Source: Candidatus Omnitrophota bacterium (GTDB lineage: Bacteria; Omnitrophota; Gorgyraeia; Tantalellales; Tantalellaceae). From it: 64,000 nucleotides of DNA. The stretch is from positions 64,466 through 128,465 of the forward strand of contig DAONGE010000002.1 in the NCBI GenBank assembly GCA_035403965.1. Direction: 5' to 3'. The position numbers and the translations under genes are program-made. Shown here one piece after another: positions 1-64,000 of the stretch (position 1 is the first letter of the stretch; every line of letters starts with the position of its first letter). Under the pieces are notes generated by a model. It was given only the letters and a program-made list of their open reading frames with translations. It made no database searches and was not told the origin of the DNA.

Positions 1-1
1 C

Positions 2-1267
2 CTCTATTGCATTGTAGGCGGACTTATTTCCTGGCAGGCGTTCCTCATGAGCGTTATTGCCGGAGGTGTATATGTTTTTTTATCGAGGCACATGGTCCGG
101 AAATCAAGATCGATAGGCGAAGAGGGGGTTAAGTATACCAACGATGCCCAGCGATGTATCGTCGAGGATCTGAACGGCATAAAATTCATAAAAAGCAATG
201 CCCTGGAGGACCAAAGAAAAAAGACGCTTTTTGGTTTGATGACGGCGATCGGCACACTTGAGTTCAAAAGGGAGAAATATGCAGCTATCCTCGATACGAT
301 GCCGGAAGTTATGATGACCGCCGTCATGTGCGTTGTGTTCTATGTTTCTTATGTGCACCTTAAAGTCCCCGGCGAGAATCTTTTGGTGCTTCTTGCTGTA
401 CTTTACAGGTTCAACAGGCGAATAATGGCTTTGCAAACATTGCGTCAGCGCATTGTGAACTATATCCCATTCTATGAGTTGTGTTCCGAACTGGTAAGGA
501 CGGCGGGTCTGGCCAGGGAAGTGACCGGAACGGAAAAATTCGATGTGCTCAAGACCGGGATACGTTTCTCGTCAGTGGATTTTTCGTATTCCGAGGAGCA
601 TCCCGTACTTAGGGGGATAGACCTCTTTATCAAAAAGAACGAATTTGTGGCGTTCCTGGGCAAATCGGGCAGCGGGAAGACAACTATATTGGACCTTATA
701 ACAGGGTTGTTGAAGGCGCCCAAAGGGGGCGTGTCAATAGACGATATCCCGATAGGCAGATACGATATTTTTACATGGAGAAAAAAGTTGGGATATGTTT
801 CGCAGGACCCGTTTTTGGTAAACGGTACGATTGCCGACAATATACGCATGAGCGCTCTTTCAGTGAGCGATGAAGAGGTGCTTAACGTCGCAAAAATGGC
901 GTATGCGGACGAATTCATATGCCAGTTTCCGGACGGATACAGTACGGTCGTGGGCGATAGCGGCATGAAACTTTCGGGAGGGCAGAGACAGCGCATCGCT
1001 CTGGCCAGGGCACTTGTGCGCAAGCCACAGGTGCTGATACTCGATGAGGCGACAAGCGCGCTCGATAACAATTCGGAAAGTATGATACAAAGGGCGATAG
1101 ACGGGCTCAAGGGGCATCTTACGATAATAGTCGTCGCGCACCGTCTTGCCAGTATAAATTCGGCGGACAAGGTGTATCTTTTGCATGAAGGCAGGATCAG
1201 CAACAAGGGTACGCTTGAAGAGCTGAGAAAGAATTCCAGTGTTTTTCGGGAGTTGTATCATGGCTGA
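2..1267 (+). CDS. ABC transporter permease/ATP-binding protein, MsbA-like exporter (5' partial, runs off window start)
   Basis: The reading frame is open from base 2. A C-terminal TMD segment is followed by an NBD with Walker A GKSGSGKTT, signature LSGGQRQR and Walker B ILDEAT. Confidence 0.8.
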   Translation, partial: LYCIVGGLISWQAFLMSVIAGGVYVFLSRHMVRKSRSIGEEGVKYTNDAQRCIVEDLNGIKFIKSNALEDQRKKTLFGLMTAIGTLEFKREKYAAILDTMPEVMMTAVMCVVFYVSYVHLKVPGENLLVLLAVLYRFNRRIMALQTLRQRIVNYIPFYELCSELVRTAGLAREVTGTEKFDVLKTGIRFSSVDFSYSEEHPVLRGIDLFIKKNEFVAFLGKSGSGKTTILDLITGLLKAPKGGVSIDDIPIGRYDIFTWRKKLGYVSQDPFLVNGTIADNIRMSALSVSDEEVLNVAKMAYADEFICQFPDGYSTVVGDSGMKLSGGQRQRIALARALVRKPQVLILDEATSALDNNSESMIQRAIDGLKGHLTIIVVAHRLASINSADKVYLLHEGRISNKGTLEELRKNSSVFRELYHG

Positions 1268-2615
1268 AAACCGAAAAAACATCCTGTTCCTGGTGCATTC
1301 CAATAACGATATGGATTATTTCCTTCCCGTGATACATGGCATGAACGGAAAGGGCGATATGGCTCCGGTAGTTTTCTTTCTTGTATCGGAAGAGGAATCC
1401 CATATAAGCGCGGCGCATAAGTATCTTTTGGAGGAGCTGAATGTGCCGGTGTATTCGCTGAAAGGATCCGTCAAAAAAGGGTTTTTCGGAAGATGGTTAA
1501 CGGTTGTTTCGACCCGTTCTTTGAAATTATCCGGTACCGTGCCGATAAAGATGTTGTGCGGGTCCGGGGATGTGATGAGATCTTTCTGGAAAATGCTCTA
1601 TATAGTGGTCGAGCGGCTTTTCTCCGTTTTTCCGCAAATGTTTTTCCGAAAGGAGCATATCGCGGAGCTCATAGAAGGGGTGTCCCCGTCCCTTGTAGTT
1701 GTCGATGTCCAAAGGATAGAAAAGCATGCTCCTTTCAGCGACCTGAGATCGTATTGCAATTCCACAATCGTCGCATTCTGTAAAAGAAAAAAAATACCCG
1801 TTTTTATGATGGAGCACGGGGCGATCAGCATAGTGGATTTCGGCGACTTGAATAAATGCGTTTTTTTTCGGTTCGACAACGAAACATGTGATTTTGAGGA
1901 GAGATATTACAGGCCGGATATCATGGCGCTGAGCTTTGACCATGAACGTAAAGGTTATTCCAGGCTCATAGGGCCGGGAACCGTGGTAAAAGCTTTGGGA
2001 ACTGTACGGTACGACAGGGCATGGAACGAATATATTCAAGGCATTTCGGTCCGGATAGATAAAAGCGGTATCAGAAAAAATAAATTCACGGTGCTGTATG
2101 TCGTAGCCCCTCTAAGCAAAGAAGCGAACGAAGTGATGACCCCGGAGATACTTGCAATAGCCGAAAAATTCCCCGAAACGGAACTTTGGGTAAAGCTCCA
2201 TCCGAGATATCAGTGGGCGATCTCGGACGATATAAGTAAAGGCAGCGATAGAATAAGGTTGTTCCGCAACGACGTGGATATTAATGTTCTTTTGCACTAC
2301 GCGGATCTCGTCATATCTCCGCTCTCGAGCGTGCTTTTTCAGGCCATCATCGATGGCATACCCGTAATATTGTATGAGAGGTGGAAAAAGTTGATGAATT
2401 TTACCGGTAGGACGGCTTTCGAAGATACAGAGTGTATTTTTAGAGCATCCGAGCCCGAGATGTTGTACAATCATTGTTCAAGGGTAATTGCCGGGGAGAG
2501 ACCCTCAATGAGAGATTTTAGGGAGTTTTATAAGAAAAAGATATCGTCGGGCATTGATATGGACAAGAGCATGGTAGAGGGCTACCTAAAGGCTATTAGG
2601 GAGGCTTGCAGGTAA
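1260..2615 (+). CDS. CDP-glycerol glycerophosphotransferase (TagB/TagF)-like / capsule polysaccharide biosynthesis family protein
   Basis: The ATG at 1260 overlaps the upstream stop (ATGGCTGA). The C-terminal KLHPR and ISPLSSV motifs resemble the Glyphos_transf family. Confidence 0.4.
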   Translation: MAENRKNILFLVHSNNDMDYFLPVIHGMNGKGDMAPVVFFLVSEEESHISAAHKYLLEELNVPVYSLKGSVKKGFFGRWLTVVSTRSLKLSGTVPIKMLCGSGDVMRSFWKMLYIVVERLFSVFPQMFFRKEHIAELIEGVSPSLVVVDVQRIEKHAPFSDLRSYCNSTIVAFCKRKKIPVFMMEHGAISIVDFGDLNKCVFFRFDNETCDFEERYYRPDIMALSFDHERKGYSRLIGPGTVVKALGTVRYDRAWNEYIQGISVRIDKSGIRKNKFTVLYVVAPLSKEANEVMTPEILAIAEKFPETELWVKLHPRYQWAISDDISKGSDRIRLFRNDVDINVLLHYADLVISPLSSVLFQAIIDGIPVILYERWKKLMNFTGRTAFEDTECIFRASEPEMLYNHCSRVIAGERPSMRDFREFYKKKISSGIDMDKSMVEGYLKAIREACR

Positions 2616-2854
2616 AGATGGCATTGTGGAAAACAGGAAAAAGCATGGCAAGATAATCTGAGCGCTGGCGGGTCTGGGGATACGAGCTAAAACGCTGGTG
2701 TTTTTGGGATGTGAAATGAAATATTTCGGTTATGCCGGTGACGCGACCTGCTCGTTTTTTAATTTCAAAGGTGCAAAAAATTGCTTGATAGTTAGTCTCT
2801 AGAAATGGGGCGATTTCACCGTGTCAAAAATTAGGTGGAAGGATAGAGGGTGTT

Positions 2855-4300
2855 ATGAATAATAGGCCAGAAATATTAGACATGGTAGTTCCTAATGCAG
2901 GTAAAGTGCTCGATGTCGGATGTGCTGAGGGAGACGTTGGCAGTGCCTTAAAAAAGAGGACAAATTGTGAGGTAATTGGAATTGAACTAGATCCGGGAAA
3001 AGGTGAGATTGCAAAGAAAAAAATTGATAGGGTTATTATTGGAGACGTGGAAAAGTTGGTTATTGATTTCCCTGAGAAGTGGTTCGATTGTATAATTTTT
3101 GCCGATGTGCTTGAACATCTTAGAGATCCTTTGTCGGTTATTACCAAATATGGCAAGCACCTTAAAGATAGAGGGAAAATGATAGTTTGTATTTCAAACG
3201 TACGACATATAAGCATCATAGCGGATCTCCTTTTTTGGGGCAGATGGGAATGCAAAGAGTATGGTCTTATGGACTCAGGTCATATTAGGTTTTTTACACG
3301 AAAAAGTATATTGAGAATTTTCCAAAACGCAGGGTTTAGGGTTATTTCGAGTAAAAAGATACTGAGTTTGAAAGGTTCGGGAATGTTAAGTAAATTGACG
3401 TTTGGTATTTTTGACGAATTTCTTACGGCCAAGTATGTTTTTGAGATAGCTAAAATGGAATCGGTTTTCAAGGGATATAAAAAGGTTGATTCTATAACGC
3501 GTGAAGCATGGGGAGAGAACTGGCGCGACATAAGTATTGATAGAGTGATGGAGATTTTTGACTATACTAGGGTGAAAAGACTTTTGGAGACGATCAGGGC
3601 GGAATTGCCCGAAAAGGGTAAAATCCTTGAAGGAGGGTGCGGTCTTGGCCCCTGGCTTATAAAGCTGAGGTCTCTGGGATACGATATAGAAGGCGTTGAT
3701 TATGACGAGTCGAGTGTTGGCAAAATTAGGGCATTTGACAGTAGTATATCCGTATCAGTCGCGAATATCGAACAAATGCCCTTTCCTGACCGGTATTTTA
3801 GCGTGTACCTTTCTTTTGGGGTCCTTGAGCATTTCTACGAAGGGCCAGAAAAGGCAGTGAGAGAGGCGTGGCGAGTGCTTGAGGATGGGGGAAAATTCAT
3901 TATTTTTTTACCGCACATGAACTTTTTACTGGCTGTCAGATTCCCTTTTGAAAAGATGAAAAAGAACGTTTTCATACGGCGAATACTGGGTAAAAAAGAA
4001 AAAAATTTTTATTATGAAAAATATTTCAATCGAAGAGAAATATCTGGTATTTTGAGAAAGAACGGGTTTGATATAGAAAATATTAGGCCAGTTGATCATA
4101 TTTTCTCGTTTGTTCAGTTCTCTGCGATTTTCAGAGATAAGAATACTTACGATGGGGAGAATCGTATCGCCGTGAAGATATCAGACTCTCTAAAGGGGTT
4201 GTTCCCATGGGGAACTGCCGGGTCGATGATGATAATAGCAAAAAAAAGGTATAAAAGAGGGGCGGAGCATGAAACTTGTAATACAAATACCCTGTCATAA
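2855..4300 (+). CDS. Tandem class I SAM-dependent methyltransferase (two MTase domains)
   Basis: Two glycine-rich SAM motifs are present, VLDVGCAEGDVG and ILEGGCGLGPW. Each is followed by an acidic loop and FxxVLEH. Confidence 0.7.
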   Translation: MNNRPEILDMVVPNAGKVLDVGCAEGDVGSALKKRTNCEVIGIELDPGKGEIAKKKIDRVIIGDVEKLVIDFPEKWFDCIIFADVLEHLRDPLSVITKYGKHLKDRGKMIVCISNVRHISIIADLLFWGRWECKEYGLMDSGHIRFFTRKSILRIFQNAGFRVISSKKILSLKGSGMLSKLTFGIFDEFLTAKYVFEIAKMESVFKGYKKVDSITREAWGENWRDISIDRVMEIFDYTRVKRLLETIRAELPEKGKILEGGCGLGPWLIKLRSLGYDIEGVDYDESSVGKIRAFDSSISVSVANIEQMPFPDRYFSVYLSFGVLEHFYEGPEKAVREAWRVLEDGGKFIIFLPHMNFLLAVRFPFEKMKKNVFIRRILGKKEKNFYYEKYFNRREISGILRKNGFDIENIRPVDHIFSFVQFSAIFRDKNTYDGENRIAVKISDSLKGLFPWGTAGSMMIIAKKRYKRGAEHETCNTNTLS

Positions 4301-5216
4301 TGAGGAGAACACTTTACCTGTTACCCTGAGAGACCTGCCGAAAAAGATAGAGGGGGTAGATGTTATCGAGACACTTATTATCAACGATGGCTCGACCGAT
4401 GGAACGGTGGATACGGCCAAGAGCAACGGGGCGAACCATATCCTTAATATGCCGTCGAAAAGGGGCCTGGCCGAAGCTTTTAAAAAAGGGCTTAGCAGGG
4501 CGGTAGAATTGGGGGCCGATATCATTGTGAACACCGATGGGGATAATCAGTATAAGGGAGAGGATATCCCGCTTCTTGTGCGCCCCATCATAGAAAAACG
4601 TGCGGAGATAGTTGTGGGGTGCAGGGATATTTCCGCTATACAACATTTTTCTTTTATGAAAAAGATGCTTCAGAAATTCGGAAGCCATATGGTCAGAAAG
4701 TTCTCAAATACCGATATTCCGGACACAACAAGCGGATTCCGGGCATATTCTAGAGAGGCGGCCATGCAGCTTAATGTGTTTTCCGAATATACCTATACGC
4801 TTGAGACGATCATACAGGCCGGCAGAAAGGGGATACCGATCACACATGCGCAAATCAGGACGAACCCAAAATTGCGCGAATCCCGTCTGATAAAGAGCAT
4901 ACCTGCATATATAGGTAAGTCCGTGGCTACGATGCTCAGGGTGTATCTTATGTATGAACCGTTGAAATTCTTTACGCGTGTCGGTGGTTTTTTGCTCGCA
5001 CTGGGGGCGATAACCGGCGTACGGTACGCTTATTTCTTCTTCTTTGCGGCTAAAAAAGGCGGACATGTCCAGTCCCTGATCCTTGGATCGATATTGTGCA
5101 TAATCGGTTTTCTTGTCATAGTGATCGGTCTTTTAGGTGATATTATTGCCGCTAACCGGAAACTGAATGAGGAGACCCTTTATCGTATCCGGAAATTTGG
5201 GGGACAGGCAAAATAA
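4269..5216 (+). CDS. GT2 polyprenol-phosphate glycosyltransferase (ArnC/GtrB-like) with C-terminal TM helices
   Basis: The N-terminal GT2 region has IPCHNEE, INDGSTDGT and a DGD-type motif. The C-terminal TM pair (FLLALGAITGV...ILCIIGFLVIVIGLLGDII) is typical of the ArnC/DPM1 bacterial type. Confidence 0.65.
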   Translation: MKLVIQIPCHNEENTLPVTLRDLPKKIEGVDVIETLIINDGSTDGTVDTAKSNGANHILNMPSKRGLAEAFKKGLSRAVELGADIIVNTDGDNQYKGEDIPLLVRPIIEKRAEIVVGCRDISAIQHFSFMKKMLQKFGSHMVRKFSNTDIPDTTSGFRAYSREAAMQLNVFSEYTYTLETIIQAGRKGIPITHAQIRTNPKLRESRLIKSIPAYIGKSVATMLRVYLMYEPLKFFTRVGGFLLALGAITGVRYAYFFFFAAKKGGHVQSLILGSILCIIGFLVIVIGLLGDIIAANRKLNEETLYRIRKFGGQAK

Positions 5217-5219
5217 AGA

Positions 5220-6284
5220 ATGACCACATCGGATAAACAAAAAAGAATACTAATAGTTTCGCGAAAATATCCCCCGGCGATTGGCGGGATGGAAGCCTAT
5301 GCATTTTCATTTATTAAGTACATGTCCAAGATATACAGCGTGGAGAGCATCACACTGGGGTACGGACAAGTAAATTTATTATGGTTTCTTCCGTATGTGT
5401 TATTCCGGGTTGTTTTTTGCGCAAAAAGTTTTGACATTATTTATCTCTGTGACGCGTTGTTGTCTCCCGTGGGTGTTGTTGCAAAGATGTTTAGCCGTTC
5501 AAAGGTTGTTGTTACCGTGCACGGTCTCGATATTACGTATAGCGGGTTTTGTTATCAAAAGGTTATTCCAAAATGTGTCGCGGCGTTAGATAAAGTGGTT
5601 TGTGTAAGCCGCATGACTATGGAAGAATGCGCCAAACGAGGTGTACAGAGGGAGAAATGTCTGGTTATACCCAACGGAGTAGATGCCGATGTATTGGTCC
5701 GGGGTACGATCGAGAACGTTCCTGAAGATTTGCGTCATGTGGTTGATGCCACGTTCGGTAAAAAAATTATTATTACTGTCGGGCGACTTGTGAAGCGTAA
5801 AGGGGTAGAGTGGTTTATAGGCGAAGTCATGTCGGATATCCCGGACGATTATGTTTATTTCGTAATAGGAAGCGGTCCGGAGCGGAATAATATCCAAAGT
5901 GCTGTGGAACGCAAAGGTTTAGAGCGAAGGGTTTTTTTATTAGGGCAAGTCTCGGAACGAACGCTTGAATGGATATATGCCCATGCGGATGTTATGGTGA
6001 TGCCGAATAGAAAAATCGCAGGAGATCCGGAAGGGTTTGGCATTGTGGCGATATCGGCCGCTGTCAGAGGATTGCCGGTTGTCGCCAGTAATATTGACGG
6101 TTTACCGGATGCTGTAATAAATGGGAGGACAGGCTGGCTTGTTGATCCTGACGAGCGACGATCTTTTGTCGACAAGATAGTTAATCCCGGACTTGATAGG
6201 CGAACGGTTGCGGATTCATCTCGTGTTTTTTTCTGGGAACACGTCATTTTAAATTATCAGCAGATGATCGGCGGGGCGATATGA
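5220..6284 (+). CDS. Glycosyltransferase family 4 (GT1 clan)
   Basis: The C-terminal EGFGIV...GLPVVASNIDGLPDAV..GRTGWLV motif is the GT4 EX7E region. Confidence 0.7.
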   Translation: MTTSDKQKRILIVSRKYPPAIGGMEAYAFSFIKYMSKIYSVESITLGYGQVNLLWFLPYVLFRVVFCAKSFDIIYLCDALLSPVGVVAKMFSRSKVVVTVHGLDITYSGFCYQKVIPKCVAALDKVVCVSRMTMEECAKRGVQREKCLVIPNGVDADVLVRGTIENVPEDLRHVVDATFGKKIIITVGRLVKRKGVEWFIGEVMSDIPDDYVYFVIGSGPERNNIQSAVERKGLERRVFLLGQVSERTLEWIYAHADVMVMPNRKIAGDPEGFGIVAISAAVRGLPVVASNIDGLPDAVINGRTGWLVDPDERRSFVDKIVNPGLDRRTVADSSRVFFWEHVILNYQQMIGGAI

Positions 6285-7405
6285 GGATATTCACTGTAAA
6301 TATGGCCCCGGTTAATCCGCCGCATAACGACGGAGTGAAAAATATTCTTGTTAGTATATCTGAAAAAATAAAACGGCATGACTTTATCTTTGTTTCATCG
6401 GCATATGCAGGGGCATTTCCTTTGCGATCTAACGTGCGATACATAAGGTCTATCTTTGAAAAACCGGGGCGGCATAGCATGTCTGTCGGGCAGATCATGT
6501 TTGTTCTGATTGCGATGATGTTCAATCTGCCGGGAACGGATATTCTTCAGTTTTTTATAACTCCGAAACGCGGTTATACCGTTTTTTTGCGGGCTATTAC
6601 GAAATTATCTAATAAAAAATCGATCCAGGTCGTACCGTCGGTGCATACCTTGTTTGCGAACAATGATAAGGTGTCGGACGATATCTTTTTTGCCGACAGA
6701 GTAATAGTGCAATCGGATTATGCGATGTCAAAACTTTGTGCGCTTGGGGTAAAAAACGTGTCGCGGATATATCCGGGGATTAATACCGAGGAATATAAAT
6801 ACAGGCCCGATTGCCGGCGCGCTGCGAATAGGCGAAGGGTGATATATGCCGGCACATATAAGCTTATAGATACGGCTTATTCGCTCGAGGCTTTTCTGGA
6901 GATTGTGCGTGGCGTATGTGTTAAAGATCCGTCCGTGGAATTTGTTATGGCGTGCAGGCTGCGTACAAAAAAGGATATAGAACTTAAAGAAACATTCAAG
7001 CGTATGGTTTTGAAGTCTGATTTGGCGGACAGATTTCTGTACCTGGATAGGGTCGTCGATATGCCGGTGGTAATGAATACTTGTGATATAGGCATTATGC
7101 CGTGTAAACGTGTGATGCCCGGAGTTTTGGAAATACCTATGGCGCTTATAGAAGGGGCCGCTTCGGGGTTGGCTGTAATTTATGGGGATGTTCCTCCTCT
7201 TATGGAATTAGAAAAAAAAGGGATCGGAGTGATGTTGTCTTCTTCTTTGCCGTCGGACTACTCGCAAAAAATAATAGAGCTGCTGAATGATGCGTGCAAA
7301 ATAGAAGAGATACGTGAGAAATCCGGAAAAGCGGTTGTAGAATATTTTGATGTAAATAAAATGGCGGAAGAATATGGGCGGGTCTATGATTCGCTGCGGG
7401 AGTGA
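6281..7405 (+). CDS. Glycosyltransferase family 4-like
   Basis: It overlaps the upstream gene by 4 nt (ATGA). The C-terminal EGAASGLAVIYGDVPPLME fits the GT-B fold. Confidence 0.5.
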   Translation: MRIFTVNMAPVNPPHNDGVKNILVSISEKIKRHDFIFVSSAYAGAFPLRSNVRYIRSIFEKPGRHSMSVGQIMFVLIAMMFNLPGTDILQFFITPKRGYTVFLRAITKLSNKKSIQVVPSVHTLFANNDKVSDDIFFADRVIVQSDYAMSKLCALGVKNVSRIYPGINTEEYKYRPDCRRAANRRRVIYAGTYKLIDTAYSLEAFLEIVRGVCVKDPSVEFVMACRLRTKKDIELKETFKRMVLKSDLADRFLYLDRVVDMPVVMNTCDIGIMPCKRVMPGVLEIPMALIEGAASGLAVIYGDVPPLMELEKKGIGVMLSSSLPSDYSQKIIELLNDACKIEEIREKSGKAVVEYFDVNKMAEEYGRVYDSLRE

Positions 7406-7406
7406 A

Positions 7407-8900
7407 ATGGAAGAAAATGTCAGATATTTTCTGAACGATGACTATCCGGCTGACGATGTTACGGCATATACGCTTAAGCGGATGGCCGATGTCGATGGAG
7501 TCATAAAACCTGTGGTGGCCTTGCCGGATCTGCATTTTAAGGGGTCGTATCATACCCCTACGGGTGTTGTTGTTCTGACAAAAGATAAAATAATACCCAA
7601 GTTTCTGAACGCGAATTGTGGGATGAGTTTTGTGGTTACCACGCTAACGGTGGATGATATCGATAACGGAAAAATCGATTGTTTGTTCAATGCGCTCAAA
7701 AGACATATATCCGTAGCGCTAAGACTTTCCCCGGTAATAACCAGGTACGATCTGGGGAAAATCATAGAGACGGGGGCCGAATGGAGTTTCCGCAGGTTCG
7801 GTCTTGATGAGTCAAACTTGCAGAATATGGAAAACTGCGGGAATATATTTAAAGGGAAGAATATTGATCCGAATGATATCGATGCCAGTTTGCCGGATTT
7901 TATCAAAGACGTCGGGATGTTGAGTATGGGTGTACTGGGATATGGCAATCATTTTGTTGAAATGCAGGCGGTGGATAGCGTGATGGATGCGGAGGCGGCG
8001 AAAATGTTCGATTTGCCCACCGGCAGGATATGCTTTATGATACACGGGGATTCGCGTGGATTTGGCCAGTCGGTGATCGACCATTATTCCAAATATTCAA
8101 AAAAACTGCTGGGGTTACAGCAGGCGTATAAAAGGGTATATTATTCCATGCTGGCTAACAGGAATATCCCATCAGGCATTAAGATCTGTATGGATAGATT
8201 AAATGTTAATTTGAACCGGTATAAGTCGGTGGTGTTTTCCGGGAAGGGTGCAAAAATAAAACGGAGCGTAGAATATCGTTCGATGGATTTGTCGTCAACC
8301 GATGGACGCAGATATATGACGAGTAATTATTGCGCATTGAACTTAGGATATGCAAATAGGGCATATATAGCGGGGACCATTGCCGGGTCGTTACGGGAAA
8401 TTTTTAAAGATAAAAAAATGAATGTTACGATATTGAATGACGGGAATCATGATTCTCTTCAGGAAGAGAATATCGACGGGAAAAATTTTTTGGTGCACAG
8501 GAACGGTGCGGCAAGGGCTCTGCCGCCCGCATATTTTAACGACCATCCGATATTCGCGCGTACAGGCCAGCCGGTGCTCTTGCCTACCGCTCTTGGCAGG
8601 GATTCATATCTTTGTGCTGCAAGAGTGGGGTGTAAAGATTCCTGTTATTCCGCTTGTCACGGGACAGGCCGTCTTGTCGATAGGGGCGAAGCCAGGGGGG
8701 TTTTTACGGATGATGATGTTTACCGGGAAACAGAGGCGAAACGGATGAGAGTGTTCGATTACGGTAAAGGAAAGATATCAGAGGAAGCCCCGGCGGCTTT
8801 TAAAGATGCAAAAAAGATATTGGAAACCATGGAACGCTATAATATCGCCTGTCCGGTGGTTAAATTGCGGCCGGTGGCTGTACTCAAAGGGTGGAGATGA
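7407..8900 (+). CDS. RtcB-family 3'-phosphate RNA ligase homolog (divergent)
   Basis: Motifs were matched to RtcB from memory: ALPDLH, NANCGM (metal-binding Cys), GYGNHFVE, IHGDSRGFG, VHRNGAARA and CHGTGR. The ATG follows 2 nt after the upstream stop. Confidence 0.6.
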   Translation: MEENVRYFLNDDYPADDVTAYTLKRMADVDGVIKPVVALPDLHFKGSYHTPTGVVVLTKDKIIPKFLNANCGMSFVVTTLTVDDIDNGKIDCLFNALKRHISVALRLSPVITRYDLGKIIETGAEWSFRRFGLDESNLQNMENCGNIFKGKNIDPNDIDASLPDFIKDVGMLSMGVLGYGNHFVEMQAVDSVMDAEAAKMFDLPTGRICFMIHGDSRGFGQSVIDHYSKYSKKLLGLQQAYKRVYYSMLANRNIPSGIKICMDRLNVNLNRYKSVVFSGKGAKIKRSVEYRSMDLSSTDGRRYMTSNYCALNLGYANRAYIAGTIAGSLREIFKDKKMNVTILNDGNHDSLQEENIDGKNFLVHRNGAARALPPAYFNDHPIFARTGQPVLLPTALGRDSYLCAARVGCKDSCYSACHGTGRLVDRGEARGVFTDDDVYRETEAKRMRVFDYGKGKISEEAPAAFKDAKKILETMERYNIACPVVKLRPVAVLKGWR

Positions 8901-8901
8901 A

Positions 8902-9534
8902 ATGTTAATAGCGTTTTGCGGTCTGGATGGTGCGGGGAAAACGACTCAGGCTAATTCTGTCGTAAAAATGTTTGAGTCACGCGGCTTAAAATGCGGGTAC
9001 AGACATTTTATAAAAGGAACGTTGAGTTATTATCTGACGCACAATATAGTTGGAAAGGTTAGCATGGGTTTCCGCAGCAGCTTGGAACAAAAGTTGCGGA
9101 AAGAAAAGAAGGGCTTAGATTCTGTGCTTCTTTCCTGGGTGAAGAGGCTGCTTGTATTGGTCGATGTCGTTTATTTTAATCTGAGATACGGGAACCGCAA
9201 AGGGGATGTATTAAACAATATCGTCTGTGATCGATATTATTATGACGAATTGGTGCAATTAAACTACTTGGGGTTTAAGCTAGGAGTAATGGAGAAGTTT
9301 ATAAAACGGATCATGATAGAGCCTGACAGGATATTTTACATAGATATTCTTCCCGAAACGGCTTTTACGCGTAAATCCGAGGGGTTTTGTGAAGAGTATT
9401 TTAGGATCAAAAGTAAGAGATATAAAGACTATTTGCCAAAAAGCACTGTGTGTATACCGGGGGATGGGACCGAGGGTGAAATAAAAGATATTATTTTGTC
9501 AGAGATGAAAAAGTTCCTTCCCGGAGAGCATTAA
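8902..9534 (+). CDS. dTMP kinase-like P-loop nucleotide kinase
   Basis: The N-terminal IAFCGLDGAGKTTQ P-loop and a CDRYYYD (DRY) motif are characteristic of thymidylate kinase. The ATG follows 2 nt after the RtcB-like stop. Confidence 0.5.
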   Translation: MLIAFCGLDGAGKTTQANSVVKMFESRGLKCGYRHFIKGTLSYYLTHNIVGKVSMGFRSSLEQKLRKEKKGLDSVLLSWVKRLLVLVDVVYFNLRYGNRKGDVLNNIVCDRYYYDELVQLNYLGFKLGVMEKFIKRIMIEPDRIFYIDILPETAFTRKSEGFCEEYFRIKSKRYKDYLPKSTVCIPGDGTEGEIKDIILSEMKKFLPGEH

Positions 9535-9624
9535 GACATTTGGCCGGCGAAGAGGGCGGATCGGGCGTAGATCGAAAATCGTTTTTACAGGTGGATAACT
9601 AAAGTTGATAACGTCAGGCGGTAA

Positions 9625-10581
9625 TTGGTGATAAATATCTTTAATAAAAAAACATTCCAAGTGGCTTTTGTTGTTGTTGTCACGGTAGTGTTTATATTTT
9701 TTATCCAGTCGCATTTAGACTATTTAAAAAAAGCAGCGAGTATGAGCCCGCTGTTGATCGTTGCCGTGATAAGTATGGATATTCTTAGTAAGGCTTGCAG
9801 CGGGTTAAAAATAAAGATCGTTTTAAAAAAATTTGGCATCAGGCTTTCTTTTAAGGAATGGTATGGCCTGTCGTCCATGTCGGCGTATTACAATTATTTT
9901 TTTTCGAAAAGCGGCACAGTGTTAGCCGCCACATATGTCAGGAAGAAATACGGCTTTAATTATTCGAAATATGCGGGTTTTTTAATGGGAGATGTGGCTA
10001 CCGTAGTTATTGCGTCCGGAGTGTTGGGTACGGTTGCATCGTTGCTCTGGGAAAATTTTACAAAAAATTCCACGCACAGTATTGTTGTTGTGTCTTTTTT
10101 TATCTTGTTTGTCATGGCGTCCCTGGTTTTTTTCATTCCAAAGTTTAGATTGCCGAAGCGGGGAATAATGACAAAAATAAACAGCGCAATGGATGGTTGG
10201 TATTCGGTAAAAGCAAAACCGGACATTCTGGTCGCCATGTTTTTTTTGAATATGGCTATCATTGTCATATTTGCTATACGGTATTACGTGCTTTTTAGGG
10301 TTTTTTCTGATCCTGTCCCGTTCTCGATATGCTGCCTGGTCTCTCCGCTTGCAAATCTTACGCAGATATTAAGCGTGGTGCCATCGGCATATGGGCTAAG
10401 GGAAGCAGTGATGGGCGGTATGACTAAATTGTATGATTTTGGTTTTGTTTCCGGGGCGATAGTTTCTATAATAGACAGGGTGATCATGATGCTGGTCTTT
10501 TTTATTTTAGGCCCGCTGTTCACCTATATGTTGATGAAAAAGACGGGATATGACAGGGAAGATAGGAGGGATGCGGAGTGA
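9625..10581 (+). CDS. Polytopic membrane protein, flippase-like (LPG-synthase-TM/UPF0104-type)
   Basis: It has 6-8 predicted TM helices and an UPF0104-like sequence pattern. The start codon is uncertain (TTG/GTG). Confidence 0.35.
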   Translation: MVINIFNKKTFQVAFVVVVTVVFIFFIQSHLDYLKKAASMSPLLIVAVISMDILSKACSGLKIKIVLKKFGIRLSFKEWYGLSSMSAYYNYFFSKSGTVLAATYVRKKYGFNYSKYAGFLMGDVATVVIASGVLGTVASLLWENFTKNSTHSIVVVSFFILFVMASLVFFIPKFRLPKRGIMTKINSAMDGWYSVKAKPDILVAMFFLNMAIIVIFAIRYYVLFRVFSDPVPFSICCLVSPLANLTQILSVVPSAYGLREAVMGGMTKLYDFGFVSGAIVSIIDRVIMMLVFFILGPLFTYMLMKKTGYDREDRRDAE

Positions 10582-12098
10582 ATGGGAAAACAATGCCTTG
10601 CTACATTTTTTTGTTTTTCATGTCGCTTTATGCATTTTTTTCAATAGGGCATTTTGCCGGTGACGGGTACCAGGATTATCTTACAGCCGAAAGCATAGTT
10701 CTGGATGGCAACCTGACTTTAATGGACCGGCCCGATGATGTTGATCAGCTTGCTTATAAGACCAAGGTGGGAGTAAGAGGCGCCAACGGCGAATTATATT
10801 CATCCCGTGGATCGGTGGGTATGGCTTTATTGCTTGTGCCGTTCTATTTCGCTGGGCATATAGTGTCTTTTGTCGCCCGGAATGTGCCGCATGATTATGT
10901 TACACAATTATGCGTTTCTTTTGCGAATCCGTTTTTTACTGCGCTTAATTGTGTTTTGGTTTTTTTGTTGGGGAAAAGAATGAGGTTCGGAGATAGAACA
11001 TCGGTATGGATTAGCCTGCTTTTTGGCCTTTCGACCATGTGTCCGGTATACGCACGGACAGGGTTTTCTGAGCCGGCTATGATGTTTTTTACCATCTTTG
11101 CGGCATATTTTATTTTTCGATATAAAGAAACATGTGCGTTTTTTGATATTATGATGTCGGGGATGTCTCTGGGGTTAATAGCGGTAGTGAAATTCCAGGG
11201 AGTAGTTTTGTTGCCCGCATTTTTTATTTATTTCATATATTGCGCGCTTGAAAAAAAAGATTTTAAACGCATCGCTATACATTCTCTGGTGTTTGTTCTT
11301 ATGCCTATGTGTTTTGTCGGGTCGGTGATGTTGCTGAACAAGGTGATATATGGTAGTTTCCTTTCTTTTGGCGGGTATGATGCTGTTGAATTTACAAAAC
11401 GCGTGGCCGGATCGCCGCATGTAATAAAGGGGTTATATTATTACCTTTTTAGCACGGGTAAAGGATTCTTCTTGTTCAATATTCCGGTTGTTCTCGGCTT
11501 TTTGGTATTTAATAAAGCTTTGGCAAAGAGAAAAAAAGAGACTATATTCATAATGGCATTATTTTTGCTAAACCTTATATTCTATGTTAAATCTTTCAGG
11601 CGGGGGTCGCTTTTCTCATGGGGGCCGAGATATCTTATGCCATCCGTTCCTTTTCTTATGCTTTTGGCCGGGGTGTATATCGATGAGATCAAAAGCGCCG
11701 CCGGTAGAATCTTTTTGTACATATGTGCTGGGACCGGGATTCTTATCTCATTACCGTGCATGTTTGTGAATCAGGCAAAATATTATAATTTCATTGTAGA
11801 AAAATTTAAAATTGATGAGTATATGATAAATTTCATTCCAGATCTTTCTCCGATGGGTGGGGCGTGGCATATGTTCCTTGGTGCTATCGGCGTTATTTCG
11901 AAACACTTCACATATTCGCCCGATTATAGGTTTATCGATCCGCTCACTCAAAGTATGGAAGGGTATGCTTATGTGGACCTGTGGTCAGTGAAGATAATGG
12001 AATTGGCCCCACAGTACTCTTGGTTGGTGTTTATGGCGTTGTTCGGATTGCTTGTAATAACAGTGATTTCATTCTTAAAATTATGCAGAATAAAATAG
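10578..12098 (+). CDS. Large polytopic membrane protein, putative GT-C fold glycosyltransferase
   Basis: It has more than 10 TM helices and sits within a glycan cluster. Its start overlaps the upstream stop. Confidence 0.3.
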   Translation: MNGKTMPCYIFLFFMSLYAFFSIGHFAGDGYQDYLTAESIVLDGNLTLMDRPDDVDQLAYKTKVGVRGANGELYSSRGSVGMALLLVPFYFAGHIVSFVARNVPHDYVTQLCVSFANPFFTALNCVLVFLLGKRMRFGDRTSVWISLLFGLSTMCPVYARTGFSEPAMMFFTIFAAYFIFRYKETCAFFDIMMSGMSLGLIAVVKFQGVVLLPAFFIYFIYCALEKKDFKRIAIHSLVFVLMPMCFVGSVMLLNKVIYGSFLSFGGYDAVEFTKRVAGSPHVIKGLYYYLFSTGKGFFLFNIPVVLGFLVFNKALAKRKKETIFIMALFLLNLIFYVKSFRRGSLFSWGPRYLMPSVPFLMLLAGVYIDEIKSAAGRIFLYICAGTGILISLPCMFVNQAKYYNFIVEKFKIDEYMINFIPDLSPMGGAWHMFLGAIGVISKHFTYSPDYRFIDPLTQSMEGYAYVDLWSVKIMELAPQYSWLVFMALFGLLVITVISFLKLCRIK

Positions 12099-13000
12099 AT
12101 ATACTGATTTTGAATTATAATGGTAAGTCTCTTTTGGAATCGTATCTGGGCTCCGTGGTAGAGGCTGCATCTTTAGCGTCCGCTGAGTGTGGGGTTTATG
12201 TGGTGGATAATCGTAGTAGTGACGGAAGCGTGGAATATGTAAGGGCGAATTATCCGTCGGTAAAAGTGATAGTTGCTGCCGAGAACAAAGTCTTGATTTC
12301 ATATAATGACGTTGTGAAAGATTTGGCGAGTAACATTGTCATATTTTTAAATAACGATATGTCAGCTGACAAGGGTTTTATTGATCCGCTTGTCGCAGAA
12401 TTCAAGGACCCTAAAGTAATGTTTGCCGCTCCGAGGATAATGAATTTCGATGGCACATATAACGGCGGCAGATCATATATGAAATTGAGCGCGGGTGCGA
12501 TAAAAGTTGTTGTCGATGAGGGCAATTATATGAAGTCCGGAGAGACCTGTGCGATCTCAACCGGGGCTTTTCGACGGGAAATGTTCCTGGAGCTTGGCGG
12601 ATTTGACGATCTTTACTTGCCGGGGATATGGGAGGATGTTGATATTTGTTTTAGGGGATTAATCAAAGGATATAAGGGGAAGTACGTTCCGCAGAGTGTT
12701 ATATATCATGCTGAATCCACTACGTTTCATAGAGAATATGGTACGAGCAAAAAAATGGTGATCGCGCACAGGAATATGTTTCTGTTCTTATGGAAAAATA
12801 TAATAGATAAAAGGATATTATTGTCGAATATTTTCTTATCAGTACCGCGGGCCCTTTTTCTTTTTTTAAAAGGGAATCCGGAAATATTATATGGATTGTT
12901 TGCGGCAGTCTGGAAAATTAAAACTGTCATGACCAAAAGAAAGGAATGGTTGGCGGGAAGTCCTTTGCGGGTCATGAAAGATTCGGATCTGATAAAATGA
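12083..13000 (+). CDS. Glycosyltransferase family 2
   Basis: It carries ILILNYNG, YVVDNRSSDGS and an EDVD acidic motif. Confidence 0.65.
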   Translation: MQNKIDILILNYNGKSLLESYLGSVVEAASLASAECGVYVVDNRSSDGSVEYVRANYPSVKVIVAAENKVLISYNDVVKDLASNIVIFLNNDMSADKGFIDPLVAEFKDPKVMFAAPRIMNFDGTYNGGRSYMKLSAGAIKVVVDEGNYMKSGETCAISTGAFRREMFLELGGFDDLYLPGIWEDVDICFRGLIKGYKGKYVPQSVIYHAESTTFHREYGTSKKMVIAHRNMFLFLWKNIIDKRILLSNIFLSVPRALFLFLKGNPEILYGLFAAVWKIKTVMTKRKEWLAGSPLRVMKDSDLIK

Positions 13001-14688
13001 AAATCGCGCTTCTTACAAGTGACAATATAGACGGTTTGATAGTAAGCCATAGGCTTTTTGTGGATAAGATAGATCTTCAGGCGATCGTATATGAAAAAAA
13101 GAAAGTTACGGTTAAGGCTTTTGTTAAAAGGTGTGTTTATCTTTTTCTGGGACGTATCGGGAATATTGTTTTTTTCGGATACAATAAAATAAAGATCCAA
13201 TCCGTCGGAAATATCAATTCTGAAGAAACTATGGCAGTTTTGAGAGAAATAAGGCCGGATCTGATCATAGTCGTAGGCACGCGCAAGCTTGAACCGGCAA
13301 TATTTAATTTTCCCAAATACGGTACGATAAATCTCCATTCAGGGATCCTTCCTTATTACAGAGGTGCAGATTCGGAATTTTGGGCCATGTATAACGGGGA
13401 GATCGATAAAATAGGTGTTACCGTGCATTACCTGGATAAGGAGCTAGACTCAGGGGATATTATCCTTACTGAAAAACAGAAAGTCCTGGCCGTGGATAAA
13501 CATAATAATCTCAGAATGAAAAATCTTATTGTCGGCGCGGCTAAGATATCCGAGGCGGTGCGCAAAATAGAAAAAAACGAGATAACGAGATATAAACAGG
13601 ATACGAGTTTGGCTGTGACATATAAAACAGTAACTTCAAAAGAAATAGCAGGTTTTTACGCGTATAAAAGATCTTTCGAGAAAAGCCGTGTGTCTGTGAA
13701 AAAAAGTTTTGGTCCTGAAGGGATGACAGTGTCGGAAAATGTGGCAAAGAGGCCATCTTTGTTGCTTGAAAAACCGGGTGATGTCCGGGAATCCGGGATT
13801 TTTTGTCTCAGGATAGATGCCGACGAATACAGTGAAAATAATTTCCGCAGTTATTATCCTGTTTTCAAGCGATACAATAAAGCTACTTCCATATTTTTTA
13901 GCATAAATTCTTTCAAAGAGGCAAAAGGGGCGATCATTGACTGTAAAACGATGGGGGTGGATATAGGGTCGCACGGTTTTTATCATCATACTTATAACGA
14001 TTATGAGAGCAATCGATATAATCTGATCAGGGCCAGGGAGTTTTTAGAAGGGTTAGGCATAGATGCGAAAGGATTTGTCTCACCGATGGGGAAATGGAAT
14101 CGCGATCTGGCCAAGGCGCTTGAGGACGAAAAGTTTAAATATTCGTCCGAATTCGCCTACGATTATGCAGGATTCCCTAGTTACCCTATTATCGATGGAA
14201 GATATTCTGACGTACTACAGATCCCGGTGTTCCCGGTTGCGCCGGAATTGTTTTTTGAAAAAGGATATGCTCCGGGAAAAATAATAGAATATTATAAAGA
14301 AGCTATAGATATGATGAGGGCAAATGGGGTCCCGGTCATCATTTATGCACATACGAACCCGAAATTCCAACAGGTGCCGGATCTGCTCGCGAGAATATGT
14401 GAGTATGCTGTGGACCGGTCAGGATTAGAGCCGATATCAATGACCGGTTTTTTTGAAAAATGGACAAAAACAAATGAGACGTTTAGGATAAGACGCACGC
14501 CCGTATCTAGGGTCGTGAACGAGATGTTCGTCGGGGCGGAACTTCGCGAGAAAGCGTCTGAGCGCGTAAAAAAAGAGGTCAAAATTTTTTTGGATTATGA
14601 AATAATCACTCCGCCAGAAGAATTGCGGTGCGGGAAGTTGAAAAAGATGTTAAAATTATCTGCCAGAAGATTTTTTAAATATAATTGA
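12997..14688 (+). CDS. Fusion protein with an N-terminal formyltransferase domain (Fmt/ArnA-FT-like) and a C-terminal NodB-type polysaccharide deacetylase/deformylase domain (ArnD-like)
   Basis: The N-terminal motif HSGILPYYRGADSEFWA is a formyl_trans_N HxSLLPxxRG variant. The C-terminal motifs are LRIDADEY and DIGSHGFYHH (NodB motifs). ATGA overlaps the upstream gene. Confidence 0.55.
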   Translation: MKIALLTSDNIDGLIVSHRLFVDKIDLQAIVYEKKKVTVKAFVKRCVYLFLGRIGNIVFFGYNKIKIQSVGNINSEETMAVLREIRPDLIIVVGTRKLEPAIFNFPKYGTINLHSGILPYYRGADSEFWAMYNGEIDKIGVTVHYLDKELDSGDIILTEKQKVLAVDKHNNLRMKNLIVGAAKISEAVRKIEKNEITRYKQDTSLAVTYKTVTSKEIAGFYAYKRSFEKSRVSVKKSFGPEGMTVSENVAKRPSLLLEKPGDVRESGIFCLRIDADEYSENNFRSYYPVFKRYNKATSIFFSINSFKEAKGAIIDCKTMGVDIGSHGFYHHTYNDYESNRYNLIRAREFLEGLGIDAKGFVSPMGKWNRDLAKALEDEKFKYSSEFAYDYAGFPSYPIIDGRYSDVLQIPVFPVAPELFFEKGYAPGKIIEYYKEAIDMMRANGVPVIIYAHTNPKFQQVPDLLARICEYAVDRSGLEPISMTGFFEKWTKTNETFRIRRTPVSRVVNEMFVGAELREKASERVKKEVKIFLDYEIITPPEELRCGKLKKMLKLSARRFFKYN

Positions 14689-14745
14689 TCGTATCTCAGG
14701 GGGATAACGGGATAGGATCAATATCTTGATGGGGAATGATAAAGA

Positions 14746-15861
14746 ATGAAAATAGCGTTTGTATTTGGAACCAGACCGGAAATAATCAAGCTTAGCCCGG
14801 TGATACGTCTTGCGATTAAGGCAAAAGTGCCGTTCATCACTATACATACCGGCCAGCATTATTCCGATAACATGTCGAAATTTTTCATAAACGAACTTGA
14901 TCTGCCGCGACCGGATTATAATCTTAATGTCAGGTCAAAAGCCCCGTATATGCAGGGAGATCACACCGGGCGCATGATGATAAAACTGGAAGAGATACTT
15001 TTGAAAGAAATGCCGACTGACACTCTTGTTCAGGGCGATACTAATTCTACTTTGGCAGGGGCTTTGGTAACGTCAAAGATATCAACGACAAAGTCGTTCA
15101 CGGGGTTTGAGATAAAGCTCGGGCATATAGAGGCCGGGCTTAGAAGTTATGATAGAAATATGCCGGAAGAGATAAACCGTGTGATAACGGACCACTTGTC
15201 GGATTATCTTTTTGTGCCCACGGGTGAGTCCCGTGATATCGCGCTTTCTGAAGGGGTGGATAAGAAAAAGGTTTATATCACCGGGAATACTATTGTCGAC
15301 GCACTTTATGAATCGGTGGAAAGATCCAAAGCATACAGCGACATTATCGGGAGAAATAAGTTAAGCCGTGGCGGATATATGCTGTTGACCTTGCATCGGC
15401 AGGAGAATGTGGATAACAAAAAACGTGTCGTGAATATGATAGCGGGTATAAAAAAGATCAAGGCGAAGTACGGGCTTCCGGTTGTTTTTCCGATACATCC
15501 GCGTACGGTGAAGAAAATGGAGATGTTTGGTATTGATCCCTTGTCTTTCGCCACCGTGATCGAACCGACCGGATTCCTTGATTTTTTGGCTTTAGAAGAC
15601 AACGCCGCGCTTGTTATTACTGATTCGGGTGGACTCCAGGAAGAGTCGTGTGTATTGAAAGTGCCGTGTATTACGCTCCGGGATACTACCGAGAGGCCGG
15701 AGACCGTGACTGTAGGGGCTAATATGTTAGCCGGAGCGTGCCCCGATAAAATATTGGAATGCGCCAAAAAAATGATCTCTAAGAAAAGGAATTGGAAAAA
15801 TCCGTTCGGTAATGGTGACACTGCCAAACGTATAATGAAAATTTTGAAAGAAAGAGCATGA
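14746..15861 (+). CDS. wecB: UDP-N-acetylglucosamine 2-epimerase (non-hydrolysing)
   Basis: The motifs GTRPEIIKLSPV, HTGQHYS, HIEAGLRS and EEINRVITDHLSDYLF are the WecB/MnaA signature. Confidence 0.85.
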   Translation: MKIAFVFGTRPEIIKLSPVIRLAIKAKVPFITIHTGQHYSDNMSKFFINELDLPRPDYNLNVRSKAPYMQGDHTGRMMIKLEEILLKEMPTDTLVQGDTNSTLAGALVTSKISTTKSFTGFEIKLGHIEAGLRSYDRNMPEEINRVITDHLSDYLFVPTGESRDIALSEGVDKKKVYITGNTIVDALYESVERSKAYSDIIGRNKLSRGGYMLLTLHRQENVDNKKRVVNMIAGIKKIKAKYGLPVVFPIHPRTVKKMEMFGIDPLSFATVIEPTGFLDFLALEDNAALVITDSGGLQEESCVLKVPCITLRDTTERPETVTVGANMLAGACPDKILECAKKMISKKRNWKNPFGNGDTAKRIMKILKERA

Positions 15862-16913
15862 TGGGAAGAACTATGAGGGTAGCATTTTTTGTTTATCCTT
15901 CCGCTTTTCAGAATAAAGGCGGCGGAGAGATAGTCCTTGAAAAACACGAAGAGTATCTGCTTAAGAAAAACATCGATATTAAACGTTTCGATATGTGGAA
16001 CGACAAAATCCAGGATTTCGATATTCTTCATGTATTCGGGTCGGTGAAAGACTGCCTTCCGCTTATGCAGGTGGCAAAAGCCCGAGGTGTTAAGGTGGTG
16101 CTTGAATCCATATTCTGGTCGGATTTCAGGCGCGCTTTTTTCGAGGATGGAAGCGCTAAGGATAAAATGGAAAAAATCGTCAGGCATTTTATTAAAGTAG
16201 CTTTCCCGTTTTTCCCGTCCGGCCGAAAAAAGATGTTCGAAGTGGCTGATATGATAGTCCCGAATTCAATCAACGAAGGAAAGCAAATCGCAAGGCTTTT
16301 TAATGTCCCGATTTCAAAGATGTTCGTTGTTCCAAATGGAGTCGATTCTAAATTCGCATATGCTACAGCTGATATGTTCGAAAGACAATACGGAATGAAA
16401 GATTTTGTTTTGTCGGTTGGAAGGATCGAACCGAGGAAGAACCAGCTAAACCTTATTAAAGCCGTAAAGGGGCTTGATAAAGAACTTGCGATCATAGGGG
16501 CGCCGGTCAGCGGATATGAATGGTATTACGAGAGTTGTTTGAAAGAAGCGTCGGGAAATGTGAAATTTTTGGGCGCTATGTCCCATGAGTCCGATATGTT
16601 GACTTCGGCTTATGCGGCTTGCGACATTTTTGTATTGCAGGGTTGGTTTGAAACGCCCGGGCTTGCGGCGATGGAAGCGGCGCTTGCCGGGGCCAAGGTT
16701 ATCGCCACTTTAGGGGGGAGCACTAAGGAATATTTTTCGAACAAGGTGTTCTATCTTGATCCCAGTTCTCCTTCAGACATTAGGAGGAAGATAGGTTTGG
16801 CCGTATCGACGAACAAAAGTCCGGAATTGCGAAATTATATGATGAATAATTATACGTGGGAGAAAGTTGTGGATAAAATGATCGAAGGATATAGAAAGGT
16901 GATGGGAAAATGA
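15858..16913 (+). CDS. Glycosyltransferase family 4
   Basis: It has RIEPRKNQLNLIKA and ETPGLAAMEAALAGAKVIAT, consistent with a GT-B fold. Confidence 0.65.
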   Translation: MMGRTMRVAFFVYPSAFQNKGGGEIVLEKHEEYLLKKNIDIKRFDMWNDKIQDFDILHVFGSVKDCLPLMQVAKARGVKVVLESIFWSDFRRAFFEDGSAKDKMEKIVRHFIKVAFPFFPSGRKKMFEVADMIVPNSINEGKQIARLFNVPISKMFVVPNGVDSKFAYATADMFERQYGMKDFVLSVGRIEPRKNQLNLIKAVKGLDKELAIIGAPVSGYEWYYESCLKEASGNVKFLGAMSHESDMLTSAYAACDIFVLQGWFETPGLAAMEAALAGAKVIATLGGSTKEYFSNKVFYLDPSSPSDIRRKIGLAVSTNKSPELRNYMMNNYTWEKVVDKMIEGYRKVMGK

Positions 16914-17599
16914 AAGTTTCGGTTCTCATTCCGGTATATAACGAAAAAAAGACCATACTTGATCTTTTGGATCTTGTGAAACTCGTTTCGATGGATAAGG
17001 AAATAGTGGTTGTTGACGATTGCTCGAAAGACGGGACGCGCGAACTTCTTAAGAAACATTTTGGCGCTGAGGCCGGCGATATTAGGATATTTTATCATGA
17101 GGTTAATAAAGGCAAAGGAAGTGCCATCCGTACTGCGCTGAAGCATGCGGCAGGCGAATACGTCATCGTACAGGACGCGGATATGGAGTATTCTCCACAT
17201 GATATGCTCAAACTTGTGGAAGCAGCGGAAAAAGGGAATGCCGCTGTGTTCGGGTCACGGTTCCTAAAAACATGGAAAAGTACGTCCCTCCCGCATTATA
17301 TGGTTAATTTTTTTCTGACCGGATTGACCAATCTATTGTTCGGGGCCAGACTTACGGATATGGAAACATGTTACAAAATGGTTCGGACCGATATAATGCG
17401 TAGTCTCGATATCAAGGCCGATAAGTTCGAATTCGAGCCGGAGGTTACGGCGAAATTATTGCAAAACGGTATAAAAATAAAAGAAGTGCCGATATCTTAT
17501 CGTGGCAGGAGTTATGATGAGGGGAAAAAGATAACCTGGCGGGACGGAGTAGATACGGTTATGATCCTTTTTAAGCTGAAGTTTTTCAGAACGATCTGA
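16910..17599 (+). CDS. GT2 polyprenol-phosphate sugar synthase (DPM1/ArnC-like, soluble)
   Basis: It has VLIPVYNE, VVVDDCSKDGT and VQDADMEY (DxD). It lies immediately upstream of an ArnT-like GT-C gene. Confidence 0.65.
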   Translation: MKVSVLIPVYNEKKTILDLLDLVKLVSMDKEIVVVDDCSKDGTRELLKKHFGAEAGDIRIFYHEVNKGKGSAIRTALKHAAGEYVIVQDADMEYSPHDMLKLVEAAEKGNAAVFGSRFLKTWKSTSLPHYMVNFFLTGLTNLLFGARLTDMETCYKMVRTDIMRSLDIKADKFEFEPEVTAKLLQNGIKIKEVPISYRGRSYDEGKKITWRDGVDTVMILFKLKFFRTI

Positions 17600-17633
17600 A
17601 CGTGATGACCGATATATTTAATTTCGGTACGAT

Positions 17634-18989
17634 ATGAAAAAAGACATACTGATTCTAATCTTTTTATCTGCGATAATATTCCTTTCAGCTCTCGGGTCAG
17701 GGAGCTTGAGTTCGTGGGACGAAGCATTCTATGCCCAGGTTTCCAGGGAAATGTTCGAACGAGGCGATTGGCTCCATCTTTATTGGGGCGGGGCTTCATG
17801 GAATGATAAACCACCGATGTATATGTGGGTTACATGCGTTTTTTATGAACTATTCGGAGTAAACGAGTTTTCAGCGAGATTGTTTTCGGCATTGTCCGGT
17901 ACGGCACTGGTTGTTTTTACTTATTTGTTGGGGCTTAGATTTTTTGGGAGAAGAACAGGCTTTATAGCTGCCGTGATGATGATGTCGAGTTACCATTTTA
18001 TTTTGTTTGCGAAATCCGGAACGCTGGATGTGGCATCGGCAATGTTCATAACCGGGGCGATATATTTTTTGGGCAGAGATAAAGAGGCCGGTTGGCATAC
18101 GGTCACCGCTTTCATGCTTTTTAGTCTGGCTTTTCTTACAAAGAGTTTTGCCGCTCTTCTTGTCCCTGTTATCTTTACCGGGTATGTCGCAATTACGGGC
18201 AAATGGCGTCTCATATTCAATCGGTATGCGTTTGTTGGGGCGGTCATAAGCTTTTTAACCCTTGGGCTGTGGCATTACAGTGCATTTTCTTCAGATGGTA
18301 ATTTTGTGGGTGGATATTTTATTCAGCATTTGTTCCAGAGGACCACGCAGGCGATGGACGGGCATACAGGGAATTGGCTTACTTACATAAATGTTGTGTT
18401 GTATAAGGCTAAACCATGGGGATCCGTCGGGATCGTAGCGTTGCTTTTTTTTGTGATCTCCAGCATAAAGAAAAAAGAAACGGAAAAGTGGCTGTTTATC
18501 GTGTGGATAGTCGCGACATACGCGATATTTACAGCTGTGAAGACGAAACTACATTGGTACATAATCCCGGTATATCCCGCTATTTTTTTGGTCGCTGCGT
18601 GGGGGATGGAAAAATTATTGAGAAAATTTTCTTTGATAGTTGTTTTGGTGATTTCTATAGGCAGTGTATTGTATTTCGGGGCGAAAAAAGAGATTTTTTC
18701 TTTGGATTTCAATCATGATATTAAAAAATTCGCGTCTGAAATAGACCGGGCAACCGGGGCTGAACGGGTGTCGGGAGGGATATACGCGGTTGATGTCAGC
18801 GATCCCGGCCTAATGTTCTATATGTCGGGTATAGCTAAAAGAGTATCCCCCGATAACTATAAAAACATAACGTTGGGGAAGAAAAATTTTATAGCGGTAG
18901 GAAGAAACGAGACATTGGCCGCGCTCAAAATACAGGGGAAACGCATTTTGTCTTGTAGGAACGATTATTCGGCAGTGTTGGTTGAGTGA
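17634..18989 (+). CDS. ArnT/PMT-family GT-C glycosyltransferase (GT83/GT39-like)
   Basis: The first periplasmic loop carries SSWDEAFYAQVSREMFERGDWLHLYW...NDKPPMYMW, which is the ArnT/PMT signature. It has about 11 TM helices. Confidence 0.7.
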   Translation: MKKDILILIFLSAIIFLSALGSGSLSSWDEAFYAQVSREMFERGDWLHLYWGGASWNDKPPMYMWVTCVFYELFGVNEFSARLFSALSGTALVVFTYLLGLRFFGRRTGFIAAVMMMSSYHFILFAKSGTLDVASAMFITGAIYFLGRDKEAGWHTVTAFMLFSLAFLTKSFAALLVPVIFTGYVAITGKWRLIFNRYAFVGAVISFLTLGLWHYSAFSSDGNFVGGYFIQHLFQRTTQAMDGHTGNWLTYINVVLYKAKPWGSVGIVALLFFVISSIKKKETEKWLFIVWIVATYAIFTAVKTKLHWYIIPVYPAIFLVAAWGMEKLLRKFSLIVVLVISIGSVLYFGAKKEIFSLDFNHDIKKFASEIDRATGAERVSGGIYAVDVSDPGLMFYMSGIAKRVSPDNYKNITLGKKNFIAVGRNETLAALKIQGKRILSCRNDYSAVLVE

Positions 18990-19074
18990 TTTGATAAGTG
19001 GCGAAATATCAGAGCCAGATATCATTGACACCCTGGCGCCTTGAAGTTTTGATGTTTTACGGAAGGGTCGAGAC

Positions 19075-20205
19075 ATGTATGTATACAAAAAAAAGACGCT
19101 GAGGATATTGTTCACTATCGTTGACGCGATAGGAGGGGCTCTGTTTTTCTGTCTCAAACGCCGCAAGCCGGATACGTCGGCTATAAAAAAAATATTGGTA
19201 ATACGACTTGATCATATAGGCGATCTCGTGAATGCTTCCGTGGTTTTTGCTCCGTTGCGGAGGTATTTCCCGGGTTCAACTATTGAAATACTTTGTTCTC
19301 CCGCAGGGAAAGAACTTTATGGCTGTAATCCTGACATTGATAAGATAAATGTTTTCAAAGCGCCGTGGTTTAGCAGGGATAAGACAGGTTTTAAGGAAAC
19401 TTTACGGCAATTTTTTTTACTGGTGAAGATTATCCGGGAAGGGGAATATGGTCTTTGTTTTGACCTGAGAGGGGATTTTAGGCATATTCTTGCTATGTTT
19501 TTTTCAGGGGTCAGATGCCGGGTGGGTTACGGGATCACTGGCGGTGGTTTTTTGCTTACGCGGGAAGTGCCATATGCCGGGCTTGTTCATGAACAGGTAA
19601 GGAATTTGCGTTTACTCGGAGCCGTTGGTGTAAAAGAGGAAGAACCTAAAGTTGACATAAGGGCAGATGGCAATGGGGAAAAGAAAGCTAGAAATATAGC
19701 GATCGGATATTGTTCGGGAGAACAGTATTGTATAATTCACATGTTCCCGGGTCATCCAACAAAACGGTGGTCTTTGGATAGGTTCGCAGATATAATTAAA
19801 TATATAAAAGACGAAAAGAGGCTGATGCCGGTTCTGGTTGGAGCGGAAGCAGACCGTAAATATATGGAAGGTTTTCGGTCTAGGCCCGGATCGGACTATA
19901 TAGATGTTATCGGACACGCCGATCTTGGTACGGTATATCATTTGTGCCGTTGCGCCAGGATGTTTATCGGAGTGGATTCGGGTCCGGCGCATATCGCCGC
20001 TGCAAGCGGGGTCAGATGTATTGTTCTTTTTAGCGGGGTTAATGCTCCGGAAGAATGGGCTCCGTTGGGGACAAATGTCAGAGTGATCTGTCCCGGAAAG
20101 AACCGGGATTTGTCCGTGGTTCAGGTAAAGGAAGTGTGCGAGATAATTGATGAATATATCAACTTGTCAGAGAGAAGCCCCTCCAAGGACGGCATATTCC
20201 GTTAA
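19075..20205 (+). CDS. Glycosyltransferase family 9 (LPS heptosyltransferase-like)
   Basis: It has ILVIRLDHIGDLV and GVDSGPAHIAAASGV..IVLFSG. Confidence 0.75.
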   Translation: MYVYKKKTLRILFTIVDAIGGALFFCLKRRKPDTSAIKKILVIRLDHIGDLVNASVVFAPLRRYFPGSTIEILCSPAGKELYGCNPDIDKINVFKAPWFSRDKTGFKETLRQFFLLVKIIREGEYGLCFDLRGDFRHILAMFFSGVRCRVGYGITGGGFLLTREVPYAGLVHEQVRNLRLLGAVGVKEEEPKVDIRADGNGEKKARNIAIGYCSGEQYCIIHMFPGHPTKRWSLDRFADIIKYIKDEKRLMPVLVGAEADRKYMEGFRSRPGSDYIDVIGHADLGTVYHLCRCARMFIGVDSGPAHIAAASGVRCIVLFSGVNAPEEWAPLGTNVRVICPGKNRDLSVVQVKEVCEIIDEYINLSERSPSKDGIFR

Positions 20206-21709
20206 TTGCAGAGTACATAAAAAAATAAAAGAACTGGCAGTCGTATCGTTGCTGCTTATTATCGCATGTATTTTGATATTTACCAATCTTGACGGTCAAT
20301 ATTTATGTCAAGATGAAGGAAAAACGGCCGTATTGGCGGAACGGGTAATGGAATTCGGTTATCCGAAGGTCTATGACGGAAAAAATCTTGTCGATCCTGC
20401 GGTCAATTCCGGATATAGCAAAGATCGTGGGTGGAGAGATTATCCGTGGATACCATTTTATGTAACCGCGGTATCGTTCAAGATATTCGGGAGTAACGCC
20501 TGGAGCGCGAGATTTCCTTTTGCGGCAACAGGGGTCGTAAGCATATGTTTACTGTATCTGTTGGCCAGACAGGTGTTTAATGATAGCCTTGCGGCCGTAA
20601 TATCGTCAGTGCTGATCGTGCTTTCTGTTCCGTATATTCTTATGATGAGACAATGTGGGCATTACGCGCTTGTCTCTGCTCTGGTGCTTTTCATATTTAT
20701 ATTCTACAGGCGTTTTGTCGAAAGACCGGGATGGGGGGCTGCAGTATTGTGTTCCGGAGCACTTGTCCTGCTTGCATATTCCATGCATGTGATATTTATC
20801 TCCATATTTGTGGCGCTTGGATTCCACTTTCTTGTGTTTTGTCGTAAAAAAGAGTGTATTGTTCCGGTTGTATTTTGTGCTTCGGCGGTATTGCTTGCGG
20901 CACTGCCGTGGTTTTTATATTCGCATGGGGCGTGGTATGCTGCTCCGGTCACAAGGGGAAAAATAATGTCGAATATTAAATCTGATGTCGAAATGATGAA
21001 TAAATATGTTTTTCCAGTATTTTTTTTTGGAGTGGTATATATCGTAAGGGGTATGTGGAAGAGGAAATGGTCTTTATCTGTTCTTGATGGCGAAAGGAAT
21101 TATCTGGTTCTTCTGTGTACAGTCATTCTTGTCAGTGTCGCCACGCTTGCTGTTTCAGACGAAATGAATTTCAGCCATTTGGCGTTTCTTCTGCCGCTTT
21201 TAGCCATAGCGGAAGCGATGATACTGGTTCGCACATTCCGGTGGAATAGTTCGGTGTTTTATTCGTTCATGATTTTGTCTGTGCTTACTGGGGTTTTTAA
21301 TGTAGGACATCCGACATTCTGTTTTCCGAAATATCTTTATGATATGACGTATGAACACGACGGTCCAAGAAAAGAGGTAGTTAAATTCCTGAAGAAAAAC
21401 GCTATGCCGTCCGATATGGTTAAAATGAATCATGAAGATGCATCGGTTATGTTCTATACCGGGCTTAAAGTGGACAATTCAGGGATATATGACGATGCGC
21501 ATATGCCCGAATGGATAGTTTTTAGGCATGATTGTGGCGAGTCTTTGGATAGCCCCTATTATCAGAAAGTTCAAGCTGTGTATAATAGGTATGATGTTGA
21601 TTATGCCGATATCAAATGGGCGAATATGTCGGATGATATGGTATATAATAAACTGTGGACGGATGAATCCGATCCCGGAGTTATTATCTTCGGGAAGCGA
21701 AAGATTTAA
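20147..21709 (+). CDS. Polytopic membrane GT-C glycosyltransferase-like protein (ArnT/PMT_2-like)
   Basis: It has 12 or more TM helices and an ArnT-like loop QDEGKTAVLAERVMEFGYP. The annotated start overlaps the upstream gene by 59 nt, so the true start is uncertain. Confidence 0.45.
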   Translation: MMNISTCQREAPPRTAYSVNCRVHKKIKELAVVSLLLIIACILIFTNLDGQYLCQDEGKTAVLAERVMEFGYPKVYDGKNLVDPAVNSGYSKDRGWRDYPWIPFYVTAVSFKIFGSNAWSARFPFAATGVVSICLLYLLARQVFNDSLAAVISSVLIVLSVPYILMMRQCGHYALVSALVLFIFIFYRRFVERPGWGAAVLCSGALVLLAYSMHVIFISIFVALGFHFLVFCRKKECIVPVVFCASAVLLAALPWFLYSHGAWYAAPVTRGKIMSNIKSDVEMMNKYVFPVFFFGVVYIVRGMWKRKWSLSVLDGERNYLVLLCTVILVSVATLAVSDEMNFSHLAFLLPLLAIAEAMILVRTFRWNSSVFYSFMILSVLTGVFNVGHPTFCFPKYLYDMTYEHDGPRKEVVKFLKKNAMPSDMVKMNHEDASVMFYTGLKVDNSGIYDDAHMPEWIVFRHDCGESLDSPYYQKVQAVYNRYDVDYADIKWANMSDDMVYNKLWTDESDPGVIIFGKRKI

Positions 21710-21777
21710 TAATATAAGTAGCGTTGTGTACGATATTCTGATATTTTGACACTAAACTATGTTGTGTAAGGTGAAAA

Positions 21778-22872
21778 ATGCGAATAGGATTTGACGCGAG
21801 AATGATAAATCATCCGGGTATCGGACGATATATACGGTGTCTTTTACCCGAAATGTTCAAGTTGTCTCCGGACGATGAGTTTATTCTTTTGGGTAACCCG
21901 GTGGATCTTATAGCTTTTTCCGCCTATGAGAACGTGAACGTCCGGGAATGGAAAGCCCCGATTTATTCAGCGTTGGAGCAGTTTATCCTGCCGCATCTTA
22001 CGAAAGATATAGATCTTTTGCATGTGCCCCATTTTAATATCCCTATGAGCTACAGGGGGAAACTTGTTGTGACGATCCATGATCTGATATATATGATTTT
22101 CCCTGATTCGTTATCGTCTCCGGTGGCCAGGTGGTATGCTCGGTTTCTTATCAGTTCCGCTGTAGAAAAGTCGGAACGTATAATAGCGGTTTCGGAACAT
22201 ACGAAGAAAGATATAAAAAAGATTTTCGGTCCCGAACAGGAGAAAAAGATCGACGTTGTGTATGAAGCGGCCAGCAGCATTTTTAGAAGGGTCGAGGATA
22301 AAGCGCGAATCGCCGACGTGATATGCAGATATCGGCTTTCAGAACAGATAATTTTATATGTGGGGAGTATAAAACCGCATAAAAATGTCAGTACCCTTAT
22401 AGAAGTTTTTAATTTGCTTAAAAGTTGGGGCGTTCCGCATCAGCTTGTTATATGCGGTAAGTGGGATAAAAAAGAAGACAGACTGAAATTTATTTTGAGC
22501 GACAGGAATATCAGATACCTCGGAGAAGTTCCGACCGAGGATCTGATCGCCCTTTATAGTATGGCGGATATTCTTGTGCACTTGTCTCTTTATGAGGGAT
22601 TCGGTCTTACGGTACTTGAGGCAATGCAGTGTGGAACCCCGGTTGTAGTGTCAGAGGTATCGGCGCTTTCCGAAGTCGCCGGAGATGCGGCCTATGCCGT
22701 GCATCCGAAAAATGTGGATAATATCGCTGACACGATATATAACGTTTTAATAAACAGAGAGCTTAGGGATAAAATGGCCGAGTTTGGCCTGAAACATGTG
22801 CGGAAGTTTTCATGGGAATTCGCCGCGAATCACACGTTGGAAACATATAGGAAGACTTTGGGAAACCAATAA
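21778..22872 (+). CDS. Glycosyltransferase family 4
   Basis: The motif EGFGLTVLEAMQCGTPVVVSEVSALSEVAG matches GT4. Confidence 0.75.
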   Translation: MRIGFDARMINHPGIGRYIRCLLPEMFKLSPDDEFILLGNPVDLIAFSAYENVNVREWKAPIYSALEQFILPHLTKDIDLLHVPHFNIPMSYRGKLVVTIHDLIYMIFPDSLSSPVARWYARFLISSAVEKSERIIAVSEHTKKDIKKIFGPEQEKKIDVVYEAASSIFRRVEDKARIADVICRYRLSEQIILYVGSIKPHKNVSTLIEVFNLLKSWGVPHQLVICGKWDKKEDRLKFILSDRNIRYLGEVPTEDLIALYSMADILVHLSLYEGFGLTVLEAMQCGTPVVVSEVSALSEVAGDAAYAVHPKNVDNIADTIYNVLINRELRDKMAEFGLKHVRKFSWEFAANHTLETYRKTLGNQ

Positions 22873-22950
22873 AAGTGTCAAAGTGTCATGTATCATGCGT
22901 CAAGTATCATGACACATGATACAAAAGTGTAAAATAACCTTTGTATGACA
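22873..22950. promoter_or_regulatory. Operator-like cluster of TGTCA/TGACA half-sites and a 19-bp palindrome
   Basis: The sequence is aagTGTCAaagTGTCAtgtatcatgcgtcaagtatcaTGACAcatgatac...tgtaTGACAtaTGACAc. The palindrome gtatcatg-aca-catgatac lies at 22903-22921. Confidence 0.4.
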
Positions 22951-22951
22951 T

Positions 22952-24178
22952 ATGACACTTGAAAAACAGATAGGTGGATCGGTGTTAATAAAAAATGCTA
23001 AAGTTGCAATAGTTCACGACTGGCTTACCGGGATGCGGGGCGGAGAGAAATGTCTGGAAGTGTTCTGCGAATTATTCCCATCGGCTACGGTGTTCACACT
23101 TGTGCATAAGAAAGACAGCATGTCTCGGGTCATAGAAAATATGAATATAAGGACGTCTTTTCTTCAGAATATACCAGGCGTATCCGAAAACTACCGCAAT
23201 TTTTTACCGCTTTTTCCTTTCGCGATAGAGCGTTTTGATCTTTCGGGTTTTGATATCGTGATCACATCCAGCCATTGTGTGGCCAAAGGAGCCAGGTCTC
23301 CGGAAAAAGCCCTGAGGATCTGCTATTGCTATACTCCGGTGCGTTATGCATGGAAGTTCTTTGATGAATATTTCTCTTCCGTTAACCCCATAAAGAGGAT
23401 TGTTATTGCCGCGATACTTAAAGGTATTAAAAAGTGGGATCTTAAGGCCAATAAAAGGATTGATTATTTTGTGGCTATATCGGATAATGTTAAACAGCGG
23501 ATAAAAGAGTATTATTTGAGAGATTCAGACATAATTTATCCGCCTGTAAATCCTAATAAAGAAAATAAGATTAATATTAATATCTCGCGACCGTTGCAAC
23601 CGGCAGGAGAGGGGTATTTTCTTATTGTGTCGGCGCTAGTGCCGTATAAAAAGATCGATCTTGCTATCGAAGCTTTTAATAAAAGCGGTAGACGTCTAAT
23701 AATTATAGGGAAAGGCAACGACGAAGAACGGCTTAGACGTATGGCGGGTCCTAATATCAGTTTTTTAGGATGGGCCAATGACGGCGAGTTGTATGAATAC
23801 TATGCCGGGTGTAAAGCGTTGATATTTCCTGGTGAAGAGGATTTTGGGATTGTACCGTTGGAAGCAAATAGTTACGGTAAGGTGGTAATCGCTTATGCTA
23901 AAGGCGGGATCCTTGAAACAATGGTACCGTTCACCGGAAAAAATATAGAATGCGCCGGGTATCCGACTGCTGTTTTTTTTGATAGACAGACGGTTGAGGC
24001 GCTTAACGATGCGGTAGATGTTTTTGAACGAAATGTCGGGTGTTTTCTGGAAGATAAGATCAAGGCTAATGTTGGGCGTTTTTCGCGGGAGCGCTTCAAA
24101 AAAGAGGTCGCCGCGTATATCCTGGATAAATGGGAAGAGCGCGATAAAACGTTCAGCAAAGACGGTGAGCGGAACTGA
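22952..24178 (+). CDS. Glycosyltransferase family 4
   Basis: The motif EEDFGIVPLEANSYGKVVIAYAKGG is a GT4 EX7E variant. Confidence 0.7.
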   Translation: MTLEKQIGGSVLIKNAKVAIVHDWLTGMRGGEKCLEVFCELFPSATVFTLVHKKDSMSRVIENMNIRTSFLQNIPGVSENYRNFLPLFPFAIERFDLSGFDIVITSSHCVAKGARSPEKALRICYCYTPVRYAWKFFDEYFSSVNPIKRIVIAAILKGIKKWDLKANKRIDYFVAISDNVKQRIKEYYLRDSDIIYPPVNPNKENKININISRPLQPAGEGYFLIVSALVPYKKIDLAIEAFNKSGRRLIIIGKGNDEERLRRMAGPNISFLGWANDGELYEYYAGCKALIFPGEEDFGIVPLEANSYGKVVIAYAKGGILETMVPFTGKNIECAGYPTAVFFDRQTVEALNDAVDVFERNVGCFLEDKIKANVGRFSRERFKKEVAAYILDKWEERDKTFSKDGERN

Positions 24179-24181
24179 AAA

Positions 24182-25579
24182 ATGCGTATACGTAATGATG
24201 TGAGGCTTGGCTTAATACTTATGCTGGGGGATATGTTGGCTATAAATGCCGGCTTCTTGCTGTCGTATTGGGTCCGTTTTAATTCAGGATTGTTCAAAAT
24301 AACATACGGGGTTCCCCATATACATGCGTATCTGGAGGCCCTTCCGATACTTACTCTGATATTCATTTTTATAATGAGATTTGAACATCTATATGCGATA
24401 CGTGTACGGCTTTCGATAGTGGACGAATTTTTTCTTATAATGAAAGCCGATACGTTGAGCATCTTGCTTTTTATGGCGGGAACGTTCGTATATCGTGAAT
24501 ATTCGTTTTCACGAGGGATGCTCCTGATTTGCTGGATAGTTCTTCTTGTCTCTCTCGGTCTTTGGCGTTTTGCCGTGAATAGGGCGCGGTTTGTGGCTAG
24601 GAACAGATATATAGGCAAAAGACGGTTGATCGTGGTTGGTAACGGTGAGATGGCATGTCGTCTGGTCAGGCATATTACCGGTGATGCTCATTGGAACTAT
24701 GAGGTAGTAGGTATCGTCAAAATAAATGGGAACGGAAATAGTCTTTCTGAGTGTGGGGTTCCAGTTCTCGGTGATTTTAAAGATATGGTACGGATATTGG
24801 ATTCTGTGTCCGCGAATGAGATGATACTTACGGAATCGGAAATACCTCGTGACGAGATAATGAACATAATTTTTGAATGTGAAAAAAGAATGATCGAGTT
24901 CAGACTTGTGGCTGATATCCTTGGGATGATCACTTCCGAGGTTGATATGTGGACAATAGACGGTATTCCTCTGCTGGGGCTTAAAGAGACCCCGCTGGCG
25001 GAGGAATATAACCGTTTTATAAAAAGGACGGTCGATATAGTTGTTTCGGTGGGATTTATTTGTTTTTTTATGCCTGTTTTTATTGTTTTGGCTTTTCTTA
25101 TTAAGATATCATCGCCGGGGCCGGTATTCTATATGCAGAAAAGGGTCGGTGAGGACGGAAAACGTTTTACGATGATAAAATTCCGGACGATGATAAACAA
25201 CGCCGAAAAGGGAACTGGGCCTGTCTGGACAAAGGAAAATGATCCGAGAAGAACAGCTATCGGATGTTTTTTAAGGACTAGCAATCTTGATGAACTGCCG
25301 CAGCTTTTTAATGTGCTGAGGGGGGATATGAGTCTTGTCGGGCCGCGCCCGGAAAGACCTCATTTTGTCGGACAGTTTAAAGAGAATGTTCCGCGGTATA
25401 TGGCCAGGCACAAAATAAAATCCGGAATGACGGGCTGGGCGCAGGTGAACGGTCTTAGAGGGGATACGTCTATAGAAGAACGCACAAAGTACGACCTTTA
25501 TTATATTGAGAACTGGTCTATATGGTTTGATTTTAAAATAATGTTTATGTCGGCATTTGCGTTAAAAAATGCGTATTAA
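24182..25579 (+). CDS. Initiating polyprenyl-phosphate hexose-1-phosphate transferase (WbaP/WcaJ-type bacterial sugar transferase)
   Basis: N-terminal TM helices are followed by a C-terminal Bac_transf domain with KRxxDIVVS, PVFYxQxRVG, KFRTM and [21 protein letters not shown]. Confidence 0.85.
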
Positions 25580-25584
25580 AAAAT

Positions 25585-26790
25585 ATGGATAAAAACAGAA
25601 TAATTTCAGGATGCGATCATGCGATAGAATGGGGCTTTTATGTTCTTATCGTGGCGGCCGCGTTTTCGACTTCTCTTGTCGAATTGTCGGCCGGGGTGGT
25701 TATGTTGGGATGGATATTTAAAAAGCTATTAAAGTTCAGATTTGATGAATTTAAGATACCCGCGTTTTTTTTCTTGGGCGCGTTTGTTTTATGGTCTTTG
25801 CTTTCATGTTTTGACAGCTCATATCCCAAAGAAAGTTTTCGGGGTGTTTGTAAAGTTTTGGAATATGCGTTGCTTTTCATGTCGGTCGCGTTGGCGCTTG
25901 AGAATAAGAAAGTATGCGGCAGGTTCGCTAATATAATGTTGGTTGCTGTTTTTATCGTTTGCGTGGACGGATTTTATCAGTATTTCGCCGGAACGGATTT
26001 TTTGCGCGGCAGGGAACTTATACACGATGATTATATGCGTCGGGTGTCGGCATCCTTGATACATCCGAACGATTTCGGGGCGTATCTTGTTGTTGTGTGC
26101 ATGATACTTGTTTCGACCATATTGTCTAACTGGAAAAACATCAAATACCGGGTAGTCGCCGCGGTTGTGCTGGCCATGGCTCTTTTGAACTTATTCTTAA
26201 CTCAGTCTCGCGCGGCTTGGTTGTCTTTTGCCGTTGCCATGCTTTGCTACGGTTGGGTCCATGTGCGAAAAAGATTTGTAGTATTCATCATAGCGATAGT
26301 TGGAATATTGATTTTTATGCCGCAAACTGCAAAAGACCGAATGGTGAACACAATGAATTTTAAACTTGGCACTCCGTCCTGGGAACGGCTCAAATTGTGG
26401 CAGGCTACGGTAAGTATGATAAAGGATCGTCCTGTTCTGGGGATGGGCGTGAATACATATAGCCGCAATTTTCCGAAGTATAGACCGGCCGATTATCCGG
26501 ACGTAAGGTACGCGCATAATTCATATTTGCAAATAGCGTCGGAGGTCGGGATCCCCGGTGTTTTGTTGTTTTTGGCTTTTCTTGTGTCCGCTTTTTATTC
26601 GGCATTCAAACGTTCTGATCTTTTCTCAGGATATCGTACGGACATTTCGTATGGTCTTTTGTGGGGGCTTGTCGGTTTTGCGATAGCTAGTATGTTCGAT
26701 ACGCATATGCAGTCCGTTAGTCTTGTGGCGTTCTTTCACGCTTTATTGGGATACTGTTTTTCACTTAATCGGCGGAAAGATGTTAAATGA
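25585..26790 (+). CDS. O-antigen ligase / polymerase-like (Wzy_C domain) membrane protein
   Basis: It is polytopic and has the Wzy_C-like region LFLTQSRAAWLSFAVAML plus a large periplasmic loop. Confidence 0.6.
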   Translation: MDKNRIISGCDHAIEWGFYVLIVAAAFSTSLVELSAGVVMLGWIFKKLLKFRFDEFKIPAFFFLGAFVLWSLLSCFDSSYPKESFRGVCKVLEYALLFMSVALALENKKVCGRFANIMLVAVFIVCVDGFYQYFAGTDFLRGRELIHDDYMRRVSASLIHPNDFGAYLVVVCMILVSTILSNWKNIKYRVVAAVVLAMALLNLFLTQSRAAWLSFAVAMLCYGWVHVRKRFVVFIIAIVGILIFMPQTAKDRMVNTMNFKLGTPSWERLKLWQATVSMIKDRPVLGMGVNTYSRNFPKYRPADYPDVRYAHNSYLQIASEVGIPGVLLFLAFLVSAFYSAFKRSDLFSGYRTDISYGLLWGLVGFAIASMFDTHMQSVSLVAFFHALLGYCFSLNRRKDVK

Positions 26791-27823
26791 CCCAAAAAAA
26801 ATAGTTCTGATACGCACGGATAGGATCGGGGAAGTCCTTTTATCAAGCGTAGCGATAAACTGTGTTAAGTCCGACTGTCCCGGGGCCGCTGTCACATTTG
26901 TTACGTCAGCTTATTCTAAAGATCTAATTGACGGCCGTGAGGATGTTGACGAAGTTTTGATCGTTGATACTTTCATGTCAAAAGGCTGGATAGTAAGGGC
27001 TATAAAACTCGCCGTGGAACTCAGACGACGGCATTTTGATCTGGCCGTTGTAATGAATGCGCATAAGATGCTTCACTTGGCCGTATTTCTGGCGGGGATC
27101 CCTCTGCGTGTAGGTTACGGCAGAAAATGGGGATTTTTGCTAAATAAGACGATCGAGGACAGCCGGGATAAAGGGGAAAAACACGAAATTGAATATACGA
27201 TGGATCTTATGAATGCAGTCGGCATAAATGTCCCTCCGGTAGCGCCGTGTTTAACCGTCAAAAAAGAGAAAAAGAAAAAAGTTGAGGAAATGCTGAGGAA
27301 CTCCGGAATAGATATGATGGCGCCGATTATTGCGGTGCATCCGTCAAGCAGTAACCCAGGTAAATTGTGGCCGTGGAAAAAATACGCGGAACTTATAAAA
27401 ATGATCAAGAGTGAGATGAAGGCCGATGTTGTGATCATAGGTGACCGCGAGAGCGCGTTACTTGCTGACGATATCATTGCGATGTCCGGCGTGAGATCGG
27501 TGGGGAATTTTTGCGGCAAAATGGATCTCAAAGAATTAGCGGCGTTTTTAAGCATGTGCGCCTTATTTGTGGGGAACGATACAGGCCCTATGCATATGGC
27601 TGCCGCGGCCGGGATACCCGTCATAGCGATCTTTGGGAGGAACGTTCCGGGAGTAGGGCCCAAACGATGGCGGCCATGGGGCGTACGGCATGTGGTTTTT
27701 CACGAAGAACACGAATGCGCCATATGTCTTGACGGTGATTGTCCTTTTGATCACAGATGCCTCGCGGATATACAGACGGAAAAAGTTTTTGAGGCGGTAA
27801 AGGATATTTTGAACAAAAAGTGA
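26780..27823 (+). CDS. Glycosyltransferase family 9 (heptosyltransferase-like)
   Basis: It has KIVLIRTDRIGEV and GNDTGPMHMAAAAGIPVIAIFG. The ATG at 26780 overlaps the upstream stop. Confidence 0.7.
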   Translation: MLNDPKKIVLIRTDRIGEVLLSSVAINCVKSDCPGAAVTFVTSAYSKDLIDGREDVDEVLIVDTFMSKGWIVRAIKLAVELRRRHFDLAVVMNAHKMLHLAVFLAGIPLRVGYGRKWGFLLNKTIEDSRDKGEKHEIEYTMDLMNAVGINVPPVAPCLTVKKEKKKKVEEMLRNSGIDMMAPIIAVHPSSSNPGKLWPWKKYAELIKMIKSEMKADVVIIGDRESALLADDIIAMSGVRSVGNFCGKMDLKELAAFLSMCALFVGNDTGPMHMAAAAGIPVIAIFGRNVPGVGPKRWRPWGVRHVVFHEEHECAICLDGDCPFDHRCLADIQTEKVFEAVKDILNKK

Positions 27824-27827
27824 TCCG

Positions 27828-28913
27828 ATGAAAAAAATACTCATAGCGAATATTTTCGGGATAGGTGACGTGCTTTTTACGACGCCGCTTTTGGCGAATT
27901 TAAAAAAGGCGTTCCCGGACGCAGCCGTCGACTATATGTGTAACGCGAGGACGTGCCAGATACTGCGGAACGATCCTTTGATAAATAAGGTTTTTGTTTA
28001 TGAAAAAGACGAGTACGCGGAGATGTGGAAAAGGAGTAAAACGGAATTTTTTAAAAGAATATTCGCGTCTTTGTCTGAAATTAAAGGAAATAGATATGAT
28101 GCGGTTTTTGATTTTACTTTATCGAGGGAATTCAATGTTTTCTTTTTCGCGGCCGGGATAAAAAAACGCATAGGGTTTGATTATAAAAGGAGAGGGCTAT
28201 TCCTTACGCATAAGATGCGGATCCCTTGCTTTGCCGGCAGGCATGTGATCGAGCATTATCTTGATCTTCTAAAATATGCAGGTGTGGATCCGGAGATCAG
28301 GAATATGCGGATATCGGTGAATAAGGCCGCGGAGGAGTGGGCGGATGCATATTTTGCCGCGCACGGGTTAGATGGAAAAAAAACAGTGGCTGTTATTCCC
28401 GGCGGCGGCGCGAGTTGGGGAGGACATGCCGGCAGAAAAAGGTGGGGATCGGATAAATTTGCCTGTGTCGCGGATGATCTTGTGCAAAATTCTTATCAGG
28501 TCGCGGTGTTTGGTGACGCTAAAGAAAAGGAAATATGTGACGAAGTTGTCGCCGTGATGCGGCATAAAGGGATACCGGTCGAGACCGGAATGGATATAAA
28601 TAAATATATAGCGGTCCTTAATAAATGCCGGCTTGTTTTATGTAACGACGGAGGTCCTTTGCATATCGCCGTAGCTCTTGGAAAGAGCACGGTTTCTTTA
28701 TTTGGTCCCGTGGACCCAAATGTATATGGTCCATATCCGTGGGACGGGAATCATGTTGTCGTTACCAAAGGCGGTCTTGAGTGCAGGCCTTGTTACAGTA
28801 ATTTCAGGCTACCTCAATGTGACAAGGATATGATGTGCCTTAATGGGATAGATCCGGATCTTGTGGCCGAAGAAGTGAAAAGACTATTAAAAGTACATGC
28901 GGCGGGCAAATAA
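27828..28913 (+). CDS. Glycosyltransferase family 9 (heptosyltransferase-like)
   Basis: It has ILIANIFGIGDVLFTTP and CNDGGPLHIAVALGKSTVSLFG. Confidence 0.7.
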   Translation: MKKILIANIFGIGDVLFTTPLLANLKKAFPDAAVDYMCNARTCQILRNDPLINKVFVYEKDEYAEMWKRSKTEFFKRIFASLSEIKGNRYDAVFDFTLSREFNVFFFAAGIKKRIGFDYKRRGLFLTHKMRIPCFAGRHVIEHYLDLLKYAGVDPEIRNMRISVNKAAEEWADAYFAAHGLDGKKTVAVIPGGGASWGGHAGRKRWGSDKFACVADDLVQNSYQVAVFGDAKEKEICDEVVAVMRHKGIPVETGMDINKYIAVLNKCRLVLCNDGGPLHIAVALGKSTVSLFGPVDPNVYGPYPWDGNHVVVTKGGLECRPCYSNFRLPQCDKDMMCLNGIDPDLVAEEVKRLLKVHAAGK

Positions 28914-29896
28914 TGTATATATCATTCCTGAATAAAATAATGAGATCGGCGCAGAAGAAACACGCGGGGCGGTTATTTTATTTTCCGAATAAAATATCGA
29001 TAGAGCCGGGGAATATCTGCAATCTTAGATGTCCGCTTTGCCCGACGAATGATCCTGATAACGCGGATATAAAAAAAGGGATGATGTCTCTCGGCGATTT
29101 TAAGATCATATTCGATAAGATCAGTCCATTCGTAAAGACCATAGATCTTTTTAACTGGGGCGAACCGTTTTTAAATAAGGAAATAGGAGATATGGTCCGT
29201 TATGCGCGGGAGAGAAAACCCGGGATACGTGTTTTTATAGACAGTAATTTAAATATTATTAATGACGGACAAATCGACGCTATCGTGCGGTATGGTCTTG
29301 ACGTGCTGAAGGTTTCTTGCGACGGAGTGAGCCAGGCGGTATATGAAAAATACCGGCGTGGTGGGAATGTGAACGATGTTCTGGAAAATATAAAGAGGAT
29401 CATTCGAAAGAAGGAAGAACTTAAAATTGATAAGCCCCGGATCATATGGAAATATCTTGTGTTCAAACACAATATACATGAAGTCAATGAGGCGCGCCGC
29501 ATGGCCGGAGAACTTGGGATAGACCTTGAGGCGAGCGGAATGAGGATAAACTGCGGGAAAGAGATATTCGAGACCGTGGAGGAATCAGTGAGCCGTGACG
29601 CCGAATGGATCCCGTCCGGTACGGAATATGATAATTATAAGGATCTTGGAAAGAAAAAAGATACTTGTGAAAAACCGTGGAAGACAATGACGATAAATTG
29701 GGACGGTAGCGTAACCCCGTGCGGCGCCATTTATGACTGTGAAAAATATAATTTTGGGAATTTGATAAAAGAGAGCTTCGACGCTGTTTGGAACGGAAAG
29801 ATGTCCCGGACGGCCAGAGGCGTTATCGCGGATAAATGTGACGCGCCTGGGACTATCTGTTCTATATGTAAAAAGAACGGGTATCAATTTTTTTGA
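28913..29896 (+). CDS. Radical SAM protein with C-terminal SPASM/twitch-like Cys-rich domain
   Basis: It has a CNLRCPLCP (Cx3Cx2C) cluster. The C-terminal cysteines are CEKPW...CGAIYDC...CDAPGTICSIC. It overlaps the upstream stop by 1 nt. Confidence 0.6.
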   Translation: MYISFLNKIMRSAQKKHAGRLFYFPNKISIEPGNICNLRCPLCPTNDPDNADIKKGMMSLGDFKIIFDKISPFVKTIDLFNWGEPFLNKEIGDMVRYARERKPGIRVFIDSNLNIINDGQIDAIVRYGLDVLKVSCDGVSQAVYEKYRRGGNVNDVLENIKRIIRKKEELKIDKPRIIWKYLVFKHNIHEVNEARRMAGELGIDLEASGMRINCGKEIFETVEESVSRDAEWIPSGTEYDNYKDLGKKKDTCEKPWKTMTINWDGSVTPCGAIYDCEKYNFGNLIKESFDAVWNGKMSRTARGVIADKCDAPGTICSICKKNGYQFF

Positions 29897-29937
29897 GTTG
29901 CGGATGTGTGAGCAAAGAGTTCTGGGAGATTTGTTGA

Positions 29938-30078
29938 AGATGGCGTGCGGAAATCCGAGCATTGGAGAGAAAAGGCCACAATAGATAAAAGTAAATTACG
30001 CATCTACGCGAGGCAAACGCCGGGAGAATAAAAATAACAGGACTTTTCTCGAAACGCGCAGGATAACGCACGCCATCT
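29938..30078 (+). ncRNA. Candidate structured RNA / cis-regulatory leader element, copy A
   Basis: A perfect 12-bp closing stem (agatggcgtgcg / cgcacgccatct) encloses a core about 85% identical to copy B. The internal hairpin cgc-atcta-gcg is present. The strand is not determined. Confidence 0.4.
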
Positions 30079-30146
30079 AAGAGGTTGACACAACTATTCA
30101 TAGTGGGACGACGGGGTTGAGAAATTTAAGAGAAAGAGGATGAAAT

Positions 30147-31742
30147 ATGGTAGCAGATGGCAAATTTCCCTTATCGGTGGTGATAATCACCAAGAACGAG
30201 GAAAAACGTATCAAGGATTGTATCGAAAGTGTTAAATGGGCCGCTGAAATAATTGTTCTCGATGATTTCAGCAGGGACAGGACGGTCGATATCGCTAAGG
30301 AGCTTGGGGCGAAGGTTTATCAGAAGCAATGGACGAACGAAGGGGCCCACAGGAATTATGCGTATTCTCTCGCGACTAACGATTGGATACTCAGCCTTGA
30401 CGCGGATGAGCGCGTTACACCGGAACTGAAAGAGGAGATTGTTAGTACGCTGCAAAACGGCACGGATTGTAACGGTTTTGCTATCCCGAGAAAAAATTTT
30501 ATAGGCACATATTGGCTTCAGTATGGCGGATGGTATCCGAGCGCCCAGCTTCGTCTTTTCAGGCGCGGTGAGTTCAAGTATGAGGAAGTTGATGTTCATC
30601 CGCGCGCTTTCATGAAGGATCCGAGGGGAAATCTGAAAAATCCGATGCTTCATTATAGCTACAGGGACCTGGAAGATTTTGTGGCAAAGACCGACAATAT
30701 GACATCGCGCGAATGCGCGAAATGGATAGAGACGAAAGCCGAGATGCCTTTCGGCCGGGCGCTCAGGAGAAGCTTAGACAGGTTTTTCAGGGCGTATGGC
30801 CGAAAGCAGGGCAAGAAAGACGGGATGTACGGTTATATCGTGGCGATACTCGGCGGGTTTTACCAGTTTTTGAGTTATGCTAAATATTGGGAGAGAAAGC
30901 TTGGTGCCGCGTATCCTTATGATAATAAGTTGAAGGAACCTTTTGAGAAAATAGGCGCGAAGGATTGCGATAAGGAAAGAAAAAAATTATCCGTCGTCAT
31001 ACTGACCAAGAACGAAGAAGATAAGATTGCACATTGTCTGGCTACGCTTACATGGGCCGATGAAGTCGTACTTGTGGACGGTTTCAGTACCGATCTCACA
31101 GCTGAGATAGCCGAGAAATTCGGGGCGAAAGTGGTTCCACATAAATTCGAAGGGGATTTCGGTCTTGAAAGGAATATCGGTATAGAAAATTCATCGGGGG
31201 ACTGGGTGCTACAGCTTGACGCCGATGAAATGATGACCGCGGGTTTCAAGAAGAGGATCCTGTCTATCTTAAAAAAAGATGAAGGTTATGTGGCGTATAA
31301 ATTTATAAGGAAAAATTCTTTTCTCGGAAGATTCATGCGATATGGCGGATGGTATCATTATTCGCATCATTTTTTCAAAAAAGGGTTTGCGCATTACGAC
31401 GGCAGGGTGCACCATCAGCTTATCGTTGACGGCAAGCTTGGGGTTATTAAGGACGAACTTGAGCATTATCCGTTCCAGAGCATCGCGCAACTTGTTTCCA
31501 GACAGAATAGATACACGACCATAGAAGCCAGAGAGCTTATGGAACTTCGCGGGACGGTCAGCGATAAGGAATTCGCGTATAACATAAAAACTAAACCGCT
31601 GAAACTTTTCTGGAAGTTCTATGTTAAAAAGCAGGGATTCCGGGAAGGGATGCACGGGTTTATCTTTTCGGTATTATTTGCCTGGGTGCATTTTATAAAA
31701 TGGGCGAAGTATTGGGAAATGGCGCACGGAAAAGAGCAGTGA
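30147..31742 (+). CDS. Tandem-domain GT2 glycosyltransferase (two WaaE/KdtX-like GT2 domains)
   Basis: Two repeats of LSVVIxTKNEE...DDFS(T)D... are each followed by the DADE motif. Confidence 0.7.
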   Translation: MVADGKFPLSVVIITKNEEKRIKDCIESVKWAAEIIVLDDFSRDRTVDIAKELGAKVYQKQWTNEGAHRNYAYSLATNDWILSLDADERVTPELKEEIVSTLQNGTDCNGFAIPRKNFIGTYWLQYGGWYPSAQLRLFRRGEFKYEEVDVHPRAFMKDPRGNLKNPMLHYSYRDLEDFVAKTDNMTSRECAKWIETKAEMPFGRALRRSLDRFFRAYGRKQGKKDGMYGYIVAILGGFYQFLSYAKYWERKLGAAYPYDNKLKEPFEKIGAKDCDKERKKLSVVILTKNEEDKIAHCLATLTWADEVVLVDGFSTDLTAEIAEKFGAKVVPHKFEGDFGLERNIGIENSSGDWVLQLDADEMMTAGFKKRILSILKKDEGYVAYKFIRKNSFLGRFMRYGGWYHYSHHFFKKGFAHYDGRVHHQLIVDGKLGVIKDELEHYPFQSIAQLVSRQNRYTTIEARELMELRGTVSDKEFAYNIKTKPLKLFWKFYVKKQGFREGMHGFIFSVLFAWVHFIKWAKYWEMAHGKEQ

Positions 31743-31783
31743 GCTAAAGAGGTTGTTTTTGGGAAAAAATAAAGTTGTTTGAG

Positions 31784-31925
31784 GCGCCGGGCCGGGGTGT
31801 TCGAGCACTGGAGCGATTTTGAGGCAATAGATAAAAATAAATTACGCGTCAGCGCGAGTCGAACGCCGGGAGTATAAAAATAACACGAAAAATCGCGAAG
31901 CGCGCAGAATGCCCCGGCCCGGCGC
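31784..31925 (+). ncRNA. Candidate structured RNA / cis-regulatory leader element, copy B
   Basis: A perfect 14-bp closing stem (gcgccgggccgggg / ccccggcccggcgc) encloses the same conserved core (caatagataaaaRtaaattacgc...cgccgggagWataaaaataaca). The internal hairpin cgcg-tcag-cgcg is present. Confidence 0.4.
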
Positions 31926-31958
31926 GTGGCTAAAAAGTATTTTTAATGGGACAAGGAT

Positions 31959-33122
31959 ATGAGCGAGAAAGATAAAACGTGCGACATAGTGTTGTTGAGT
32001 TATGAGAACCCGGATCTTTTGGAGAAATGCGTAGTGAGTGTTCTTCATAATACGGATGTTCCGTCGCGTCTTATTATTGTCGATAACGCGAGTCGTAACG
32101 AGCGCGTGAAAAAATACATAAGTGATCTGGCGGGGAATGATGTTGTTTCTATCGAAAAAGTGTTTTGCGACAGGAATTATGGATTCGCCGGAGGTATAAA
32201 TAGAGGGATGCGGCTTTCGACATCCTCTTTTGTGTGCATACTGAACAATGATTGTATCGTGACGAAGTCATGGCTTTCGGAAATGATCAGTGTGGCCGTA
32301 AGTCAGAAAAATATCGGGCTTGTTAATCCGCAAAGCAGTACGTTCGGTTCTATCCCGTCTCCGGAAAAAGGGATCGAGAAGCACGCTGCCGAACTTTCAT
32401 GCCGTAAAGGGAAATATACGGAGCTTGGACATGCGATAGGTTTCGCGTGCCTTATAAAACGCGAGGTGATAGACAAGATTGGATATCTGGACGAGATATT
32501 TGAAGGCGTGTGCTATGAGGATACGGATTACTCCATGAGGGTGTTAAAGGCCGGATATATTTCGGTCATCGCCGAAGGGGCGTATGTTTTTCATCTGGAG
32601 CAGGCTTCGCGTAAAAATCTTAAGAACAGGGATGAAATATACGCGCGTAATTTATCATTATTTACAGAGAGATGGGGAAAGATACTGCGGGTATTGTATC
32701 TGGATCAGGGGCTCGATATCACTCAGACCGAATTTTTAAGAGAAGATTACGAGATGATGAGAGCGCTGTCCCGGCAAAGGGCTTTTGTGGATATGTGGGT
32801 CAAAGACAGTAAAAAACTGGTCACCCCTGGCGGCGCGTATGAATATCTTGGGGTTATACGCCATGCCGACGTTAATTTGAATGTGTTTTCGGACGCGTTT
32901 TACGGGATCCGTTTTCTGTGGAAAGTCCTTACAAAGAAGAAAAAGTATGACGCGGTTATTTTAAAGCAGGGTTTTTTATCCGGGATAGTTTCGTTTTTTG
33001 CGTTTACCGGTCGATATAAGGTCTTTATCCTGAACTACGATGATCGACTGATCGGGCCGGACGGAAAAATATTCGATCTTGTTGACGCCGTTGGATTAGC
33101 GGGGTATCTGAGGGGCGAATGA
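31959..33122 (+). CDS. Glycosyltransferase family 2
   Basis: It has IVLLSYEN, IIVDNASRNE and a YEDTD acidic motif. Confidence 0.65.
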   Translation: MSEKDKTCDIVLLSYENPDLLEKCVVSVLHNTDVPSRLIIVDNASRNERVKKYISDLAGNDVVSIEKVFCDRNYGFAGGINRGMRLSTSSFVCILNNDCIVTKSWLSEMISVAVSQKNIGLVNPQSSTFGSIPSPEKGIEKHAAELSCRKGKYTELGHAIGFACLIKREVIDKIGYLDEIFEGVCYEDTDYSMRVLKAGYISVIAEGAYVFHLEQASRKNLKNRDEIYARNLSLFTERWGKILRVLYLDQGLDITQTEFLREDYEMMRALSRQRAFVDMWVKDSKKLVTPGGAYEYLGVIRHADVNLNVFSDAFYGIRFLWKVLTKKKKYDAVILKQGFLSGIVSFFAFTGRYKVFILNYDDRLIGPDGKIFDLVDAVGLAGYLRGE

Positions 33123-33550
33123 TTAATTTTGGACTTGATAAAACGATCAAAGAGAAACTGCTGATAGTTTTTATATCGGCTTGGGTGATCATATGGGTGA
33201 TATTTCTTATACGTCCGGATAAAAAGGGGCAGTATCCTCTTTTGTTCAAGTTGTATGCTGCGCGGGGTGAGGAAAGGATCAGAACCGCTTTTGGGGCAGA
33301 TATGTACGATACGGTTATTTTTTGTAAAAACAATATGCGCCCTGGCGCCACATATCGTATGTATGGGTTCGAAAAATATTCTATTAACGAGGTTCGCGCC
33401 AGATATTTATTATGGCCGGCTAAATGTACCGGTGACGTTGAGCCTGATTATAAGATAGTTTTCGGAGGCGGGCTTGTGGACGAGAAAGGTTACCTGAGGA
33501 CGGATATCCCTGCCGGTAAAGGGTATCTATTGAGGAAAGAGCGATCATGA
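33119..33550 (+). CDS. Hypothetical small protein with N-terminal TM anchor
   Basis: It is translationally coupled on both sides (ATGA overlaps) and has one N-terminal TM helix. Confidence 0.4.
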   Translation: MINFGLDKTIKEKLLIVFISAWVIIWVIFLIRPDKKGQYPLLFKLYAARGEERIRTAFGADMYDTVIFCKNNMRPGATYRMYGFEKYSINEVRARYLLWPAKCTGDVEPDYKIVFGGGLVDEKGYLRTDIPAGKGYLLRKERS

Positions 33551-34920
33551 TGTTTTTGGTGGGAATAATATCTGTATTTGTTATGGGACTTGCCGTTGTT
33601 GCGATAATAGCCGCGGCAACCGGATATAGACCAAAATTTTTAGAAACGTTGGCGTTGTCTTTTTTTGCCGGTATGGGCGCGGTATCTCTTGCGTTGTTTT
33701 ATTGTGGGCTTATAGGAGTGCGTTATTCCATGGGTGTGTGCGTTGCTTTATTTATATTCGCGTTCGTCTTGATGGTATTTGGGTTTAGCCGGGGTTATTT
33801 GCCGCGGAATGTTGTTGGGGCTTTAAGATCGGGACGGGGTCTAAAGACGGTTGAAAAAATATTTATAGCCGGTATTTTTATCCAGGTTTTGTGGGTGTGG
33901 TTCCTGGTCGTTCCGTCCCCGGTGGAATCCCATGACGCGGTTGCGAATTACGCGCTGAAAGCAAAGATGTTTTACTATGATAAAGGTATCTCGTCCGGTT
34001 TCTTTAGATCGCAGGAGGCGACGGTGGCTCATCCGGATTACCCGCTACTTTTGCCGCTTTCCATGACATGGATATATCAATTCACCGGGTTCAACGATGT
34101 GATCATAACCCGCATAATGCCGGTATTTTACATGTGTGCTCTTTTGCTTATCTATTCATTGTCGCGGGCTTTTTTTAGCAGAACTTATTCGTTGATGGCG
34201 TTATTTGTCATGGCTACCGTCCCGCAATTTTTTGACTACGCTACAATAATACATACCGATATTATCCTGTCGGTTTTTATAGGCTGCGGTTTTATGTATA
34301 TGATGAAATATCTCTCCGGGCGACATGCGGGAGATATGGTTATTTCATCTGTTCTCATGGCGCTCGCGCTTTTTACGAAAAATGAAGCCGTACTTTTCTT
34401 TTTAATGTTCTTCGCTGTTCTTTCGATCGTTGGGGCGAGTACTCGGGCCTCGCGTTCGGTTATTAACTCGGCGCTAGTCGTAATATGCGTCATAGCAGGG
34501 CCGTGGTTCATAGTAAAACTATTTTTCGCCTCGGGGAATAACGATCTTGATATGGCGAAGATCACGCCGGGCAGGTTTTTTGAGAATATAAAATGTGTCC
34601 CGGCTGTTCTGGATATTTTTCAGCAGCAGGTATTTGGTCCGAAGAAATGGAATATTTTCTGGCCGCTTATTATCGGGAGCGTTATCCTTAAGTGGAAACA
34701 ACTTTTTTCGGAGAGCATCAGATGTATGACTATGTTCATTGTTTTTTGCGCCTTGGGATATTTCGCGGCTTATTTATTCATGACTGGTAACGATTCGGTT
34801 TATTTTTACGCAAATACGACGATGTCGCGTTTTATGCTTCACTTTACCGTATTATGCGGTTTTTATGCGGCGATGCTCCTTAAAAACGATATTGAGCCGT
34901 GTCTGGAAAAGTGGCGGTGA
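33547..34920 (+). CDS. Polytopic membrane protein, putative GT-C glycosyltransferase
   Basis: It has about 12 TM helices and a loop containing HPDYPLLLP. Its glycan-cluster context supports the call. Confidence 0.35.
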   Translation: MMFLVGIISVFVMGLAVVAIIAAATGYRPKFLETLALSFFAGMGAVSLALFYCGLIGVRYSMGVCVALFIFAFVLMVFGFSRGYLPRNVVGALRSGRGLKTVEKIFIAGIFIQVLWVWFLVVPSPVESHDAVANYALKAKMFYYDKGISSGFFRSQEATVAHPDYPLLLPLSMTWIYQFTGFNDVIITRIMPVFYMCALLLIYSLSRAFFSRTYSLMALFVMATVPQFFDYATIIHTDIILSVFIGCGFMYMMKYLSGRHAGDMVISSVLMALALFTKNEAVLFFLMFFAVLSIVGASTRASRSVINSALVVICVIAGPWFIVKLFFASGNNDLDMAKITPGRFFENIKCVPAVLDIFQQQVFGPKKWNIFWPLIIGSVILKWKQLFSESIRCMTMFIVFCALGYFAAYLFMTGNDSVYFYANTTMSRFMLHFTVLCGFYAAMLLKNDIEPCLEKWR

Positions 34921-34923
34921 TTA

Positions 34924-35511
34924 ATGAGAAAAAATATCATGGATAAATGTGTTTTTCTTGACAGGGACGGCGTGATAAATAAAGACGGTCACGGATGGAC
35001 CGAATATAGTTATATCACGCGCCCGGAGGATTTTTATTTTTTGAATAATGTGTTCAAGGCATTGAAGAAGTTTAGGGATCATGGGTATAAGTGTGTAGTG
35101 ATATCAAATCAGCAGGGTGTCGGCAAAGGATATTTCACCGAGAAGCAGCTCAAGGAAGTTACGGCATATATGATGGATAAAGTGGCGGAGAATGGCGGTA
35201 TGATAGACCGCGCGTATTATTGTATCCACACGAAAGAAGAAAAATGTAACTGCCGTAAGCCTGATACCGGGCTTTTTCTTAGGGCTGAGAAGGACCTAAA
35301 TATTCCGATCGTCTCAGGTGAATATTTTTTTGTGGGGGATACCGAACGGGATATGGAAGCCGGTAAAAAGGCCGGGCTCAGGACCGTTCTTGTCCTTTCC
35401 GGGAAGGCTAAGGCGGGGGACGAAGCGGAATGGGCGTTTAAACCGGAATTTGTCTGTGAGGATCTATTAGAGGCGTTCGATATCATAGAGAAAGAAGGGC
35501 AAAATAAATGA
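34924..35511 (+). CDS. gmhB: D-glycero-D-manno-heptose 1,7-bisphosphate phosphatase-like HAD-IIIA hydrolase
   Basis: It has FLDRDGVIN (DxDGT-type), VISNQQGVGKGYF, the Zn-binding CxC...CRKP pattern and FVGDTERDMEAG. Confidence 0.7.
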   Translation: MRKNIMDKCVFLDRDGVINKDGHGWTEYSYITRPEDFYFLNNVFKALKKFRDHGYKCVVISNQQGVGKGYFTEKQLKEVTAYMMDKVAENGGMIDRAYYCIHTKEEKCNCRKPDTGLFLRAEKDLNIPIVSGEYFFVGDTERDMEAGKKAGLRTVLVLSGKAKAGDEAEWAFKPEFVCEDLLEAFDIIEKEGQNK

Positions 35512-36638
35512 AAAAGATAATCATTATGTATTCAACGTCGGGACTTGGGCATAAATATACCGGAGAAGGCATATTGCAGGCTCTTCAGAAACGTGAAAAG
35601 GAGATAGACGTAAAATTCATTAATATCCTCGATTATGGGAATGGATTTTTTAAATTCCTTCATTTTAAATTTTATGTGACCTTGATGAAGTACGCTAAAA
35701 AACTGTGGGCGTTTCTGTATTATCTTTCGGATATGCCGGTGACTAGCACGATAATAAGGAAAACACTGCACGCGCTTGATAGTAAAAGCTGGCGCGGCCT
35801 TGAGGAACTTATGATAAAAGAAAAACCGGACGCGATAATAGCCACGCATTTTTTCCTGACCAGCATCGCGCATTCGATCAAATCCAATCCCGCGCTAAAG
35901 GTGAAACTGTATCTTATGGTTTCCGGGTTCGGCATGCATAATGTATGGTTTTCAAAAGATATCGATCATTTTTTTGTCGGTTCGGATGACGTGCAGAAAG
36001 ATCTTATGAAGCGCGGGATACATTATGAGGATATCACCGTGACTGGGATGCCGACAAAAGACGCGTTCAAAGCGCAAGGGGATGTGGTGAAGCTTCGGGC
36101 CGAATTTGGTCTGGACGCTGAGAAAAAAACAGTTCTTCTTTTAAGCGGCGGTTACGGGGTCGCTCCGATAGAGTCTATTCTCGGGTCCCTGAGATTGGTG
36201 AAAGCGCCGATACAGGTTATCGCGATATGCGGATATAATGAGGACGCGTACGCTAATGTGAATAAAAATAAGGATAAATACGGTTTCCCTGTTAAGGCCT
36301 TCGGTTTTACGGATAAAGTACCGGAACTTATGTCGGTGTCGGATCTCATAATCACTAAAGCCGGAACATCCAGCATCACTCAGGCTATGGCGATGTGTCT
36401 GCCGATGATATTGTTCTCGTATGTTCCCGGGCATGAAACGCCCACGGTGGAATATTTGCTTGAAAGCGGCGTGGCGCTTGAAGCCAGGAATATGGGAGAG
36501 ATCCCGGCGTTGGTGGATGATATCCTTCTTGATAAGGACCTGTATGACAAAATGAAAAAAGGGCTTGAGAAGATCAGGAAGCCGAACGCGGCCGATGAGA
36601 TAGTCGATATAGTGTTGGAAGATCTAGACCTTGTTTAA
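35508..36638 (+). CDS. GT28 MGDG-synthase/UgtP-like diacylglycerol glycosyltransferase, paralog 1
   Basis: The N-terminus SxGxGH (YSTSGLGHK) and the C-terminal TKAGTSSITQAMAMCLPMIL fit the MurG/MGDG family. Confidence 0.6.
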   Translation: MKKIIIMYSTSGLGHKYTGEGILQALQKREKEIDVKFINILDYGNGFFKFLHFKFYVTLMKYAKKLWAFLYYLSDMPVTSTIIRKTLHALDSKSWRGLEELMIKEKPDAIIATHFFLTSIAHSIKSNPALKVKLYLMVSGFGMHNVWFSKDIDHFFVGSDDVQKDLMKRGIHYEDITVTGMPTKDAFKAQGDVVKLRAEFGLDAEKKTVLLLSGGYGVAPIESILGSLRLVKAPIQVIAICGYNEDAYANVNKNKDKYGFPVKAFGFTDKVPELMSVSDLIITKAGTSSITQAMAMCLPMILFSYVPGHETPTVEYLLESGVALEARNMGEIPALVDDILLDKDLYDKMKKGLEKIRKPNAADEIVDIVLEDLDLV

Positions 36639-36661
36639 GTATCGTTCCAAAAGGAGAAAAA

Positions 36662-37786
36662 ATGAAAAAGGTGCTTATACTGTATTCTACCGGTGGGATG
36701 GGTCACAAAAAGGCCGCGATAGCTGTTTTTAAGGCGTTCCAGAAACGGGGAAATGCGGTAACGGCGCAGAATATCGATACGTTGGAATACGCGAATAAAT
36801 TCTATAAATTTGTTTATAATGAACTTTATGTGTTTCTTATGACATCCGGTAAAATGCTTTGGGGTTTTTTATATTATCTTACGGATCTGGGTCCGGTCGA
36901 CGCGTTCATGCGGCTTTTTAAAGGGAATACGGACATCAAGAATCTACCCGGCCTTGCCGAGATGATAACAAGAGAGAACCCGGACGCGATAGTGACCACG
37001 CATTTTGTACTCCCTTCGATATCCGAGATACTCAAGAAAAAAAACGATCTTTCGGCGAAGACATTTGTCGTTGTTACGGACTACGGTCCTCACGCGTTTT
37101 GGATCGCGAAAGACATTGATAGATATTTTATCGGCGCGGATGCCATGATGCCGGCTATGTTGAAAAAAGGAATACCGAAAGAAAAGATCACCGTGACGGG
37201 TATCCCGACCGTGGAAGAATTCACGCGCGAAATGAACTCCGCGGAATTAAGATCTAAATACGGTATACAGCCTGATCGAAAGACTATCTTTACGCTCAGC
37301 GGGGGTTTTGGTGTAGGGCCGACCGAAGAGATATTGAAAGAATTATGCGCGTGCAAAGAAAAGATACAGGTTATCGCCGTGTGTGGGCATAATAAGCAGG
37401 CGTACAGTAATATCGAGGCGATGCGTGATAAGTTGAATTATCCGGTGATACTTTTCGGTTTTACGGATAAGGTCGCCGAGCTTATGGCGGTGTCGGACCT
37501 TATGGTGACAAAAGCCGGTGGTATCAGCGTGACGGAGGCTTTGAATATGCGTCTTCCCATGATACTTTTTGAATCTATTCCGGGACAGGAAACGTGGAAT
37601 GAAAAACTTTTAGTTGAGGCGGGCGCGGCCAGAAAAGCGGCGAGTATAAAAGAGATCCCTGCCCTGGCTAACGCGATACTTTCGTCCCCGGTAGTTTACG
37701 ATTCTTTGAGGGCCGGGATAGAGAAGATTCGCAGACCGCGCGCGGCGGATGATATTGTTGATGCCGTGTTGAGGGATATTGCGTAG
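36662..37786 (+). CDS. GT28 MGDG-synthase/UgtP-like glycosyltransferase, paralog 2 (tandem duplicate)
   Basis: It has YSTGGMGHK and TKAGGISVTEALNMRLPMIL and is colinear with the upstream paralog. Confidence 0.6.
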   Translation: MKKVLILYSTGGMGHKKAAIAVFKAFQKRGNAVTAQNIDTLEYANKFYKFVYNELYVFLMTSGKMLWGFLYYLTDLGPVDAFMRLFKGNTDIKNLPGLAEMITRENPDAIVTTHFVLPSISEILKKKNDLSAKTFVVVTDYGPHAFWIAKDIDRYFIGADAMMPAMLKKGIPKEKITVTGIPTVEEFTREMNSAELRSKYGIQPDRKTIFTLSGGFGVGPTEEILKELCACKEKIQVIAVCGHNKQAYSNIEAMRDKLNYPVILFGFTDKVAELMAVSDLMVTKAGGISVTEALNMRLPMILFESIPGQETWNEKLLVEAGAARKAASIKEIPALANAILSSPVVYDSLRAGIEKIRRPRAADDIVDAVLRDIA

Positions 37787-37803
37787 ACAAATAGAAGTGC
37801 GAG

Positions 37804-37853
37804 GGATGTCATTGCAATGACATCCGTGTAGAGATTCGAAATTCGAGATTCGA
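37804..37853. promoter_or_regulatory. Perfect 22-nt palindrome followed by (g)agattcga direct repeats upstream of the UDG gene
   Basis: The palindrome is ggatgtcattgcaatgacatcc (37804-37825). It is followed by gagattcgaaattcgagattcga. Confidence 0.35.
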
Positions 37854-37887
37854 TTATACGGAATGGCAACATGGAACGAAAGGGATT

Positions 37888-38631
37888 ATGAAAAAAGAGA
37901 TAAAAAAAATATTGAACAGTGTGAAGGTGGCGGTCGAAACAGAGAGACTGTCGGGGATACAAGATATATGTTGTTGTGGGAAGATGTCAAAACGGCAGCT
38001 TTCCTGTGGGACCCCCTCTGGAAACTATCAACTCCAAAAGGGCACGGAGGCTCCCGGGATCGCTGTTAGGTCTCTGGACGGACTTAAAGAAGTTGTTTCC
38101 GCCTGCACGCGATGCGAATTATCCAAAACTAGGAAGAACGTTGTTTTTGGGGAAGGGAATGTTAAAGCTAAACTAATGTTCGTGGGAGAAGCTCCTGGCG
38201 CCGATGAAGACGAGCAGGCGAGGCCTTTTGTGGGGCGAGCGGGGCAGCTTCTTACAAAGATCATCGAGGCGATGGGGCTCAAGAGGGAGGATGTTTTTAT
38301 CGCGAATATCCTTAAATGCCGGCCTCCGGCGAACAGAAATCCGATGCCTGGCGAGATTGCCGTATGCAGTCCGTATCTGCATAAACAGATAGAATTAATA
38401 AAACCGTCCGTGATATGTGCGCTTGGTAAGTTCTCGGCTCAGACTTTGCTCGCGACGGAAACGCCGATAACGGCGCTTCGTGGTAATTTTTATGAATATA
38501 GAGGAATAAAATTAATGCCGACTTATCATCCTGCGTATTTGTTACGGAATTCTTCCGGTAAAAAAGACGTGTGGGAAGATATGAAAAAAATAGCCAAAGA
38601 ATTGGGCATAAAGATACCGGCTCAAAAATAA
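37888..38631 (+). CDS. Uracil-DNA glycosylase family 4
   Basis: It has GEAPGADEDEQARPFVGRAGQLL, NILKCRPPANRNP and the C-terminal HPAYLLRN. Confidence 0.8.
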   Translation: MKKEIKKILNSVKVAVETERLSGIQDICCCGKMSKRQLSCGTPSGNYQLQKGTEAPGIAVRSLDGLKEVVSACTRCELSKTRKNVVFGEGNVKAKLMFVGEAPGADEDEQARPFVGRAGQLLTKIIEAMGLKREDVFIANILKCRPPANRNPMPGEIAVCSPYLHKQIELIKPSVICALGKFSAQTLLATETPITALRGNFYEYRGIKLMPTYHPAYLLRNSSGKKDVWEDMKKIAKELGIKIPAQK

Positions 38632-38635
38632 ATAT

Positions 38636-40627
38636 ATGAAATATGTTGAGGTAGTCACATCATTGCCGATAGACCGTACGTTTCAGTACGCCGTTACCGG
38701 AAGGGAAAAGTTCCCGCCGGAGGTGGGAAAGCGTGTTTCTATCCCGTTCAGGGAAATGACGCGCATCGGTTATATCGTTGAAGTGGAAGACGAGCCAAAG
38801 GTCGCGGAACCTAAACCGGTCCTTGATATAATCGACGAGAAACCAGTGTTCACAAAAGAAGCGATAGAACTCGCTAAATGGATAAAGGAACGTTATTTTT
38901 GTTCATGGGGAGAAGCTCTTGAGGCGATGATACCGAGCGCAATGAAACATGGCAAAATATCCATGACGACACGGGTCTTGGAAGAAAAGGAGATAATCGC
39001 CGCGTCGAAACCGCATGTGCCGAACGCGGAACAGGAAGAAGTCCTGCGGAAAATAAATAAATGTATTGACGAAAAGAGGCACGAGGTTTTTCTTCTCCAC
39101 GGTATAACCGGGAGCGGAAAAACCGAGGTTTATCTGCAGGCCATGGACAATGTCCTCTCCAAAGGAAAAACCGGGATCATGCTTGTGCCCGAGATCTCTC
39201 TTACTCCGCAGACCGTAGAGCGTTTTGTCTCAAGGTTCGGGGAGAGGATAGCAATATTTCATTCTAAAATGCTGGAAAGCGCGCGTTTCAATGAATGGGC
39301 GCGTATCAAAGACGGAAGGGCAAGAATAGTTGTAGGTCCGCGTTCGGCGGTTTTCAGCCCGTTCAACGATCTGGGACTCGTGGTGATAGACGAAGAGCAT
39401 GAACCGAGCTATAAACAGGAGGATGTCCCGAGATATCACGCTCGCGAAGTTGCTATAGAACGTGCTCGCGTGGCCGGGGCCCCGGTCATTTTGGGCAGCG
39501 CTACACCGTCGCTCGAGTCTTTTCATAACGCCGTGAAAGGCGAATATCATCTTGTGGAGCTTACGCAGAGAATAAAAGATTACGAATTGCCACGCGTAAA
39601 AGTGGTGGATATGCGGATGGAGCTTGATACCCGGACCGGACGTGAAGTCATATCGCGCGTAATGTCTGAGGCGTTACGTGTTGATATCGAAAAAAAACAT
39701 CAGCAGGCGATTGTTTTCCTGAACCGCCGCGGATTTTCTACGTTCGTGAACTGCAGAAAATGCGGGCATGTGATAAAATGCAAAAAATGCGATACGACCT
39801 TGGTGTATCATGAAGAAAAGAAAGAGTTGATATGTCATTATTGTAACGTACGCGTGCAACCTCTAAAAATGTGCCCCGAATGTAAAGCCGACAATCTTAT
39901 GTATGGCGGAACCGGGACGCAGAAGATAGAGTCGGAACTGAAAAATCTTATGCCCAAGGCGCGGATAGCCCGTATGGACAGTGATTCCATGGCGAAGCGC
40001 GGTGCGCATGAACGTGTTCTGAAAGAATTCAAGGAACATAAACTTGATATAATCGTAGGGACACAGATGATAGCGAAAGGGCTGGATTTTCCGAAGGTGA
40101 CGCTTGTGGGGGTTGTGTCGGCCGACGCGAATTTGAACCTGCCGGATTTCAGGTCCGGGGAACGGACGTTCGATCTTATCACGCAGGTAGCCGGCCGTGC
40201 GGGGAGAGGAGACCTTGATGGAGAGGTTGTCGTGCAGACGTATACGCCGGATAATTACGCTATAAGTTTTGCCGCGAAACATGATTATCACGGGTTTTAT
40301 GATAGGGAGATAGAAGCCAGACGTCAGCTCGGTTTCCCGCCGTTCGTAAATTTAATAAAAATAACGTTGAGGTCACGGATAGAGGACCATGTGATAAAAA
40401 ATGCCGAGAATTTGGCGCAAAGACTAATGAAAATGATTCCGGGCGTAGATCTTATAGGGCCGGCGCCTTCTCCGATGACGAAGTTAAGAGGATATTACAG
40501 GTGGAACGTAATAATCAGGACGAAGGATATATGGAAGATGAACGCAGACCTTAAAAAAGCGCTTTCTGGATTCAGGAAAAGCGCGGGGGTTTTTGTCGCG
40601 GTGGACGTGGATCCGATGAATATGTGA
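38636..40627 (+). CDS. priA: Primosomal protein N' (replication restart helicase PriA)
   Basis: It has Walker A GITGSGKTEVY, DEEHE and Cys4 zinc fingers CRKCGH...CKKCD...CHYCN...CPEC. Confidence 0.85.
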   Translation: MKYVEVVTSLPIDRTFQYAVTGREKFPPEVGKRVSIPFREMTRIGYIVEVEDEPKVAEPKPVLDIIDEKPVFTKEAIELAKWIKERYFCSWGEALEAMIPSAMKHGKISMTTRVLEEKEIIAASKPHVPNAEQEEVLRKINKCIDEKRHEVFLLHGITGSGKTEVYLQAMDNVLSKGKTGIMLVPEISLTPQTVERFVSRFGERIAIFHSKMLESARFNEWARIKDGRARIVVGPRSAVFSPFNDLGLVVIDEEHEPSYKQEDVPRYHAREVAIERARVAGAPVILGSATPSLESFHNAVKGEYHLVELTQRIKDYELPRVKVVDMRMELDTRTGREVISRVMSEALRVDIEKKHQQAIVFLNRRGFSTFVNCRKCGHVIKCKKCDTTLVYHEEKKELICHYCNVRVQPLKMCPECKADNLMYGGTGTQKIESELKNLMPKARIARMDSDSMAKRGAHERVLKEFKEHKLDIIVGTQMIAKGLDFPKVTLVGVVSADANLNLPDFRSGERTFDLITQVAGRAGRGDLDGEVVVQTYTPDNYAISFAAKHDYHGFYDREIEARRQLGFPPFVNLIKITLRSRIEDHVIKNAENLAQRLMKMIPGVDLIGPAPSPMTKLRGYYRWNVIIRTKDIWKMNADLKKALSGFRKSAGVFVAVDVDPMNM

Positions 40628-40647
40628 TAAAGCAAGGTGGGCAAAAT

Positions 40648-41583
40648 ATGAAAATAATATTTTTTGGAACAGGCAAATTCGGGATACCGACGCTCAGAAA
40701 AATACTTAACGACCAAAAGTATCATGTTGAGTTGGTTGTAACGCAGCCCGATAGCAAAAAGGGCAGGGGAATGAACGTTGTCCCGACATATGTGAAGGCG
40801 TTCATCGAGCAGGCGTCCCCGGCTACGCCTGTTTCGCAGCCGGTCGATATTAAGGATCCGAGTTTCATCAAGGAGCTTAAAACGTTCAAGGCTGATGTTT
40901 TTGTCGTTGTCGATTATGGACAGATATTAAGGAAAGAGGTCTTGGCATCCCCGGCGAAATTTTGCATAAACCTACATCCGTCTCTTCTTCCAAAATACCG
41001 CGGCGCCGCGCCCGTTAATTGGGCGATCATGAACGGTGAGACGGAGACCGGTGTGACGGTGATAAAGATGGATGAAGGCATGGATTCAGGATCGATAATG
41101 GCGCAGGAAAAGATCCGGGTTTCCGACGATGAGAACGCGGAAAGGCTTTCAGAGAGACTGTCACAAAGCGGAGCGGATCTTATCATAAAAGTGCTTGGAC
41201 AAATATCGGAAGGTAAAGAGAATTTTACGGAACAGGACGCGAAGCGGGTCTCTTTCGCGCCGCGTTTGAAAAAACAGGATGGCGAAATAGATTGGAAGGC
41301 CCCAGCGATAATGATATTTAGAAAAATTATCGCGTTACAGCCCTGGCCGGGGGCTTATACCAAGATCAATGGTAAGGCCTTGAGGGTCATCGAAGCGCGT
41401 GTTACGGCGTCTCAGGAAAATGTTCCGCCCGGAACCGTGATAAGCGAAGAAGAATTTATAGTAAAAGCCGGGGAGAACGCCATTATCCTCGATACGGTAC
41501 AGCTTGAAGGTAAGAAAACAATGTCAAAATGGGAATTCCTGCGTGGGCATAAGTTGAACAAAGGTGTAGTTTTAGGCGCCTAA
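40648..41583 (+). CDS. fmt: Methionyl-tRNA formyltransferase
   Basis: It has MKIIFFGTGKFGIPTL, NLHPSLLPKYRGAAPVNWAIMNGE and the C-terminal Fmt domain. Confidence 0.85.
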   Translation: MKIIFFGTGKFGIPTLRKILNDQKYHVELVVTQPDSKKGRGMNVVPTYVKAFIEQASPATPVSQPVDIKDPSFIKELKTFKADVFVVVDYGQILRKEVLASPAKFCINLHPSLLPKYRGAAPVNWAIMNGETETGVTVIKMDEGMDSGSIMAQEKIRVSDDENAERLSERLSQSGADLIIKVLGQISEGKENFTEQDAKRVSFAPRLKKQDGEIDWKAPAIMIFRKIIALQPWPGAYTKINGKALRVIEARVTASQENVPPGTVISEEEFIVKAGENAIILDTVQLEGKKTMSKWEFLRGHKLNKGVVLGA

Positions 41584-41696
41584 TTTCTCTCCAATGTAAA
41601 ACTCAGGCTGTATTTTAAGTCCATCCCAAGCTAAATCGCATGCCATGGTCTAGAGTGCCGAACCATGTTAACTTTAAAAAAGTTTACACTGCAATG

Positions 41697-41725
41697 TTGA
41701 CATAAAAAGTAAATTTTTATAGAAT
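41697..41725 (+). promoter_or_regulatory. Sigma70-type promoter (TTGACA-17 nt-TAGAAT)
   Basis: A consensus -35 at 41697-41702 is separated by 17 nt from the -10 at 41720-41725. It lies about 40 nt upstream of the 41764 start. Confidence 0.6.
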
Positions 41726-41763
41726 TTACATAATAAACACAAATAGAATAGGAGAACAAAGAT

Positions 41764-44700
41764 ATGACAAAGCATTTCCTTTCTTCTAACCTGCCTAAAA
41801 AAACTGTATCTGTATTTGTGGTGTTGTCATTTTTGATCGGGCAAAGTTTATTTGGTAGTGAGGTTTTTGCCAGTGTTCCACAGCAAGATTGTCTGGCTGT
41901 ACCGAATACCAGTGATGATATTGTACCTGATCAGAGCGCTGCCGTTCGTGAAGAGATAATCCATTATTTGGAACCAGGCGCGTTCGGGAAAGGTTCACCT
42001 TTGCAGGCGCTTGTAAAACATAACCTTCCGGTGTCTTCGTCAGCCGAAAAAATAAATGCCGCCAGAGAAATGCTTGCCGAGGCGACGGATATAGCGATAC
42101 ATAAAGTTTTTGAGAATGGAGACAGAGTGGCGGAATCGTATCGCCGGGTGTTAGCTATGGCTTTGGACAATCTTATAGACCTGGAAAGTCGAATTGAAAA
42201 AGATACTTATATTTTTGATGCTGTTGTGACCGGACCGAATGATTATCTTTTTGATTTCAATCTTCTTCCATATGAGACATGTTATGGGTTTTCGTTCGAA
42301 ATTGTTGATTATCTGTATCGAAGATCGCCTGAACGGCTTGCGGAGTATGTATTCCGAAAAAGTTTACCTGAACATTATCGGGAAAAAAACCAGGCGGCTG
42401 ATGTGGCTGGGCAAAATTCAGATATTGAGGAAGACAAACGCCTTTATTATGAAAAGATGTGTAATGTTGTTTTGGTGGATATATTTGGGTTGAACGAAGG
42501 GGCCGGTTTCCGCTCGGATCTGCATGGTTTTTATGAAAGCATAATGTCCGGGACAAAAGAAAATGGACAGGTATGGTTGACCCCGGATGAAGCGACGGGA
42601 TATCTTAACGATCTTCCGAATATAGGGAGTTTTGAGAAACTTAAGAAGTTTTACCACATGGCCGAAAAGGAAAAAATATCTTACACGGAATTTCTCTCGC
42701 AACTCGCCCCGGAGCTGGGTGTAATGGCGGATATCCTGAGCCGGACAAAACCGCATGATGAACTTAACGCGCTTCTTGAAAAGGGGCAGAACATAACCAT
42801 AGAACAGCTGGATATACTTCGAAGTGCGGGCGAATTCGCGCTTCAGTTCATGGCGGAAAAGCAAGGTGTTGATAATAAAGAACGACTGAAACAGATAAAA
42901 GAAACGTTTGTAAAATATCCCGAGCTGTCAAAGTATTTCATATCATATTTTGAGACAAAATTCGATCCGGAAAAAGATCTTAATGCTCGCGGTGAAGCCG
43001 CCGGGGCGATAAGGGATGAAATGGTCAAATTGATGGATCAGGCGGGGATAAATTCTGAAGATATGCAGGTGTTCTATACGACGCTCGCCATGATGGTCTC
43101 GACTGTCAGAACGAATTATTATGTCCCAAAAAGAACAGAACTTACTTTTAGGATAGAGCCCCGTACTTTGGTGCTGGTTGACAGGAGTAAAGCGCTTATC
43201 AGGACGCCGCCTACCGCCATAATATGGGTGCATGTCCCGTATGGTGTATATGGTGCCCATTCGCGGTATAGCAATGTCGCGCGCGGTGGATTAAGATTTT
43301 TAAGGCCGGAACGTACTCAATTACGCAATAAAGTGCTTTCTGAATGCGTCGCGTTGTCGTTCACGCAGCATAAAAAACATATGGATATACCCGAAGGCGG
43401 CTCTAAAGGGGCTTTTATTTGCGAGGAAGGATTGAACCCTGTCGCCGCGTCGGTAGGATATGTTGATGGTTTGATAGAGTGCATGATGCCGAATAAAAGG
43501 ATAGTGGTCGGGGCCGGAGCGTCTGCCGTTGATCCGTTGGAATTAGGGCCGGATGAGGGAACGGCTGAGTTGGCAAATCTGATAACGGTACGCGCATGGA
43601 TGCTTGGGCTTAGCGATTGGCGGCTTTTAATGACCGGTAAGGCAGACGTTCTTTTCGGGGTTTCTCATATGAAAAACGATCTGCTGGATCCGCCGGAATC
43701 AGGGAACAGGGTAACGTCGCAGGGTGTTATCACGCATGCCGTGGAAATGGCGAGATATTTAAGGGATAAAGGTGTTATAACATCCAAAGAAAATGAGCCG
43801 ATCTTTTTTTCGATGACCGGAGGTCTGGATGGGGATGTCGGCAGCGGTAATGTGGAACGGCTTATGCATCACTACGGTGAAAATGCCAGGATACGGTCGC
43901 TGGTCGATATTTCAGGAGTGATGTTCGATCCGGAAGGGTTAGATCATCAGGCGCTTTACGAGATGTATAACAAAGGGATGCGTGCGGCAAGTTTTCCAAA
44001 AGAGAAATTGCATGAAGGAGGTTTTGTGGCGCGGGCTGTATCCGGTCCGGCAGAGGATAATTATATAGAGCTTGGTGAGGCGTCGCTTAAATACATGAAT
44101 GCGCGTGCTCTCGATCCTAAAACTTTGGAAGAGCTTGGCATTGACAAAATATATAAAAAACAAGCAGGGCTTAAAGAGGATGAGCCGCTTATAACGGTGC
44201 TTGAGAGGGGCGTGAACGGGGTTCCTGTCAGAATAAAAGTTCATGGCGTTTTTCTGCGGGACGCGCTTTTCTTTCTGACAAAAGCGGATATGTTGGTGCC
44301 CGGCGGTGGGGTTAAAGACGCGATAAACGAAAAAAATTGGAAGCTTTTTATCGATGAGAATGATTCCCCGGTGACAAAAAGTATAGTTTATGGGGCTAAC
44401 GTGTTTATGGAAAAAAGCGCCGGAGATAATTTGGAAAAGTTGGGAGTTGTGATCGAACCGGATGAGAAAGCTAATTCCGTCGGCGTTGAAATTTCCAGTC
44501 GCCAGGAGATAGATTCTAACCTTTTGTTCAGAGAATCTGAGCTGACAATCGATATTAAAAAAGAGTATTTTAGGCAAGTCCTCGCGAAATGTATCGCGAA
44601 CGCGAAGGAAAAATTCTGGGCATTGAGGATTGAGGCGGAAAAACAGCCGGATGTCCCGGTGGTGACCGGTATTTCGTCAAAGATGTCAGCCGAAGTGATA

Positions 44701-45825
44701 AGGCTTACGGAATCGATATTGAACTCGCCTTTGGTCGGAGAAAGAAAAGGAGATTATTCTCCTAAAGTATTATCCTATCTGAAAGAATATTTTCCAGATC
44801 TGTCACAGGTAGATAAAGGATATTCCACTACGATAGACCGTGTGTTTGATCGTATGCCGTCCGATCGCATAAAAGCGATAGTTGCGAAGATGATAGCGAA
44901 AGATGTTGTAATGTATCTCGGTATCGATGGTATTGCCGAGGCGTGTTCCAGGGCTAAGGCCGAAGAGTTAAAGGTCATTGAGGTGTTTCTTGAATATGCT
45001 CACGTTAACGGGCTTCATAAAAAAACCAAAGAAATAGTGGATAATAAGGAAGGCTTAAGCCCGTCTGAACAGATGTCAAAGCTTAGGGCCGTTCGAGAAG
45101 AGACCATGAATAGGGTTTACGCCCTTTTCTCGGACAAAGGCGAGAGTGATATTATTAAGTATGGAAGAGATGCTGAAACGGAGCGTGTCATAAACGGGAT
45201 TATTAAAGATGTCCCACTGAGGGCAAGGATATTTCTGGTCCATCTCGCGCGGGTAACGAAAAATAGTGACACATACCATTATCTGGGGATAGAGACCGGA
45301 TCGGATAGCCATCGAGAGGCAGTGCTGTCGTCTACAGTATACAAGGCATTGAAGAAACTTCAAGACGCGCGGGATGAAAATGGTGAATTGATGTTCCCAA
45401 AGTTGATCGTCGAGATAGGGACAAGCGATGTGTTGGTGAGAAATATCGGTGAACGTATGGACAAGGGCGAATTGAGCTCGGAGCAGGTCTTTATAAGCGC
45501 CTTGAGATCAAGCGTGGAGCATGCCGCATTTAAGAGCATTGAGGGAAGCGCTTGGATAGCGGCGATTGATGATTCAACCGGCATGAATTATATACCGGTC
45601 GTTGAGGCGGCTATTATCAATATGATGGCATATAGAGGCGCTGGATTGGCGCAGATAAAGAAGATCTATGACTCTATATCTAAAGAGCCTAAGACAATAC
45701 AAGAACTTGAAGATATGATAACAAAACGCGTGATATCCATTATCCCTAAAAGTGTTCCGATCAATTATGATGTGATGCGCGACATTTGTGATCTTATGGC
45801 TAAACAGATCGATTCGGCCGCGTAA
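41764..45825 (+). CDS. Large (1353-aa) protein with an N-terminal signal peptide/TM and a C-terminal region resembling glutamate dehydrogenase (ELFV/Bac_GDH-like) catalytic and NAD-binding domains
   Basis: GDH-like blocks are NVARGGLRF, DIPEGGSKG, the Rossmann motif GGLDGDVGSGNV, KADMLVPGG and IVYGANVFM...LGVVIEPDEKANSVGVEISSRQE (cf. EGAN.P.T.EA..IL..RG..PD..ANAGGV.VSYFE). The N-terminus is hydrophobic. Confidence 0.5.
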   Translation: MTKHFLSSNLPKKTVSVFVVLSFLIGQSLFGSEVFASVPQQDCLAVPNTSDDIVPDQSAAVREEIIHYLEPGAFGKGSPLQALVKHNLPVSSSAEKINAAREMLAEATDIAIHKVFENGDRVAESYRRVLAMALDNLIDLESRIEKDTYIFDAVVTGPNDYLFDFNLLPYETCYGFSFEIVDYLYRRSPERLAEYVFRKSLPEHYREKNQAADVAGQNSDIEEDKRLYYEKMCNVVLVDIFGLNEGAGFRSDLHGFYESIMSGTKENGQVWLTPDEATGYLNDLPNIGSFEKLKKFYHMAEKEKISYTEFLSQLAPELGVMADILSRTKPHDELNALLEKGQNITIEQLDILRSAGEFALQFMAEKQGVDNKERLKQIKETFVKYPELSKYFISYFETKFDPEKDLNARGEAAGAIRDEMVKLMDQAGINSEDMQVFYTTLAMMVSTVRTNYYVPKRTELTFRIEPRTLVLVDRSKALIRTPPTAIIWVHVPYGVYGAHSRYSNVARGGLRFLRPERTQLRNKVLSECVALSFTQHKKHMDIPEGGSKGAFICEEGLNPVAASVGYVDGLIECMMPNKRIVVGAGASAVDPLELGPDEGTAELANLITVRAWMLGLSDWRLLMTGKADVLFGVSHMKNDLLDPPESGNRVTSQGVITHAVEMARYLRDKGVITSKENEPIFFSMTGGLDGDVGSGNVERLMHHYGENARIRSLVDISGVMFDPEGLDHQALYEMYNKGMRAASFPKEKLHEGGFVARAVSGPAEDNYIELGEASLKYMNARALDPKTLEELGIDKIYKKQAGLKEDEPLITVLERGVNGVPVRIKVHGVFLRDALFFLTKADMLVPGGGVKDAINEKNWKLFIDENDSPVTKSIVYGANVFMEKSAGDNLEKLGVVIEPDEKANSVGVEISSRQEIDSNLLFRESELTIDIKKEYFRQVLAKCIANAKEKFWALRIEAEKQPDVPVVTGISSKMSAEVIRLTESILNSPLVGERKGDYSPKVLSYLKEYFPDLSQVDKGYSTTIDRVFDRMPSDRIKAIVAKMIAKDVVMYLGIDGIAEACSRAKAEELKVIEVFLEYAHVNGLHKKTKEIVDNKEGLSPSEQMSKLRAVREETMNRVYALFSDKGESDIIKYGRDAETERVINGIIKDVPLRARIFLVHLARVTKNSDTYHYLGIETGSDSHREAVLSSTVYKALKKLQDARDENGELMFPKLIVEIGTSDVLVRNIGERMDKGELSSEQVFISALRSSVEHAAFKSIEGSAWIAAIDDSTGMNYIPVVEAAIINMMAYRGAGLAQIKKIYDSISKEPKTIQELEDMITKRVISIIPKSVPINYDVMRDICDLMAKQIDSAA

Positions 45826-45877
45826 TATCCGCCAGTCAGGTATGGTATTTTATGCCCCATGGCCCGGTATTTTTCTG

Positions 45878-45906
45878 TTGCATATTCAGGAACAGAAGTA
45901 TATAAT
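45878..45906 (+). promoter_or_regulatory. Sigma70-type promoter (TTGCAT-17 nt-TATAAT) for gap
   Basis: The -35 lies at 45878-45883 and the -10 at 45901-45906, with an RBS AGGAGG before the ATG at 45986. Confidence 0.6.
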
Positions 45907-45910
45907 TTGA

Positions 45911-47050
<1,140 letters not shown>

Positions 47051-47075
47051 TAGCCTGTAAAATAGGGTGTTTGAA

Positions 47076-47108
47076 GGGGCGGTTCATCGGGAACCGCCCC
47101 TTTTTATT
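47076..47108 (+). terminator. Rho-independent terminator after gap
   Basis: A 10-bp GC stem (ggggcggttc/gaaccgcccc) with loop atcgg is followed by TTTTTATTT. Confidence 0.8.
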
Positions 47109-47146
47109 TAGTGGTCGGTTATTTTCGGATTTGTGGTCAGCTTGCA

Positions 47147-47352
47147 GTATAAAGTCCGAACGGTAAGATCCCTTCCCCCAAAATTTTTTAACGTATTTTT
47201 TATCGCTTTTCAGGGGGCATGCAAAAACTCGCCCCCCATGTGTTCCTATATCCGTCGGGGCTCAGACATTTGCATGCCTGTTTCCCTGAAAAGCTCAAAA
47301 AATACTAAAATTTTGAAGGGGCCCCTTGGATCTTGCCGTTTGGACTTTATTC
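47147..47352. repeat. Long imperfect palindrome (about 205 bp, MITE-like / long hairpin) element 1
   Basis: The outer arms gtataaagtccgaacggtaagatcc (47147-) and ggatcttgccgtttggactttat (-47350) are near-perfect reverse complements. Inner arm segments also match, with the centre near 47250. Confidence 0.55.
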
Positions 47353-47484
47353 CGCACCAGAACCCCCCAAACTCCGGTTGGGGGGTGAATAGGGATGCCG
47401 AACACATGGTGTTCGATGCGGGATTCCGCAATAAAAAGGAACTGCAGATTCCTGTTCGAGGGGCTCCATGATATGCGATGAGGT

Positions 47485-47718
47485 GGGGAGAAGGTTCAAT
47501 TTTGAAGTGAATACGATTTTCCCAAGAATTTTTTGACAATTTTGGGAACCCTTGGAATGGAAATGACAAGGGCGGCGAGGACTGTTTGAGGTTTAACGGG
47601 GTATGTGTTCTGCTAAAGAACATATATCCCGTTAAACCGAGTTCCGCAGACGCCAAAATTGGCGAGAAATTCTTGGGAAAAGAAAATCGTCTGAACGAAA
47701 AAATTGAACCTTCTCCCC
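47485..47718. repeat. Long imperfect palindrome (about 235 bp, MITE-like / long hairpin) element 2
   Basis: The outer arms are ggggagaaggttcaatttt...cgattttcccaagaatttt and gagaaattcttgggaaaagaaaatcg...aaaattgaaccttctcccc. A central 21-bp hairpin lies at 47590-47638. Confidence 0.55.
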
Positions 47719-47875
47719 ATTCGGCGGAAGAAAAGGCAAAATGGACAAAAGGGGGGGGACTATGGGCAAAAAACCTTTGCCTAAAGGGCGGAAGTATGCT
47801 ATAAATATTGACCTACGCAAGGGGCTTTTTCTGTGTAAAAACATTGCATAGCCCTATAATAATGGAGGGGGAAAC

Positions 47876-49054
47876 ATGAAGAAAACCGTTAAAGATGTGC
47901 AGATCAAGGGTAAAAGAGTGTTGATGCGCGTTGATTTCAACGTGCCTCTCGACGAAAAGAGAAATATAACGGATGACAGCCGTATAACGGCCGCTCTTCC
48001 GACGATAGAATACGTGCTCCAGAACGGTGGAAAACTTATATTGATGAGCCATCTCGGTCGTCCGGACGGGGAAGTTATGATGGAATATTCCATGGCCCCT
48101 GTCGCCGAAAGACTTTCCGAGCTTCTCAAACTGAACGTCAAGAAACTTGATGATTGCGTGGGAGAAGACGTTGAAGAAGCTGTAAGGCAGATGAAGGCAG
48201 GAGAAGTGGTTCTCCTTGAAAACCTGAGGTTCCATAAGGGCGAGACAAAGAACGACCCGGTTTTCGCGAAACAGCTAGCTTCTTTAGGCGACGTATTCGT
48301 TATGGATGCGTTCGGTACTTGCCACAGGGCGCATGCTTCTACCGAAGGTGTTACAAAATACCTTCCGAGCGTCGCGGGATTCCTGGTCGGCAAGGAAATA
48401 GAATATTTCGAAAAAGTCACGAAGAATCCAGAAAAGCCGTTCACCTTGATACTGGGCGGCGCGAAAGTTTCGGATAAGATCCCGGTCATTGAGAATATGC
48501 TGAAGAGAGTGGATTTTTTGCTTATCGGCGGCGCGATGGCATACACGTTTCTTAAGTCCAGAATGAAGGGCATAGGAAATTCCAAGGTGGAAGATAAAAT
48601 GCTTCCTACCGTTAATAAGATATTCGAGCTTGCCAGTGTGAATAAAGTCGGTATTTTCCTTCCGAAAGATCATGTTGTCGTGAAAGAGGTCAAAGAAGGA
48701 ACAAAGAGCAAGGTTGTTACAGAGCATATTCCGGATGGCTGGATAGGCCTTGATATCGGTCCCGAGACGATAAAAAGTTTTAAGTCTGTTCTTGAAGATT
48801 CCAAAACTATCGTTTGGAACGGTCCGATGGGGCTATTTGAAATGAAGCCGTTCGATGAAGGTACGAATGAATTGGCGAAATGCATGGCTAAACTTAAAGC
48901 CACTACCGTGATAGGCGGAGGCGATACGGCGGCCGCGGTAAATGAACTCGGGCTCGGCGATAAGATGTCGCATGTTTCGACCGGCGGCGGAGCTTCTCTG
49001 GAATATCTTGAAGGAAAGATCCTTCCGGGTATAGCGGCTTTGAACGATAAATAA
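47876..49054 (+). CDS. pgk: Phosphoglycerate kinase
   Basis: It has RVDFNVPLD, ILMSHLGRP, the hinge and the C-terminal GGGDT..A. Confidence 0.9.
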   Translation: MKKTVKDVQIKGKRVLMRVDFNVPLDEKRNITDDSRITAALPTIEYVLQNGGKLILMSHLGRPDGEVMMEYSMAPVAERLSELLKLNVKKLDDCVGEDVEEAVRQMKAGEVVLLENLRFHKGETKNDPVFAKQLASLGDVFVMDAFGTCHRAHASTEGVTKYLPSVAGFLVGKEIEYFEKVTKNPEKPFTLILGGAKVSDKIPVIENMLKRVDFLLIGGAMAYTFLKSRMKGIGNSKVEDKMLPTVNKIFELASVNKVGIFLPKDHVVVKEVKEGTKSKVVTEHIPDGWIGLDIGPETIKSFKSVLEDSKTIVWNGPMGLFEMKPFDEGTNELAKCMAKLKATTVIGGGDTAAAVNELGLGDKMSHVSTGGGASLEYLEGKILPGIAALNDK

Positions 49055-49082
49055 TTTAAGAAAAGATCGAGAGGAACATAAA

Positions 49083-49856
49083 ATGAGAAAACCTGTAATA
49101 TCCGGGAATTGGAAAATGTATAACGATATACCCGCGGCGGTAAGCCTTGTGGAAGGAATAAAGAAAGGCGTGACAGGAGTGAATAACGTAGAGATGATAG
49201 TTATTCCGCCTTATATCGATATCGCGTGTGTAAAAGAAGCCGTAAAAGGGAGCATGATAGGTTTCGGGGCGCAGAATCTACATTGGGAAGAGGAAGGCGC
49301 TTTTACGGGAGAGATCTCGGCGAAAATGCTGAAAAGCGCGGGATGCCAGTATGTGGTGATTGGGCACTCCGAAAGAAGAAAATATTTCGGTGAAACGGAT
49401 GAAACCGTGAACCGTAAAGTTAAAGCGGCCATTCAACACGGCATCATACCTATAATGTGTGTCGGGGAAACTCTTGAGGAAAGAGAATCCGGTAAAACGA
49501 TGAATGTGGTCAAACAGCAGGTAGAAGGCGGGCTAAAAGGGTTAGACGCTGATTTTCTTAAAACGTTGATCATTGCGTACGAACCTGTATGGGCGATTGG
49601 AACGGGAAAGACGGCAACTCCGGCCCAGGCGCAGGAAGTTCATGCTATGATAAGAAAACTGTTAGCTGCGCTGTATTCCGCGGGATTTTCCGCCGCATGC
49701 AGGATACTTTACGGCGGCAGTGTGAAACCTGATAACGTTGAATCGCTCATGAAAGAAGAAGATATAGACGGAGGATTGATCGGCGGAGCGAGTCTTAAAG
49801 CCGATAGTTTTATAGACATGGTAAAGACCACGTCAAAATTGTACGCAAACAAGTGA
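49083..49856 (+). CDS. tpiA: Triosephosphate isomerase
   Basis: It has ISGNWKM, VIGHSERR, AYEPVWAIGTGKTA and GGSV. Confidence 0.9.
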   Translation: MRKPVISGNWKMYNDIPAAVSLVEGIKKGVTGVNNVEMIVIPPYIDIACVKEAVKGSMIGFGAQNLHWEEEGAFTGEISAKMLKSAGCQYVVIGHSERRKYFGETDETVNRKVKAAIQHGIIPIMCVGETLEERESGKTMNVVKQQVEGGLKGLDADFLKTLIIAYEPVWAIGTGKTATPAQAQEVHAMIRKLLAALYSAGFSAACRILYGGSVKPDNVESLMKEEDIDGGLIGGASLKADSFIDMVKTTSKLYANK

Positions 49857-49868
49857 GGATAAAGAAAA

Positions 49869-50306
49869 ATGTATTATGTTCTGATAGCGATCCATGTTGT
49901 GGTTTGTATATTTCTGATTGCCGTTATTCTTCTCCAGGCGGGAAGAGGCGGCGGGCTTAACGAGGCTTTTGGCGGTGCTACCGAATCTATTCTTGGTACG
50001 CAGGCTCCGAATATGCTGAAGAAAGCTACCGAGATAGGAGCGATATTATTCATGGTTATATCGCTGCTTCTGGCTATAATGACTGCTCGAAGCGGTAAGT
50101 CGCTGTTCCAGCAGATGGGTGTTCCCGTATTGCCGCAGATGCCGGTTTCGGCTCCGGCGGCCGCGGGTTCGCAGCCGGCGCAATCGTCATCGGCCGGTCA
50201 GACACAGGCGGCTCCTGTACAACAGGCCGTACAGCAAGTCCCGGCGCCGGTTCAGGCTCCGGTTAAAGCCGCCCAACAGGCTCAGGCCCCGGTGGAGAAT
50301 AAGTAA
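49869..50306 (+). CDS. secG: Preprotein translocase subunit SecG with extended Pro/Ala/Gln-rich C-terminal tail
   Basis: The N-terminus has TM1 and LLQ.GRGGGL...FGG, typical of SecG. It follows gap-pgk-tpiA, the conserved operon arrangement. Confidence 0.75.
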   Translation: MYYVLIAIHVVVCIFLIAVILLQAGRGGGLNEAFGGATESILGTQAPNMLKKATEIGAILFMVISLLLAIMTARSGKSLFQQMGVPVLPQMPVSAPAAAGSQPAQSSSAGQTQAAPVQQAVQQVPAPVQAPVKAAQQAQAPVENK

Positions 50307-50322
50307 AGAACATAGACCTAAT

Positions 50323-51960
50323 ATGGTTTTATGTAAAAATATAAAGATAATAAAACGACCGTTGTTTGCTCTGCAGACAGCGGTCGTTTTATTGTTAGTA
50401 TCCTGTTCGCCGTTATATTCCCAGGAGAAAGAAGATGCTATCCCGCGAGACGCGTATGTTATTTCCAGTATAGGTGACGCGCGGGTTCTCCTCCCGATGC
50501 TTGCCGATGACGCTACATCGGCCGGCATATGCGGTCTTATTTATAACGGCTTAACAAAAATAGGGAGAGATCTTAATATCGTGGGAGATCTCGCTGAAAG
50601 ATGGGAGATCTCCGGTGACGGTCTTATTATAACATTTTATCTGAAAAAGAATGTGAAATGGCATGATGGCGCGGCCTTCACAGCGGACGATGTGAAATTT
50701 TCGTTTGAAAAAATATTGGACACTGCTTCAGGATCGCCGTATATTTCAGGATATACGGATATAAAAAAGATAGAGGTTGTTGATAAATACACGGTCCGCT
50801 TTGAGTATAAACAACCGTATTCGGGGGCATTGGTTAAACTCGGAATGGGGATAATTCCGAAACATATTTTTGAGAAAGAACCGGATATAAGAAGATCTGT
50901 TTACGCTCGGGCTCCTATCGGTACGGGACCTTATAGATTTTCAAAATGGGAGAGTGGGCAATACATGATCCTGGAGGCGAATGAAGGATATTTTGAGCAC
51001 GCGCCGGGGATAAAATATTATGTATTCAGGATAATACCCGATCAATCCGTTGAATTCCTGGAACTTGTCTCGGGTGGTATAGACGCGATGAGGCTCAATT
51101 CGTATCAATATAAATACCGGAGTGAGACCCCGGAATTTTCCGGGCGTATCAATAAATATTCCACGTTGGCCCCGACCTACACCTATATAGGATATAACCT
51201 GAAAGATCCGGTACTTTCGGATCTGAGGGTCAGGAAGGCGCTGAGTTACGCGATAAATAAAAAAGAGCTGATAGATGCGGCGCTTTTTGGTTTCGGAGAG
51301 CCGTGTACCGGCCCTTTTAGGAAAGATTCAGTTTATTATGATCAGTCGGTCACGATGTATGAGTACGATCCGGAAAAGGCAAAGACGCTCTTGGCCGAGG
51401 CGGGGTGGAAAGATACGGACGGGGACGGGATACTTGAAAAGGACGGAAAAGAGTTCCGTATCGAGCTTGTGACGAACCAGGGTAATCAGGAGAGGGAGGA
51501 CGTCGCGACGATAGTACAGCGGGAATGGGCTAAGGTTGGCGTTAAGATGGAAATTAAAGTCGTAGCGTGGGCGGCCTTTCTCGATCAGTTCATCGATAAG
51601 AAAAAATTCCAGGCCATACTACTCGCGTGGGTCATTCCGATAGATCCCGATCTTTACGCGGTGTGGCATTCGGATTCCATCGAGAACGGCGGGTTGAATT
51701 CTATTTCGTATTCGAATAAAGAAGTGGATAAGCTCATAGAGGCCTCGCGCAGAGAGCTTAACGTCGAGAAGAACGCGGCCATTTGTCACAAGATACACAG
51801 GATACTGGCCGAAGAAGCGCCGTATACGTTTTTGTTTTTCGGATATTCTCAGATAGGGATAAATAAGCGTTTTTCCGGCGTGGATCCTGCCCCGGCAGGA
51901 GTCGGATATAATTTTGAGGATTGGTATGTTGATGAAAAAGAAGTTAAATATAAATTTTAG
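50323..51960 (+). CDS. Peptide/nickel ABC transporter substrate-binding protein (family 5, OppA/DppA-like), probable lipoprotein
   Basis: The ATG at 50323 follows the secG stop. The signal peptide has an LLVSCSP lipobox, and the SBP_bac_5-like body is flanked by opp-type permeases. The 5' extension in the track overlaps secG and is rejected. Confidence 0.75.
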   Translation: MVLCKNIKIIKRPLFALQTAVVLLLVSCSPLYSQEKEDAIPRDAYVISSIGDARVLLPMLADDATSAGICGLIYNGLTKIGRDLNIVGDLAERWEISGDGLIITFYLKKNVKWHDGAAFTADDVKFSFEKILDTASGSPYISGYTDIKKIEVVDKYTVRFEYKQPYSGALVKLGMGIIPKHIFEKEPDIRRSVYARAPIGTGPYRFSKWESGQYMILEANEGYFEHAPGIKYYVFRIIPDQSVEFLELVSGGIDAMRLNSYQYKYRSETPEFSGRINKYSTLAPTYTYIGYNLKDPVLSDLRVRKALSYAINKKELIDAALFGFGEPCTGPFRKDSVYYDQSVTMYEYDPEKAKTLLAEAGWKDTDGDGILEKDGKEFRIELVTNQGNQEREDVATIVQREWAKVGVKMEIKVVAWAAFLDQFIDKKKFQAILLAWVIPIDPDLYAVWHSDSIENGGLNSISYSNKEVDKLIEASRRELNVEKNAAICHKIHRILAEEAPYTFLFFGYSQIGINKRFSGVDPAPAGVGYNFEDWYVDEKEVKYKF

Positions 51961-51972
51961 GATCCAGATATA

Positions 51973-52953
51973 ATGCGCAAGTACATAATAAAAAGATTGT
52001 TGTTGGTGATACCGATGCTGATCGGGATATCCTTCCTTCTTTTTCTTGTGATGCATCTTTCTCCGTCTGATCCGACCGCGGTGCGTTATGGATTGAACCC
52101 CGAGGTCTCTAATTCCGCGCGGGAGAATTTCAATAAACTTTACGGGTTGGACAAACCTTTTTTAGAACAATATCTGAACTGGATGGGGCGTTTTGCCCGT
52201 ATGGATTTTGGCAATTCTTTTATAGATGACGCGCCGGTCAGGGAAAAGATCTTATCGCGTCTACCGGCTACACTTCTGCTCGAGATGGTCTCGCTTTTCG
52301 TTATATTGCTGATCTCTCTGCCGCTCGGGATAACGAGTGCCGTGAAAAAAGGGACAAAGTTCGATAATATATCGACCATTACGGTCTTTATCGGTTATGC
52401 TATGCCGACCTTTTGGCTTGCGCTGGTCCTTATTTATATTTTCGGGTACAAACTTGAATGGTTCCCGATCTCAGGGATGAACCCTTGGTATTTTCAGTAT
52501 TTATCTGGTTTCGATAAGATCAAAGACGTTTTGTGGCATCTTGTGCTACCCGTGGCCGCGACGTCGTTCGGTTCTCTCGCTGTTCTGTCTAGATATTCTC
52601 GTTCAAGTATGATCGAGATCATGGAACAGCAGTACATAATGACAGCGCGCGCGAAGGGGCTTACTGAGAACCGCATCATATATGTTCACGCGCTGAAGAA
52701 CGCTTTATTGCCCGTAGTTACGATACTTGGGTTGTCGCTGCCGGGGCTCATATCCGGAAGTTTTATTTTTGAGACCATATTCGCGTGGCCTGGCATGGGG
52801 AGATTGGGATATGAGGCGATAATGAATTATGATTATCCGGTTGTAATGGGTGTTTCTGTCATGGCGACTTTGCTTACTTTATTCGGGATATTGATAGCTG
52901 ATATTACATACGCGTTCGTGGATCCAAGGATCAGATACGAAAGAAAAAAATGA
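51973..52953 (+). CDS. ABC transporter permease (OppB/DppB-like)
   Basis: It has six TM helices and the EAA-like motif region typical of BPD_transp_1. Confidence 0.8.
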   Translation: MRKYIIKRLLLVIPMLIGISFLLFLVMHLSPSDPTAVRYGLNPEVSNSARENFNKLYGLDKPFLEQYLNWMGRFARMDFGNSFIDDAPVREKILSRLPATLLLEMVSLFVILLISLPLGITSAVKKGTKFDNISTITVFIGYAMPTFWLALVLIYIFGYKLEWFPISGMNPWYFQYLSGFDKIKDVLWHLVLPVAATSFGSLAVLSRYSRSSMIEIMEQQYIMTARAKGLTENRIIYVHALKNALLPVVTILGLSLPGLISGSFIFETIFAWPGMGRLGYEAIMNYDYPVVMGVSVMATLLTLFGILIADITYAFVDPRIRYERKK

Positions 52954-52954
52954 G

Positions 52955-53788
52955 ATGAAGATAAGATTAATGTTCGGGATAGCGATAGTGATAATAATGG
53001 CCGCGGCGGCGGTGTTTGCGCCGTGTATCGCGTCACATAGTCCGGTGGATATGAACCTTTCGGCGGATAATGTTCTGCAGCCCCCGTCGGCGGAACATAT
53101 TTTCGGAACGGATAATCTCGGCAGAGATGTTTTCAGCCGTATGGTATACGGCGCTCGTGTATCGCTTAGCGTGGGATTCATCGCGGTGTTCATATCCCTT
53201 GTGGTCGGGGTTTTTCTCGGCGGACTTAGCGGTTATTACGGCGGGAAGATAGACGCCGTTATTATGCGTTTTGTGGAGATCATGTATTGTTTTCCGACAT
53301 TTTTTCTTATCATGATGATAATAAGTTTTCTGGGGCCGAATATCGTGAACGTCATGATAATAATAGGCCTTACCAGCTGGCCCGGGCTATGCCGACTTGT
53401 CAGGGCGGAGTTCCTGACTTTAAGGGAGAGAGAATTTGTTCAGGCCGCGCGTGTGCAGCGTGTTCCGGATCTCAGGATAATTTTCAGGCACATACTGCCG
53501 AACGCTATGGGGCCGGTCTATGTAAGCGCGACTTTAAGCGTAGGTTCGGCGATACTTGTAGAGAGCGCGTTAAGTTTTCTAGGTCTCGGGGTTCAGATAC
53601 CGTCTCCGAGTTGGGGGAATATCCTGACCGTCGGAAAAAATTATATCGACTACGCGTGGTGGCTGACGGTGTTCCCAGGGGTTTCTATATTGCTGACCGT
53701 GCTGAGTTTTAATCTGATAGGCGAAAGTTTGAGAGAGATGCTTGATCCTCGTTTAAAGGAACGCAAAGAGTTGGATGTGATTGTGTAA
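52955..53788 (+). CDS. ABC transporter permease (OppC/DppC-like)
   Basis: It has a BPD_transp_1 fold with an N-terminal OppC-type TM helix. Confidence 0.8.
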   Translation: MKIRLMFGIAIVIIMAAAAVFAPCIASHSPVDMNLSADNVLQPPSAEHIFGTDNLGRDVFSRMVYGARVSLSVGFIAVFISLVVGVFLGGLSGYYGGKIDAVIMRFVEIMYCFPTFFLIMMIISFLGPNIVNVMIIIGLTSWPGLCRLVRAEFLTLREREFVQAARVQRVPDLRIIFRHILPNAMGPVYVSATLSVGSAILVESALSFLGLGVQIPSPSWGNILTVGKNYIDYAWWLTVFPGVSILLTVLSFNLIGESLREMLDPRLKERKELDVIV

Positions 53789-53804
53789 TGTAATTTAGAA
53801 TATT

Positions 53805-53880
53805 AGTTGGGAGTTAGGAGCTAGGAGACGGGAGGGTTAAATCCCACCCCCTCCTGACTCCAAGCTCCAAACTACTAACT
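53805..53880 (+). promoter_or_regulatory. Intra-operon long stem-loop (GGAG-repeat arm pairing with CTCC-repeat arm)
   Basis: An imperfect inverted repeat of about 35 bp, agttgggagttaggagctaggagacgggagggtt ... accccctcctgactccaagctccaaactactaact, sits between the permease and ATPase genes. Confidence 0.45.
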
Positions 53881-53890
53881 AAAGTAGAAT

Positions 53891-54700
53891 ATGAATATTA
53901 TGTACAACATACTTGATGTAACAGATCTGACCATATCTATCGGTGGCCGGAAGGTCGTGGATAATGTAGGTTTTTCCGTTCCTCAGGGAGGGGTGCTGGC
54001 GCTTGTTGGTGAGTCCGGGAGCGGCAAGACCATGACAGCCATGGCGATATTAAAACTTCTGCCGCCCGCGGCTAAGATAGAAAAAGGTAAAATAATATTC
54101 CGCGGAGAAAATATTCTTGAAAAAAAAGAGCGCGATATGAGAGGAATACGCGGCAGACGTATCGGTATGGTTTTTCAGGAGCCCTTTACCGCGCTTAATC
54201 CGGTGATGCGCGCCAGTGATCAGATAGCAGAAACATTGATTGCGCACGGTATTTGTAAAAAACAGGATCTTAACGCGCGTGTGAATGATCTTCTGGGAAT
54301 GGTTAAGTTGCCGATAGAAGTGAGAGGAAAATATCCCCATGAATTGTCAGGTGGGATGAGGCAGCGCGTTATGCTCGCGATAGCGCTTTCGTGCGATCCG
54401 GAATTTCTTATACTGGATGAGCCTACCACAGCGCTGGACGTGATGCTTCAAAAACATATCTTGGATACTATAAAACATATACAGAGGGAGCGCAGAATAA
54501 CGACACTTTTTATCACGCATGATCTTTCGGTGGTGAATATGCTTGCCGATAATGTTTGCGTTATGAGGAACGGTCTTGTTGTCGAATCGGGGTCGCGTTT
54601 GGACGTATTAAAGTCGCCGCAGAAAAAATACACGCAGCATTTGATAAGCTGTATCCCGGTCCTGGGGGATAAAAGACGTCGTTTGCCGGTGGAAATATAA
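53891..54700 (+). CDS. ABC transporter ATP-binding protein (OppD/DppD-like)
   Basis: It has Walker A GESGSGKT, signature LSGGMRQR and Walker B ILDEPTTALD. Confidence 0.85.
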   Translation: MNIMYNILDVTDLTISIGGRKVVDNVGFSVPQGGVLALVGESGSGKTMTAMAILKLLPPAAKIEKGKIIFRGENILEKKERDMRGIRGRRIGMVFQEPFTALNPVMRASDQIAETLIAHGICKKQDLNARVNDLLGMVKLPIEVRGKYPHELSGGMRQRVMLAIALSCDPEFLILDEPTTALDVMLQKHILDTIKHIQRERRITTLFITHDLSVVNMLADNVCVMRNGLVVESGSRLDVLKSPQKKYTQHLISCIPVLGDKRRRLPVEI

Positions 54701-54709
54701 GGAAATTCA

Positions 54710-55435
54710 ATGATAAAGCTCGATAACGTAAAAAAATATTTCAGACAGAACACGATGTTCGGAACGGCCGCGAATATCGTGAAAGCTGTAGATGGCGTAA
54801 GCTTTTCTGTCGATAAGGGGAAAACATTCGGTCTTGTAGGCGAGTCCGGATGCGGGAAGACCACATTGTCGAAACTGATTACGGGGCTTATTGAGCCGGA
54901 TAGTGGTAGCGTAAAGGTGTCTGGAGACGTCGATATGGTTTTTCAGGATCCTTTTAGCTCTTTAAATCCGCGCATGACGATCGAGGAAATAATAGCTGAA
55001 CCTCTTCTTGTCAGGGGAATTAAACGGTCAGCCGCTTTGACAAAAGTCGCCGAAACGCTGAATATGGTGAAACTTGGCAGACGCAGCGTTCTTAAAGGAT
55101 ATCCGCATCAATTCTCTGGCGGCGAGCGACAGAGGATAGCTATCGCACGAGCGATTATACGCCGTCCGGCGGTGTTGATCCTGGACGAACCGGTATCGAG
55201 CCTCGATGTTTCGATACAGGCCAGCATACTGAATCTTCTTAAAGATATCCAGGAAGAATTGGCTCTAACATATATTTTTATTTCACACGATCTTCGTGTG
55301 GTTGAATTCATGTCGGATATCATCGGTGTGATGAAGGATGGAACGCTTATTGAGATTGCTTCGTGCGATGATATTTATAGCTCGCCGAAACATGAATATA
55401 CGCGTCGGCTTATAAGTGCAATCCCGACTATTTGA
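54710..55435 (+). CDS. ABC transporter ATP-binding protein (OppF/DppF-like)
   Basis: It has Walker A GESGCGKTT, signature FSGGERQR and Walker B ILDEPVSSLD. Confidence 0.85.
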   Translation: MIKLDNVKKYFRQNTMFGTAANIVKAVDGVSFSVDKGKTFGLVGESGCGKTTLSKLITGLIEPDSGSVKVSGDVDMVFQDPFSSLNPRMTIEEIIAEPLLVRGIKRSAALTKVAETLNMVKLGRRSVLKGYPHQFSGGERQRIAIARAIIRRPAVLILDEPVSSLDVSIQASILNLLKDIQEELALTYIFISHDLRVVEFMSDIIGVMKDGTLIEIASCDDIYSSPKHEYTRRLISAIPTI

Positions 55436-55590
55436 GCATGAAAGATTTTTGGCGTTTTTAATATAGGTATCATTTGATTTGCTGGAAAATAATTCTATTG
55501 TCTAAATATTTGTATAAATGATATAATGTGTTAGCTCAAATAACAGACAGTTTTAGATCTGAAATAAAAATGCGGTAACTGCGAAAAAAT

Positions 55591-58500
55591 ATGATGAGGA
55601 TTCCTCAATACATAAAGCAGGTAGTCCGAAAATGTGCGATATGTAGTATCGTTTTGATTTTTCCTTTCAGTAATTTTTGTCCTCCAAATCAAGTGTTTGC
55701 ACAGGAAAGCCGGAATGCGACCCTAAACATATGGACTTATACCCAGAATGCCCCGGTTGCGCGAGAATTTTTAGCGGACGAATATAAAAAAAGTGGTTTT
55801 TTCCGGGAAATAGAAGGTGCGACAGCCGAGACGGCAAGGTATAGTGAGTTGCTTGAAAACGGTGCTGTTGATGCCGTTCCAATGCCGTCAGGGGTATATC
55901 TTATACGCGGGAAAACCTTGTCGGAACCTTTGTCGTTAATACGTGCTGTCATATATGCGGATTATAAATTAATGACCGAAAGAGAGATGCGTGAGCATGC
56001 TGCAAGGTATGAGGAATTAGAGAGACACATCCTGATGTCTGAAGAATTCGAGGAAGCACGCGAACTGTATACAAAGATAGATCCCGCAACGAAACAGAAC
56101 GGTGATATTTGTTTAGCGAGATTTATCGCGAAGGCGTTTGAACTCGATATGCTTGTGACGAACCGGTTGATAGATCGGAAAGATCTCAGCATGGAAGAAT
56201 TGTCGTTTTTTGCGATGGTGGATCCTCTGCTTCGAGAGAAGGAGGAAAGTGGGGAATATAAAAATTTTCCGGCAATATTTTTCAATGCCGCGGAACGGAT
56301 GGAAAGCGTTCTGGGGCTGGCCGGAAGAGACTCGGATGTTGGCAGATACTTAGCCGGAAGGCCTAAACTGCCCAACATGATGATGGCGGTAAATTTGATG
56401 GATGTAGGGTCTGAGGTGATAGACGGGCAGGTCGTATACCGTAACAGTCTGCGTAAACTTAGGGCTATGTTGCCCGGATTCGCGGAGGACGGTTTTGAAA
56501 AGATATACATCTATGGTGGGCTTTATGAAATGGGGGAACTGTCGAGAAAAGTGCATCAGGTGCCTGATGAGAGTAGATATTTTATAAGGGACGGGAACGC
56601 TACTGTGATGGTCGAAAGATATCTGACCAAGCGGAAACAAATGGGGAATTTGACTCTCAAGGATTCTTTTGGCAATCCGTTCTCGATAAAAGGAATGGCG
56701 AAATGGAATGCCGGTCTTTCCGAAAGCAATGTAGAGAAGGATGTTAATGACCTGATGGAAACCGCACGTGCCCTTAAAATTAAAATGGTGGCGGATTTTA
56801 TCCCGTGGCTCTCGCCGGGCGCGATCAGCGTCGATAATTACAAGATGACTTTTTACAGCGAAATATCCGAGTATGAGAATAATGAATTTAGGAACATGTC
56901 GAATGAGGAAGAAAAAAGTAGATGGATCGAGCGTCTTCTGTCCAGAAATGGCGGGCGTTGTGCGGTAAGGATAACCGAGGGTGATGTAGAACGTGTGATA
57001 TTGGTACATCATCTAAGATTTTATGGAAGCCATAGTTCGGATCAGGTCATGTTAAATCCATATAGTTCCGCGGTAAGACAATATTATAAAGACTCATTGA
57101 AAAGATTTATAGACCTTGGTTTTGACGAAGTTCGTGTGGATCAAGCGGCGCTATTATTATCAAAAAACCTTTCGGAATATGGTATTTATGGACCGTGGCC
57201 GGTAACCGTAACCAATAATGATGAGATGTGGTGTGAAGTGATAAGTTTCGCTAAAGAATATGCGATGCGAAAAGGAAAAAGTATCAAGCTTAATATGGAA
57301 ACATACGATTCCTTTGAGCAAGGGGCGTTGCTCGGCATGGGGGCGGATCGTGTGTATGACGGTGATATATTCGACACATTTTATTATTTGGGTCGAGGGC
57401 ACGGATGCGCCAGGGCGTTGGATCTGCCCGTAAAAAAAGCGCTGGAAGACGGGGATAGAGATCTTATATATCCTACCAATTTTGATCAGATGTCACTTAA
57501 AGCCATCGGCGGCGCTACAAAAGGATTCACGATGCTTCTTATTGCTTTATCTCATCTTGGTGTGAATTCTATGGTGGATATGCGGGAATATCTTGGGGAG
57601 ATGGGGCACATTATACCCATTGTCGGGGGCAATAATTCCGGTAAGGATGGACATCCTTTTCTGGAGGAGACGGAGCTGGAGAGCAGACAGACTTTTGACG
57701 ATCTTATGAGACTTGCCCGTGAGTCGGAATGGAAACGGCTCGCTATGGAATTCAACCGTGCCGTGACAACGAGAGAAGGAACGGATATACGTACGCTGAA
57801 CAATTCGGATACGGAAAGATTTTTTTCCATAATATGGAAGACGGAAGCAAATACATGGCAAATGCTTACGATCGATACAGATCCCGCTAAGCCGAAAACG
57901 TTGGTAAAGGTCGAGCTTCCGCGCGATTATGTGAGAATTAACGGAGATAGCAGAAAAATATCGGCATTTTGCGCTATGCCGGACGGCGGTCATGCGGAAG
58001 CCGGACTTTCAAACTGGGGAGATGGGGAAAATCTTTCGGATGTGGTTGAAGTGCCGTTCGGAGAAAGAGAAGAATATAAACTTGTAACAGTCGTACAGGA
58101 TGATTCAGGGGCTTTTTACCGTATAAGGGCGCAAAATGACCGATCATTCAGTTTGATGGATGAAATAAAAAAGGCCGCGGAAAATCTCAGAAAAACGGTC
58201 AAAGAATCACTGATGTCATTTTCAGCTTCGTTCGGTGAGGTGCGGAAGCATATTTGTGAGGTCAACGATGTTTCAAAATTGAGTGTCTGTATGCCGATCG
58301 ATGTTTTGAAAAGGACCGTGGATATCCCAATGATGGCTCGTGGGAATATATTAATAGCCAGGACGCTTCAAAAAAAGAATATTTCCTTCGAGCTTGTTAT
58401 TACCGGAGTTGAAGAGACGGACATGGACAGCGTGACCGCTCTCGGTAAACAGCAAATAAAAAAGCTGCTTAATATCTCGGACGATTTTATTGTAAAGGTT

Positions 58501-58917
58501 GTTACCGAAAAAGAAATGGAAAGGATAGCCGAAGATTTTCCCAGCCATGGATATGATGCCAACACGGTTATTGGAAGGGCGCGTATTGTAAAAGATATGC
58601 ATGAAGGGAAACTGAAAAAAGGCGAATATATGGCCGTTGTCACGGATGACATGTCCGAACAGGAAGCGGACGAAGTTCGTGGTACCTTTATGCGAGAGGA
58701 AGCCGACAATAGCAGAATATCTTTTCTGCTGCCGGTCAGTAGCGACGGAGCAAGAATATTTCTGTTTTCGGATATGCTGAATGAATGGCTAAAAAAAGTG
58801 AATAAAGGTGATATATTCACGGTTCAGAAGATCATGCCGCCCATCTGCTCAAAAGAGGCCGCCAGGGCTGTAGAGCAGGCCGCGAAGAATCTATGGAAGG
58901 TTTTGTCCGCTGCATAA
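55591..58917 (+). CDS. Large secreted hypothetical protein (1108 aa) with weak TIM-barrel GH13-like motif
   Basis: It has an N-terminal signal peptide. The motifs IKMVADFIPW and GFDEVRVDQAA resemble GH13 regions I and II. It is preceded by an AT-rich 155-bp promoter region. Confidence 0.35.
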   Translation: MMRIPQYIKQVVRKCAICSIVLIFPFSNFCPPNQVFAQESRNATLNIWTYTQNAPVAREFLADEYKKSGFFREIEGATAETARYSELLENGAVDAVPMPSGVYLIRGKTLSEPLSLIRAVIYADYKLMTEREMREHAARYEELERHILMSEEFEEARELYTKIDPATKQNGDICLARFIAKAFELDMLVTNRLIDRKDLSMEELSFFAMVDPLLREKEESGEYKNFPAIFFNAAERMESVLGLAGRDSDVGRYLAGRPKLPNMMMAVNLMDVGSEVIDGQVVYRNSLRKLRAMLPGFAEDGFEKIYIYGGLYEMGELSRKVHQVPDESRYFIRDGNATVMVERYLTKRKQMGNLTLKDSFGNPFSIKGMAKWNAGLSESNVEKDVNDLMETARALKIKMVADFIPWLSPGAISVDNYKMTFYSEISEYENNEFRNMSNEEEKSRWIERLLSRNGGRCAVRITEGDVERVILVHHLRFYGSHSSDQVMLNPYSSAVRQYYKDSLKRFIDLGFDEVRVDQAALLLSKNLSEYGIYGPWPVTVTNNDEMWCEVISFAKEYAMRKGKSIKLNMETYDSFEQGALLGMGADRVYDGDIFDTFYYLGRGHGCARALDLPVKKALEDGDRDLIYPTNFDQMSLKAIGGATKGFTMLLIALSHLGVNSMVDMREYLGEMGHIIPIVGGNNSGKDGHPFLEETELESRQTFDDLMRLARESEWKRLAMEFNRAVTTREGTDIRTLNNSDTERFFSIIWKTEANTWQMLTIDTDPAKPKTLVKVELPRDYVRINGDSRKISAFCAMPDGGHAEAGLSNWGDGENLSDVVEVPFGEREEYKLVTVVQDDSGAFYRIRAQNDRSFSLMDEIKKAAENLRKTVKESLMSFSASFGEVRKHICEVNDVSKLSVCMPIDVLKRTVDIPMMARGNILIARTLQKKNISFELVITGVEETDMDSVTALGKQQIKKLLNISDDFIVKVVTEKEMERIAEDFPSHGYDANTVIGRARIVKDMHEGKLKKGEYMAVVTDDMSEQEADEVRGTFMREEADNSRISFLLPVSSDGARIFLFSDMLNEWLKKVNKGDIFTVQKIMPPICSKEAARAVEQAAKNLWKVLSAA

Positions 58918-59010
58918 TATCTTTCGAGCATAGTGCATCAGTCAGGTCGGTTCGCGTTTTTGGCAGTTGTTATCAACGTTCAAAATCATATGATCAAGTT
59001 TGTGTTACCA

Positions 59011-59075
59011 TGTGTTTGTAATATGCAATTCTAGCTTAAGGGGCGAGTGCCTGTCGCGGGAGGATATATGAAGAC
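59011..59075 (+). repeat. Duplicated copy of the 60076-60140 gene-leader (promoter-like + hairpin + RBS + ATG)
   Basis: It is about 80% identical to 60076-60140 over 65 nt, including gtaatRtRYaattctagcttaagggg...gggaggatatatgaag. Confidence 0.6.
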
Positions 59076-59088
59076 TCAAATCTTTTGT

Positions 59089-59241
59089 TTCACACGATCT
59101 TCGTGTGGTTGTATTCATGTCGGATATCATTGGAGTGATGAAGGATGGAGCGCTTGTTGAAATTGCTTCATGTAATGATATTTATAGCGCACCGAAACAT
59201 GGATATACATGTCGTCTAATTAATGCAATCCCGGGTATTTA
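59089..59241 (+). pseudogene. Remnant 3' end (51 codons) of a second OppF-like ABC ATPase gene, fused out of frame to a duplicated leader/start codon
   Basis: It is about 85% nucleotide identical to 55283-55435. The reading frame is intact but carries conservative substitutions (SHDLRVVVFMSDIIGVMKDGALVEIASCNDIYSAPKHGYTCRLINAIPGI*). There is no start codon, and the junction lies at atattttRtttcac. Confidence 0.6.
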
Positions 59242-59339
59242 ATTCAGGTGTTTCTAATTTATATTTGAATGGAATTGACAGTAAAAGCTTGGACTGTTAA
59301 AATCATCACAATGTTGATTTTAAAAAATAGGAGGGGTCA

Positions 59340-59870
59340 ATGAAAAAGGTGAATTTTTACATTATTTCGATGATATTAGTTTTATCAATAGCCTCGGTTG
59401 CGCATGCCGAAAAAAAATATTATAACGGACATTGGTATGAAACCGTTTATGCAGTAAATGGAGGGCTGGATCAGACATGGGATCAGTCCAGGTCTATGGC
59501 ACAAGCTCTGGGGGGAGATCTTGTCACAATAAACGATGCCGCTGAAAATGCTTGGCTTGTGGAGAATATGTTTAGCGGCACACACAGCACAATGTGGATA
59601 GGGATGTATCGTTATGGAAGCTTAAATGAATGGGCATGGGCCAGTGGGGATCCGATTAGTTATACACAGTTATCTTTTGAGGAAGTCCCGTATGATATGT
59701 ATTTGGGAAATTATGTTACATTGTTTGGAGATGGTAAATGGGGCGTAAGTGTAGGAAGTTATATCGGTGCCGGTATCGCCGAGGGGGCTGTTACTCCTGA
59801 GCCGGCATCAATGGCGCTTTTCGGTTTAGGGGCGTCTGCGTTGGCGTTTGTAAGGCGTAAAAAGAAATAA
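59340..59870 (+). CDS. PEP-CTERM-anchored C-type lectin-like domain protein (putative exosortase substrate)
   Basis: It has a signal peptide, a CTLD-like WIGMYRYG...EWAWASGDP region, and a C-terminal VTPEPASMALFGLGASALAFVRRKKK (PEP motif, TM helix, basic tail). Confidence 0.65.
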   Translation: MKKVNFYIISMILVLSIASVAHAEKKYYNGHWYETVYAVNGGLDQTWDQSRSMAQALGGDLVTINDAAENAWLVENMFSGTHSTMWIGMYRYGSLNEWAWASGDPISYTQLSFEEVPYDMYLGNYVTLFGDGKWGVSVGSYIGAGIAEGAVTPEPASMALFGLGASALAFVRRKKK

Positions 59871-59880
59871 TTTTGAAATT

Positions 59881-59920
59881 ATGATGGGGTGGGGATTTAA
59901 TCGCCACCCCATCATATTTA
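59881..59920 (+). terminator. Stem-loop terminator-like element after the lectin gene
   Basis: A 12-bp perfect stem (atgatggggtgg/ccaccccatcat) with an 11-nt loop is followed by ATTTA. Confidence 0.5.
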
Positions 59921-60136
59921 GTAAGTAAAAAATCCGGATCCCAGTCAGATGATTGGCGAGAGGGCATCATAGCCGCCATACAATTCTACATATTGGGAAT
60001 GTCGTGCTCCCTGCCGTTGCAGATTCATCAGATATAATTATTTATAAAGAACAAAATATAAATCGGATTTGTTCAACTATGTATTGGTAATGTATAATTC
60101 TAGCTTAAGGGGCAAGAACATGCCCCGGGAGGATAT

Positions 60137-60916
60137 ATGAAGGCACAGATATTTTATTTCACCGGTACCGGTAATTCGCTGAAAATAGCTAAAGATCTCG
60201 CGGACGAGCTCGGCGGCGCGGATGTGGTCAATATCGCGAAGATCAAAGACGTAGAAGTTTGTCTGTCCGGAGAAACGATAGGGATAGTATGCCCTGTTTA
60301 CGCGTTCGGATTGCCGTTCGCGGTGGTGGATTTCATTAAAAAAATAAAAGATTCTAAGGATAGGTACTTTTTTGCGGTAGTGAATTTCGGAGGCATGGGT
60401 GGCAGCGCGCTTCATATAATGGAAAAGACACTGGCCGAACGGGGGATCGCGTTGAGCTCCGGGTTCGGTATAAAAATGCCGGATAACTACATCCCCTGGA
60501 TGGGGGAAATAGATAAGGAAGGTAATGAGAAGATATTGGAACAGGAAGAACAAAGAATAAAACAAATAGCTTCTATTATAAAAGAGAAGAGAGAGCATAA
60601 AAAAGAATTCGGGAATGTTTTAACCAATGTTATTGGAAAGGCTGTTCATAGACTTTTTACTAAGCACATGAATCGCGCGGATAAAAAATTCTGGGTGAAC
60701 GATAAATGTAATAGCTGCGGCATATGTGCAAGGATATGCCCGTCGGATAATGTGAAATTGGAGAATGGCAAACCGAAGTGGGATCACAAGTGCCAATTTT
60801 GTCTTGCCTGTATACAATGGTGTCCGTCTTCCGCCATACAATATGGGGAGAAGTCTGTTGGCAAAGGAAGATACCATAATTCGAGAATTGACATTAAGGA
60901 AATGATGTTGTCGTAA
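60137..60916 (+). CDS. EFR1-family ferredoxin (flavodoxin-like N-domain + two 4Fe-4S clusters)
   Basis: The N-terminus (MKAQIFYFTGTGNS) is flavodoxin-like. Two Cys clusters are present, CNSCGICARICP and CQFCLACIQWCP. Confidence 0.65.
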   Translation: MKAQIFYFTGTGNSLKIAKDLADELGGADVVNIAKIKDVEVCLSGETIGIVCPVYAFGLPFAVVDFIKKIKDSKDRYFFAVVNFGGMGGSALHIMEKTLAERGIALSSGFGIKMPDNYIPWMGEIDKEGNEKILEQEEQRIKQIASIIKEKREHKKEFGNVLTNVIGKAVHRLFTKHMNRADKKFWVNDKCNSCGICARICPSDNVKLENGKPKWDHKCQFCLACIQWCPSSAIQYGEKSVGKGRYHNSRIDIKEMMLS

Positions 60917-60937
60917 CCGATAAAAACGGAGACCTGT

Positions 60938-61222
60938 ATGGACAAAGACGCTATCATCGAAGCCTCGATCCGTGAGATAAAAGTTTTCATGCCATTTTTT
61001 GTCTTTTTTATAGTGTTGAGCGTTTTTGGGGCCACAAGCCGAAATTCCATAGCCGGGAACCTTTACACGAAATTCTATCTTAGCCTTTTTTTACTGCATT
61101 TGTCGTCATGGATCATTATATATGTGATTTTTAGAAGCGTCATAGTGATAAAAAGGATGATGAAGGATGAACAGAAACAATTGCTTGGGAAACGGAAAGG
61201 ATCTGGTCCCTCCTCTCGTTGA
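60938..61222 (+). CDS. Small hypothetical membrane protein (2 TM)
   Basis: This ORF has two hydrophobic helices. It overlaps the annotated start of the downstream hydrolase, so one of the two starts is wrong. Confidence 0.25.
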   Translation: MDKDAIIEASIREIKVFMPFFVFFIVLSVFGATSRNSIAGNLYTKFYLSLFLLHLSSWIIIYVIFRSVIVIKRMMKDEQKQLLGKRKGSGPSSR

Positions 61223-62045
61223 ATGCGACGGTGTTTTGTGCAGGAAATGGGGGCTTGAGGACCCGGACTGCGTTTTGGTCTTAGTACACGGCATGGGTGC
61301 GCACAGCGCACGGTGGATGTTTCTCGCGGAAGCGATGCTGAAAAACAATGTTGCGTCTTATGCCATAGAGCTAGACGGGTTTGGAATGACTTCGGGGCAT
61401 AAAGGGTATGTGGATTCTTTCACGACATATTTCAAAAAAATAAAGGCCTTGGCGGAACTTGCCGCGAGCGAGAATAAGGGGAAAAAGATCTTTCTGGCCG
61501 GTGAAAGCATGGGAGGGTTGATATCTTTCTCAATGATAAAGGAAACGGATCTTTTCGGCGGGTTGATCTGTATCTCTCCGGCTTTCAGAAGCGGTATGAA
61601 AATGAACCTGGGGTTTTTGACGGAGATAATGCTTGCGGCCGTTTTTGATAAAAAGAAACAGTTCGAGATGCCGTTCACTTCGGCGATGTGTACTAAAGAT
61701 GTGTGGTATCAGGACGTGATGGATATGGAGCGGGCTGAACACAGGCTGGCGACGCCGACGTTATTGCTTGAGATATTAAAATATCAGTCGATGGCGTTCT
61801 CTCCGAAACATGAAATAAACGTGCCGGTGCTTTTTCTTTTGGCCGGAAGCGATAAACTTGTGGATGTGGAAGCCTCGGAAGATGTATATAAAAAAATGAG
61901 AACGAAGGACAAAGAAATAATAGAATATGACGGCGCGTATCACGCGTTGTCGATAGATACATGCCGGGAAAAAGTTTTCCGGGATATTATGGGATGGATA
62001 ACGCGGCATAAGAAGAACGACGCAGATTGGGAAACGTGTATATGA
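61167..62045 (+). CDS. Alpha/beta hydrolase (lysophospholipase / monoacylglycerol lipase family)
   Basis: It has an HGMGAHS oxyanion region, a GESMGG nucleophile elbow, and C-terminal Asp/His. The start is uncertain. Confidence 0.65.
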   Translation: MNRNNCLGNGKDLVPPLVECDGVLCRKWGLEDPDCVLVLVHGMGAHSARWMFLAEAMLKNNVASYAIELDGFGMTSGHKGYVDSFTTYFKKIKALAELAASENKGKKIFLAGESMGGLISFSMIKETDLFGGLICISPAFRSGMKMNLGFLTEIMLAAVFDKKKQFEMPFTSAMCTKDVWYQDVMDMERAEHRLATPTLLLEILKYQSMAFSPKHEINVPVLFLLAGSDKLVDVEASEDVYKKMRTKDKEIIEYDGAYHALSIDTCREKVFRDIMGWITRHKKNDADWETCI

Positions 62046-63523
62046 AATGTATACTTGCCATAGATCAGGGGACCACGGGAAGCCGGGCTATACTTTACGA
62101 TAAAAAAGGAAACAAAATAGCCAGCGCTTATGAGGAGTTTCCGCAGTATTTTCCTAAACCTGGCTGGGTTGAACATGATCCGGAAGAAATATGGGCCAGT
62201 GTTAATAATTCCATACAGAAGGTTATGTCGGAAACGAGAGACGCCGAAGTTCAGGCGATCGGAATAACTAATCAGCGGGAAACAACGGTGATATGGGACA
62301 GAAAGACGGGCGAACCCGTCTATCGGGCGATAGTGTGGCAGTGCAGAAGAACGGCCGGACGGTGCGATAAATTGAAAAAAGACGGGAGAATAGGCGGGTT
62401 CTTCAGGGAAAGTACGGGCCTTCCGATAGACGCGTATTTTTCGGCCACAAAAATAGAATGGATACTCCGCAACGTAAAAGATGCCGCCCGGCGGGCAAGG
62501 TCGGGCGAATTGTGTTTTGGCACAACGGATTCGTGGGTTTTATGGAAGCTTACCGGGGGAAGGGAGCATGCCACGGATTTTACCAACGCGTCGCGTACAA
62601 TGCTTTTTAATATAGAAAAAAAAGAATGGGACAAGAAGATCTTACATAAATTTAGGATACCGGAGCGGATGCTTCCGGATGTTAAAAGGTCTTCCGGTGT
62701 TTTTGGACGAACCGCGCGTATAGGAAAACTTCCGGCCGGGATACCTATATGCGGGATAGCCGGAGACCAGCAGGCCGCGCTTTTCGGGCAGGCGTGTTTT
62801 GAGCCGGGAAGTATAAAAAACACATATGGAACGGGATGTTTCGTGCTTCTTAACGCTGGAAAGAACAAGCCGTCAACGAAGCACGGTTTGATCATTACTT
62901 TAGGATGCGGGAAAAAGGGTGAACCTGTTTATGTGCTTGAAGGTTCTATATTCATCGGCGGGGCTGCTGTACAATGGCTGAGGGACGGTATTAAAATAAT
63001 AAATTCCGCAAAAGAAAGCAAAGGCATGTCCGAGAGTTTAACGGATAATGAGGGGGTTTATTTTGTTCCGGCTCTTGTTGGGCTTGGTGCGCCTTATTGG
63101 GACCAGAACGCACGCGGCGCGTTATTCGGCATAACAAGGGGGACCAGGAGAGAACATCTGGTCAGAGCTGCGGTGGAAGCTATGTGTTATCAGACCAAGG
63201 ATGTTATTGATGCTATGCGCAGGGATACAGGGCTTTCTATCGAGCAATTAAAGATAGACGGAGGCGCGTCGGCCGATGATTTTCTGTGCCAGTTCCAGTC
63301 CGACATTTTAAGGAAGAAAGTAGTACGTCCGGTAGTCATTGAAACTACATCTTTGGGGGCGGCGTATCTGGCTGGCCTGGCGGTAGGTTTTTGGCGCAAT
63401 ACTGATGAAATAAAAAAATGCTGGCATGTGGACCGGGTCTTTTCTCCGCGTATGAAAAAAGAAACCGCTGCGAAATTTTACGCAGCTTGGCATAATGCCG
63501 TCAAAAGAACTCTTTCGGTTTAA
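62042..63523 (+). CDS. glpK: Glycerol kinase
   Basis: It has MKCILAIDQGTTGSR, QRETTVIWD and FGTTDSW (FGGY kinase family). ATGA overlaps the hydrolase stop. Confidence 0.85.
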   Translation: MKCILAIDQGTTGSRAILYDKKGNKIASAYEEFPQYFPKPGWVEHDPEEIWASVNNSIQKVMSETRDAEVQAIGITNQRETTVIWDRKTGEPVYRAIVWQCRRTAGRCDKLKKDGRIGGFFRESTGLPIDAYFSATKIEWILRNVKDAARRARSGELCFGTTDSWVLWKLTGGREHATDFTNASRTMLFNIEKKEWDKKILHKFRIPERMLPDVKRSSGVFGRTARIGKLPAGIPICGIAGDQQAALFGQACFEPGSIKNTYGTGCFVLLNAGKNKPSTKHGLIITLGCGKKGEPVYVLEGSIFIGGAAVQWLRDGIKIINSAKESKGMSESLTDNEGVYFVPALVGLGAPYWDQNARGALFGITRGTRREHLVRAAVEAMCYQTKDVIDAMRRDTGLSIEQLKIDGGASADDFLCQFQSDILRKKVVRPVVIETTSLGAAYLAGLAVGFWRNTDEIKKCWHVDRVFSPRMKKETAAKFYAAWHNAVKRTLSV

Positions 63524-63534
63524 GCGGGATATCG

Positions 63535-63999
63535 ATGAAACAGTATGATGTGATAATAATCGGCGGAGGGGTCACTGGAAGCGCCATCGCGCGGGAACTG
63601 TCGCGTTATAGACTCAAAGTTGCTTTGCTTGAAAAAGAGATAGAACTTGCCTTCGGTGTGTCAAAATCCAATAGCGGGATAATACATCCCGGTACACAGA
63701 ATCCTCCTGGATCACTGAAAGCCAAATTGTGTGTTGAGGGGAACAAGCTTATCCGACAGGTCGCGAAAGAGCTCGGTGTTGATTTTAAAGAAGTCGGCGA
63801 GCTGGTCGTGGTTTTCAGCGAAGAAGATATCCCAAAATTGCATGAATTAAAAAAGGAAGCGGAGCTTATAGGGGTAGAAGGCGTAGAGGTAGTGGACAGG
63901 GATTGGCTTAAAAAGAACGAACCTAATCTCTCGGATGAAGTGGTCGCGGCGTTATACGCTCCCACCGCGGGAATAATCAGTCCGTACCGCCTTGTTTAC
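63535..63999 (+). CDS. FAD-dependent glycerol-3-phosphate dehydrogenase/oxidase-like oxidoreductase (3' partial, runs off window)
   Basis: It has YDVIIIGGGVTGSAIAREL (GxGxxG FAD-binding), and its glpK neighbour supports the call. Confidence 0.6.
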   Translation, partial: MKQYDVIIIGGGVTGSAIARELSRYRLKVALLEKEIELAFGVSKSNSGIIHPGTQNPPGSLKAKLCVEGNKLIRQVAKELGVDFKEVGELVVVFSEEDIPKLHELKKEAELIGVEGVEVVDRDWLKKNEPNLSDEVVAALYAPTAGIISPYRLVY

Positions 64000-64000
64000 G

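Follow-up and report, generated by a model that had tools for sequence, protein, structure and literature searches.

To our knowledge, every characterised RtcB acts on nucleic-acid ends, be it in tRNA splicing, XBP1/HAC1 splicing or RNA repair. The Myxococcus RtcB3 reportedly carries out 5'-phosphate capping. Canonical RtcB also moves GMP to phosphate ends other than those of RNA, which yields DNA3'pp5'G caps (PMC8051266). Moving GMP from the His-GMP adduct onto a phosphomonoester other than an RNA 3' end is also what we propose for the homologue described here (RtcB-like); the capping substrates, however, are nucleic acids, and the substrate we infer for RtcB-like is a phosphomonoester of a glycan pathway. 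The canonical enzymes (P. horikoshii PH1602, E. coli RtcB and human RTCB) share with RtcB-like the family, the fold, the histidine nucleophile, the bridging cysteine and three histidine metal ligands, together with Asn202, Glu206, Lys480, Arg238, Arg408 and Arg412. The context differs: RtcA, RtcR, archease and tRNA splicing for the canonical enzymes, glycan assembly and an obligate kinase for RtcB-like.

Envelope-glycan activation modules include HldE (a heptose kinase/adenylyltransferase) with GT9, LicA/LicC/LicD for choline and Fkp for fucose. As in the locus described here, genes for a kinase, an enzyme that transfers NMP and a transferase occur together, are fused in relatives and lie inside LPS or polysaccharide clusters. 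All three enzymes here are, however, of other folds. The kinase has the thymidylate kinase (Tmk) fold rather than that of a ribokinase, APH or GHMP kinase, and the candidate NMP transferase is RtcB-like or a PF14907 protein rather than a cytidylyltransferase or PF00483 enzyme; RtcB works via covalent His-GMP. The three-component polyprenyl-phosphate sugar systems (GtrA/B/C; ArnC/E/F/T) resemble the cassette in its polyprenyl-phosphate GT2, flippase-like protein, GT-C enzyme and ArnA-N- and ArnD-like domains. Neither a kinase/RtcB-like pair nor two additional GT4 enzymes are part of those systems. In lasso peptide biosynthesis, PsmK (HPr-kinase-like) makes a phosphomonoester and PsmN (nucleotidyltransferase-like) elaborates the phosphate with a hexose (PMC9266682). 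This resembles the step proposed here, except that the PsmK/PsmN substrate is a peptide. A second divergent RtcB group, which also occurs in glycan clusters, adjoins an HprK-related P-loop kinase.

Layout of the locus

The window, that is, the whole stretch of DNA analysed, comprises 64,000 nt of a Candidatus Omnitrophota MAG (GCA_035403965.1, contig DAONGE010000002.1, 64,466-128,465 forward), and all coordinates are those of the window. The RtcB-like gene (7407..8900, +) and the kinase gene (8902..9534, +; 210 aa) are translationally coupled and lie inside a 37-kb envelope-glycan region. The RtcB-like open reading frame of the original prediction is present; it was given as 498 aa, and the translation has 497. 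A longer start is available (ATG at 7374), and the 497-aa start agrees with most homologues. The stop codon of the upstream GT4 gene (GT4b; 7403-7405) is separated by 1 base from the RtcB-like ATG, which has GGGAG upstream, so the proposed coupling to this gene holds. The RtcB-like stop is at 8898-8900 and the kinase ATG, preceded by GGTGGAG, is at 8902. The kinase thus follows directly, as predicted, with a gap of 1 nt instead of 2.

All neighbouring genes of the cassette are on the + strand. Upstream are a tandem double SAM-methyltransferase (2855..4300), GT2a (4269..5216), GT4a (5220..6284) and GT4b (6281..7405). Methyltransferases recur at the position of the first of these in many related cassettes. 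GT2a is a GT2 enzyme that resembles polyprenyl-phosphate glycosyltransferases and has a membrane segment at its C-terminus, and its best NCBIfam matches (AglJ, PpgS and ArnC) are all below threshold. GT4a is a GT4 glycosyltransferase resembling BshA, MshA and TuaC. GT4b is a divergent GT-B/GT4 glycosyltransferase identified by Pfam Glyco_trans_1_4 and Glycos_transf_1. Downstream of the kinase is the expected flippase-like membrane protein (9625..10581; LPG_synthase_TM, 74.8 bits), followed by a GT-C-type membrane glycosyltransferase (10578..12098; PMT_2 / LA_3751 family), the GT2 glycosyltransferase GT2b (12104..13000) and a fused formyltransferase and polysaccharide deacetylase resembling ArnA-N and ArnD (12946..14688). 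GT2a, GT4a and GT2b are conserved members of related cassettes, and GT4b is the conserved third member of a triad with RtcB-like and the kinase. Pfam annotation of the surrounding region agrees with the glycan-operon setting first suggested. TagF-like glycerophosphotransferase genes are found near the pair in the window and in a related locus (L007), and genes for an ABC transporter and for methyltransferases are seen repeatedly across cassettes.

Several other origins or roles of the pair were considered and rejected. G+C content and GC skew over 6-10 kb are the same as in the flanks, and the cassette is conserved as a whole, which argues against a recent horizontal insertion. PADLOC gave no meaningful match for the five proteins checked (RtcB-like, kinase, GT4a, GT4b and the flippase-like protein), the only one being a 14.9-bit P-loop match; a defence or conflict system was rejected on this basis. 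A structured RNA or tRNA substrate encoded nearby was rejected because neither ARAGORN (0 genes) nor Rfam at gathering score (0 families) detected any in the window. No PF00483-type sugar-1-phosphate nucleotidyltransferase was matched among the scanned proteins of the window's glycan region.

The RtcB-like protein and its partner kinase

RtcB-like matches Pfam PF01139 over the full profile (2-426 of 426) with 261 bits (gathering score 27) and E 2.9e-77. Its best PDB sequence matches are to P. horikoshii RtcB, at E about 5e-47. The AlphaFold2 model has a pLDDT of 91 and a pTM of 0.92, and significant Foldseek matches to the PDB are solely to RtcB structures (TM 0.66-0.77, E down to 2e-35). The motifs quoted in the original prediction are all present in the translation, as FLNANCGMSF, LGYGNHFVEM, MIHGDSRGFG, LVHRNGAARA and SACHGTGR. 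The family that it proposed and the RtcB fold are therefore confirmed. The protein is divergent, at 26-27% identity to canonical RtcB, and has gained a basic 44-residue helical insertion. It misses every NCBIfam equivalog threshold for RtcB (PRK09588, 135 vs 407 bits; TIGR03073, 108 vs 272 bits). It is a member of a monophyletic, glycan-cluster-specific RtcB clade of about 50 sequence clusters, which are 39-57% identical to it; beyond them identity falls sharply to 32% or less.

We compared the active sites of 48 clade members and 54 canonical sequences, using P. horikoshii (Pho) numbering and the residue roles given in two structural papers (PMC8051266; PMC9745838). The residues C98, H203, H234, H329, H404, N202, E206, K480, R238, R408 and R412 are kept in 46-48 of the 48 clade members, and all but R238 and R412 are kept in at least 47. 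His418 of RtcB-like (in CHGTGR) corresponds to Pho His404, the position of the nucleophile that accepts GMP, and is present in 48/48. In canonical RtcB, Mn1 is bound by Cys98, His234 and His329 (PMC8051266). The equivalents in RtcB-like are C71, H213 and H348, all invariant in the clade; the PDB alignment and the structural papers identify the third Mn1 histidine as H348 in DGNHD and not as the His of VHRNG. The Mn2 ligands are Asp95, Cys98 and His203. Cys and His are kept and Asp95 is replaced by Asn68, and 5/6 metal ligands are retained in the clade.

The alignment to P. horikoshii RtcB that had been suggested as a check thus bears out the histidine nucleophile, the cysteine and all metal ligands except Asp95. 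The Cys of NANCGM, which had been named as a metal ligand, is indeed the bridging ligand, but Asn, in place of the canonical Mn2 ligand, sits three residues N-terminal to it. The Asp95 column was scored in every sequence by counting back three residues from the invariant Cys, and it is Asn in 46/48 clade members and Asp in 52/54 canonical sequences. A reciprocal change is seen at N330, which is Asp in 48/48 clade members and Asn in 54/54 canonical sequences. G236 is changed to Asp and K351 to Asn, each in 46/48.

The guanine-specific contacts of RtcB are Glu206 and Lys480 (PMC9745838). Their counterparts in RtcB-like, E185 and K494, do not vary within the clade. Asn202, Arg238, Arg190, Gln194 and His242 contact the 5'-OH nucleic-acid strand (PMC8051266). 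Three of these are lost in the clade: R190 is Val, Met or Ile, Q194 is Ser (47/48) and H242 is Gln or Arg. N202, which anchors the nucleophile, is invariant, and R238 is kept in 46/48. Mutation of the E. coli counterpart of R238 slows sealing 200-fold and guanylylation just 3-fold (PMC8051266). In other divergent glycan-linked RtcBs R238 is not kept, being Gly in one locus (L173) and in 5/14 members of the second group. The conserved residues point to a putative role of RtcB-like in activating phosphate with GTP, in which His418 is the predicted GMP-accepting nucleophile. Its activity may differ or be lost through the Asp95 to Asn change, though the reciprocal N330 to Asp change lies nearby.

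The partner kinase matches Pfam Thymidylate_kin (PF02223) with 38.4 bits against a cut-off of 27, and contains the P-loop GLDGAGKTT and the motif CDRYYYD. Its model has a pLDDT of 91.7, and the best structural matches (Foldseek) are thymidylate kinases, with TM 0.6-0.72, in keeping with the thymidylate-kinase-like P-loop protein first described. The family shares with Tmk the fold, the P-loop (GxDGxGKT), the DR[YF] motif and the lid Arg, and the P-loop, DR motif and lid Arg are invariant in it; identity to Tmk, by contrast, is 16-24%. A true dTMP kinase was rejected, since the protein is below the curated equivalog cut-offs (TIGR00041, 43.4 vs 83.25; PRK07933, 19.4 vs 193). Pfam and PDB sequence alignments extend only over about residues 1-34 and 107-173; for residues 35-106, which in Tmk form the part that binds the NMP, they detect no similarity to a solved Tmk. 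His35, Phe92, Asp115 and Tyr122 are invariant or nearly so and are particular to the family. A single-sequence word-index search for relatives gave 2 proteins, and profile and exhaustive phmmer searches gave more; the family is small, with 806 representatives among 1.84 billion at E <= 1e-3. We know of no precedent for P-loop kinases of the Tmk fold as sugar or glycan kinases.

Conservation, displacement and fusions

A Tmk-like gene is directly downstream in 18/18 clade loci with downstream sequence and in 0/126 canonical RtcB loci. Glycosyltransferase or flippase homologues are found within 5 kb in 11/11 clade loci, compared with 1/87 canonical loci. The conserved cassette order is GT2a, GT4a, GT4b, RtcB-like, Tmk, flippase and GT-C. 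The whole cassette or its GT-RtcB-kinase core occurs in Omnitrophota MAGs, a 'Patescibacteria' MAG, Candidatus Moranbacteria, marine TARA contigs and a contig that we assign to an archaeon from its ribosomal protein L37e and LSM protein. The clustering of polyprenyl-phosphate GT2, flippase and GT-C genes that marks the Gtr and Arn systems is thus found here and is conserved across loci. With two exceptions, every locus compared has a GT4b orthologue immediately upstream of the RtcB-like or PF14907 gene. One of the exceptions (L004) has a GT2 upstream and only a weak GT4b-like match downstream on the other strand; in the other (L168) the upstream Pfam GT4 is below the phmmer threshold. Some parts of the cassette vary. 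LPG_synthase_TM is swapped for a Wzx-type Polysacc_synt flippase in some relatives, the formyltransferase and deacetylase are split in L001, and the formyltransferase is swapped for a carbamoyltransferase in L007.

Among the genes called in the annotated loci, and likewise in the window, the Pfam families of RtcA, archease, RtcR and PrfH were not found. Canonical-type RtcBs occur in Omnitrophota too (P0096). In the library covered, literature searches on RtcB with glycosyltransferases, thymidylate kinase, polysaccharide biosynthesis or Omnitrophota returned nothing relevant, and no paper there reports such a system.

In three loci, L169, L170 (Ardenticatenaceae) and L172 (Acidobacteria), the slot between GT4b and Tmk holds an unrelated gene of the PF14907 (NTP_transf_5) nucleotidyltransferase family, flanked by orthologous GT4b, Tmk-like and LPG_synthase_TM genes. 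PF14907 and Tmk-like pairs therefore occupy the identical slot to RtcB-like; the fold is unrelated and these pairs are likewise uncharacterised. Fusions tie the same genes together. A single protein (P0265) comprises Tmk-like, GT4b-type GT4 and PF14907 domains, another (P0266) is a Tmk-like and GT4 fusion, and four further proteins join Tmk-like to PF14907. The GT4 domain of P0265 aligns full length to GT4b (E 9e-27) and does not match GT4a (E 2.2). As in the HldE and LicACD modules, the three putative activities are co-encoded and co-inherited, as seen from the synteny and the Tmk, GT4b and PF14907 fusions. The fused PF14907 proteins have D-x-D where the three standalone proteins have N-L-D, so the nucleotidyltransferase activity of the latter is not assured. 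Neither GT4b nor the PF14907 proteins have sequence relatives in the PDB, and for the latter there is also no NCBIfam model; they gave no clue to the donor substrate. A pair of 'thymidylate kinase + PF14907' flanking PEP mutase is mentioned, unexplained, in a phosphonate survey (PMC8942020).

A candidate activation step in glycan assembly

The strict synteny, the nucleotidyltransferase in the same slot and the kinase fusions favour the 'non-canonical activation or modification step' of the original prediction, and the neighbourhood conservation that it called for is found across phyla and on the archaeal contig. We propose, with a probability of about 0.5, that the pair provides a dedicated step, carried out by two enzymes, within an envelope-glycan assembly cassette, acting through a kinase-made phosphate and its activation with GMP, and not in RNA repair. 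This suggests that the phosphate-activating chemistry of RtcB is used on a glycan building block instead of RNA. Chemistry and substrate are drawn from comparative genomics and active-site conservation, that is, from the observed family, fold, residues, synteny, displacement and fusions. The kinase would phosphorylate either a small building block or a sugar within a lipid-linked intermediate, to give a phosphomonoester. RtcB-like and GTP would form an enzyme-GMP adduct at His418, as expected from the conserved nucleophile, 5/6 metal ligands and guanine readers Glu185 and Lys494. GMP would then be moved to that phosphate, as canonical RtcB does on RNA or DNA 3'-phosphates, giving a GDP-linked, pyrophosphate-activated intermediate. 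GT4b would most probably take up the activated group and add it to a glycan that GT2a and GT4a have built on a polyprenyl-phosphate carrier. LPG_synthase_TM or Wzx would flip the unit and the GT-C enzyme would attach it to an acceptor. The order of action of the three enzymes is not readable from sequence.

In a less likely variant of the transfer step, RtcB-like itself would seal. A second molecule, which could be a sugar, a polyol or a lipid-linked unit, would attack the GMP-activated sugar phosphate through a hydroxyl, leaving a phosphodiester bridge and releasing GMP, and GT4b would only supply one sugar. Retention of N202 and R238 fits full ligation at least as well as it fits GT4b-coupled transfer, and R408 and R412 are also kept. 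The TagF-like genes nearby make phosphodiester-linked decorations plausible, and PsmK and PsmN provide a precedent in which a kinase and a nucleotidyltransferase-like enzyme build a phospho-hexose on phosphoserine (PMC9266682). Against this, the tight GT4b fusion is simpler if GT4b consumes the activated product, and R238 is not kept in the other glycan-linked RtcBs noted above. RtcB-like is also replaced by PF14907, and we know of no nucleotidyltransferase of that superfamily that carries out sealing. On balance we regard full ligation as unlikely.

It is improbable that RtcB-like leaves the kinase-made phosphate of the glycan with a stable G(5')pp cap, which might for instance end the chain or mark it for export, comparable to DNA3'pp5'G caps and to the phosphate-methyl cap made by WbdD. 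RtcB does form stable DNAppG caps, ABC transporter and methyltransferase genes recur in the cassettes, and the RNA 5'-OH-strand contacts are lost. We know, however, of no guanosine-containing envelope glycan; the GT4b fusion would be unexplained and the flippase and GT-C route needs no cap. We give a similarly small chance to a kinase that acts on nucleotides, recycling GMP/NMP or making a rare NDP, beside an RtcB-like protein of some other, possibly non-catalytic or regulatory, role. The Tmk fold of the kinase with its intact P-loop, DR motif and lid Arg, and the loss of Asp95 in RtcB-like, would agree with this; the divergent residues 35-106, the missed equivalog cut-offs, the small family, the kinase fusions to GT4b and PF14907 and the strong conservation of at least 10 RtcB-like active-site residues speak against it. 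The hitch-hiking RNA-repair module (RNA ligase plus polynucleotide kinase) raised in the original prediction is hardly credible and was rejected: all characterised RtcB enzymes known to us are RNA ligases and P-loop kinases accompany RNA ligases in other repair systems, but the pair is conserved in glycan cassettes of distant phyla and absent from canonical loci, RtcB-like is displaced by a nucleotidyltransferase, the kinase is fused to a glycosyltransferase, R190, Q194 and H242 are lost, neither RNA-repair partners in annotated loci nor RNA genes in the window nor meaningful PADLOC matches for the five proteins checked were found, and Omnitrophota have canonical-type RtcB as well.

We also consider, more tentatively than the activation step itself, that the RtcB family has a second, non-nucleic-acid function. 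Together with P-loop kinases (Tmk-like or HprK-related), such enzymes would use GTP and His-GMP to activate phosphomonoesters in glycoconjugate assembly and, in the boldest version, would seal sugar-phosphate to sugar-hydroxyl; this generalisation is doubtful at present. If the activation step is correct, RtcB chemistry would extend to carbohydrate or lipid-linked substrates. It would offer a first way into the function of three orphan families, namely the RtcB clade, the Tmk-like kinases and PF14907 with GT4b, and would point to a phosphate-containing or GDP-activated envelope component in poorly known lineages (Omnitrophota, CPR and some archaea). The sealing in the boldest version of the second function would amount to a new route by which Omnitrophota, CPR bacteria and archaea make phosphodiester-linked envelope glycans.

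The RtcB-like gene and its kinase neighbour

Translation gave an RtcB-like open reading frame at 7407–8900 (+; 497 aa), followed by a kinase reading frame at 8902–9534 (+; 210 aa). One base lies between the end of the upstream GT4 gene (7405) and the RtcB-like ATG, and again a single base separates the RtcB-like stop codon (8898–8900) from the kinase ATG. Shine–Dalgarno-like purine runs precede both starts. The original prediction had the first gene and its adjacency to the kinase right, with a length (498 aa) and a spacer (2 nt) that are each one too many; all the RtcB motifs it quoted were found in the translation. Identical proteins in NCBI come from Candidatus Omnitrophota MAGs and are named 'RtcB family protein' or 'hypothetical protein'; the RtcB-like records (HNX90588.1 and HPS19544.1) are 504 aa long, with a start further upstream.

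The Pfam RtcB model matches the 497-aa protein end to end (261 bits), and P. horikoshii (Pho) RtcB is its nearest solved sequence in a PDB sequence search (E about 5e-47). The AlphaFold2 model is confident (pLDDT 91.0, pTM 0.92), and Foldseek against the PDB retrieved RtcB structures only (TM 0.66–0.77). The 210-aa protein scores 38 bits against Pfam Thymidylate_kin (cut-off 27). Its nearest solved sequences are thymidylate kinases, matched weakly, and its confident model (pLDDT 91.7) also retrieved thymidylate kinases (TM 0.6–0.72, identity 16–24%). Family match and predicted fold thus confirm both proposed assignments, RtcB and thymidylate-kinase-like.

The surroundings are those of a glycan operon, as had been proposed. 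According to Pfam, a single large envelope-glycan region, entirely on the + strand, fills the window up to 37.8 kb. It opens with an ABC exporter fragment, a TagF-like protein and a double methyltransferase. Then come GT2a (4269–5216), GT4a (5220–6284), GT4b (6281–7405), the RtcB-like gene and kinase, a flippase-like LPG_synthase_TM protein (9625–10581), GT-C (10578–12098), GT2b (12104–13000) and a fused formyltransferase/deacetylase. UDP-GlcNAc 2-epimerase, further GT4, GT2, GT-C and GT9 genes, Bac_transf and Wzy_C follow, and a radical-SAM/SPASM protein, a GmhB-like phosphatase and two MGDG-synthase-like glycosyltransferases close the region. The remainder of the window holds housekeeping genes. 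No tRNA or Rfam family was found in the window, and PADLOC gave no meaningful match for the RtcB-like protein, kinase, GT4a, GT4b or flippase-like protein.

Some further features were noted. All gene-like ORFs of at least 150 aa across window 1–64000 lie on the + strand, and each 2-kb bin of the 64 kb has a positive GC skew (+0.12 to +0.29). The formyltransferase/deacetylase (12946–14688, 580 aa) resembles ArnA-N and ArnD; the two parts are separate genes in the related locus L001, and a carbamoyltransferase replaces the formyltransferase in locus L007. TagF-like genes of the CDP-glycerol glycerophosphotransferase family lie upstream of the cassette (window 1239–2615, L007:2581–3939); no cytidylyltransferase-type Pfam match was found among the scanned window proteins or L007 called genes. 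Outside the glycan region are a 1353-aa protein that matches NAD-glutamate dehydrogenase domains in part only (41764–45825), an ORF of 1108 aa that matches no Pfam family at E ≤ 1e-4 (55591–58917), and a small protein with a C-type lectin domain and a PEP-CTERM sorting signal (59340–59870).

A separate clade with an altered active site

A search of 5.8 billion proteins returned about 50 clusters, mainly from Omnitrophota, at 39–57% identity to the RtcB-like protein (370–657 bits); below these, identity drops abruptly to ≤32%. The clade is monophyletic in a neighbour-joining tree, and a clade HMM and a canonical HMM separate the two sets cleanly. Since canonical-type RtcBs are annotated in Omnitrophota too (protein P0096), the clade appears to behave as a paralogue of canonical RtcB. 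Four clade loci only were found among 185,579 species-representative genomes.

Residues were mapped by PDB alignment to Pho RtcB (48 clade and 54 canonical sequences), with roles taken from PMC8051266 and PMC9745838. The catalytic residues are kept in 46–48 of the 48 clade members, and in at least 47 for all but Arg238 and Arg412. These comprise the nucleophile His404 (H418 in the window protein), the Mn1 ligands C98, H234 and H329 (C71, H213 and H348), the Mn2 ligands C98 and H203, Asn202, the guanine readers Glu206 and Lys480 (E185 and K494), and Arg238, Arg408 and Arg412. Nucleotide binding and covalent catalysis therefore seem to be preserved.

Other positions are switched. Asp95 is Asn in 46/48 clade members (Asp in 52/54 canonical sequences), Asn330 is Asp in all 48 (Asn in 54/54), Gly236 is Asp in 46/48 (Gly in 54/54) and Lys351 is Asn in 46/48 (Lys in 52/54); in the window protein these four positions are Asn68, Asp349, Asp215 and Asn366. 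Three contacts to the 5'-OH nucleic-acid strand are also swapped, Arg190 to Val, Met or Ile, Gln194 to Ser and His242 to Gln or Arg. In addition, the clade carries an insertion of about 44 residues after the HxxSR motif, predicted to be helical, with 14 Lys/Arg against 2 Asp/Glu. These changes suggest remodelling of the second metal/leaving-group site and of the surface that binds substrate. The basic insertion (about residues 230–292 of the window protein) is modelled at pLDDT 59–86, lower than the rest; it may bind a membrane or a partner.

A conserved cassette with a replaceable member

A kinase-HMM match lies directly 3' of the RtcB-like gene in 18/18 clade loci with downstream sequence (roughly 13–16 non-redundant), as against none of the 126 canonical RtcB loci that these scans also retrieved. 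Homologues of the window glycosyltransferases or flippase occur within 5 kb in 11/11 clade loci and 1/87 canonical loci. The kinase and glycan genes are thus kept beside the RtcB-like gene across relatives, and from this genomic pattern we regard the kinase as its obligate partner.

At 50–57% protein identity the gene order is kept: GT2a, GT4a, (a radical SAM or methyltransferase gene), GT4b, RtcB-like, kinase, LPG_synthase_TM, GT-C, GT2b and a formyl- or carbamoyl-transferase with deacetylase. At 40–44% identity the core is retained and the surroundings differ. Marine TARA contigs carry GT2, RtcB-like and kinase genes beside GT4, GT9 and Wzx. GT4, GT4b, RtcB-like and kinase genes, beside Wzx and GT2, lie on a contig that is archaeal, as judged from its ribosomal protein L37e and LSM protein. 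Locus L168 has GT4, RtcB-like and kinase beside LPG_synthase_TM and GT2, and Candidatus Moranbacteria has GT4b, a very divergent RtcB, kinase, Wzx and GT-C. A tandem double SAM-methyltransferase (2855–4300) heads the window's cassette, and most related cassettes have methyltransferase or B12-radical-SAM genes there or close by; the product may be methylated, possibly on phosphate.

The kinase belongs to a small family, matched by 806 of 1.84 billion representatives at E ≤ 1e-3. The family extends past the RtcB clade, as seen from DISPLACEMENT and from fusions. In L169 and L170 (Ardenticatenaceae) and L172 (Acidobacteria) the order is GT4b, a PF14907 nucleotidyltransferase, kinase and LPG_synthase_TM; the reading frames overlap, and GT2 and GT-C genes are close by. 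The GT4b of these loci is the orthologue of the window GT4b (99–133 bits). Because this orthologue and the kinase flank the PF14907 gene (L169:6301–7329, L170:7003–8034, L172:7000–8004), it is exactly the RtcB-like slot that an unrelated nucleotidyltransferase-family protein fills. The three standalone PF14907 proteins read N-L-D where the kinase-fused ones (P0313, P0345, P0291 and P0265) read D-x-D, a difference that calls for caution over the nucleotidyltransferase activity of the former. The Mn2 site of the RtcB-like protein shows a parallel change, from Asp to Asn.

P0265 joins kinase, GT4 and PF14907 in a single polypeptide, P0266 joins kinase and GT4, and P0291, P0313, P0345 and P0346 join kinase and PF14907. 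The GT4 domain of P0265 aligns over its full length to GT4b (E 9e-27) and not to GT4a (E 2.2). Synteny, displacement and fusion are independent lines, and together they mark out GT4b, a putative NMP-transferring enzyme and the kinase as a functional triad.

Proposed role in glycan activation

Canonical RtcB forms His-GMP and transfers GMP onto a 3'-phosphate, which is then attacked by a 5'-OH; on DNA 3'-phosphates it leaves stable DNAppG caps (PMC8051266). The constant kinase, the substitution by a nucleotidyltransferase and the kept guanylylation machinery point to a chemistry common to the RtcB-like enzyme and PF14907, in which an NMP is transferred to a phosphomonoester that the kinase supplies. 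Relatives have GT4b fused to the kinase and to PF14907, and no PF00483-type sugar-1-phosphate nucleotidyltransferase was found among the scanned proteins of the window's glycan region, so that passing the product to GT4b is the most economical model. The kinase would convert X to X-P, the RtcB-like enzyme X-P to GDP-X, and GT4b would pass the activated group to a polyprenyl-phosphate-linked glycan; flipping and then GT-C transfer would come last. GT2a resembles AglJ, PpgS and ArnC below threshold. We give a probability of about 0.5 to the reading in which the pair serves a glycan pathway as a dedicated step and works by activating a kinase-made phosphate with GMP. HldE, LicA/LicC/LicD and Fkp follow the same activation logic, but the triad uses different folds throughout.

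The main alternative, which we consider rather unlikely, is that the RtcB-like enzyme finishes its own sealing step and yields a phosphodiester. That Asn202 and the sealing-specific Arg238 are kept favours such a reaction. It also has a parallel in PsmK/PsmN, a kinase and nucleotidyltransferase-like pair that builds phospho-hexose on a lasso peptide (PMC9266682).

A second divergent RtcB group (29–33% identity to the window protein; Gly/Ser at 95, Val at 330, His at 351) lies in glycan clusters too, at L174:6884–9521 and L171:6793–9545. One locus reads GT2, methyltransferase, epimerase, GT2, P-loop protein, RtcB, Wzx, UbiA, and the other ABC, three APH-type kinases, ABC, P-loop protein, RtcB, GT4. 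RtcB directly follows its P-loop protein in both. The two P-loop proteins are homologous (31% identity, E 3e-40), and their best NCBIfam matches, below threshold, are HprK-related kinases A and B (E ~1e-7). As this group shows, the pairing of a divergent RtcB and a P-loop kinase within glycan clusters is a wider theme. Among 8 million full texts, nothing relevant linked RtcB to glycosyltransferase, thymidylate kinase, polysaccharide biosynthesis or Omnitrophota. Judged from its residues and gene neighbourhoods, we rate the protein as an RtcB-fold enzyme with a conserved catalytic core, a probably remodelled substrate site and a new, conserved genomic role that would lie outside RNA.

Follow-up and report, generated by a model that had tools for sequence, protein, structure and literature searches.

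A formyltransferase-NodB fusion in an Omnitrophota glycan locus as a candidate acetyl-to-formyl exchange enzyme

In the 64,000-nucleotide stretch of Candidatus Omnitrophota DNA analysed here (the window), a single gene encodes a 563-residue protein that joins an N-terminal Formyl_trans_N domain to a C-terminal NodB/CE4 domain (Pfam; Table 1). We propose, giving the idea about even chances, that this fusion belongs to a cell-envelope glycan (LPS-type) locus and, as a bifunctional enzyme, tailors amino sugars by exchanging an acetyl for a formyl group. The C-terminal NodB-type metal-dependent amidohydrolase would N-deacetylate a 2-acetamido sugar. This sugar is probably a GlcNAc or ManNAc that originates from UDP-GlcNAc, and its carrier may be a nucleotide, a polyprenyl phosphate or the nascent glycan. 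The N-terminal N10-formyl-tetrahydrofolate-dependent transferase would then formylate the freed amine, and as the net outcome the final glycan would contain a formamido sugar that keeps its formyl group. The cassette is modular: in sister lineages the NodB module stands with other partners (a methyltransferase (MT), a carbamoyltransferase or none adjacent), which would give different surface chemistries. Omnitrophota are a phylum with few cultured members, and their very small cells have envelopes that are almost unknown.

The open reading frame on the forward strand begins at 12946 or 12997 and ends at 14688; the start at 12997 (MKIALLTSD...) was chosen, and the N-termini of all homologues agree with it. 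Its start codon and the stop codon of the GT2 gene before it overlap within the sequence ATGA. The first-pass annotation had placed a formyltransferase (FT) and a NodB domain in one polypeptide, and domain mapping by HMM bears this out, with both Formyl_trans_N (PF00551; aa 74-175, E 3.6e-18, 66.4 bits versus a cut-off of 26.1) and Polysacc_deac_1 (PF01522; aa 276-381, E 7.7e-9, 36 bits versus 23.1) above the Pfam gathering thresholds and the cited motifs in place (HSGILPYYRGADSEFWA at aa 114-130, DADEY at 274-278, HGFYHH at 326-331). Structure modelling was confident, the AlphaFold model of the fusion having a pLDDT of 89 and a pTM of 0.83. Both active sites, whose loss would have made the protein inactive or of another function, are intact: N112/H114/D151 and D274/D276/H326/H330/H452 are invariant in 22 full-length homologues, and we therefore rejected an inactive or pseudo-enzyme fusion. 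The architecture, rightly described as unusual, occurs in 6 of 1.84 billion representative proteins. A full-text literature search returned no description of a formyltransferase/polysaccharide-deacetylase fusion or of a bifunctional N-formyltransferase/deacetylase, and another on 2-formamido sugars and sugar N-formyltransferases returned nothing relevant.

Table 1. The fusion gene, its parts and its neighbours (window coordinates)
Feature	Position	Strand	Remarks
AglJ/ArnC-like GT2, two C-terminal hydrophobic segments	4269..5216	+	first gene of conserved upstream block
LPG_synthase_TM family membrane protein, ~7 hydrophobic segments	9625..10581	+	conserved in block
GT-C fold membrane glycosyltransferase, LA_3751/LA_3752 family	10578..12098	+	weak PMT_2 match; conserved in block
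GT2 glycosyltransferase, 305 aa	12083..13000	+	homologue directly upstream of FT/NodB in most related loci
FT-NodB fusion gene	12997..14688	+	identical to P0001, Candidatus Omnitrophota MAG protein
N-terminal formyltransferase domain, aa 1-227	12997..13677	+	Pfam PF00551; without Formyl_trans_C subdomain
FT catalytic triad	N112 13330-13332; H114 13336-13338; D151 13447-13449	+	invariant in 22 sequences
Beta-hairpin and linker, aa 228-267	13678..13797	+	K236, F238, E247 conserved
NodB/CE4 barrel, aa 268-500	13798..14496	+	Pfam PF01522, Foldseek
Conserved C-terminal tail, aa 513-563	14533..14685	+	motif D533-x-E535-x-x-T538-P539
WecB, non-hydrolysing UDP-GlcNAc 2-epimerase	14746..15861	+	TIGR00236, 374 bits versus cut-off 210
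GT4 glycosyltransferase	15858..16913	+	always paired with WecB in related loci
Small Dpm1/AglJ-like GT2	16910-17599	+	partner named by first-pass annotation
ArnT-like GT-C	17634-18989	+	ArnT model E 4.6e-29, 101 bits versus cut-off 567

The N-domain has the Asn-His-Asp triad in the HxSLLPxxRG-type loop, with N112, H114 and D151 aligning to WbkC. This GDP-perosamine N-formyltransferase is also its best PDB sequence match (1.2e-13), and Foldseek matched the domain to Fmt, the ArnA formyltransferase domain and WbkC. The best NCBIfam match is ArnA (E 2.7e-18; 65.7 bits, below the cut-off of 777), and FDH hydrolase domains and PurU are also among the matches. Pfam detected neither Formyl_trans_C (PF02911) nor an SDR domain, the other ArnA-type domains, in the fusion. 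The fusion is not the housekeeping Fmt of this genome, as the real one, complete with Formyl_trans_C (PF02911), is encoded at 40624-41583.

Stand-alone NodB homologues begin at the hairpin and linker that follow, which we therefore assigned to the NodB module. Five NodB motifs can be read in the barrel (motif 1, R272-I-D274-A-D276; motif 2, H326-x3-H330; motif 3, P363-x-G365; motif 4, D389-Y390; motif 5, H452), with residues conserved in 75-77 of 77 sequences and D274/D276, H326/H330 and H452 in all 77; judged by their placement on the strands of the model, these last would form the metal triad and the catalytic Asp and His. Motif 3, with the consensus GFAAPxG, is without the canonical Arg of the RPPYG type, which in NodB/CE4 enzymes pairs with the catalytic Asp. 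The invariant R272 beside motif 1 may substitute for it, and in NodB2 proteins an Arg from elsewhere in the sequence replaces the motif-3 Arg (PMC10967932). Foldseek matched the C-domain to 3rxz (2.7e-11) and 3qbu (3.3e-9), to 4m1b, 1z7a and 3cl6, and to many CE4 enzymes; the PuuE-like 1z7a and 3cl6 also head the PDB sequence matches obtained with the C-domain profile. ArnD (8t0j) ranked only tenth in the Foldseek search (E 2e-8, TM 0.47/0.57, 16% identity), with uncharacterised NodB1.2 proteins and the five structures just named ahead of it. The nearest structures reported for ArnD itself are 3rxz, 3qbu, 1z7a and 3s6o (PMC10967932), and these common fold neighbours make a deformylase activity of the C-domain possible. 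None of the ArnD-named NCBIfam models matched the C-domain even at E<=10, the sole match being PdaB, and PDB sequence searches with the fusion or the C-domain did not return ArnD. The C-domain is a NodB1.2-type barrel and, on sequence, not an ArnD orthologue, ArnD being only a distant fold relative. The conserved tail holds a cationic amphipathic helix (aa 545-562, net charge +7, hydrophobic moment 0.53) that may bind the membrane surface. A related NodB family of ~530 aa (L028) has a 190-aa N-domain for which no meaningful PDB match was found.

The locus is rich in glycosyltransferases (GT2, GT4, GT9 and several GT-C). Within the conserved upstream block, the first GT2 is a candidate polyprenyl-phosphate sugar synthase and the LPG_synthase_TM protein may act as a flippase. 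The two GT2 genes and the GT-C gene that the first-pass annotation had named as neighbours are present as described, and its remark that neither an ArnA dehydrogenase domain nor ArnB is visible in the window agrees with our scan, in which no aminotransferase and no SDR dehydrogenase/decarboxylase occurred among window ORFs of at least 150 aa.

Comparison with related loci revealed FT-NodB fusions not only in the window but also in L001, L002, L003, L012, L015, L016, L017, L021, L024 and L025, while in the same context FT and NodB are separate adjacent genes in L004/L005/L011 and L009, and separate but adjacent tblastn segments in L008 and L019. The existence of both fused and split forms indicates that FT and NodB are functional partners. 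In other loci the slot before NodB is taken by an MT, either fused to it (L014/P0056, whose match to the NodS Pfam model reaches an E of only 2e-4), as part of a GT2-MT-NodB protein (L006/L007) or as a split GT2-MT followed by NodB (L023), or by a NodU/CmcH-type carbamoyltransferase (L018), and in L010 and L013 NodB has no adjacent FT, MT or carbamoyltransferase gene. No formyltransferase was matched in the flanks of L014, L006/L007, L023, L018, L010 or L013. The constant neighbours are the GT2 directly upstream and the WecB and GT4 genes downstream, the latter two found in nearly all loci (not L001), with WecB downstream of the NodB gene in ~20 of them. The small GT2 and the ArnT-like gene are absent from L001 and L002, the ArnT-like gene being present among related loci only in L004/L011 and L014; because of this variable presence beside fusion relatives, the pair (16910..18989) is probably a separate module. 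No sugar aminotransferase lies within 10 kb on either side of any related locus with listed gene calls. Some of the related MAGs carry the labels Planctomycetia, Scalindua, Marinimicrobia or Patescibacteria, which we did not count as spread outside Omnitrophota, since the loci are syntenic and labels from binning cannot be relied on.

These patterns carry the case for an acetyl-to-formyl exchange. As no sugar aminotransferase is encoded locally, de-N-acetylation is the only local source of an amine for formylation. When 77 NodB domains were aligned, 58 positions were at least 95% conserved and at no position was a residue found that separates FT-linked from MT-linked domains; partner types are likewise intermixed in a neighbour-joining tree, which is star-like and without support values. 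Thus NodB probably carries out one and the same step with every partner, a pattern pointing to de-N-acetylation, and the exchangeable slot together with the shared NodB residues is best read as NodB deacetylating and the partner re-capping the amine. We counted the almost constant neighbour WecB, which uses UDP-GlcNAc, in favour of the proposal. The genome could still hold an aminotransferase gene outside the 64 kb seen, and if the MTs and the carbamoyltransferase of the sister loci were O-directed, as they could be, the case that every partner caps the amine would be weaker. To our knowledge, the characterised sugar N-formyltransferases all use NDP-amino sugars that aminotransferases produce, and we know of no NodB enzyme that deacetylates an NDP-sugar; with FT substrates NDP-linked and NodB substrates not, one of the two domains would need an unprecedented substrate class. 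A more specific version of the proposal, which we put forward only tentatively, follows the logic of NDST (see below): a single-chain N-deacetylase/N-formyltransferase would convert a lipid-linked or glycan-bound N-acetylhexosamine into the N-formylhexosamine, and this would be the first aminotransferase-free route to a formamido sugar, the first FT acting on a non-nucleotide sugar, and a plug-and-play Omnitrophota cassette with formyl/methyl/carbamoyl exchange.

The first-pass annotation had read the locus as an Arn-like pathway. Spelled out, the N-domain would formylate a nucleotide-linked amino sugar, the ArnC-like GT2 would transfer it to polyprenyl phosphate, the C-domain would deformylate it, and with a flippase and a GT-C the sugar, its amine now free, would reach lipid A or the LPS core. 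Domain families, intact sites and rarity stand from that reading, and it could further draw on ArnA as the best NCBIfam match of the N-domain, on the ArnC/AglJ-like GT2 with TM segments, the flippase-like protein and the GT-C conserved in one block, on a cationic amphipathic helix that suits a membrane-surface enzyme, and on a significant ArnD fold match, the nearest structures of ArnD being the same NodB1.2 proteins (PMC10967932). What lacks support is formyl as a transient protecting group. The window and the relatives' listed flanks contain neither an aminotransferase nor an ArnA-type dehydrogenase/decarboxylase, so that locally there is no amine to protect; the ArnA score is far below its cut-off, an ArnD family match is absent, and NodB domains with identical conserved residues sit beside an MT, a carbamoyltransferase or no such partner with no FT nearby, where a deformylase would be without a substrate. 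Nor do the ArnT-like gene and the small GT2 hold as pathway partners, as they are only variably adjacent to fusion relatives and the former is a neighbour in a minority of related loci. We regard the Arn-like pathway as improbable; if true, it would imply an Arn-type cationic modification of lipid A from a different amino sugar.

Slightly less improbable, though still unlikely in our judgement, is that the two domains serve the same glycan pathway at different residues or positions, NodB deacetylating one HexNAc and the FT formylating an unrelated amino sugar, with the fusion ensuring only co-expression or complex formation. Fused and split forms do demonstrate partnership and not a common substrate, the locus has many glycosyltransferases, and in NDST1 the catalytic domains lie back to back, which limits direct cooperativity (PMC10864358). 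However, a local source for a second amino sugar was not found, and FT, MT and carbamoyltransferase have repeatedly been swapped while always remaining fused to, or directly upstream of, NodB, a tight slot exchange that fits consecutive steps on one group better than work on separate residues. Least probable of all, and by some distance, is a different function for one domain, such as an N-domain that hydrolyses formyl-THF (FDH, PurU) or a NodB domain that acts on a non-sugar amide (PuuE allantoinase). The FDH, PurU and PuuE-like matches given above speak for it, but the gene sits in a cluster of glycosyltransferases to which its translation is coupled, the N-domain has a sugar N-formyltransferase as its best PDB sequence match, and the D-H-H metal ligands are kept, whereas PuuE is described as metal-independent (PMC10967932).

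Should the acetyl-to-formyl exchange prove true, a fused deacetylase-formyltransferase would provide a simple, testable origin for N-2-formylated hexosamines, which the aminotransferase route cannot reach because that nitrogen arrives already acetylated. It would also offer a compact tool for N-acyl editing of sugars, comparable to NDST in heparin engineering, and the interchange of formyl, methyl and carbamoyl partners points to modular variation of surface chemistry in Omnitrophota.

Set against known systems, the fusion resembles Arn (the ArnA formyltransferase domain with ArnD) in its superfamilies, a Formyl_trans_N domain with an N-H-D triad and a NodB1.2-type barrel, and in the ArnC-like GT2, flippase-like and GT-C genes nearby. 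It differs in holding both activities in one polypeptide, in being without the C-terminal subdomain and dehydrogenase domain of ArnA, in a window without ArnB, and in the likely reversed direction, with acetyl taken off and formyl put on and kept, whereas in Arn formyl is put on and then removed. With the sugar N-formyltransferases WbkC, WbtJ, VioF and FdtF its N-domain shares the catalytic core and a similar size (~230-250 aa), WbkC being the best PDB match; as far as we know, WbkC-type members act on NDP-4- or 3-amino sugars from aminotransferases, a deacetylase is neither fused to nor paired with any of them, and formamido sugars of bacterial glycans in general are made by formylating aminotransferase-derived NDP-amino sugars. 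In the lipid A hexosamine modifications of Bordetella (LgmA/B/C) and Francisella (FlmF2/NaxD/FlmK), undecaprenyl-P-HexNAc is the product of a GT2, its amine is exposed by a deacetylase (NodB-type in Lgm), and an ArnT-like GT-C transfers the sugar. By gene content the GT2-TM, NodB and GT-C of the conserved block are alike, but there the free amine is the end point and no formyltransferase takes part.

Nod-factor tailoring (NodB, then NodS, NodA and NodU) offers a parallel, by family only, to the MT and the NodU/CmcH-family carbamoyltransferase beside sister NodB genes, although in that system separate proteins work on chitooligosaccharides, and NodU is an O-carbamoyltransferase. We know of no formylation in the Nod-factor system. 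There, the amine freed by NodB goes on to receive an N-methyl or N-acyl group (PMC11681206). The closest working analogy is NDST, in which a NodB-like metal-dependent N-deacetylase and a transferase that re-caps the amine share one chain; in NDST1 the deacetylase is a NodB-like (beta/alpha)7 domain with a His-His-Asp site, joined to an N-sulfotransferase (PMC10864358). NDST, a eukaryotic Golgi enzyme, has a polymer as its substrate and caps it with sulfate from PAPS; its deacetylase is Agd3-like, the capping domains are non-homologous and the order of the domains is opposite to that of the fusion. The fusion nevertheless has an NDST-type architecture, and the swapping of partners suggests that its domains, too, may act consecutively.

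To define the gene, we compared the forward-strand reading frame (12946/12997..14688) with its homologues and found that all share the start Met at 12997 (MKIALLTSD), whose ATG also shares bases with the stop codon TGA of the GT2 gene before it (ATGA); the gene is therefore 12997-14688 and encodes 563 residues. The protein, identical to P0001 from a Candidatus Omnitrophota MAG that is annotated merely as 'formyltransferase family protein', contains all motifs quoted in the first-pass annotation, and together with the reading frame and the Pfam domains (see the table) these bear out its proposal of a one-polypeptide fusion of a formyltransferase and a NodB domain. No TM segment is present in the fusion, whose C-terminus forms a conserved, cationic and amphipathic helix (aa 545-562) with a net charge of +7 and a hydrophobic moment of 0.53.

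Features of the fusion, its conserved upstream block and related NodB modules (L, related loci; P, related proteins)
Feature	Source	Coordinates	Match or size
Formyl_trans_N	fusion	aa 74-175	Pfam E 3.6e-18, above gathering score
Polysacc_deac_1	fusion	aa 276-381	Pfam E 7.7e-9, above gathering score
Upstream block: AglJ/ArnC-like GT2 with TM segments	window	4269-5216	
Upstream block: GT4s	window		
Upstream block: RtcB-family RNA ligase homologue	window	7374-8900	Pfam E 3e-77
Upstream block: thymidylate-kinase-like P-loop protein	window	8806-9534	
Upstream block: LPG_synthase_TM protein	window	9625-10581	
Upstream block: GT-C enzyme	window	10578-12098	
NodB slot: class-I methyltransferase	L014; P0056	9257-10996 (L014)	
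NodB slot: GT2-methyltransferase, fused	L006/L007	10001-12463	
NodB slot: GT2-methyltransferase, split from NodB	L023	8523-9965	
NodB slot: NodU/CmcH-type carbamoyltransferase	L018	8301-9977	Carbam_trans_N/C, E 1e-56 to 1e-65
NodB architecture: stand-alone			~335 aa
NodB architecture: methyltransferase-NodB			~576 aa
NodB architecture: GT2-methyltransferase-NodB			~820-885 aa
NodB architecture: N-domain without PDB or Pfam match plus NodB (large family)	L026; L027; L028	5494-7107; 2446-4038; 9461-11071	~500-540 aa

Alignment of 22 full-length homologues (39-55% identity) revealed that the formyltransferase triad (N112, H114, D151) and its surrounding loop (G116, L118, P119, Y121, R122, G123) are invariant, as are D274 and D276 (motif 1, D-A-D), H326 and H330 (motif 2) and H452 (motif 5) of NodB, while the motif-4 D389 is kept in 75 of 77 NodB domains. 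Thus, the loss of catalytic residues in either domain, named at the outset as grounds for abandoning the fusion's proposed activities, was not seen. [quoted passage not shown] AlphaFold models of the full chain (pLDDT 89, pTM 0.83) and of the C-terminal module by itself (pLDDT 89.7, pTM 0.90) were searched with Foldseek, matching the N-domain to Fmt, the ArnA formyltransferase domain, FDH hydrolase domains and sugar N-formyltransferases, and the C-terminal module to the CE4/NodB proteins 3rxz (2.7e-11), HpPgdA 3qbu, PuuE-like 1z7a/3cl6 and 3s6o, with Salmonella ArnD (8t0j) tenth (E 2e-8, TM 0.47/0.57, 16% identity). By sequence, the closest solved relative of the N-domain is the Brucella GDP-perosamine N-formyltransferase WbkC (E 1.2e-13). 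A role as methionyl-tRNA formyltransferase was rejected, the true enzyme, with Formyl_trans_C, being encoded separately at 40624-41583.

We then mapped the window proteins onto 30 related loci by tblastn and checked the reading frames. Fused domains occur in the window, L001, L002, L003, L012, L015, L016, L017, L021, L024 and L025. In L004/L005/L011 and L009 they are encoded, in the same context, by directly successive separate genes with the formyltransferase gene first (in L004 a 234-aa formyltransferase gene overlaps a 336-aa NodB gene by 16 nt), and tblastn detects them as adjacent but separate segments in L008 and L019, indicating that a conserved gene pair underlies the fusion, which is a fusion/fission variant of it. 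Immediately upstream, the constant neighbour is a GT2 homologous to that at 12083-13000, preceded by a block (see the table) that is complete in most loci with long enough flanks; WecB (a non-hydrolysing UDP-GlcNAc 2-epimerase, 14746..15861) and a GT4 (15858-16913) follow in nearly all loci except L001, where all of the window's downstream genes are missing. The small GT2 (16910-17599) and ArnT-like GT-C (17634-18989), initially proposed as partners, do lie downstream in the window but vary between related loci: L002 lacks both, and the GT-C gene recurs only in L004/L011 and L014. The RtcB homologue and the thymidylate-kinase-like protein hold the same place in L001-L004, L011, L017, L018, L020 and L028. 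A hexapeptide-repeat acyltransferase and a GH88-like protein are encoded by two adjoining genes downstream of NodB in L002, L004 and L006, and are fused in L018 (11966-13522).

The slot in front of the NodB module, whether an adjoining gene or a fused domain, is interchangeable between loci (see the table). L010 and L013 encode NodB with no adjacent formyltransferase, methyltransferase, GT2-methyltransferase or carbamoyltransferase gene, a GT2-methyltransferase gene lying ~3 kb downstream in L010. No formyltransferase was matched by tblastn in the flanks of L014, L006/L007, L023, L018, L010 or L013, and in loci without one NodB cannot act by taking off a formyl group added locally. Conservation reaches 95% or more at 58 positions across 77 NodB modules, among them all putative active-site residues; no position is differentially conserved between formyltransferase- and methyltransferase-linked modules, and partner types are intermixed in a rough neighbour-joining tree, so the NodB reaction looks the same irrespective of partner.

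Immediately upstream of the AglJ/ArnC-like GT2, the window also encodes a protein with two tandem class-I methyltransferase domains (2855-4300). The second is 37-50% identical to methyltransferases adjoining or fused to NodB elsewhere, and thus this genome may both methylate and formylate.

Neither a DegT/ArnB-type aminotransferase nor an ArnA-type dehydrogenase/decarboxylase was present among scanned window ORFs of at least 150 aa, as the first-pass annotation had noted, or, for the related loci, among the genes listed up to 10 kb to either side. Locally, the formyltransferase could obtain an amine only if a sugar derived from UDP-GlcNAc were de-N-acetylated, and WecB, a UDP-GlcNAc user, adjoins NodB almost invariably. 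We favour, at roughly even confidence, an acetyl-to-formyl swap: the NodB domain would de-N-acetylate a HexNAc and the formyltransferase domain would move the formyl group of N10-formyl-THF onto the freed amine, leaving a formamido sugar in the envelope glycan, while sister lineages would install methyl or carbamoyl instead or leave the amine free. A lipid-linked substrate, like that of ArnD, is plausible because the block has a candidate polyprenyl-phosphate sugar synthase, a flippase-like protein and a GT-C enzyme. Alternatively, the substrate may be a nucleotide sugar (UDP-ManNAc to UDP-ManN to UDP-ManNFo), which would suit known formyltransferases.

The originally proposed Arn-like pathway, in which formylation merely protects an amine that NodB later deprotects, draws on the ArnC-like GT2, flippase-like protein and GT-C enzyme of the block, on the NodB1.2 structural neighbourhood common to ArnD and the C-domain, and on ArnA as best NCBIfam match of the N-domain, but at 65.7 bits this lies far under the 777 cut-off. 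The pathway also lacks an amine source and leaves unexplained both the partners that replace the formyltransferase and the loci with no such partner beside NodB, and we consider it unlikely. That the two activities serve different residues of the same glycan is only slightly more likely, and a non-canonical activity (a formyl-THF hydrolase or a PuuE-like amidohydrolase, for example) is less likely still than the Arn-like pathway given the glycosyltransferase context and the kept metal ligands.

A word-indexed search of 5.8 billion clusters returned ~33 full-length fusions, all named hosts being Omnitrophota, and a full HMMER scan of 1.84 billion representatives only six; NodB modules without formyltransferase are far commoner. 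The ~190-aa N-domain of the large ~500-540 aa family (P0133-P0261) had no match in PDB or Pfam; its members share the NodB core and C-terminal DxExxTP tail with the fusion, and that of L028 sits in the same slot, after the GT-C gene. Outside the window, P0099-P0111 (~795-825 aa) join an LptF/LptG LPS-export permease to a complete methionyl-tRNA-formyltransferase-like unit (Formyl_trans_N and Formyl_trans_C).

The window has a strong strand bias in genes and composition: all long ORFs with a domain match are on the forward strand, and every 2-kb bin of the 64 kb shows a positive GC skew (+0.12 to +0.29). Its periplasmic-glycosylation repertoire is unusually dense for a single locus, with four GT-C/PMT_2-like membrane glycosyltransferases (10578-12098, 17634-18989, 20147-21709, 33547-34920), four GT9 heptosyltransferase-like genes, a Wzy_C ligase and a Bac_transf initiating transferase. 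An 1108-aa ORF (55591-58917) without Pfam match at E<=1e-5 precedes a small C-type lectin and PEP-CTERM protein (59340-59870).

We found no description of the formyltransferase-NodB combination, or of a modular formyl/methyl/carbamoyl cassette, in the searchable literature. Derived wholly by comparison, the acetyl-to-formyl swap is a concrete and cheaply testable hypothesis for how formamido sugars could be made without an aminotransferase in a poorly known phylum. Neither the two domain families nor the principle of deacetylating and then capping is new: NDST1 combines in one chain an N-sulfotransferase with a NodB-like deacetylase of His-His-Asp type (PMC10864358), and Nod-factor tailoring likewise deacetylates and then caps the amine, with NodS methylating the terminus deacetylated by NodB before acylation by NodA (PMC11681206).

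Follow-up and report, generated by a model that had tools for sequence, protein, structure and literature searches.

Genomic Setting of the Two Elements

The window analysed in this study is a 64,000-nt stretch of DNA from a Candidatus Omnitrophota bacterium (contig DAONGE010000002.1, positions 64,466 to 128,465). Two similar elements, copy A (29938-30078) and copy B (31784-31925), were located in it at the positions given by an earlier note on this sequence. The core motifs occurred twice each in the window, with zero occurrences expected by chance. Both copies lie in sense orientation 5' of GT2 genes, within a co-directional glycan/LPS gene cluster with which they are almost certainly co-transcribed. 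Each copy begins 42 nt past the upstream stop codon, and the distance from the hairpin end to the start codon is 69 nt for A and 34 nt for B. The features are as follows:

29928-30090, + strand: copy A, subfamily S1, with conserved flanks (blastn against S1 copies of other loci, 90-92% identity)
29938-29949, + strand: 5' arm of the A outer stem, pairing with 30067-30078 (12/12 complementary)
29953-29966, + strand: 5' strands of P1a and P1b of A with the conserved internal loop ATCCGAGCATTGGA (fold and family covariation)
29967-29974, + strand: 5' arm of helix P2 of A, GAGAAAAG, pairing with 30043-30050, CTTTTCTC
29975-30042, + strand: apical core of A, rich in A, largely unpaired and containing a weak mini-hairpin of 3 bp (representative copies 70-93% identical)
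30043-30064, + strand: 3' arm of P2 of A, conserved loop CGAAACGCGCAG and 3' strands of P1b and P1a (fold and family covariation)
30067-30078, + strand: 3' arm of the A outer stem, pairing with 29938-29949
31765-31944, + strand: copy B, subfamily S2, full imperfect palindrome (inverted repeat I2, arms 31765-31802 and 31907-31944)
31784-31797, + strand: 5' arm of the B outer stem, pairing with 31912-31925 (14/14 complementary)
31813-31820, + strand: 5' arm of helix P2 of B, GCGATTTT, pairing with 31889-31896, AAAATCGC
31821-31888, + strand: apical core of B (comparison with the core of A and of representative copies)
31912-31925, + strand: 3' arm of the B outer stem, pairing with 31784-31797
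47140-47720, no strand assigned: further long palindromic modules repeated in the same genome, clustered here and distinct from the element

The ORFs spanning the element were inconsistent between A and B, indicating that the element is non-coding. Small ORFs in the core were rejected on inspection as inconsistent among A, B and S3. No U-tract was found 3' of the hairpin, and the terminator scan was empty at the element ends. No promoter, IHF, DnaA-box or CsrA-like motif in the core appeared by eye to be conserved across subfamilies. The ten ORFs of the interval 25585-36638 include no recombinase or integrase. When more variants of the scaffold were sought by regex (GAGYAY ... RCGCAG, folding stably), only known copies and coding-region noise were recovered. 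The palindromic modules at 47140-47720 also accompany element copies at other loci.

Fold of Copies A and B

Copy A is closed by the perfect inverted repeat AGATGGCGTGCG/CGCACGCCATCT and copy B by GCGCCGGGCCGGGG/CCCCGGCCCGGCGC. The CM matched copy A at 29951-30066 with 139 bits and copy B at 31797-31912 with 144.5 bits. The shuffle test of folding gave z = -5.6 for A and z = -4.6 for B, both far more stable than the shuffles. Each copy can adopt a hairpin of ~35-40 bp. It is interrupted by two small internal loops of conserved sequence, GAGCAYTGGAG and CGAARCGCGCAG, and carries at its tip an A-rich apical module of ~65 nt that is conserved as well. The element is 140-180 nt long.

The apical cores of A and B showed 84% identity, and the internal loops were conserved too. 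The outer stem, P1a, P1b and P2 are unlike in sequence in the two copies yet complementary. In P1a and P1b, covarying pairs change from U-A to C-G. The 8-bp helix P2 changed both sides in 5 of its 8 pairs with complementarity kept. This helix had been overlooked in the earlier note. Its description of two similar elements with a conserved core and differing complementary stems is supported by the coordinates, the perfect repeats, the shuffle scores and the covariation reported below.

Two details of that description were revised. The mini-hairpin had been read as compensated, but A and B share its three pairs (CGC/GCG), B merely adds a fourth through one substitution, and only 67% of this helix is paired family-wide. 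The closing stems are indeed perfect and complementary, but that of A is not unique, since ~17 other S1 copies have the outer stem AGATGTCGTGCG/CGCACGACATCT, which departs from that of A at a single compensated pair (T-A to G-C); A likewise stands one compensated pair away from the S1 consensus. Sequence conservation of A runs past the hairpin, to approximately 29928-30090.

Copies beyond the Window

The scan of metagenome contigs gave 52 loci. Its motif was S1-specific, and S2 copies were under-sampled. CM R1 gave 41 strong matches (E below 1e-5), ~28 of them distinct, in the digester metagenomes Ga0116171 and Ga0209099. The search for further copies proposed in the earlier note thus added ~28 distinct copies in two metagenomes. 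The organism of the window is present in Ga0209099, as indicated by an exact protein match (L066). The tetranucleotide correlation with the window was 0.84-0.97 for element loci, 0.59-0.86 for relatives and ~0 for most chance matches. On the basis of composition and co-occurrence, the other copies are assigned to the same or a closely related genome, and two copies lie within the 64-kb window itself.

Every copy was intergenic, in mixed orientation to the flanking genes. Between co-directional genes, S1 copies were antisense in four cases and sense in one, which is A. The adjoining genes were unrelated: mraZ, mraW, cstA, terC, a corC-type gene and B12-radical SAM. Copies elsewhere are single or inverted between housekeeping genes, and no co-oriented arrays were seen among them.

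Subfamilies were distinguished among the copies: S1 (A-like), S2 (B-like) and S3. They are often clustered, mosaic, chimeric or truncated, with one chimera at L016:2843-2958, one mini copy lacking the core at L060:836-897, head-to-head pairs of S3 with S1, and fragments. The start of L004 falls within copy A, at an assembly break. The S2-type copies each have an unrelated outer stem around cores of 72-90% identity. The outer stems of S1, S3 and the mini copy recur between copies, as does the outside sequence GGATTGTGTTGAAG ... CTAAGAGGTAGACAG, indicating that the repeated unit includes the outer stem. At L054:2301-2415, the core and P2 sit on a different, continuous stem from which the usual internal loops are absent; a fragment in L018 has the same stem.

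In the syntenic loci of relatives (L006, L007 and L009), the element was absent and unrelated hairpins occupied the same gaps. The GT2 orthologues of these clusters (67-72% identity) have no copy, and the tandem-GT2 gene stands in the same place.

No match was found in viral contigs, nor in the plasmid and phage collections by blastn in distant mode. In GTDB genome contigs, pattern 1 (TAAATTAC..GAG..ACGCCGGGAG) gave 0 matches; it was over-strict, as GCTAG replaces GCGAG in most S1 copies. Pattern 2 (ACGCCKGGAGNNNAAAAATAAC) gave 3 matches in unrelated phyla, all CM-negative and attributed to chance. The Rfam check suggested in the earlier note gave no match: at the gathering threshold, cmscan against Rfam 15 found none anywhere in the window, and at E up to 10 it found only noise in 29800-32050.

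Covariation and Strand Tests

In the family alignment, which was fitted to the model and holds only ~5 independent subfamilies, 83% of the cells were paired and 17 of the 22 pairs had changed on both sides. None of 500 shuffles reached this level, and the slid controls were 36-58% paired. P2 (helix 3) was 95% paired, with 7/8 pairs changed on both sides. Among representative copies, identity between subfamilies was 19-67% in the helix columns, 69-93% in the core and up to 100% in the internal loops. Compensation was also seen inside S1, where one outer-stem pair is C-G in most copies, T-G in L060 and T-A in L025. Compensatory change has kept the helices paired around unpaired sequence that is conserved, and the covariation confirms family-wide what the earlier note had read from two copies.

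The earlier note had further held that such compensated helices are not expected of a plain protein-binding DNA repeat; the mobile hairpins of REPINs are known to show the same pattern. Compensatory changes are common in REPINs, which form clusters and whose hairpin has been proposed to form in ssDNA or mRNA (PMC3116915).

The MFE strand test identified no functional strand: the mean difference was -0.6 kcal/mol, and 17 of the 28 copies were more stable on their own strand. Among intact copies, those of S1 and S2 were usually somewhat more stable on that strand (e.g., -55.8 vs. -44.5 and -68.1 vs. -59.9 kcal/mol), whereas S3 copies were more stable on the opposite strand. The helix mismatches were balanced (9 G-U vs. 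10 A-C), showing no strand asymmetry. The orientation of S1 copies relative to the local GC skew (11 vs. 5 clear cases) was not significant.

The Element as a Target of an IS1111-Type Insertion Sequence

An IS1111-type IS was found at one identical position in 8 distinct S1 copies, joined in each to the same IS end at AG|CATTGG. Both IS junctions were seen in L018, with AG on each side. The element is a specific landing site of this IS1111-type IS. In copy A, the equivalent site (29953-29966) is intact and unoccupied. The candidate S1 target sequence of the IS1111 recombinase, with its AG core, is AAATCCGAGCATTGGAG. At the right end of the IS, AUCCGAG and UCCAAUGC face each other across a predicted internal loop. 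These putative guide segments fit the LTG/RTG rule of PMC11208160, and the predicted bridge-RNA loop matches the S1 site. REP elements are likewise described as IS targets in the work of Tobes and Pareja, as cited in PMC11208160.

No homology between the element and the IS was found beyond the guide segments of 7-8 nt. Positions 1500-4000 of L018 matched no curated bridge-RNA family in Rfam, and the search for further IS110 copies returned only the single L018 transposase. No RAYT/IS200-like gene was found by phmmer in 1,090 ORFs, which cover a fraction of the genome, with an approximate IS200 TnpA as seed.

Interpretation

Copies A and B are probably members of a family of structured, intergenic palindromic repeats, similar to REP, ERIC and MITE, in Omnitrophota of anaerobic digesters. 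The two represent different subfamilies, and many copies of the family are spread over the genome. The earlier note had named membership of a known IS or MITE repeat family as an argument against a structured RNA; the copies do essentially belong to such a repeat family, although to none previously described.

The element would spread or be copied as a unit, as REP/REPIN, ERIC or MITE elements are. No transposase sharing its ends, target-site duplication or filled/empty site polymorphism was found for this putatively mobile unit. The folded single-stranded form, as ssDNA or RNA, would be what matters, which may be why the unpaired nucleotides are conserved and the helices need only pair. Locally, A and B would most likely form a long RNA hairpin between cistrons. 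We speculate that this hairpin may act as a barrier to 3' exonucleases or as a processing site for RNase III/E, and that it would uncouple the message levels of rSAM, tandem-GT2 and GT2. Ligand sensing by A or B is unlikely.

Some features sit poorly with a repeat family of this kind. The S2 stems differ in each copy, unlike the terminal repeats of classical MITEs, and point mutation cannot yield such differing stems while the core is still 70-90% identical. A long, conserved and mostly unpaired A-rich core is also foreign to REP, REPIN and ERIC. It is possible, if unlikely, that the copies represent a new element recognised by its fold, with interchangeable helices, invariant unpaired nucleotides and the A-rich module of ~65 nt. 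Such an element would be copied between hairpins (or whole) by a single-strand-specific enzyme, or would be a host RNA module carried on any stable stem. It would then constitute an Omnitrophota structured-repeat class distinct from REP/RAYT, MITE and attC.

We consider it improbable that the element is a host-domesticated RNA module, under selection chiefly as RNA, whose hairpin once transcribed displays the A-rich module and the GGA-containing loops to a protein or RNase. At many operons it would then govern how mRNA is degraded or processed, or else titrate an RNA-binding protein. Functional RNAs typically combine conserved unpaired segments with helices that vary freely, and the window copies are sense and inside an operon. 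The somewhat better folding of the own strand in intact S1 and S2 copies points the same way, and the unrelated long hairpins of a relative in the same two gaps hint that a hairpin is wanted there. However, the family occurs in both orientations, and an A-rich loop that binds a protein is not interchangeable with its complement. The balanced G-U and A-C mismatches, the S3 copies that are more stable on the opposite strand, the persistence of fragments, chimeras and IS-disrupted copies, and the lack of an Rfam family also argue against this module.

The unrelated S2 outer stems would also arise if the mobile unit consisted only of P1b/P2 and the core and entered the loops of pre-existing palindromes or terminator-like hairpins, the outer stems being target DNA. 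The simple long hairpins already present in the orthologous gaps of relatives and the different continuous stem of L054:2301-2415 are consistent with this. We nevertheless regard such loop-targeted insertion as very improbable, because S1, S3 and the mini copy conserve their outer stems and flanks, and the inner helices P1a and P2 covary too, which insertion cannot explain. As the S1-specific scan motif under-sampled S2, the seemingly unique S2 stems may belong to unsampled subfamilies; the stem of L054:2301 recurs in the L018 fragment.

The earlier note had proposed a riboswitch or attenuator leader for the downstream GT2 genes. This is hardly credible. Both window copies are sense, 5' of GT2 and 42 nt past a stop codon, and their helices covary; but other copies flank unrelated genes in both orientations, often antisense, the family includes clusters, chimeras and fragments, and the GT2 orthologues in the syntenic clusters of relatives do without a copy. 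No expression platform, whether a terminator/anti-terminator pair or SD sequestration, is linked to the conserved fold. A U-tract, an Rfam match and strand asymmetry are also absent, and most of the conserved part is unstructured, which an aptamer would not be.

The same note had also offered a recombination role for the flanking copies, and it is equally hard to credit that they are attC-like sites making the tandem-GT2 gene a mobile cassette: two palindromes of variable sequence and conserved structure do flank one gene as direct repeats, and the IS1111 group is known to target attC sites, but the hairpin base lacks R''/R' GTTRRRY boxes, no integrase or recombinase lies nearby, no co-oriented arrays occur elsewhere, and the gene holds the same place in relatives lacking the element.

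Significance

With the repeat family as the preferred reading, a false riboswitch candidate is removed. Two copies with a conserved core and compensated stems are not sufficient grounds for calling a regulatory RNA, since this signature is also that of mobile palindromic repeats. The analysis describes a family of structured repeats from Omnitrophota, a phylum of which almost all knowledge comes from metagenomes, and our literature search found no description of such repeats in it. Assemblies break at these repeats, which could be useful for marking strains. They also offer a natural case in which the predicted bridge RNA of an IS1111-type element is programmed for a repeat of its host that gives it a safe place to insert.

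Comparison with Known Systems

Like the element, attC sites are imperfect palindromes that are recognised by their fold rather than their sequence and flank genes, and they are targets of some IS1111-group elements. The element differs in having no R''/L'' and L'/R' boxes (RYYYAAC ... GTTRRRY), no integrase nearby and mixed orientations. The centre of attC is variable, whereas that of the element is its most conserved part.

MITEs are likewise small, non-coding and multi-copy, and S1 and S3 have terminal inverted repeats. Near-identical copies inside a subfamily suggest amplification bursts, and assembly breaks occur. In contrast to MITEs, no target-site duplication was seen in the S3 and S1 flanks inspected, where boundaries are blurred by the mosaic context. 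There is also no parent IS with matching ends, as the L018 IS sits inside the element and does not share its termini, and the S2 outer stems differ from copy to copy.

ERIC/IRU elements are imperfect palindromes of ~127 nt in enterobacteria, and Correia/NEMIS elements occur in Neisseria. In the studies of De Gregorio et al., their RNA hairpin reportedly affects mRNA processing and stability. The element resembles ERIC and Correia in size (~100-170 nt), in its long imperfect palindrome, in its position in transcribed intergenic regions of operons and in having subfamilies. It has no sequence similarity to them, and the TIRs, TA duplication and IHF sites of Correia were not seen in it. ERIC and Correia keep one stem sequence across copies, whereas the stems of the element vary.

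The element shares with REP/REPIN/BIME its multi-copy, strictly extragenic occurrence in both orientations, often clustered in mosaic arrays, and its role as a favoured target of IS110-family ISs. It also shares with REPs and REPINs the formation of hairpins with compensatory changes (PMC3116915). REPs are gamma-proteobacterial and mobilised by RAYT (TnpA-REP), whereas the element comes from an unrelated phylum and no RAYT was found by phmmer with the approximate seed in the fraction of the genome covered. REPs are units of 20-40 nt with conserved stems and a 5' GTAG-type tetranucleotide, which the element is not. A REPIN consists of two inverted, short, conserved REPs around a variable spacer or loop; in the element, the ~65-nt apex and the internal loops are conserved and the stems vary. 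This architecture is the inverse of that of REPINs and raises the question of what recognises the family.

Copies A and B and their fold

Copies A and B of the element lie where the earlier note had placed them (29938-30078 and 31784-31925) and align over 116 nt without gaps. The shared core is confirmed: the central part is highly similar, and the internal loops GAGCAYTGGAG and CGAARCGCGCAG are identical. The 64-kb window contains every core motif exactly two times, where chance would predict none. Both copies fold much better than shuffled sequence on both strands (z of -4.6 to -6.0). The fold is a single long hairpin with the following parts.

Parts of the hairpin in copies A and B
29938-29949 with 30067-30078: outer stem of A, 12 bp
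31784-31797 with 31912-31925: outer stem of B, 14 bp
P1a: inner helix, 4-6 bp
P1b: inner helix, 2+2 bp flanking a bulge
P2: inner helix, 8 bp, GAGAAAAG/CTTTTCTC in A and GCGATTTT/AAAATCGC in B, 5 pairs altered on both sides
Apical region: about 68 nt, A-rich and largely unpaired

The alignment bears out that the helices differ in sequence and are still complementary. P2, overlooked earlier, is the best-compensated helix. The mini-hairpin had been over-read as a compensatory change: three of its pairs are the same in A and B, and B adds a fourth through one substitution. In both copies the outer stem begins exactly 42 nt past the upstream stop codon (29896-29938 and 31742-31784), the match to R1, the covariance model of the element, begins 55 nt past it, and a similar short motif stands directly ahead of the stem (TTGTTGAAG in A, TTGTTTGAGG in B). 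This spacing and motif may have arisen by chance or may belong to the repeated unit.

Gene setting and orthologous sites

The genes flanking A and B code for a radical-SAM/SPASM enzyme, a tandem GT2 and a GT2. They belong to a long co-directional cluster for glycan/LPS, whose other products include Wzy, GT9, PMT_2, HAD and MGDG-synthase-like proteins. The NCBI source label of the tandem GT2 protein is a Candidatus Omnitrophota MAG. All window genes examined are on the + strand, each 2-kb bin of 1-64000 has a strongly positive GC skew (+0.12 to +0.29), and the window holds no tRNA. The proposed cmscan comparison was run against Rfam 15; no family matched, whether the window was searched at gathering thresholds or the element region with E values up to 10.

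The same strain is present in several digester assemblies, all of which contain A and B. A Logan assembly contig of this strain (L004) begins inside A, L004:1-84 corresponding to model positions 33-116, which is consistent with a repeat that breaks short-read assemblies. The syntenic clusters of three relatives, L006, L007 and L009, have tandem GT2 proteins of 72%, 68% and 67% identity. An R1 search of all DNA from these loci returned no element copy, and the matching intergenic gaps are shorter than in the window. Two of the relatives have hairpins in these gaps that are unrelated to the element; those of L007 are near-perfect with low-complexity arms (z = -7.6 and -7.0).

Unrelated hairpins in the relatives
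L007:9898-9982: rSAM/GT2 gap, 25-27 bp
L007:11598-11670: GT2/GT2 gap, 25-27 bp
L009:11634-11679: same intergenic gaps, 13 bp

At the GT2 sites the element is therefore lineage-specific, yet some type of hairpin is seen there repeatedly. This means either that a hairpin is favoured at these junctions between cistrons or that the gaps are colonised in each genome by that genome's own palindromes.

A dispersed intergenic repeat family

Metagenome contigs were scanned with the 18-base pattern CGCCGGGAGNATAAAAATA, and 52 loci were returned. R1 gave 41 strong matches (E < 1e-5), only in the metagenomes Ga0116171 and Ga0209099; the loci without an R1 match are the chance matches expected of an 18-base pattern. 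The further copies that the earlier note had suggested searching for thus exist, about 28 being distinct after duplicates present in both samples were dropped. The organism of the window is present in Ga0209099 (exact protein match, contig Ga0209099_1000266), and tetranucleotide correlation with the window is 0.84-0.97 for the element loci, 0.59-0.86 for the relatives and about 0 for most chance loci; this makes it probable that the copies belong to the window's own genome or to that of a very close relative. No family member turned up in two scans covering 185,579 species-representative genomes or in searches of plasmid, phage and viral collections, and no description of the family was found in the literature searched.

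Every copy is intergenic. The neighbours include mraZ/mraW, cstA, terC, a corC-type gene and a B12-radical-SAM gene, and orientation relative to the flanking genes is mixed. Between co-directional genes, four copies of the A-like subfamily S1 are antisense and one, A itself, is sense; S2 and S3 occur in both orientations. Orientation was not significantly biased with respect to local GC skew.

Subfamilies of the element
S1: A-like; P2 GAGAAAAG(CCC); outer stem AGATGTCGTGCG/CGCACGACATCT, common to about 17 copies
S2: B-like; P2 variants including GCAATTC/GAATTGT and ACGATTT/AAACGT; outer stem differs from copy to copy
S3: P2 GAAAAAT(ACCC); outer stem CCGCCTGTTCGGA/TCCGAACAGGCGG

The outer stem of A is one compensated T-A to G-C pair apart from that of S1. 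A chimera (L016:2843-2958) is S3 in its 5' half and S2 in its 3' half, with the junction at the mini-hairpin, and its arms no longer pair. A core-less 62-nt mini copy (L060:836-897) has retained the flanks and internal loops of S1, while its outer stem is its own and its P2 is a simple hairpin. Fragments also occur. Copies often adjoin each other, for example S3 and S1 head to head, and in L044 two S1 copies have another palindrome of 196 nt between them. Variants of this palindrome are also found at 47503-47698 of the window, a stretch sharing about 82% identity with copies that adjoin S1/S2 elements in L033, L041, L044 and L054. The region 47140-47720, downstream of the GAPDH gene and its terminator, is a cluster of other long palindromic repeats.

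Palindrome arms in window 47140-47720
47484-47521/47682-47719
47517-47545/47653-47681
47590-47611/47617-47638
47197-47215/47284-47302

The similarity of 47503-47698 to palindromes at those other loci suggests a BIME-like mosaic of several repeat families. Elsewhere in the window, 58999-59240 is a chimeric fragment (compared with 60068-60162 and 55276-55433). At 79% identity, one part matches the flavodoxin-like gene at 60137 over its promoter/leader and first codons; joined to it is a second part that duplicates, at 87% identity, the final 158 nt of the ABC-ATPase gene 54710-55435. The fragment has the look of a pseudogene or of a scar left by rearrangement.

Covariation and strand

In the 28-copy alignment, standard pairs filled 83% of cells, against 36-58% when partners were slid by 1-3 columns. 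The helix covariation anticipated earlier was found, with 17 of 22 pairs altered on both sides and none of 500 shuffles reaching the observed values, in an alignment fitted to the model and with only about five subfamilies as independent events. Pairing was 97% in P1b and 95% in P2, and only 67% in the mini-hairpin. Between subfamily representatives, identity was 19-67% in helix columns, 69-90% in the apical core and up to 100% in the internal loops. Within S1 the outer stem shows the series C-G to T-G to T-A (L060, L025).

Helix mismatches are balanced (9 G-U, 10 A-C). Fold energy differs between strands by a mean of -0.6 kcal/mol, with neither strand consistently better; S1 and S2 lean to the element's own strand and S3 to the opposite one. 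The structure is under selection, but RNA is not singled out. Compensated helices had been read as the mark of a structured RNA. REPINs are mobile DNA that also shows compensatory change in long hairpins, with folding proposed in ssDNA or mRNA (PMC3116915), so this signature does not separate a regulatory RNA from a mobile palindrome.

An IS1111-type insertion sequence with S1 as its landing site

In L018, an S1 copy is interrupted by a 1.4-kb insertion sequence (L018:2116-3541) encoding a 354-aa DEDD/Transposase_20 (IS110-family) protein. Its subterminal inverted repeats are 16 bp in length (AAAGTGTCAAGCTTCC/GGAAGCTTGACACTTT), and its right end is long, about 250 nt. Such repeats, a long right end and a DEDD transposase are features of the IS1111 group (PMC11208160). 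The junctions read ...GATTCG-AG/IS/AG-CATTGG..., with the AG core on both sides. The same right end abuts AGCATTGGAG in eight distinct S1 copies, each followed by a different downstream flank and most of them located at contig ends.

The predicted fold of the right end has an internal loop. One side, UCCAAUGC, is the reverse complement of GCATTGGA, and the other, AUCCGAG, equals the left flank plus the AG core.

Guide-like segments of the insertion sequence
L018:3360-3367
L018:3384-3390

In the target-binding loop of a bridge RNA, the LTG reads as the left target does on its top strand, and the RTG complements the right target (PMC11208160). The modelled loop has the arrangement expected of one and is a candidate target-binding loop. 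The element and the insertion sequence share no sequence beyond the guide-like segments. In A the target is intact and unoccupied (29953-29966); in B the corresponding site differs (TTCGAGCACTGG). Repeated palindromes as IS110-family targets are a known property of REP elements, according to reference 11 in PMC11208160.

Possible mechanism

The element is a multi-copy, orientation-free, mosaic intergenic repeat whose helices are maintained by compensation and whose unpaired parts are conserved in sequence. The functional form would be a folded single strand. By analogy, the family may propagate or be homogenised as REP/REPIN, ERIC or MITE elements are. Neither IS ends matching those of the element nor target duplications at its copies were found, and a RAYT-like gene had no match in the limited portion of DNA examined, a weak test.

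Point mutation alone cannot produce wholly different stems around cores of about 70-90% identity. Module exchange would be required, and one chimera was observed. Alternatively, the inner part could insert into other hairpins; the conservation of sequence beyond the outer stem as well speaks against this in S1, S3 and the mini copy. Within the operon-like cluster, A and B each follow a stop codon and have no U-tract, so the most likely local effect would be an inter-cistronic dsRNA hairpin that alters processing or decay. The earlier reading of the element as a GT2 leader or riboswitch, suggested by its place ahead of these genes, is refuted by the dispersed copies, their mixed orientation and unrelated neighbours, the Rfam result and the relatives' loci, and such a role is now highly improbable.

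Comparison with known repeats

In the way it works the element resembles REP/REPIN, BIME, ERIC or Correia-type repeats, yet it is a member of none and has no sequence similarity to them. Its conservation pattern is inverted relative to that of REPINs. It is of ERIC-like size, but its stems are variable. It differs from MITEs in that neither a TSD nor a parent IS was found, and it does not have the defining features of attC. The element is best classed as an intergenic palindromic repeat, a known kind in a new form, and its family architecture and its connection with an IS1111 bridge-RNA target deserve mention.

Follow-up and report, generated by a model that had tools for sequence, protein, structure and literature searches.

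Why two neighboring glycolytic genes of an Omnitrophota bacterium should be separated by 825 bp, and what occupies the space between them, are the questions raised by the gap-pgk junction analyzed here. The junction lies in a 64-kb stretch of DNA, referred to below as the window, in which the plus strand carries all credible genes; with additional flank (~79 kb in total), the region consists mostly of a polysaccharide-synthesis cluster, glycolysis genes and an opp transporter. No other intergenic stretch in the window is as long as the spacer between the gap stop (47050) and the pgk ATG (47876), those next in length measuring 422, 266, 250, 250 and 239 bp. The encoded PGK is 100% identical to the NCBI entry 'MAG TPA: phosphoglycerate kinase [Candidatus Omnitrophota bacterium]', and the PGK identity of the next relatives is at most 81%. 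The window gap product shows 45-53% identity to the gap products of the relatives closest by PGK, and 82-86% identity to those of loci L013 and L078 (83% in the case of L078).

An assembly artefact is excluded, since the spacer is 100% identical in two other, independent metagenome assemblies from different samples; in a third assembly a contig (L001) begins within E2, the second of the two elements listed in Table 1. The population is clonal, with more than 99.98% identity among the assembled copies, and the assembled copies of the window thus contain no covariation information. Anaerobic-digester samples in which the organism occurs are 3300010352, 3300009694, 3300025858 and ERZ795026.

The first-pass annotation of this DNA had pointed to an unusually long spacer containing a terminator and two long palindromes. 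All of these were borne out, and every arm and small palindrome that it quoted is present. The claim of a distinctive composition did not hold, as the G+C content of the spacer (0.45) lies within the range of 0.42-0.48 found across the window; GC skew is constantly positive throughout. Genes elsewhere had been described as overlapping or only a few bases apart, which is mostly true, but several other gaps measure 150-420 bp.

In a terminator scan, the intrinsic terminator of gap started 22 nt past the stop codon. Its stem, identical with inverted repeat I7, is 100% complementary and has eight G-C pairs; a G+C-rich stem-loop and a T-run directly after the stop codon are the features expected of Rho-independent termination. 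In the 156 nt preceding pgk, no consensus sigma-70 promoter was detected.

Table 1 Features of the gap-pgk junction, with positions in the window
Feature	Position	Strand	Description
gap (GAPDH)	45986..47050	+	Pfam Gp_dh_N and Gp_dh_C
Intrinsic terminator of gap	47073..47112	+	stem 47073-47103, 13 bp; 5-nt loop, then T-run
E1	47143..47356	-	214-nt imperfect hairpin; putative diverged family member, core on minus strand
E1 arms	47143-47171 / 47328-47356		plus inner arms
E1 apical core	47228..47268	-	..GCAAA-UGUCUGAG-(hairpin)-CGAG-UUUUUGC.. (descriptor scan)
Palindrome AAGGGGCCCCTT	47316-47327
Inter-element stretch	47357..47483	.	127 nt between inward-facing 5' ends; small hairpins
Palindrome CCCCCCAAACTCCGGTTGGGGGG	47364-47386		inside the inter-element stretch
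E2	47484..47719	+	236-nt hairpin element; sense = plus strand
E2 arms	47484-47545 / 47653-47719
E2 closing stem P1	47484-47503/47700-47719	+
E2 internal loop J1		+	GAAGUGAAUA / UCUGAACGAA
E2 side hairpin P4	47549..47572	+	CCCUUGG...CAAGGG; covaries with L012 CCCAAAACC...GGUUUUGGG
E2 core domain	47575..47648	+	P5 GCGAGGAC/GUUCCGC, invariant loop, P6 apical hairpin of 21 bp
E2 invariant loop	47583-47590 and 47638-47641	+	UGUUUGAG...CGAG
E2 central hairpin	47590-47638		22-nt arms
pgk-proximal region	47720..47875	+	156 nt; Shine-Dalgarno GGAGGGGG at 47864-47871
pgk	47876..49054	+	PF00162

Two hairpin elements absent from the junctions of relatives

Both elements fold into very stable hairpins. The folding energy of E1 (221 nt folded) was -98.9 kcal/mol versus -50.0 ± 4.6 kcal/mol in dinucleotide shuffles (z -10.6), and that of E2 was -127.6 kcal/mol versus -61.5 ± 4.7 kcal/mol in shuffles (z -14.0). 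The terminal inverted repeat of E1 extends over 29 nt with 86% complementarity, and that of E2 over 20 nt with perfect complementarity. Read inward, E2 consists of the closing stem P1, the internal loop J1, the stems P2 and P3, the side hairpin P4, the stem P5, the core loop and the apical hairpin P6.

Searches for a known identity of the spacer returned no candidate. Rfam 15 gave no match at the gathering threshold in the whole window, and matches at E <= 10 in the spacer were at chance level. The open reading frames, judged non-credible in the first-pass annotation, indeed showed no real relatives: a concatenate of all spacer frames of at least 28 aa (six-frame) had no match among 5.8 billion protein clusters, and a 170-aa open frame on the minus strand, compared with 1.84 billion representatives, matched nothing but unrelated proteins with tandem repeats. 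As far as sequence comparison can tell, the spacer is non-coding and belongs to no known RNA family. A literature search by sequence string yielded primer matches only, and readings as Tn3-type inverted repeats, attC, hammerhead, 5S-like or SRP-like sequences were dropped because the defining motifs are absent.

For comparison, 80 loci around PGK relatives were analyzed, and in 48 of them gap was found to precede pgk in the same orientation. The median spacer in these 48 is 52 bp; 46 have spacers of 1-307 bp, and a 265-aa ORF lies within the remaining two (~800-850 bp). None of these junctions shows sequence similarity to the window spacer, the content of E1 and E2 being absent from all 48, and the two covariance models introduced below (R1 and R2) detected no family member between gap and pgk at any of the ~80 related loci. 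A position upstream of pgk that is conserved in relatives, as expected of a cis-regulatory leader or riboswitch, is thus not seen. The 127-nt stretch between the elements likewise has no similarity in the window or in the 80 related loci. Several other long Omnitrophota hairpins (at L023, L065, L068, L020, L004 and others) were considered and set aside, as they lack the core and were unmatched by R1 and R2.

The junction had also been described as normally tight. In relatives, however, spacers reach 307 bp and often contain a terminator-like hairpin: most of the short spacers have one, and in those of 200-307 bp AT-rich sequence comes after a hairpin. A certain distance between gap and pgk is therefore normal in the clade; what only this organism has is 0.6 kb of rod-like structure. 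The presence of terminator-like hairpins in relatives with 200-307-bp spacers also weakens the earlier proposal that an insertion had split the operon and made pgk dependent on a new promoter. The synteny priA-fmt-gap-pgk-tpi-secG-opp is otherwise conserved, except that in this genome alone a 4-kb gene for an NAD-glutamate dehydrogenase (GDH; 1353 aa) lies between fmt and gap, and that a different gap variant is common to this genome and L013. Both changes indicate that the junction was remodelled in this lineage, and on the comparison of these loci the spacer content formed by E1 and E2 is a lineage-specific addition.

Marks of insertion were sought at the elements. Target-site duplications, which the first-pass annotation had suggested looking for, were found neither at E1 or E2 nor around the pair, and no direct repeat of 2-10 bp exceeded chance; the flanks read GGTCAGCT|E1|CCAGAACC and GATGAGG|E2|TTCGGCGG. 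No further copies were detected in the 64-kb window plus 15 kb of extra flank, and blastn and nhmmer searches of the spacer against the window and the 80 related loci returned only self-matches and one weak match, to L012. The Pfam scan, which covered a subset of the ORFs in the ~79 kb, revealed no transposase and no RAYT (PF01797). The terminal 19-mer of E2 gave six single chance matches without extended similarity in metagenome and viral contigs, a scan that missed the organism's own JGI contigs and so has no bearing on copy number. The terminal pattern of E1 had no match in viral contigs, and a pattern of the P2/J1 block was discarded there after 22 chance matches, none of them with the core.

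A homologue at another locus and strand, and a common core

The L012 lead came from a long-inverted-repeat scan and the weak nhmmer match (E 0.006 versus E2). This hairpin of 190 nt (L012:1-190) belongs to a second Omnitrophota MAG, which has 78% PGK identity to the window; it precedes gap by ~195 nt, lies on the strand opposite to that gene, and has a boundary that coincides exactly with the start of the contig. A 95-aa ORF over this element was rejected as spurious, having matched only itself. In an independent minimum free energy (MFE) fold, the minus strand of L012 adopted the same architecture as E2. The two share the closing stem P1, the 10x10 internal loop J1 with conserved GRAGUGAAU / UCUGAACGRA, the conserved stem P2 (CGAUUUU/AAAAUCG), a long variable P3, the 24-nt side hairpin P4, and apically P5 (GCGAGGAC/GUUCCGC), the asymmetric loop UGUYUGAG / CGAG and a variable hairpin P6. 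The assignment of P4 is based on the independent MFE folds of the E2 and L012 copies together with pair counts.

A covariance model of the full element, R2, was built from the L012 copy alone. It matched E2 with 83.3 bits (E 1.5e-21), the sole match in the window under default filters. Among 57 comparable base pairs of E2 and L012 in the model-guided alignment, 29 were unchanged, 5 changed on one side, 19 were compensatory and 4 were broken, counts that lean towards structure because the alignment is fitted to the model, and with which the independent MFE folds agree. Identity between the two elements was 69% in unpaired and 57% in paired columns.

In both elements the strand carrying the core is the more stable one, with -124.8 (plus) versus -98.0 (minus) kcal/mol in E2 and -97.7 (core strand) versus -80.3 (complement) kcal/mol in L012. 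Each core strand has five G.U pairs and zero A.C mismatches. The sense strand is thus 17-27 kcal/mol stabler, although E2 runs with the neighboring genes and L012 against them. That the asymmetry holds irrespective of gene direction favors a function as a single strand, either RNA or ssDNA, and speaks against plain duplex palindromes and a purely mutational cause by GC skew.

Moreover, the core was found outside the Omnitrophota. A two-block core pattern (25 fixed bases and one Y, in exact blocks around P6 with a gap of 12-42, within a core of 55 nt) matched two GC-rich IMG/VR contigs, L090 and L091, where by our own estimate fewer than 0.1 matches are expected by chance for 25 fixed bases; a looser pattern in viral contigs again recovered only these two loci. 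A 55-position core model, R1, constructed from L012 and three GC-rich copies without any window sequence, revealed one further copy in L091. In the whole window, the same model detected E2 with 34.8 bits (E 3.3e-5). The L091 cores lie at 114-169(-) and 262-317(+), and the pair folds as one long hairpin. Those of L090 lie at 9033-9087(-) and 10228-10282(+), within 1.2 kb, on either side of a 303-aa ORF and next to a Mu-like prophage but outside it. The L090 and L091 pairs and E1(-)/E2(+), the latter separated by 127 nt, all have the orientation (-,+) with 5' ends inward. Phage and plasmid collections searched by BLAST contained no match to the L090 and L091 elements, and Rfam matches around these copies at E <= 5 were at chance level.

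The loop UGUYUGAG...CGAG is invariant in six of the seven tabulated cores; L091b, the seventh, is a degenerate variant (UGUCUGAC) whose apex hardly pairs. No two of the six typical copies have the same P6 sequence, and P6 is paired in every one of them (4-21 bp); P5 shows compensatory changes from GGAC/GUUC to GCAC/GUUGC in L090b and to AUGCAAA/UUUUUGCAU in E1. A G.U pair is conserved in all copies. The L012 and L091 cores share 17+14 identical bases. All six typical copies have a GA/AG juxtaposition and both adjoining stems, which have degenerated in L091b; lying next to a one-sided bulge, here of 5 nt, the juxtaposition looks k-turn-like.

E1 carries the same core on its minus strand, where the apex reads GGCAUGCAAA-UGUCUGAG-(hairpin)-CGAG-UUUUUGCAUGCC. 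This apex is the second-best R1 match on both strands of the whole window (9.6 bits, filters off; 128 kb searched), and the chance that any 70-nt target would take this rank is roughly 1e-3. With R2, the minus strand of E1 scored 31.8 bits and the plus strand 6 bits, values to be read against the 22.9 bits that a generic, unrelated hairpin in L012 reached and the 33.7 bits of the genuine L012 element read on its wrong strand. Apart from E1 and E2, nothing in the window matched R2 at E < 0.001. Neither the side hairpin P4 nor the conserved loop J1 is present in E1, and the two strands of E1 show no asymmetry in folding energy. With moderate confidence, which comes mainly from the exactly placed core, we consider E1 a member of the family in the opposite orientation. 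A relation of the two palindromes as inverted copies of one family with a strand-specific core had not been part of the first-pass annotation.

Origin and possible function of the paired elements

The reading we prefer, at about an even chance, is that E1 and E2 form a doublet of non-autonomous dispersed hairpin repeats of the REP/REPIN-ERIC-MITE-like type. In broader terms, the hairpin elements are probably a dispersed repeat, selfish or acting at the RNA level, and not a gene or a pgk-specific regulator. A homologue at another locus, on the other strand and in another genome, together with the core in unrelated contigs, argues for a dispersed family, and the contig breaks at the elements (the starts of L012 and L001) suggest repeat-like behavior in assembly. 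E1 and E2 would accordingly represent two strongly diverged copies of one unannotated, strand-specific hairpin family, sitting head-to-head with facing 5' ends downstream of the gap terminator, and the pair would have been added in this lineage to a junction otherwise reshaped by the gap variant and the upstream GDH gene. Propagation may occur as a single-stranded hairpin, recognised via the invariant asymmetric apical loop UGUYUGAG...CGAG. That the elements move, what agent moves them and how they affect expression is what we infer beyond these observations. Were E2 to be transcribed, either together with pgk or by polymerases reading through from gap, the RNA would contain a rod of about -125 kcal/mol, plausibly acting as an RNase III or stability determinant.

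The better conservation of loops than of stems, together with the strand asymmetry, constitutes the classic marks of a functional RNA, and hairpin-dependent ssDNA transposition would leave the same marks. The main alternative, which we consider possible but less likely, is that E2, L012 and perhaps E1 represent a new family of structured ncRNAs, either as genes or as domains. Such an RNA might be a ~200-nt rod with a closing stem, a 10x10 loop, a three-way junction and a protein-binding apical loop with tandem G.A, details that we put forward tentatively, and it is with similar reserve that the GC-rich 55-nt copies may be seen as minimal versions of the same protein-binding module. The independent MFE folds of E2 and L012 into one multi-helix architecture are consistent with this alternative, as are the 29/5/19/4 pair counts with unpaired columns more conserved than paired ones (69% versus 57%), the far stabler sense strand in both elements whatever the direction of the neighboring gene, the conserved G.U pair and GA/AG juxtaposition of the core, and the finding of no further copies in 79 kb. 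However, no promoter or terminator was assignable to E1 or E2, and E1 lacks strand asymmetry. The pair counts were obtained from a model-fitted alignment of two or three sequences and lean to structure. The inverted doublets, including two cores within 1.2 kb in GC-rich contigs, are typical of repeats and not of RNA genes, and the absence of the element from ~60 other Omnitrophota gap-pgk loci leaves it without a conserved context.

In its most far-reaching form, the idea of independent ncRNAs holds that the UGUYUGAG...CGAG loop with its covarying helices is the protein-binding heart of an RNA or ssDNA module found across phyla, and that the ~200-nt Omnitrophota rods, with their three-way junction and second conserved internal loop, serve for instance as decoys or scaffolds for a protein of the k-turn-binding type and are not junk repeats. 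We regard this as unlikely.

A third explanation, which we consider improbable, is that the hairpins are a cis-acting module of the gap-pgk transcript that sets the gap:pgk ratio by processing, stability or attenuation. Both Omnitrophota occurrences adjoin gap (in the window between gap and pgk, in L012 ~195 nt upstream), relatives usually have a hairpin between the two genes, and mismatches in the E1 and E2 arms favor G.U on the mRNA-sense strand (9 versus 2). However, only pgk neighborhoods were sampled, and the proximity to gap is therefore subject to ascertainment bias; the excess of G.U on the plus strand can also be explained by strand-biased mutation, given the positive GC skew. Furthermore, the L012 copy is antisense to gap and the E1 core antisense to the operon, the elements are absent from the junctions of at least 46 relatives, a strong terminator precedes them, and the core also occurs in unrelated genomic contexts. 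Finally, the very improbable notion that the palindromes arose in situ, by snap-back or template-switch duplication or as a scar of gap/GDH recombination, with the similarities being coincidental, accords with the remodelled junction (gap variant, GDH insertion) and the lack of target-site duplications, but is essentially refuted for E2, since its match to L012 (E 1e-21) and their common architecture cannot be due to chance and since R1, a model free of window sequence, finds E2 and places its second-best match in 128 kb exactly on the E1 apex.

Comparison with known systems

The Omnitrophota are uncultured and, to our knowledge, almost nothing is known about their non-coding DNA. The locus provides a first defined hairpin-element family for this phylum, with two working covariance models and a core that is near-identical in Omnitrophota and GC-rich contigs and absent from Rfam. 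Should the family turn out to have many copies, it would constitute a new REPIN/MITE-like system in which the invariant loop points to the recognition site of the mobilising enzyme; if single-copy and expressed, it would be a new class of structured RNA with a k-turn-like module. Either way, 0.6 kb of highly stable secondary structure now separates the genes of a conserved glycolytic junction, and the breaks of assemblies at these hairpin elements serve as a warning.

Among known RNAs, 6S RNA and the Y-RNA-like YrlA are ~200-nt rods with paired 5' and 3' ends and conserved internal loops. E1 and E2 differ from them in having no Rfam match (E <= 10) and no conserved neighborhood, and in occurring as inverted pairs. 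The consensus of the k-turn comprises a C stem, a 3-nt bulge, tandem sheared G.A/A.G pairs and an NC stem. The core described here appears to offer the corresponding parts, with a canonical stem GGAC/GUUC, a one-sided unpaired stretch, G.A/A.G and a second stem, but the unpaired stretch has 5 nt (UGUYU) instead of 3, and the likeness is read from the letters alone.

ERIC, Correia (NEMIS) and other bacterial MITEs measure 100-300 bp and fold over their whole length (PMC2229807, PMC10969869). They lie between genes or within transcription units in either orientation, are co-transcribed, and can alter mRNA processing or stability; by definition, they possess IS-related terminal inverted repeats, target-site duplications and many similar copies (PMC2229807, PMC10969869). 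E1 and E2 resemble these elements in their terminal inverted repeats, whole-length hairpin, size below ~600 bp and lack of coding capacity. In contrast to MITEs, they have no target-site duplications, a parent IS is not known, and they share only core and architecture, which makes them too diverged for a recently active MITE family. The first-pass proposal of a MITE-like insertion or hairpin RNA thus survives in part, as a lineage-specific addition of two inverted members of a dispersed hairpin family, but not as regards target-site duplications, a second copy within 64 + 15 kb or a transposase among the Pfam-scanned genes.

REP and REPIN elements are mobilised by RAYT (Y1/HUH) transposases (PMC3116915, PMC3337134). 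E1 and E2 are like these in form: both kinds are short, imperfect palindromes outside genes, in which an asymmetric motif that does not vary lies beside a variable paired stem; they are non-coding, intergenic and often located after terminators, and compensatory change preserves the hairpin. Differences remain in the head, in size and in the mobilising enzyme: the REP head GTAG/GTGG (GT[AG]G on a 20-40-nt palindrome) is absent and the invariant internal loop UGUYUGAG...CGAG stands in its place; the Omnitrophota units are rods of 190-236 nt with a three-way junction, ~5-10x the size of a REP, within an overall range of 55-236 nt for all units; and no RAYT was present among the Pfam-scanned genes of ~79 kb. 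REPs are also species-specific, unlike the near-identical core found here across phyla. As with REPINs, whose inverted doublets can form a larger hairpin, inverted doublets are seen in E1/E2, L090 and L091, the L091 pair folding as one long hairpin. Lacking the duplications of a MITE and the GTAG head of a REP, the paired elements of the gap-pgk junction are best compared with both as a variant of the interspersed-hairpin-repeat kind.

Paralogous structured elements and other hairpins

The two paralogous elements preceding glycosyltransferase genes (see table) have in common the unpaired block AAUAGAUAAAARUAAAUUACGC as well as further long identical unpaired blocks, AACGCCGGGAG.AUAAAAAUAACA and CGAARCGCGCAG. 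The stems separating these blocks differ in sequence with pairing kept, compensatory pairs accounting for 10 of the 25 predicted pairs, and a comparison with Rfam returned no match for either element. The pair is a candidate for a new cis-regulatory RNA or riboswitch. A gene encoding an RtcB RNA ligase (window 7374-8900), located in an odd neighbourhood within a glycosyltransferase/polysaccharide cluster, is about 40 kb away from E1 and E2, the two long hairpin elements of the gap-pgk spacer.

Very stable hairpins were also observed between cistrons of the opp transporter operon, both in the window and in the related locus L012, and the apical core of E1/E2 is absent from both. Additional imperfect hairpins of 150-325 nt are present in related loci sampled around pgk, which derive mostly from Omnitrophota MAGs. 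These hairpins show no sequence relationship with E1/E2, and neither the core (R1) nor the full-element (R2) covariance model matched any of them; the genomes concerned may be rich in long hairpins as a general trait. In the window, the structured intergenic region following a lectin gene begins with a near-perfect hairpin with 21-bp arms (59877-59919).

Structured elements and hairpins in the window and in related loci
Feature	Location	Strand	Remarks
Structured element, ~150-170 nt, paralogue 1	window 29925-30075	+	directly upstream of family-2 glycosyltransferase gene 30147-31742
Structured element, ~150-170 nt, paralogue 2	window 31775-31945	+	directly upstream of family-2 glycosyltransferase gene 31959-33122
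Intercistronic opp hairpin, 102 nt	window 53789-53890		z -9; GGAG/CUCC-like units
Intercistronic opp hairpin, 125 nt	L012 7005-7129		G+C-rich; opp junction other than that in the window
Structured intergenic region, 266 nt	window 59871-60136		z about -4.9; after PEP-CTERM lectin gene
Imperfect hairpin	L023 11955-12279
Imperfect hairpin	L065 5564-5813
Imperfect hairpin	L065 11331-11520
Imperfect hairpin	L068 10250-10449
Imperfect hairpin	L020 2479-2647		between pgk and tpi
Imperfect hairpin	L004 1222-1386
Imperfect hairpin	L061 11710-11912		locus labelled Desulfatiglans

Inverted composite repeats on a GC-rich contig

On the GC-rich contig L090 (8900-10400), two inverted composite repeats, each consisting of the core and further hairpin modules that end in TTTGGTT.CTTTTCTT...AAGAAAAG, are found on either side of a 303-aa ORF, just outside a Mu-like prophage at its repressor end. 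Judged by eye, the ORF appears AT-richer than its surroundings and DUF2971-like. The arrangement resembles that of a cargo gene with a repeat on each side.

The gap locus and its assembly

The first bases of the JGI 3300025858 contig of the window organism fall within E2, in its left arm (contig positions 1-10 against window 47525-47530), and one T in a T6 run is its only difference from the window in 7 kb. Comparison of window 41764-47050 with loci L004-L032, L013 and L078 showed that the window genome has an insertion between fmt and gap, a gene for an NAD-glutamate dehydrogenase of 1353 aa. The window gap shares 82-86% identity with gap of L013 and L078, versus 45-53% with that of the relatives closest by PGK, a sequence difference which suggests that gap was replaced in place by another lineage of the same gene.
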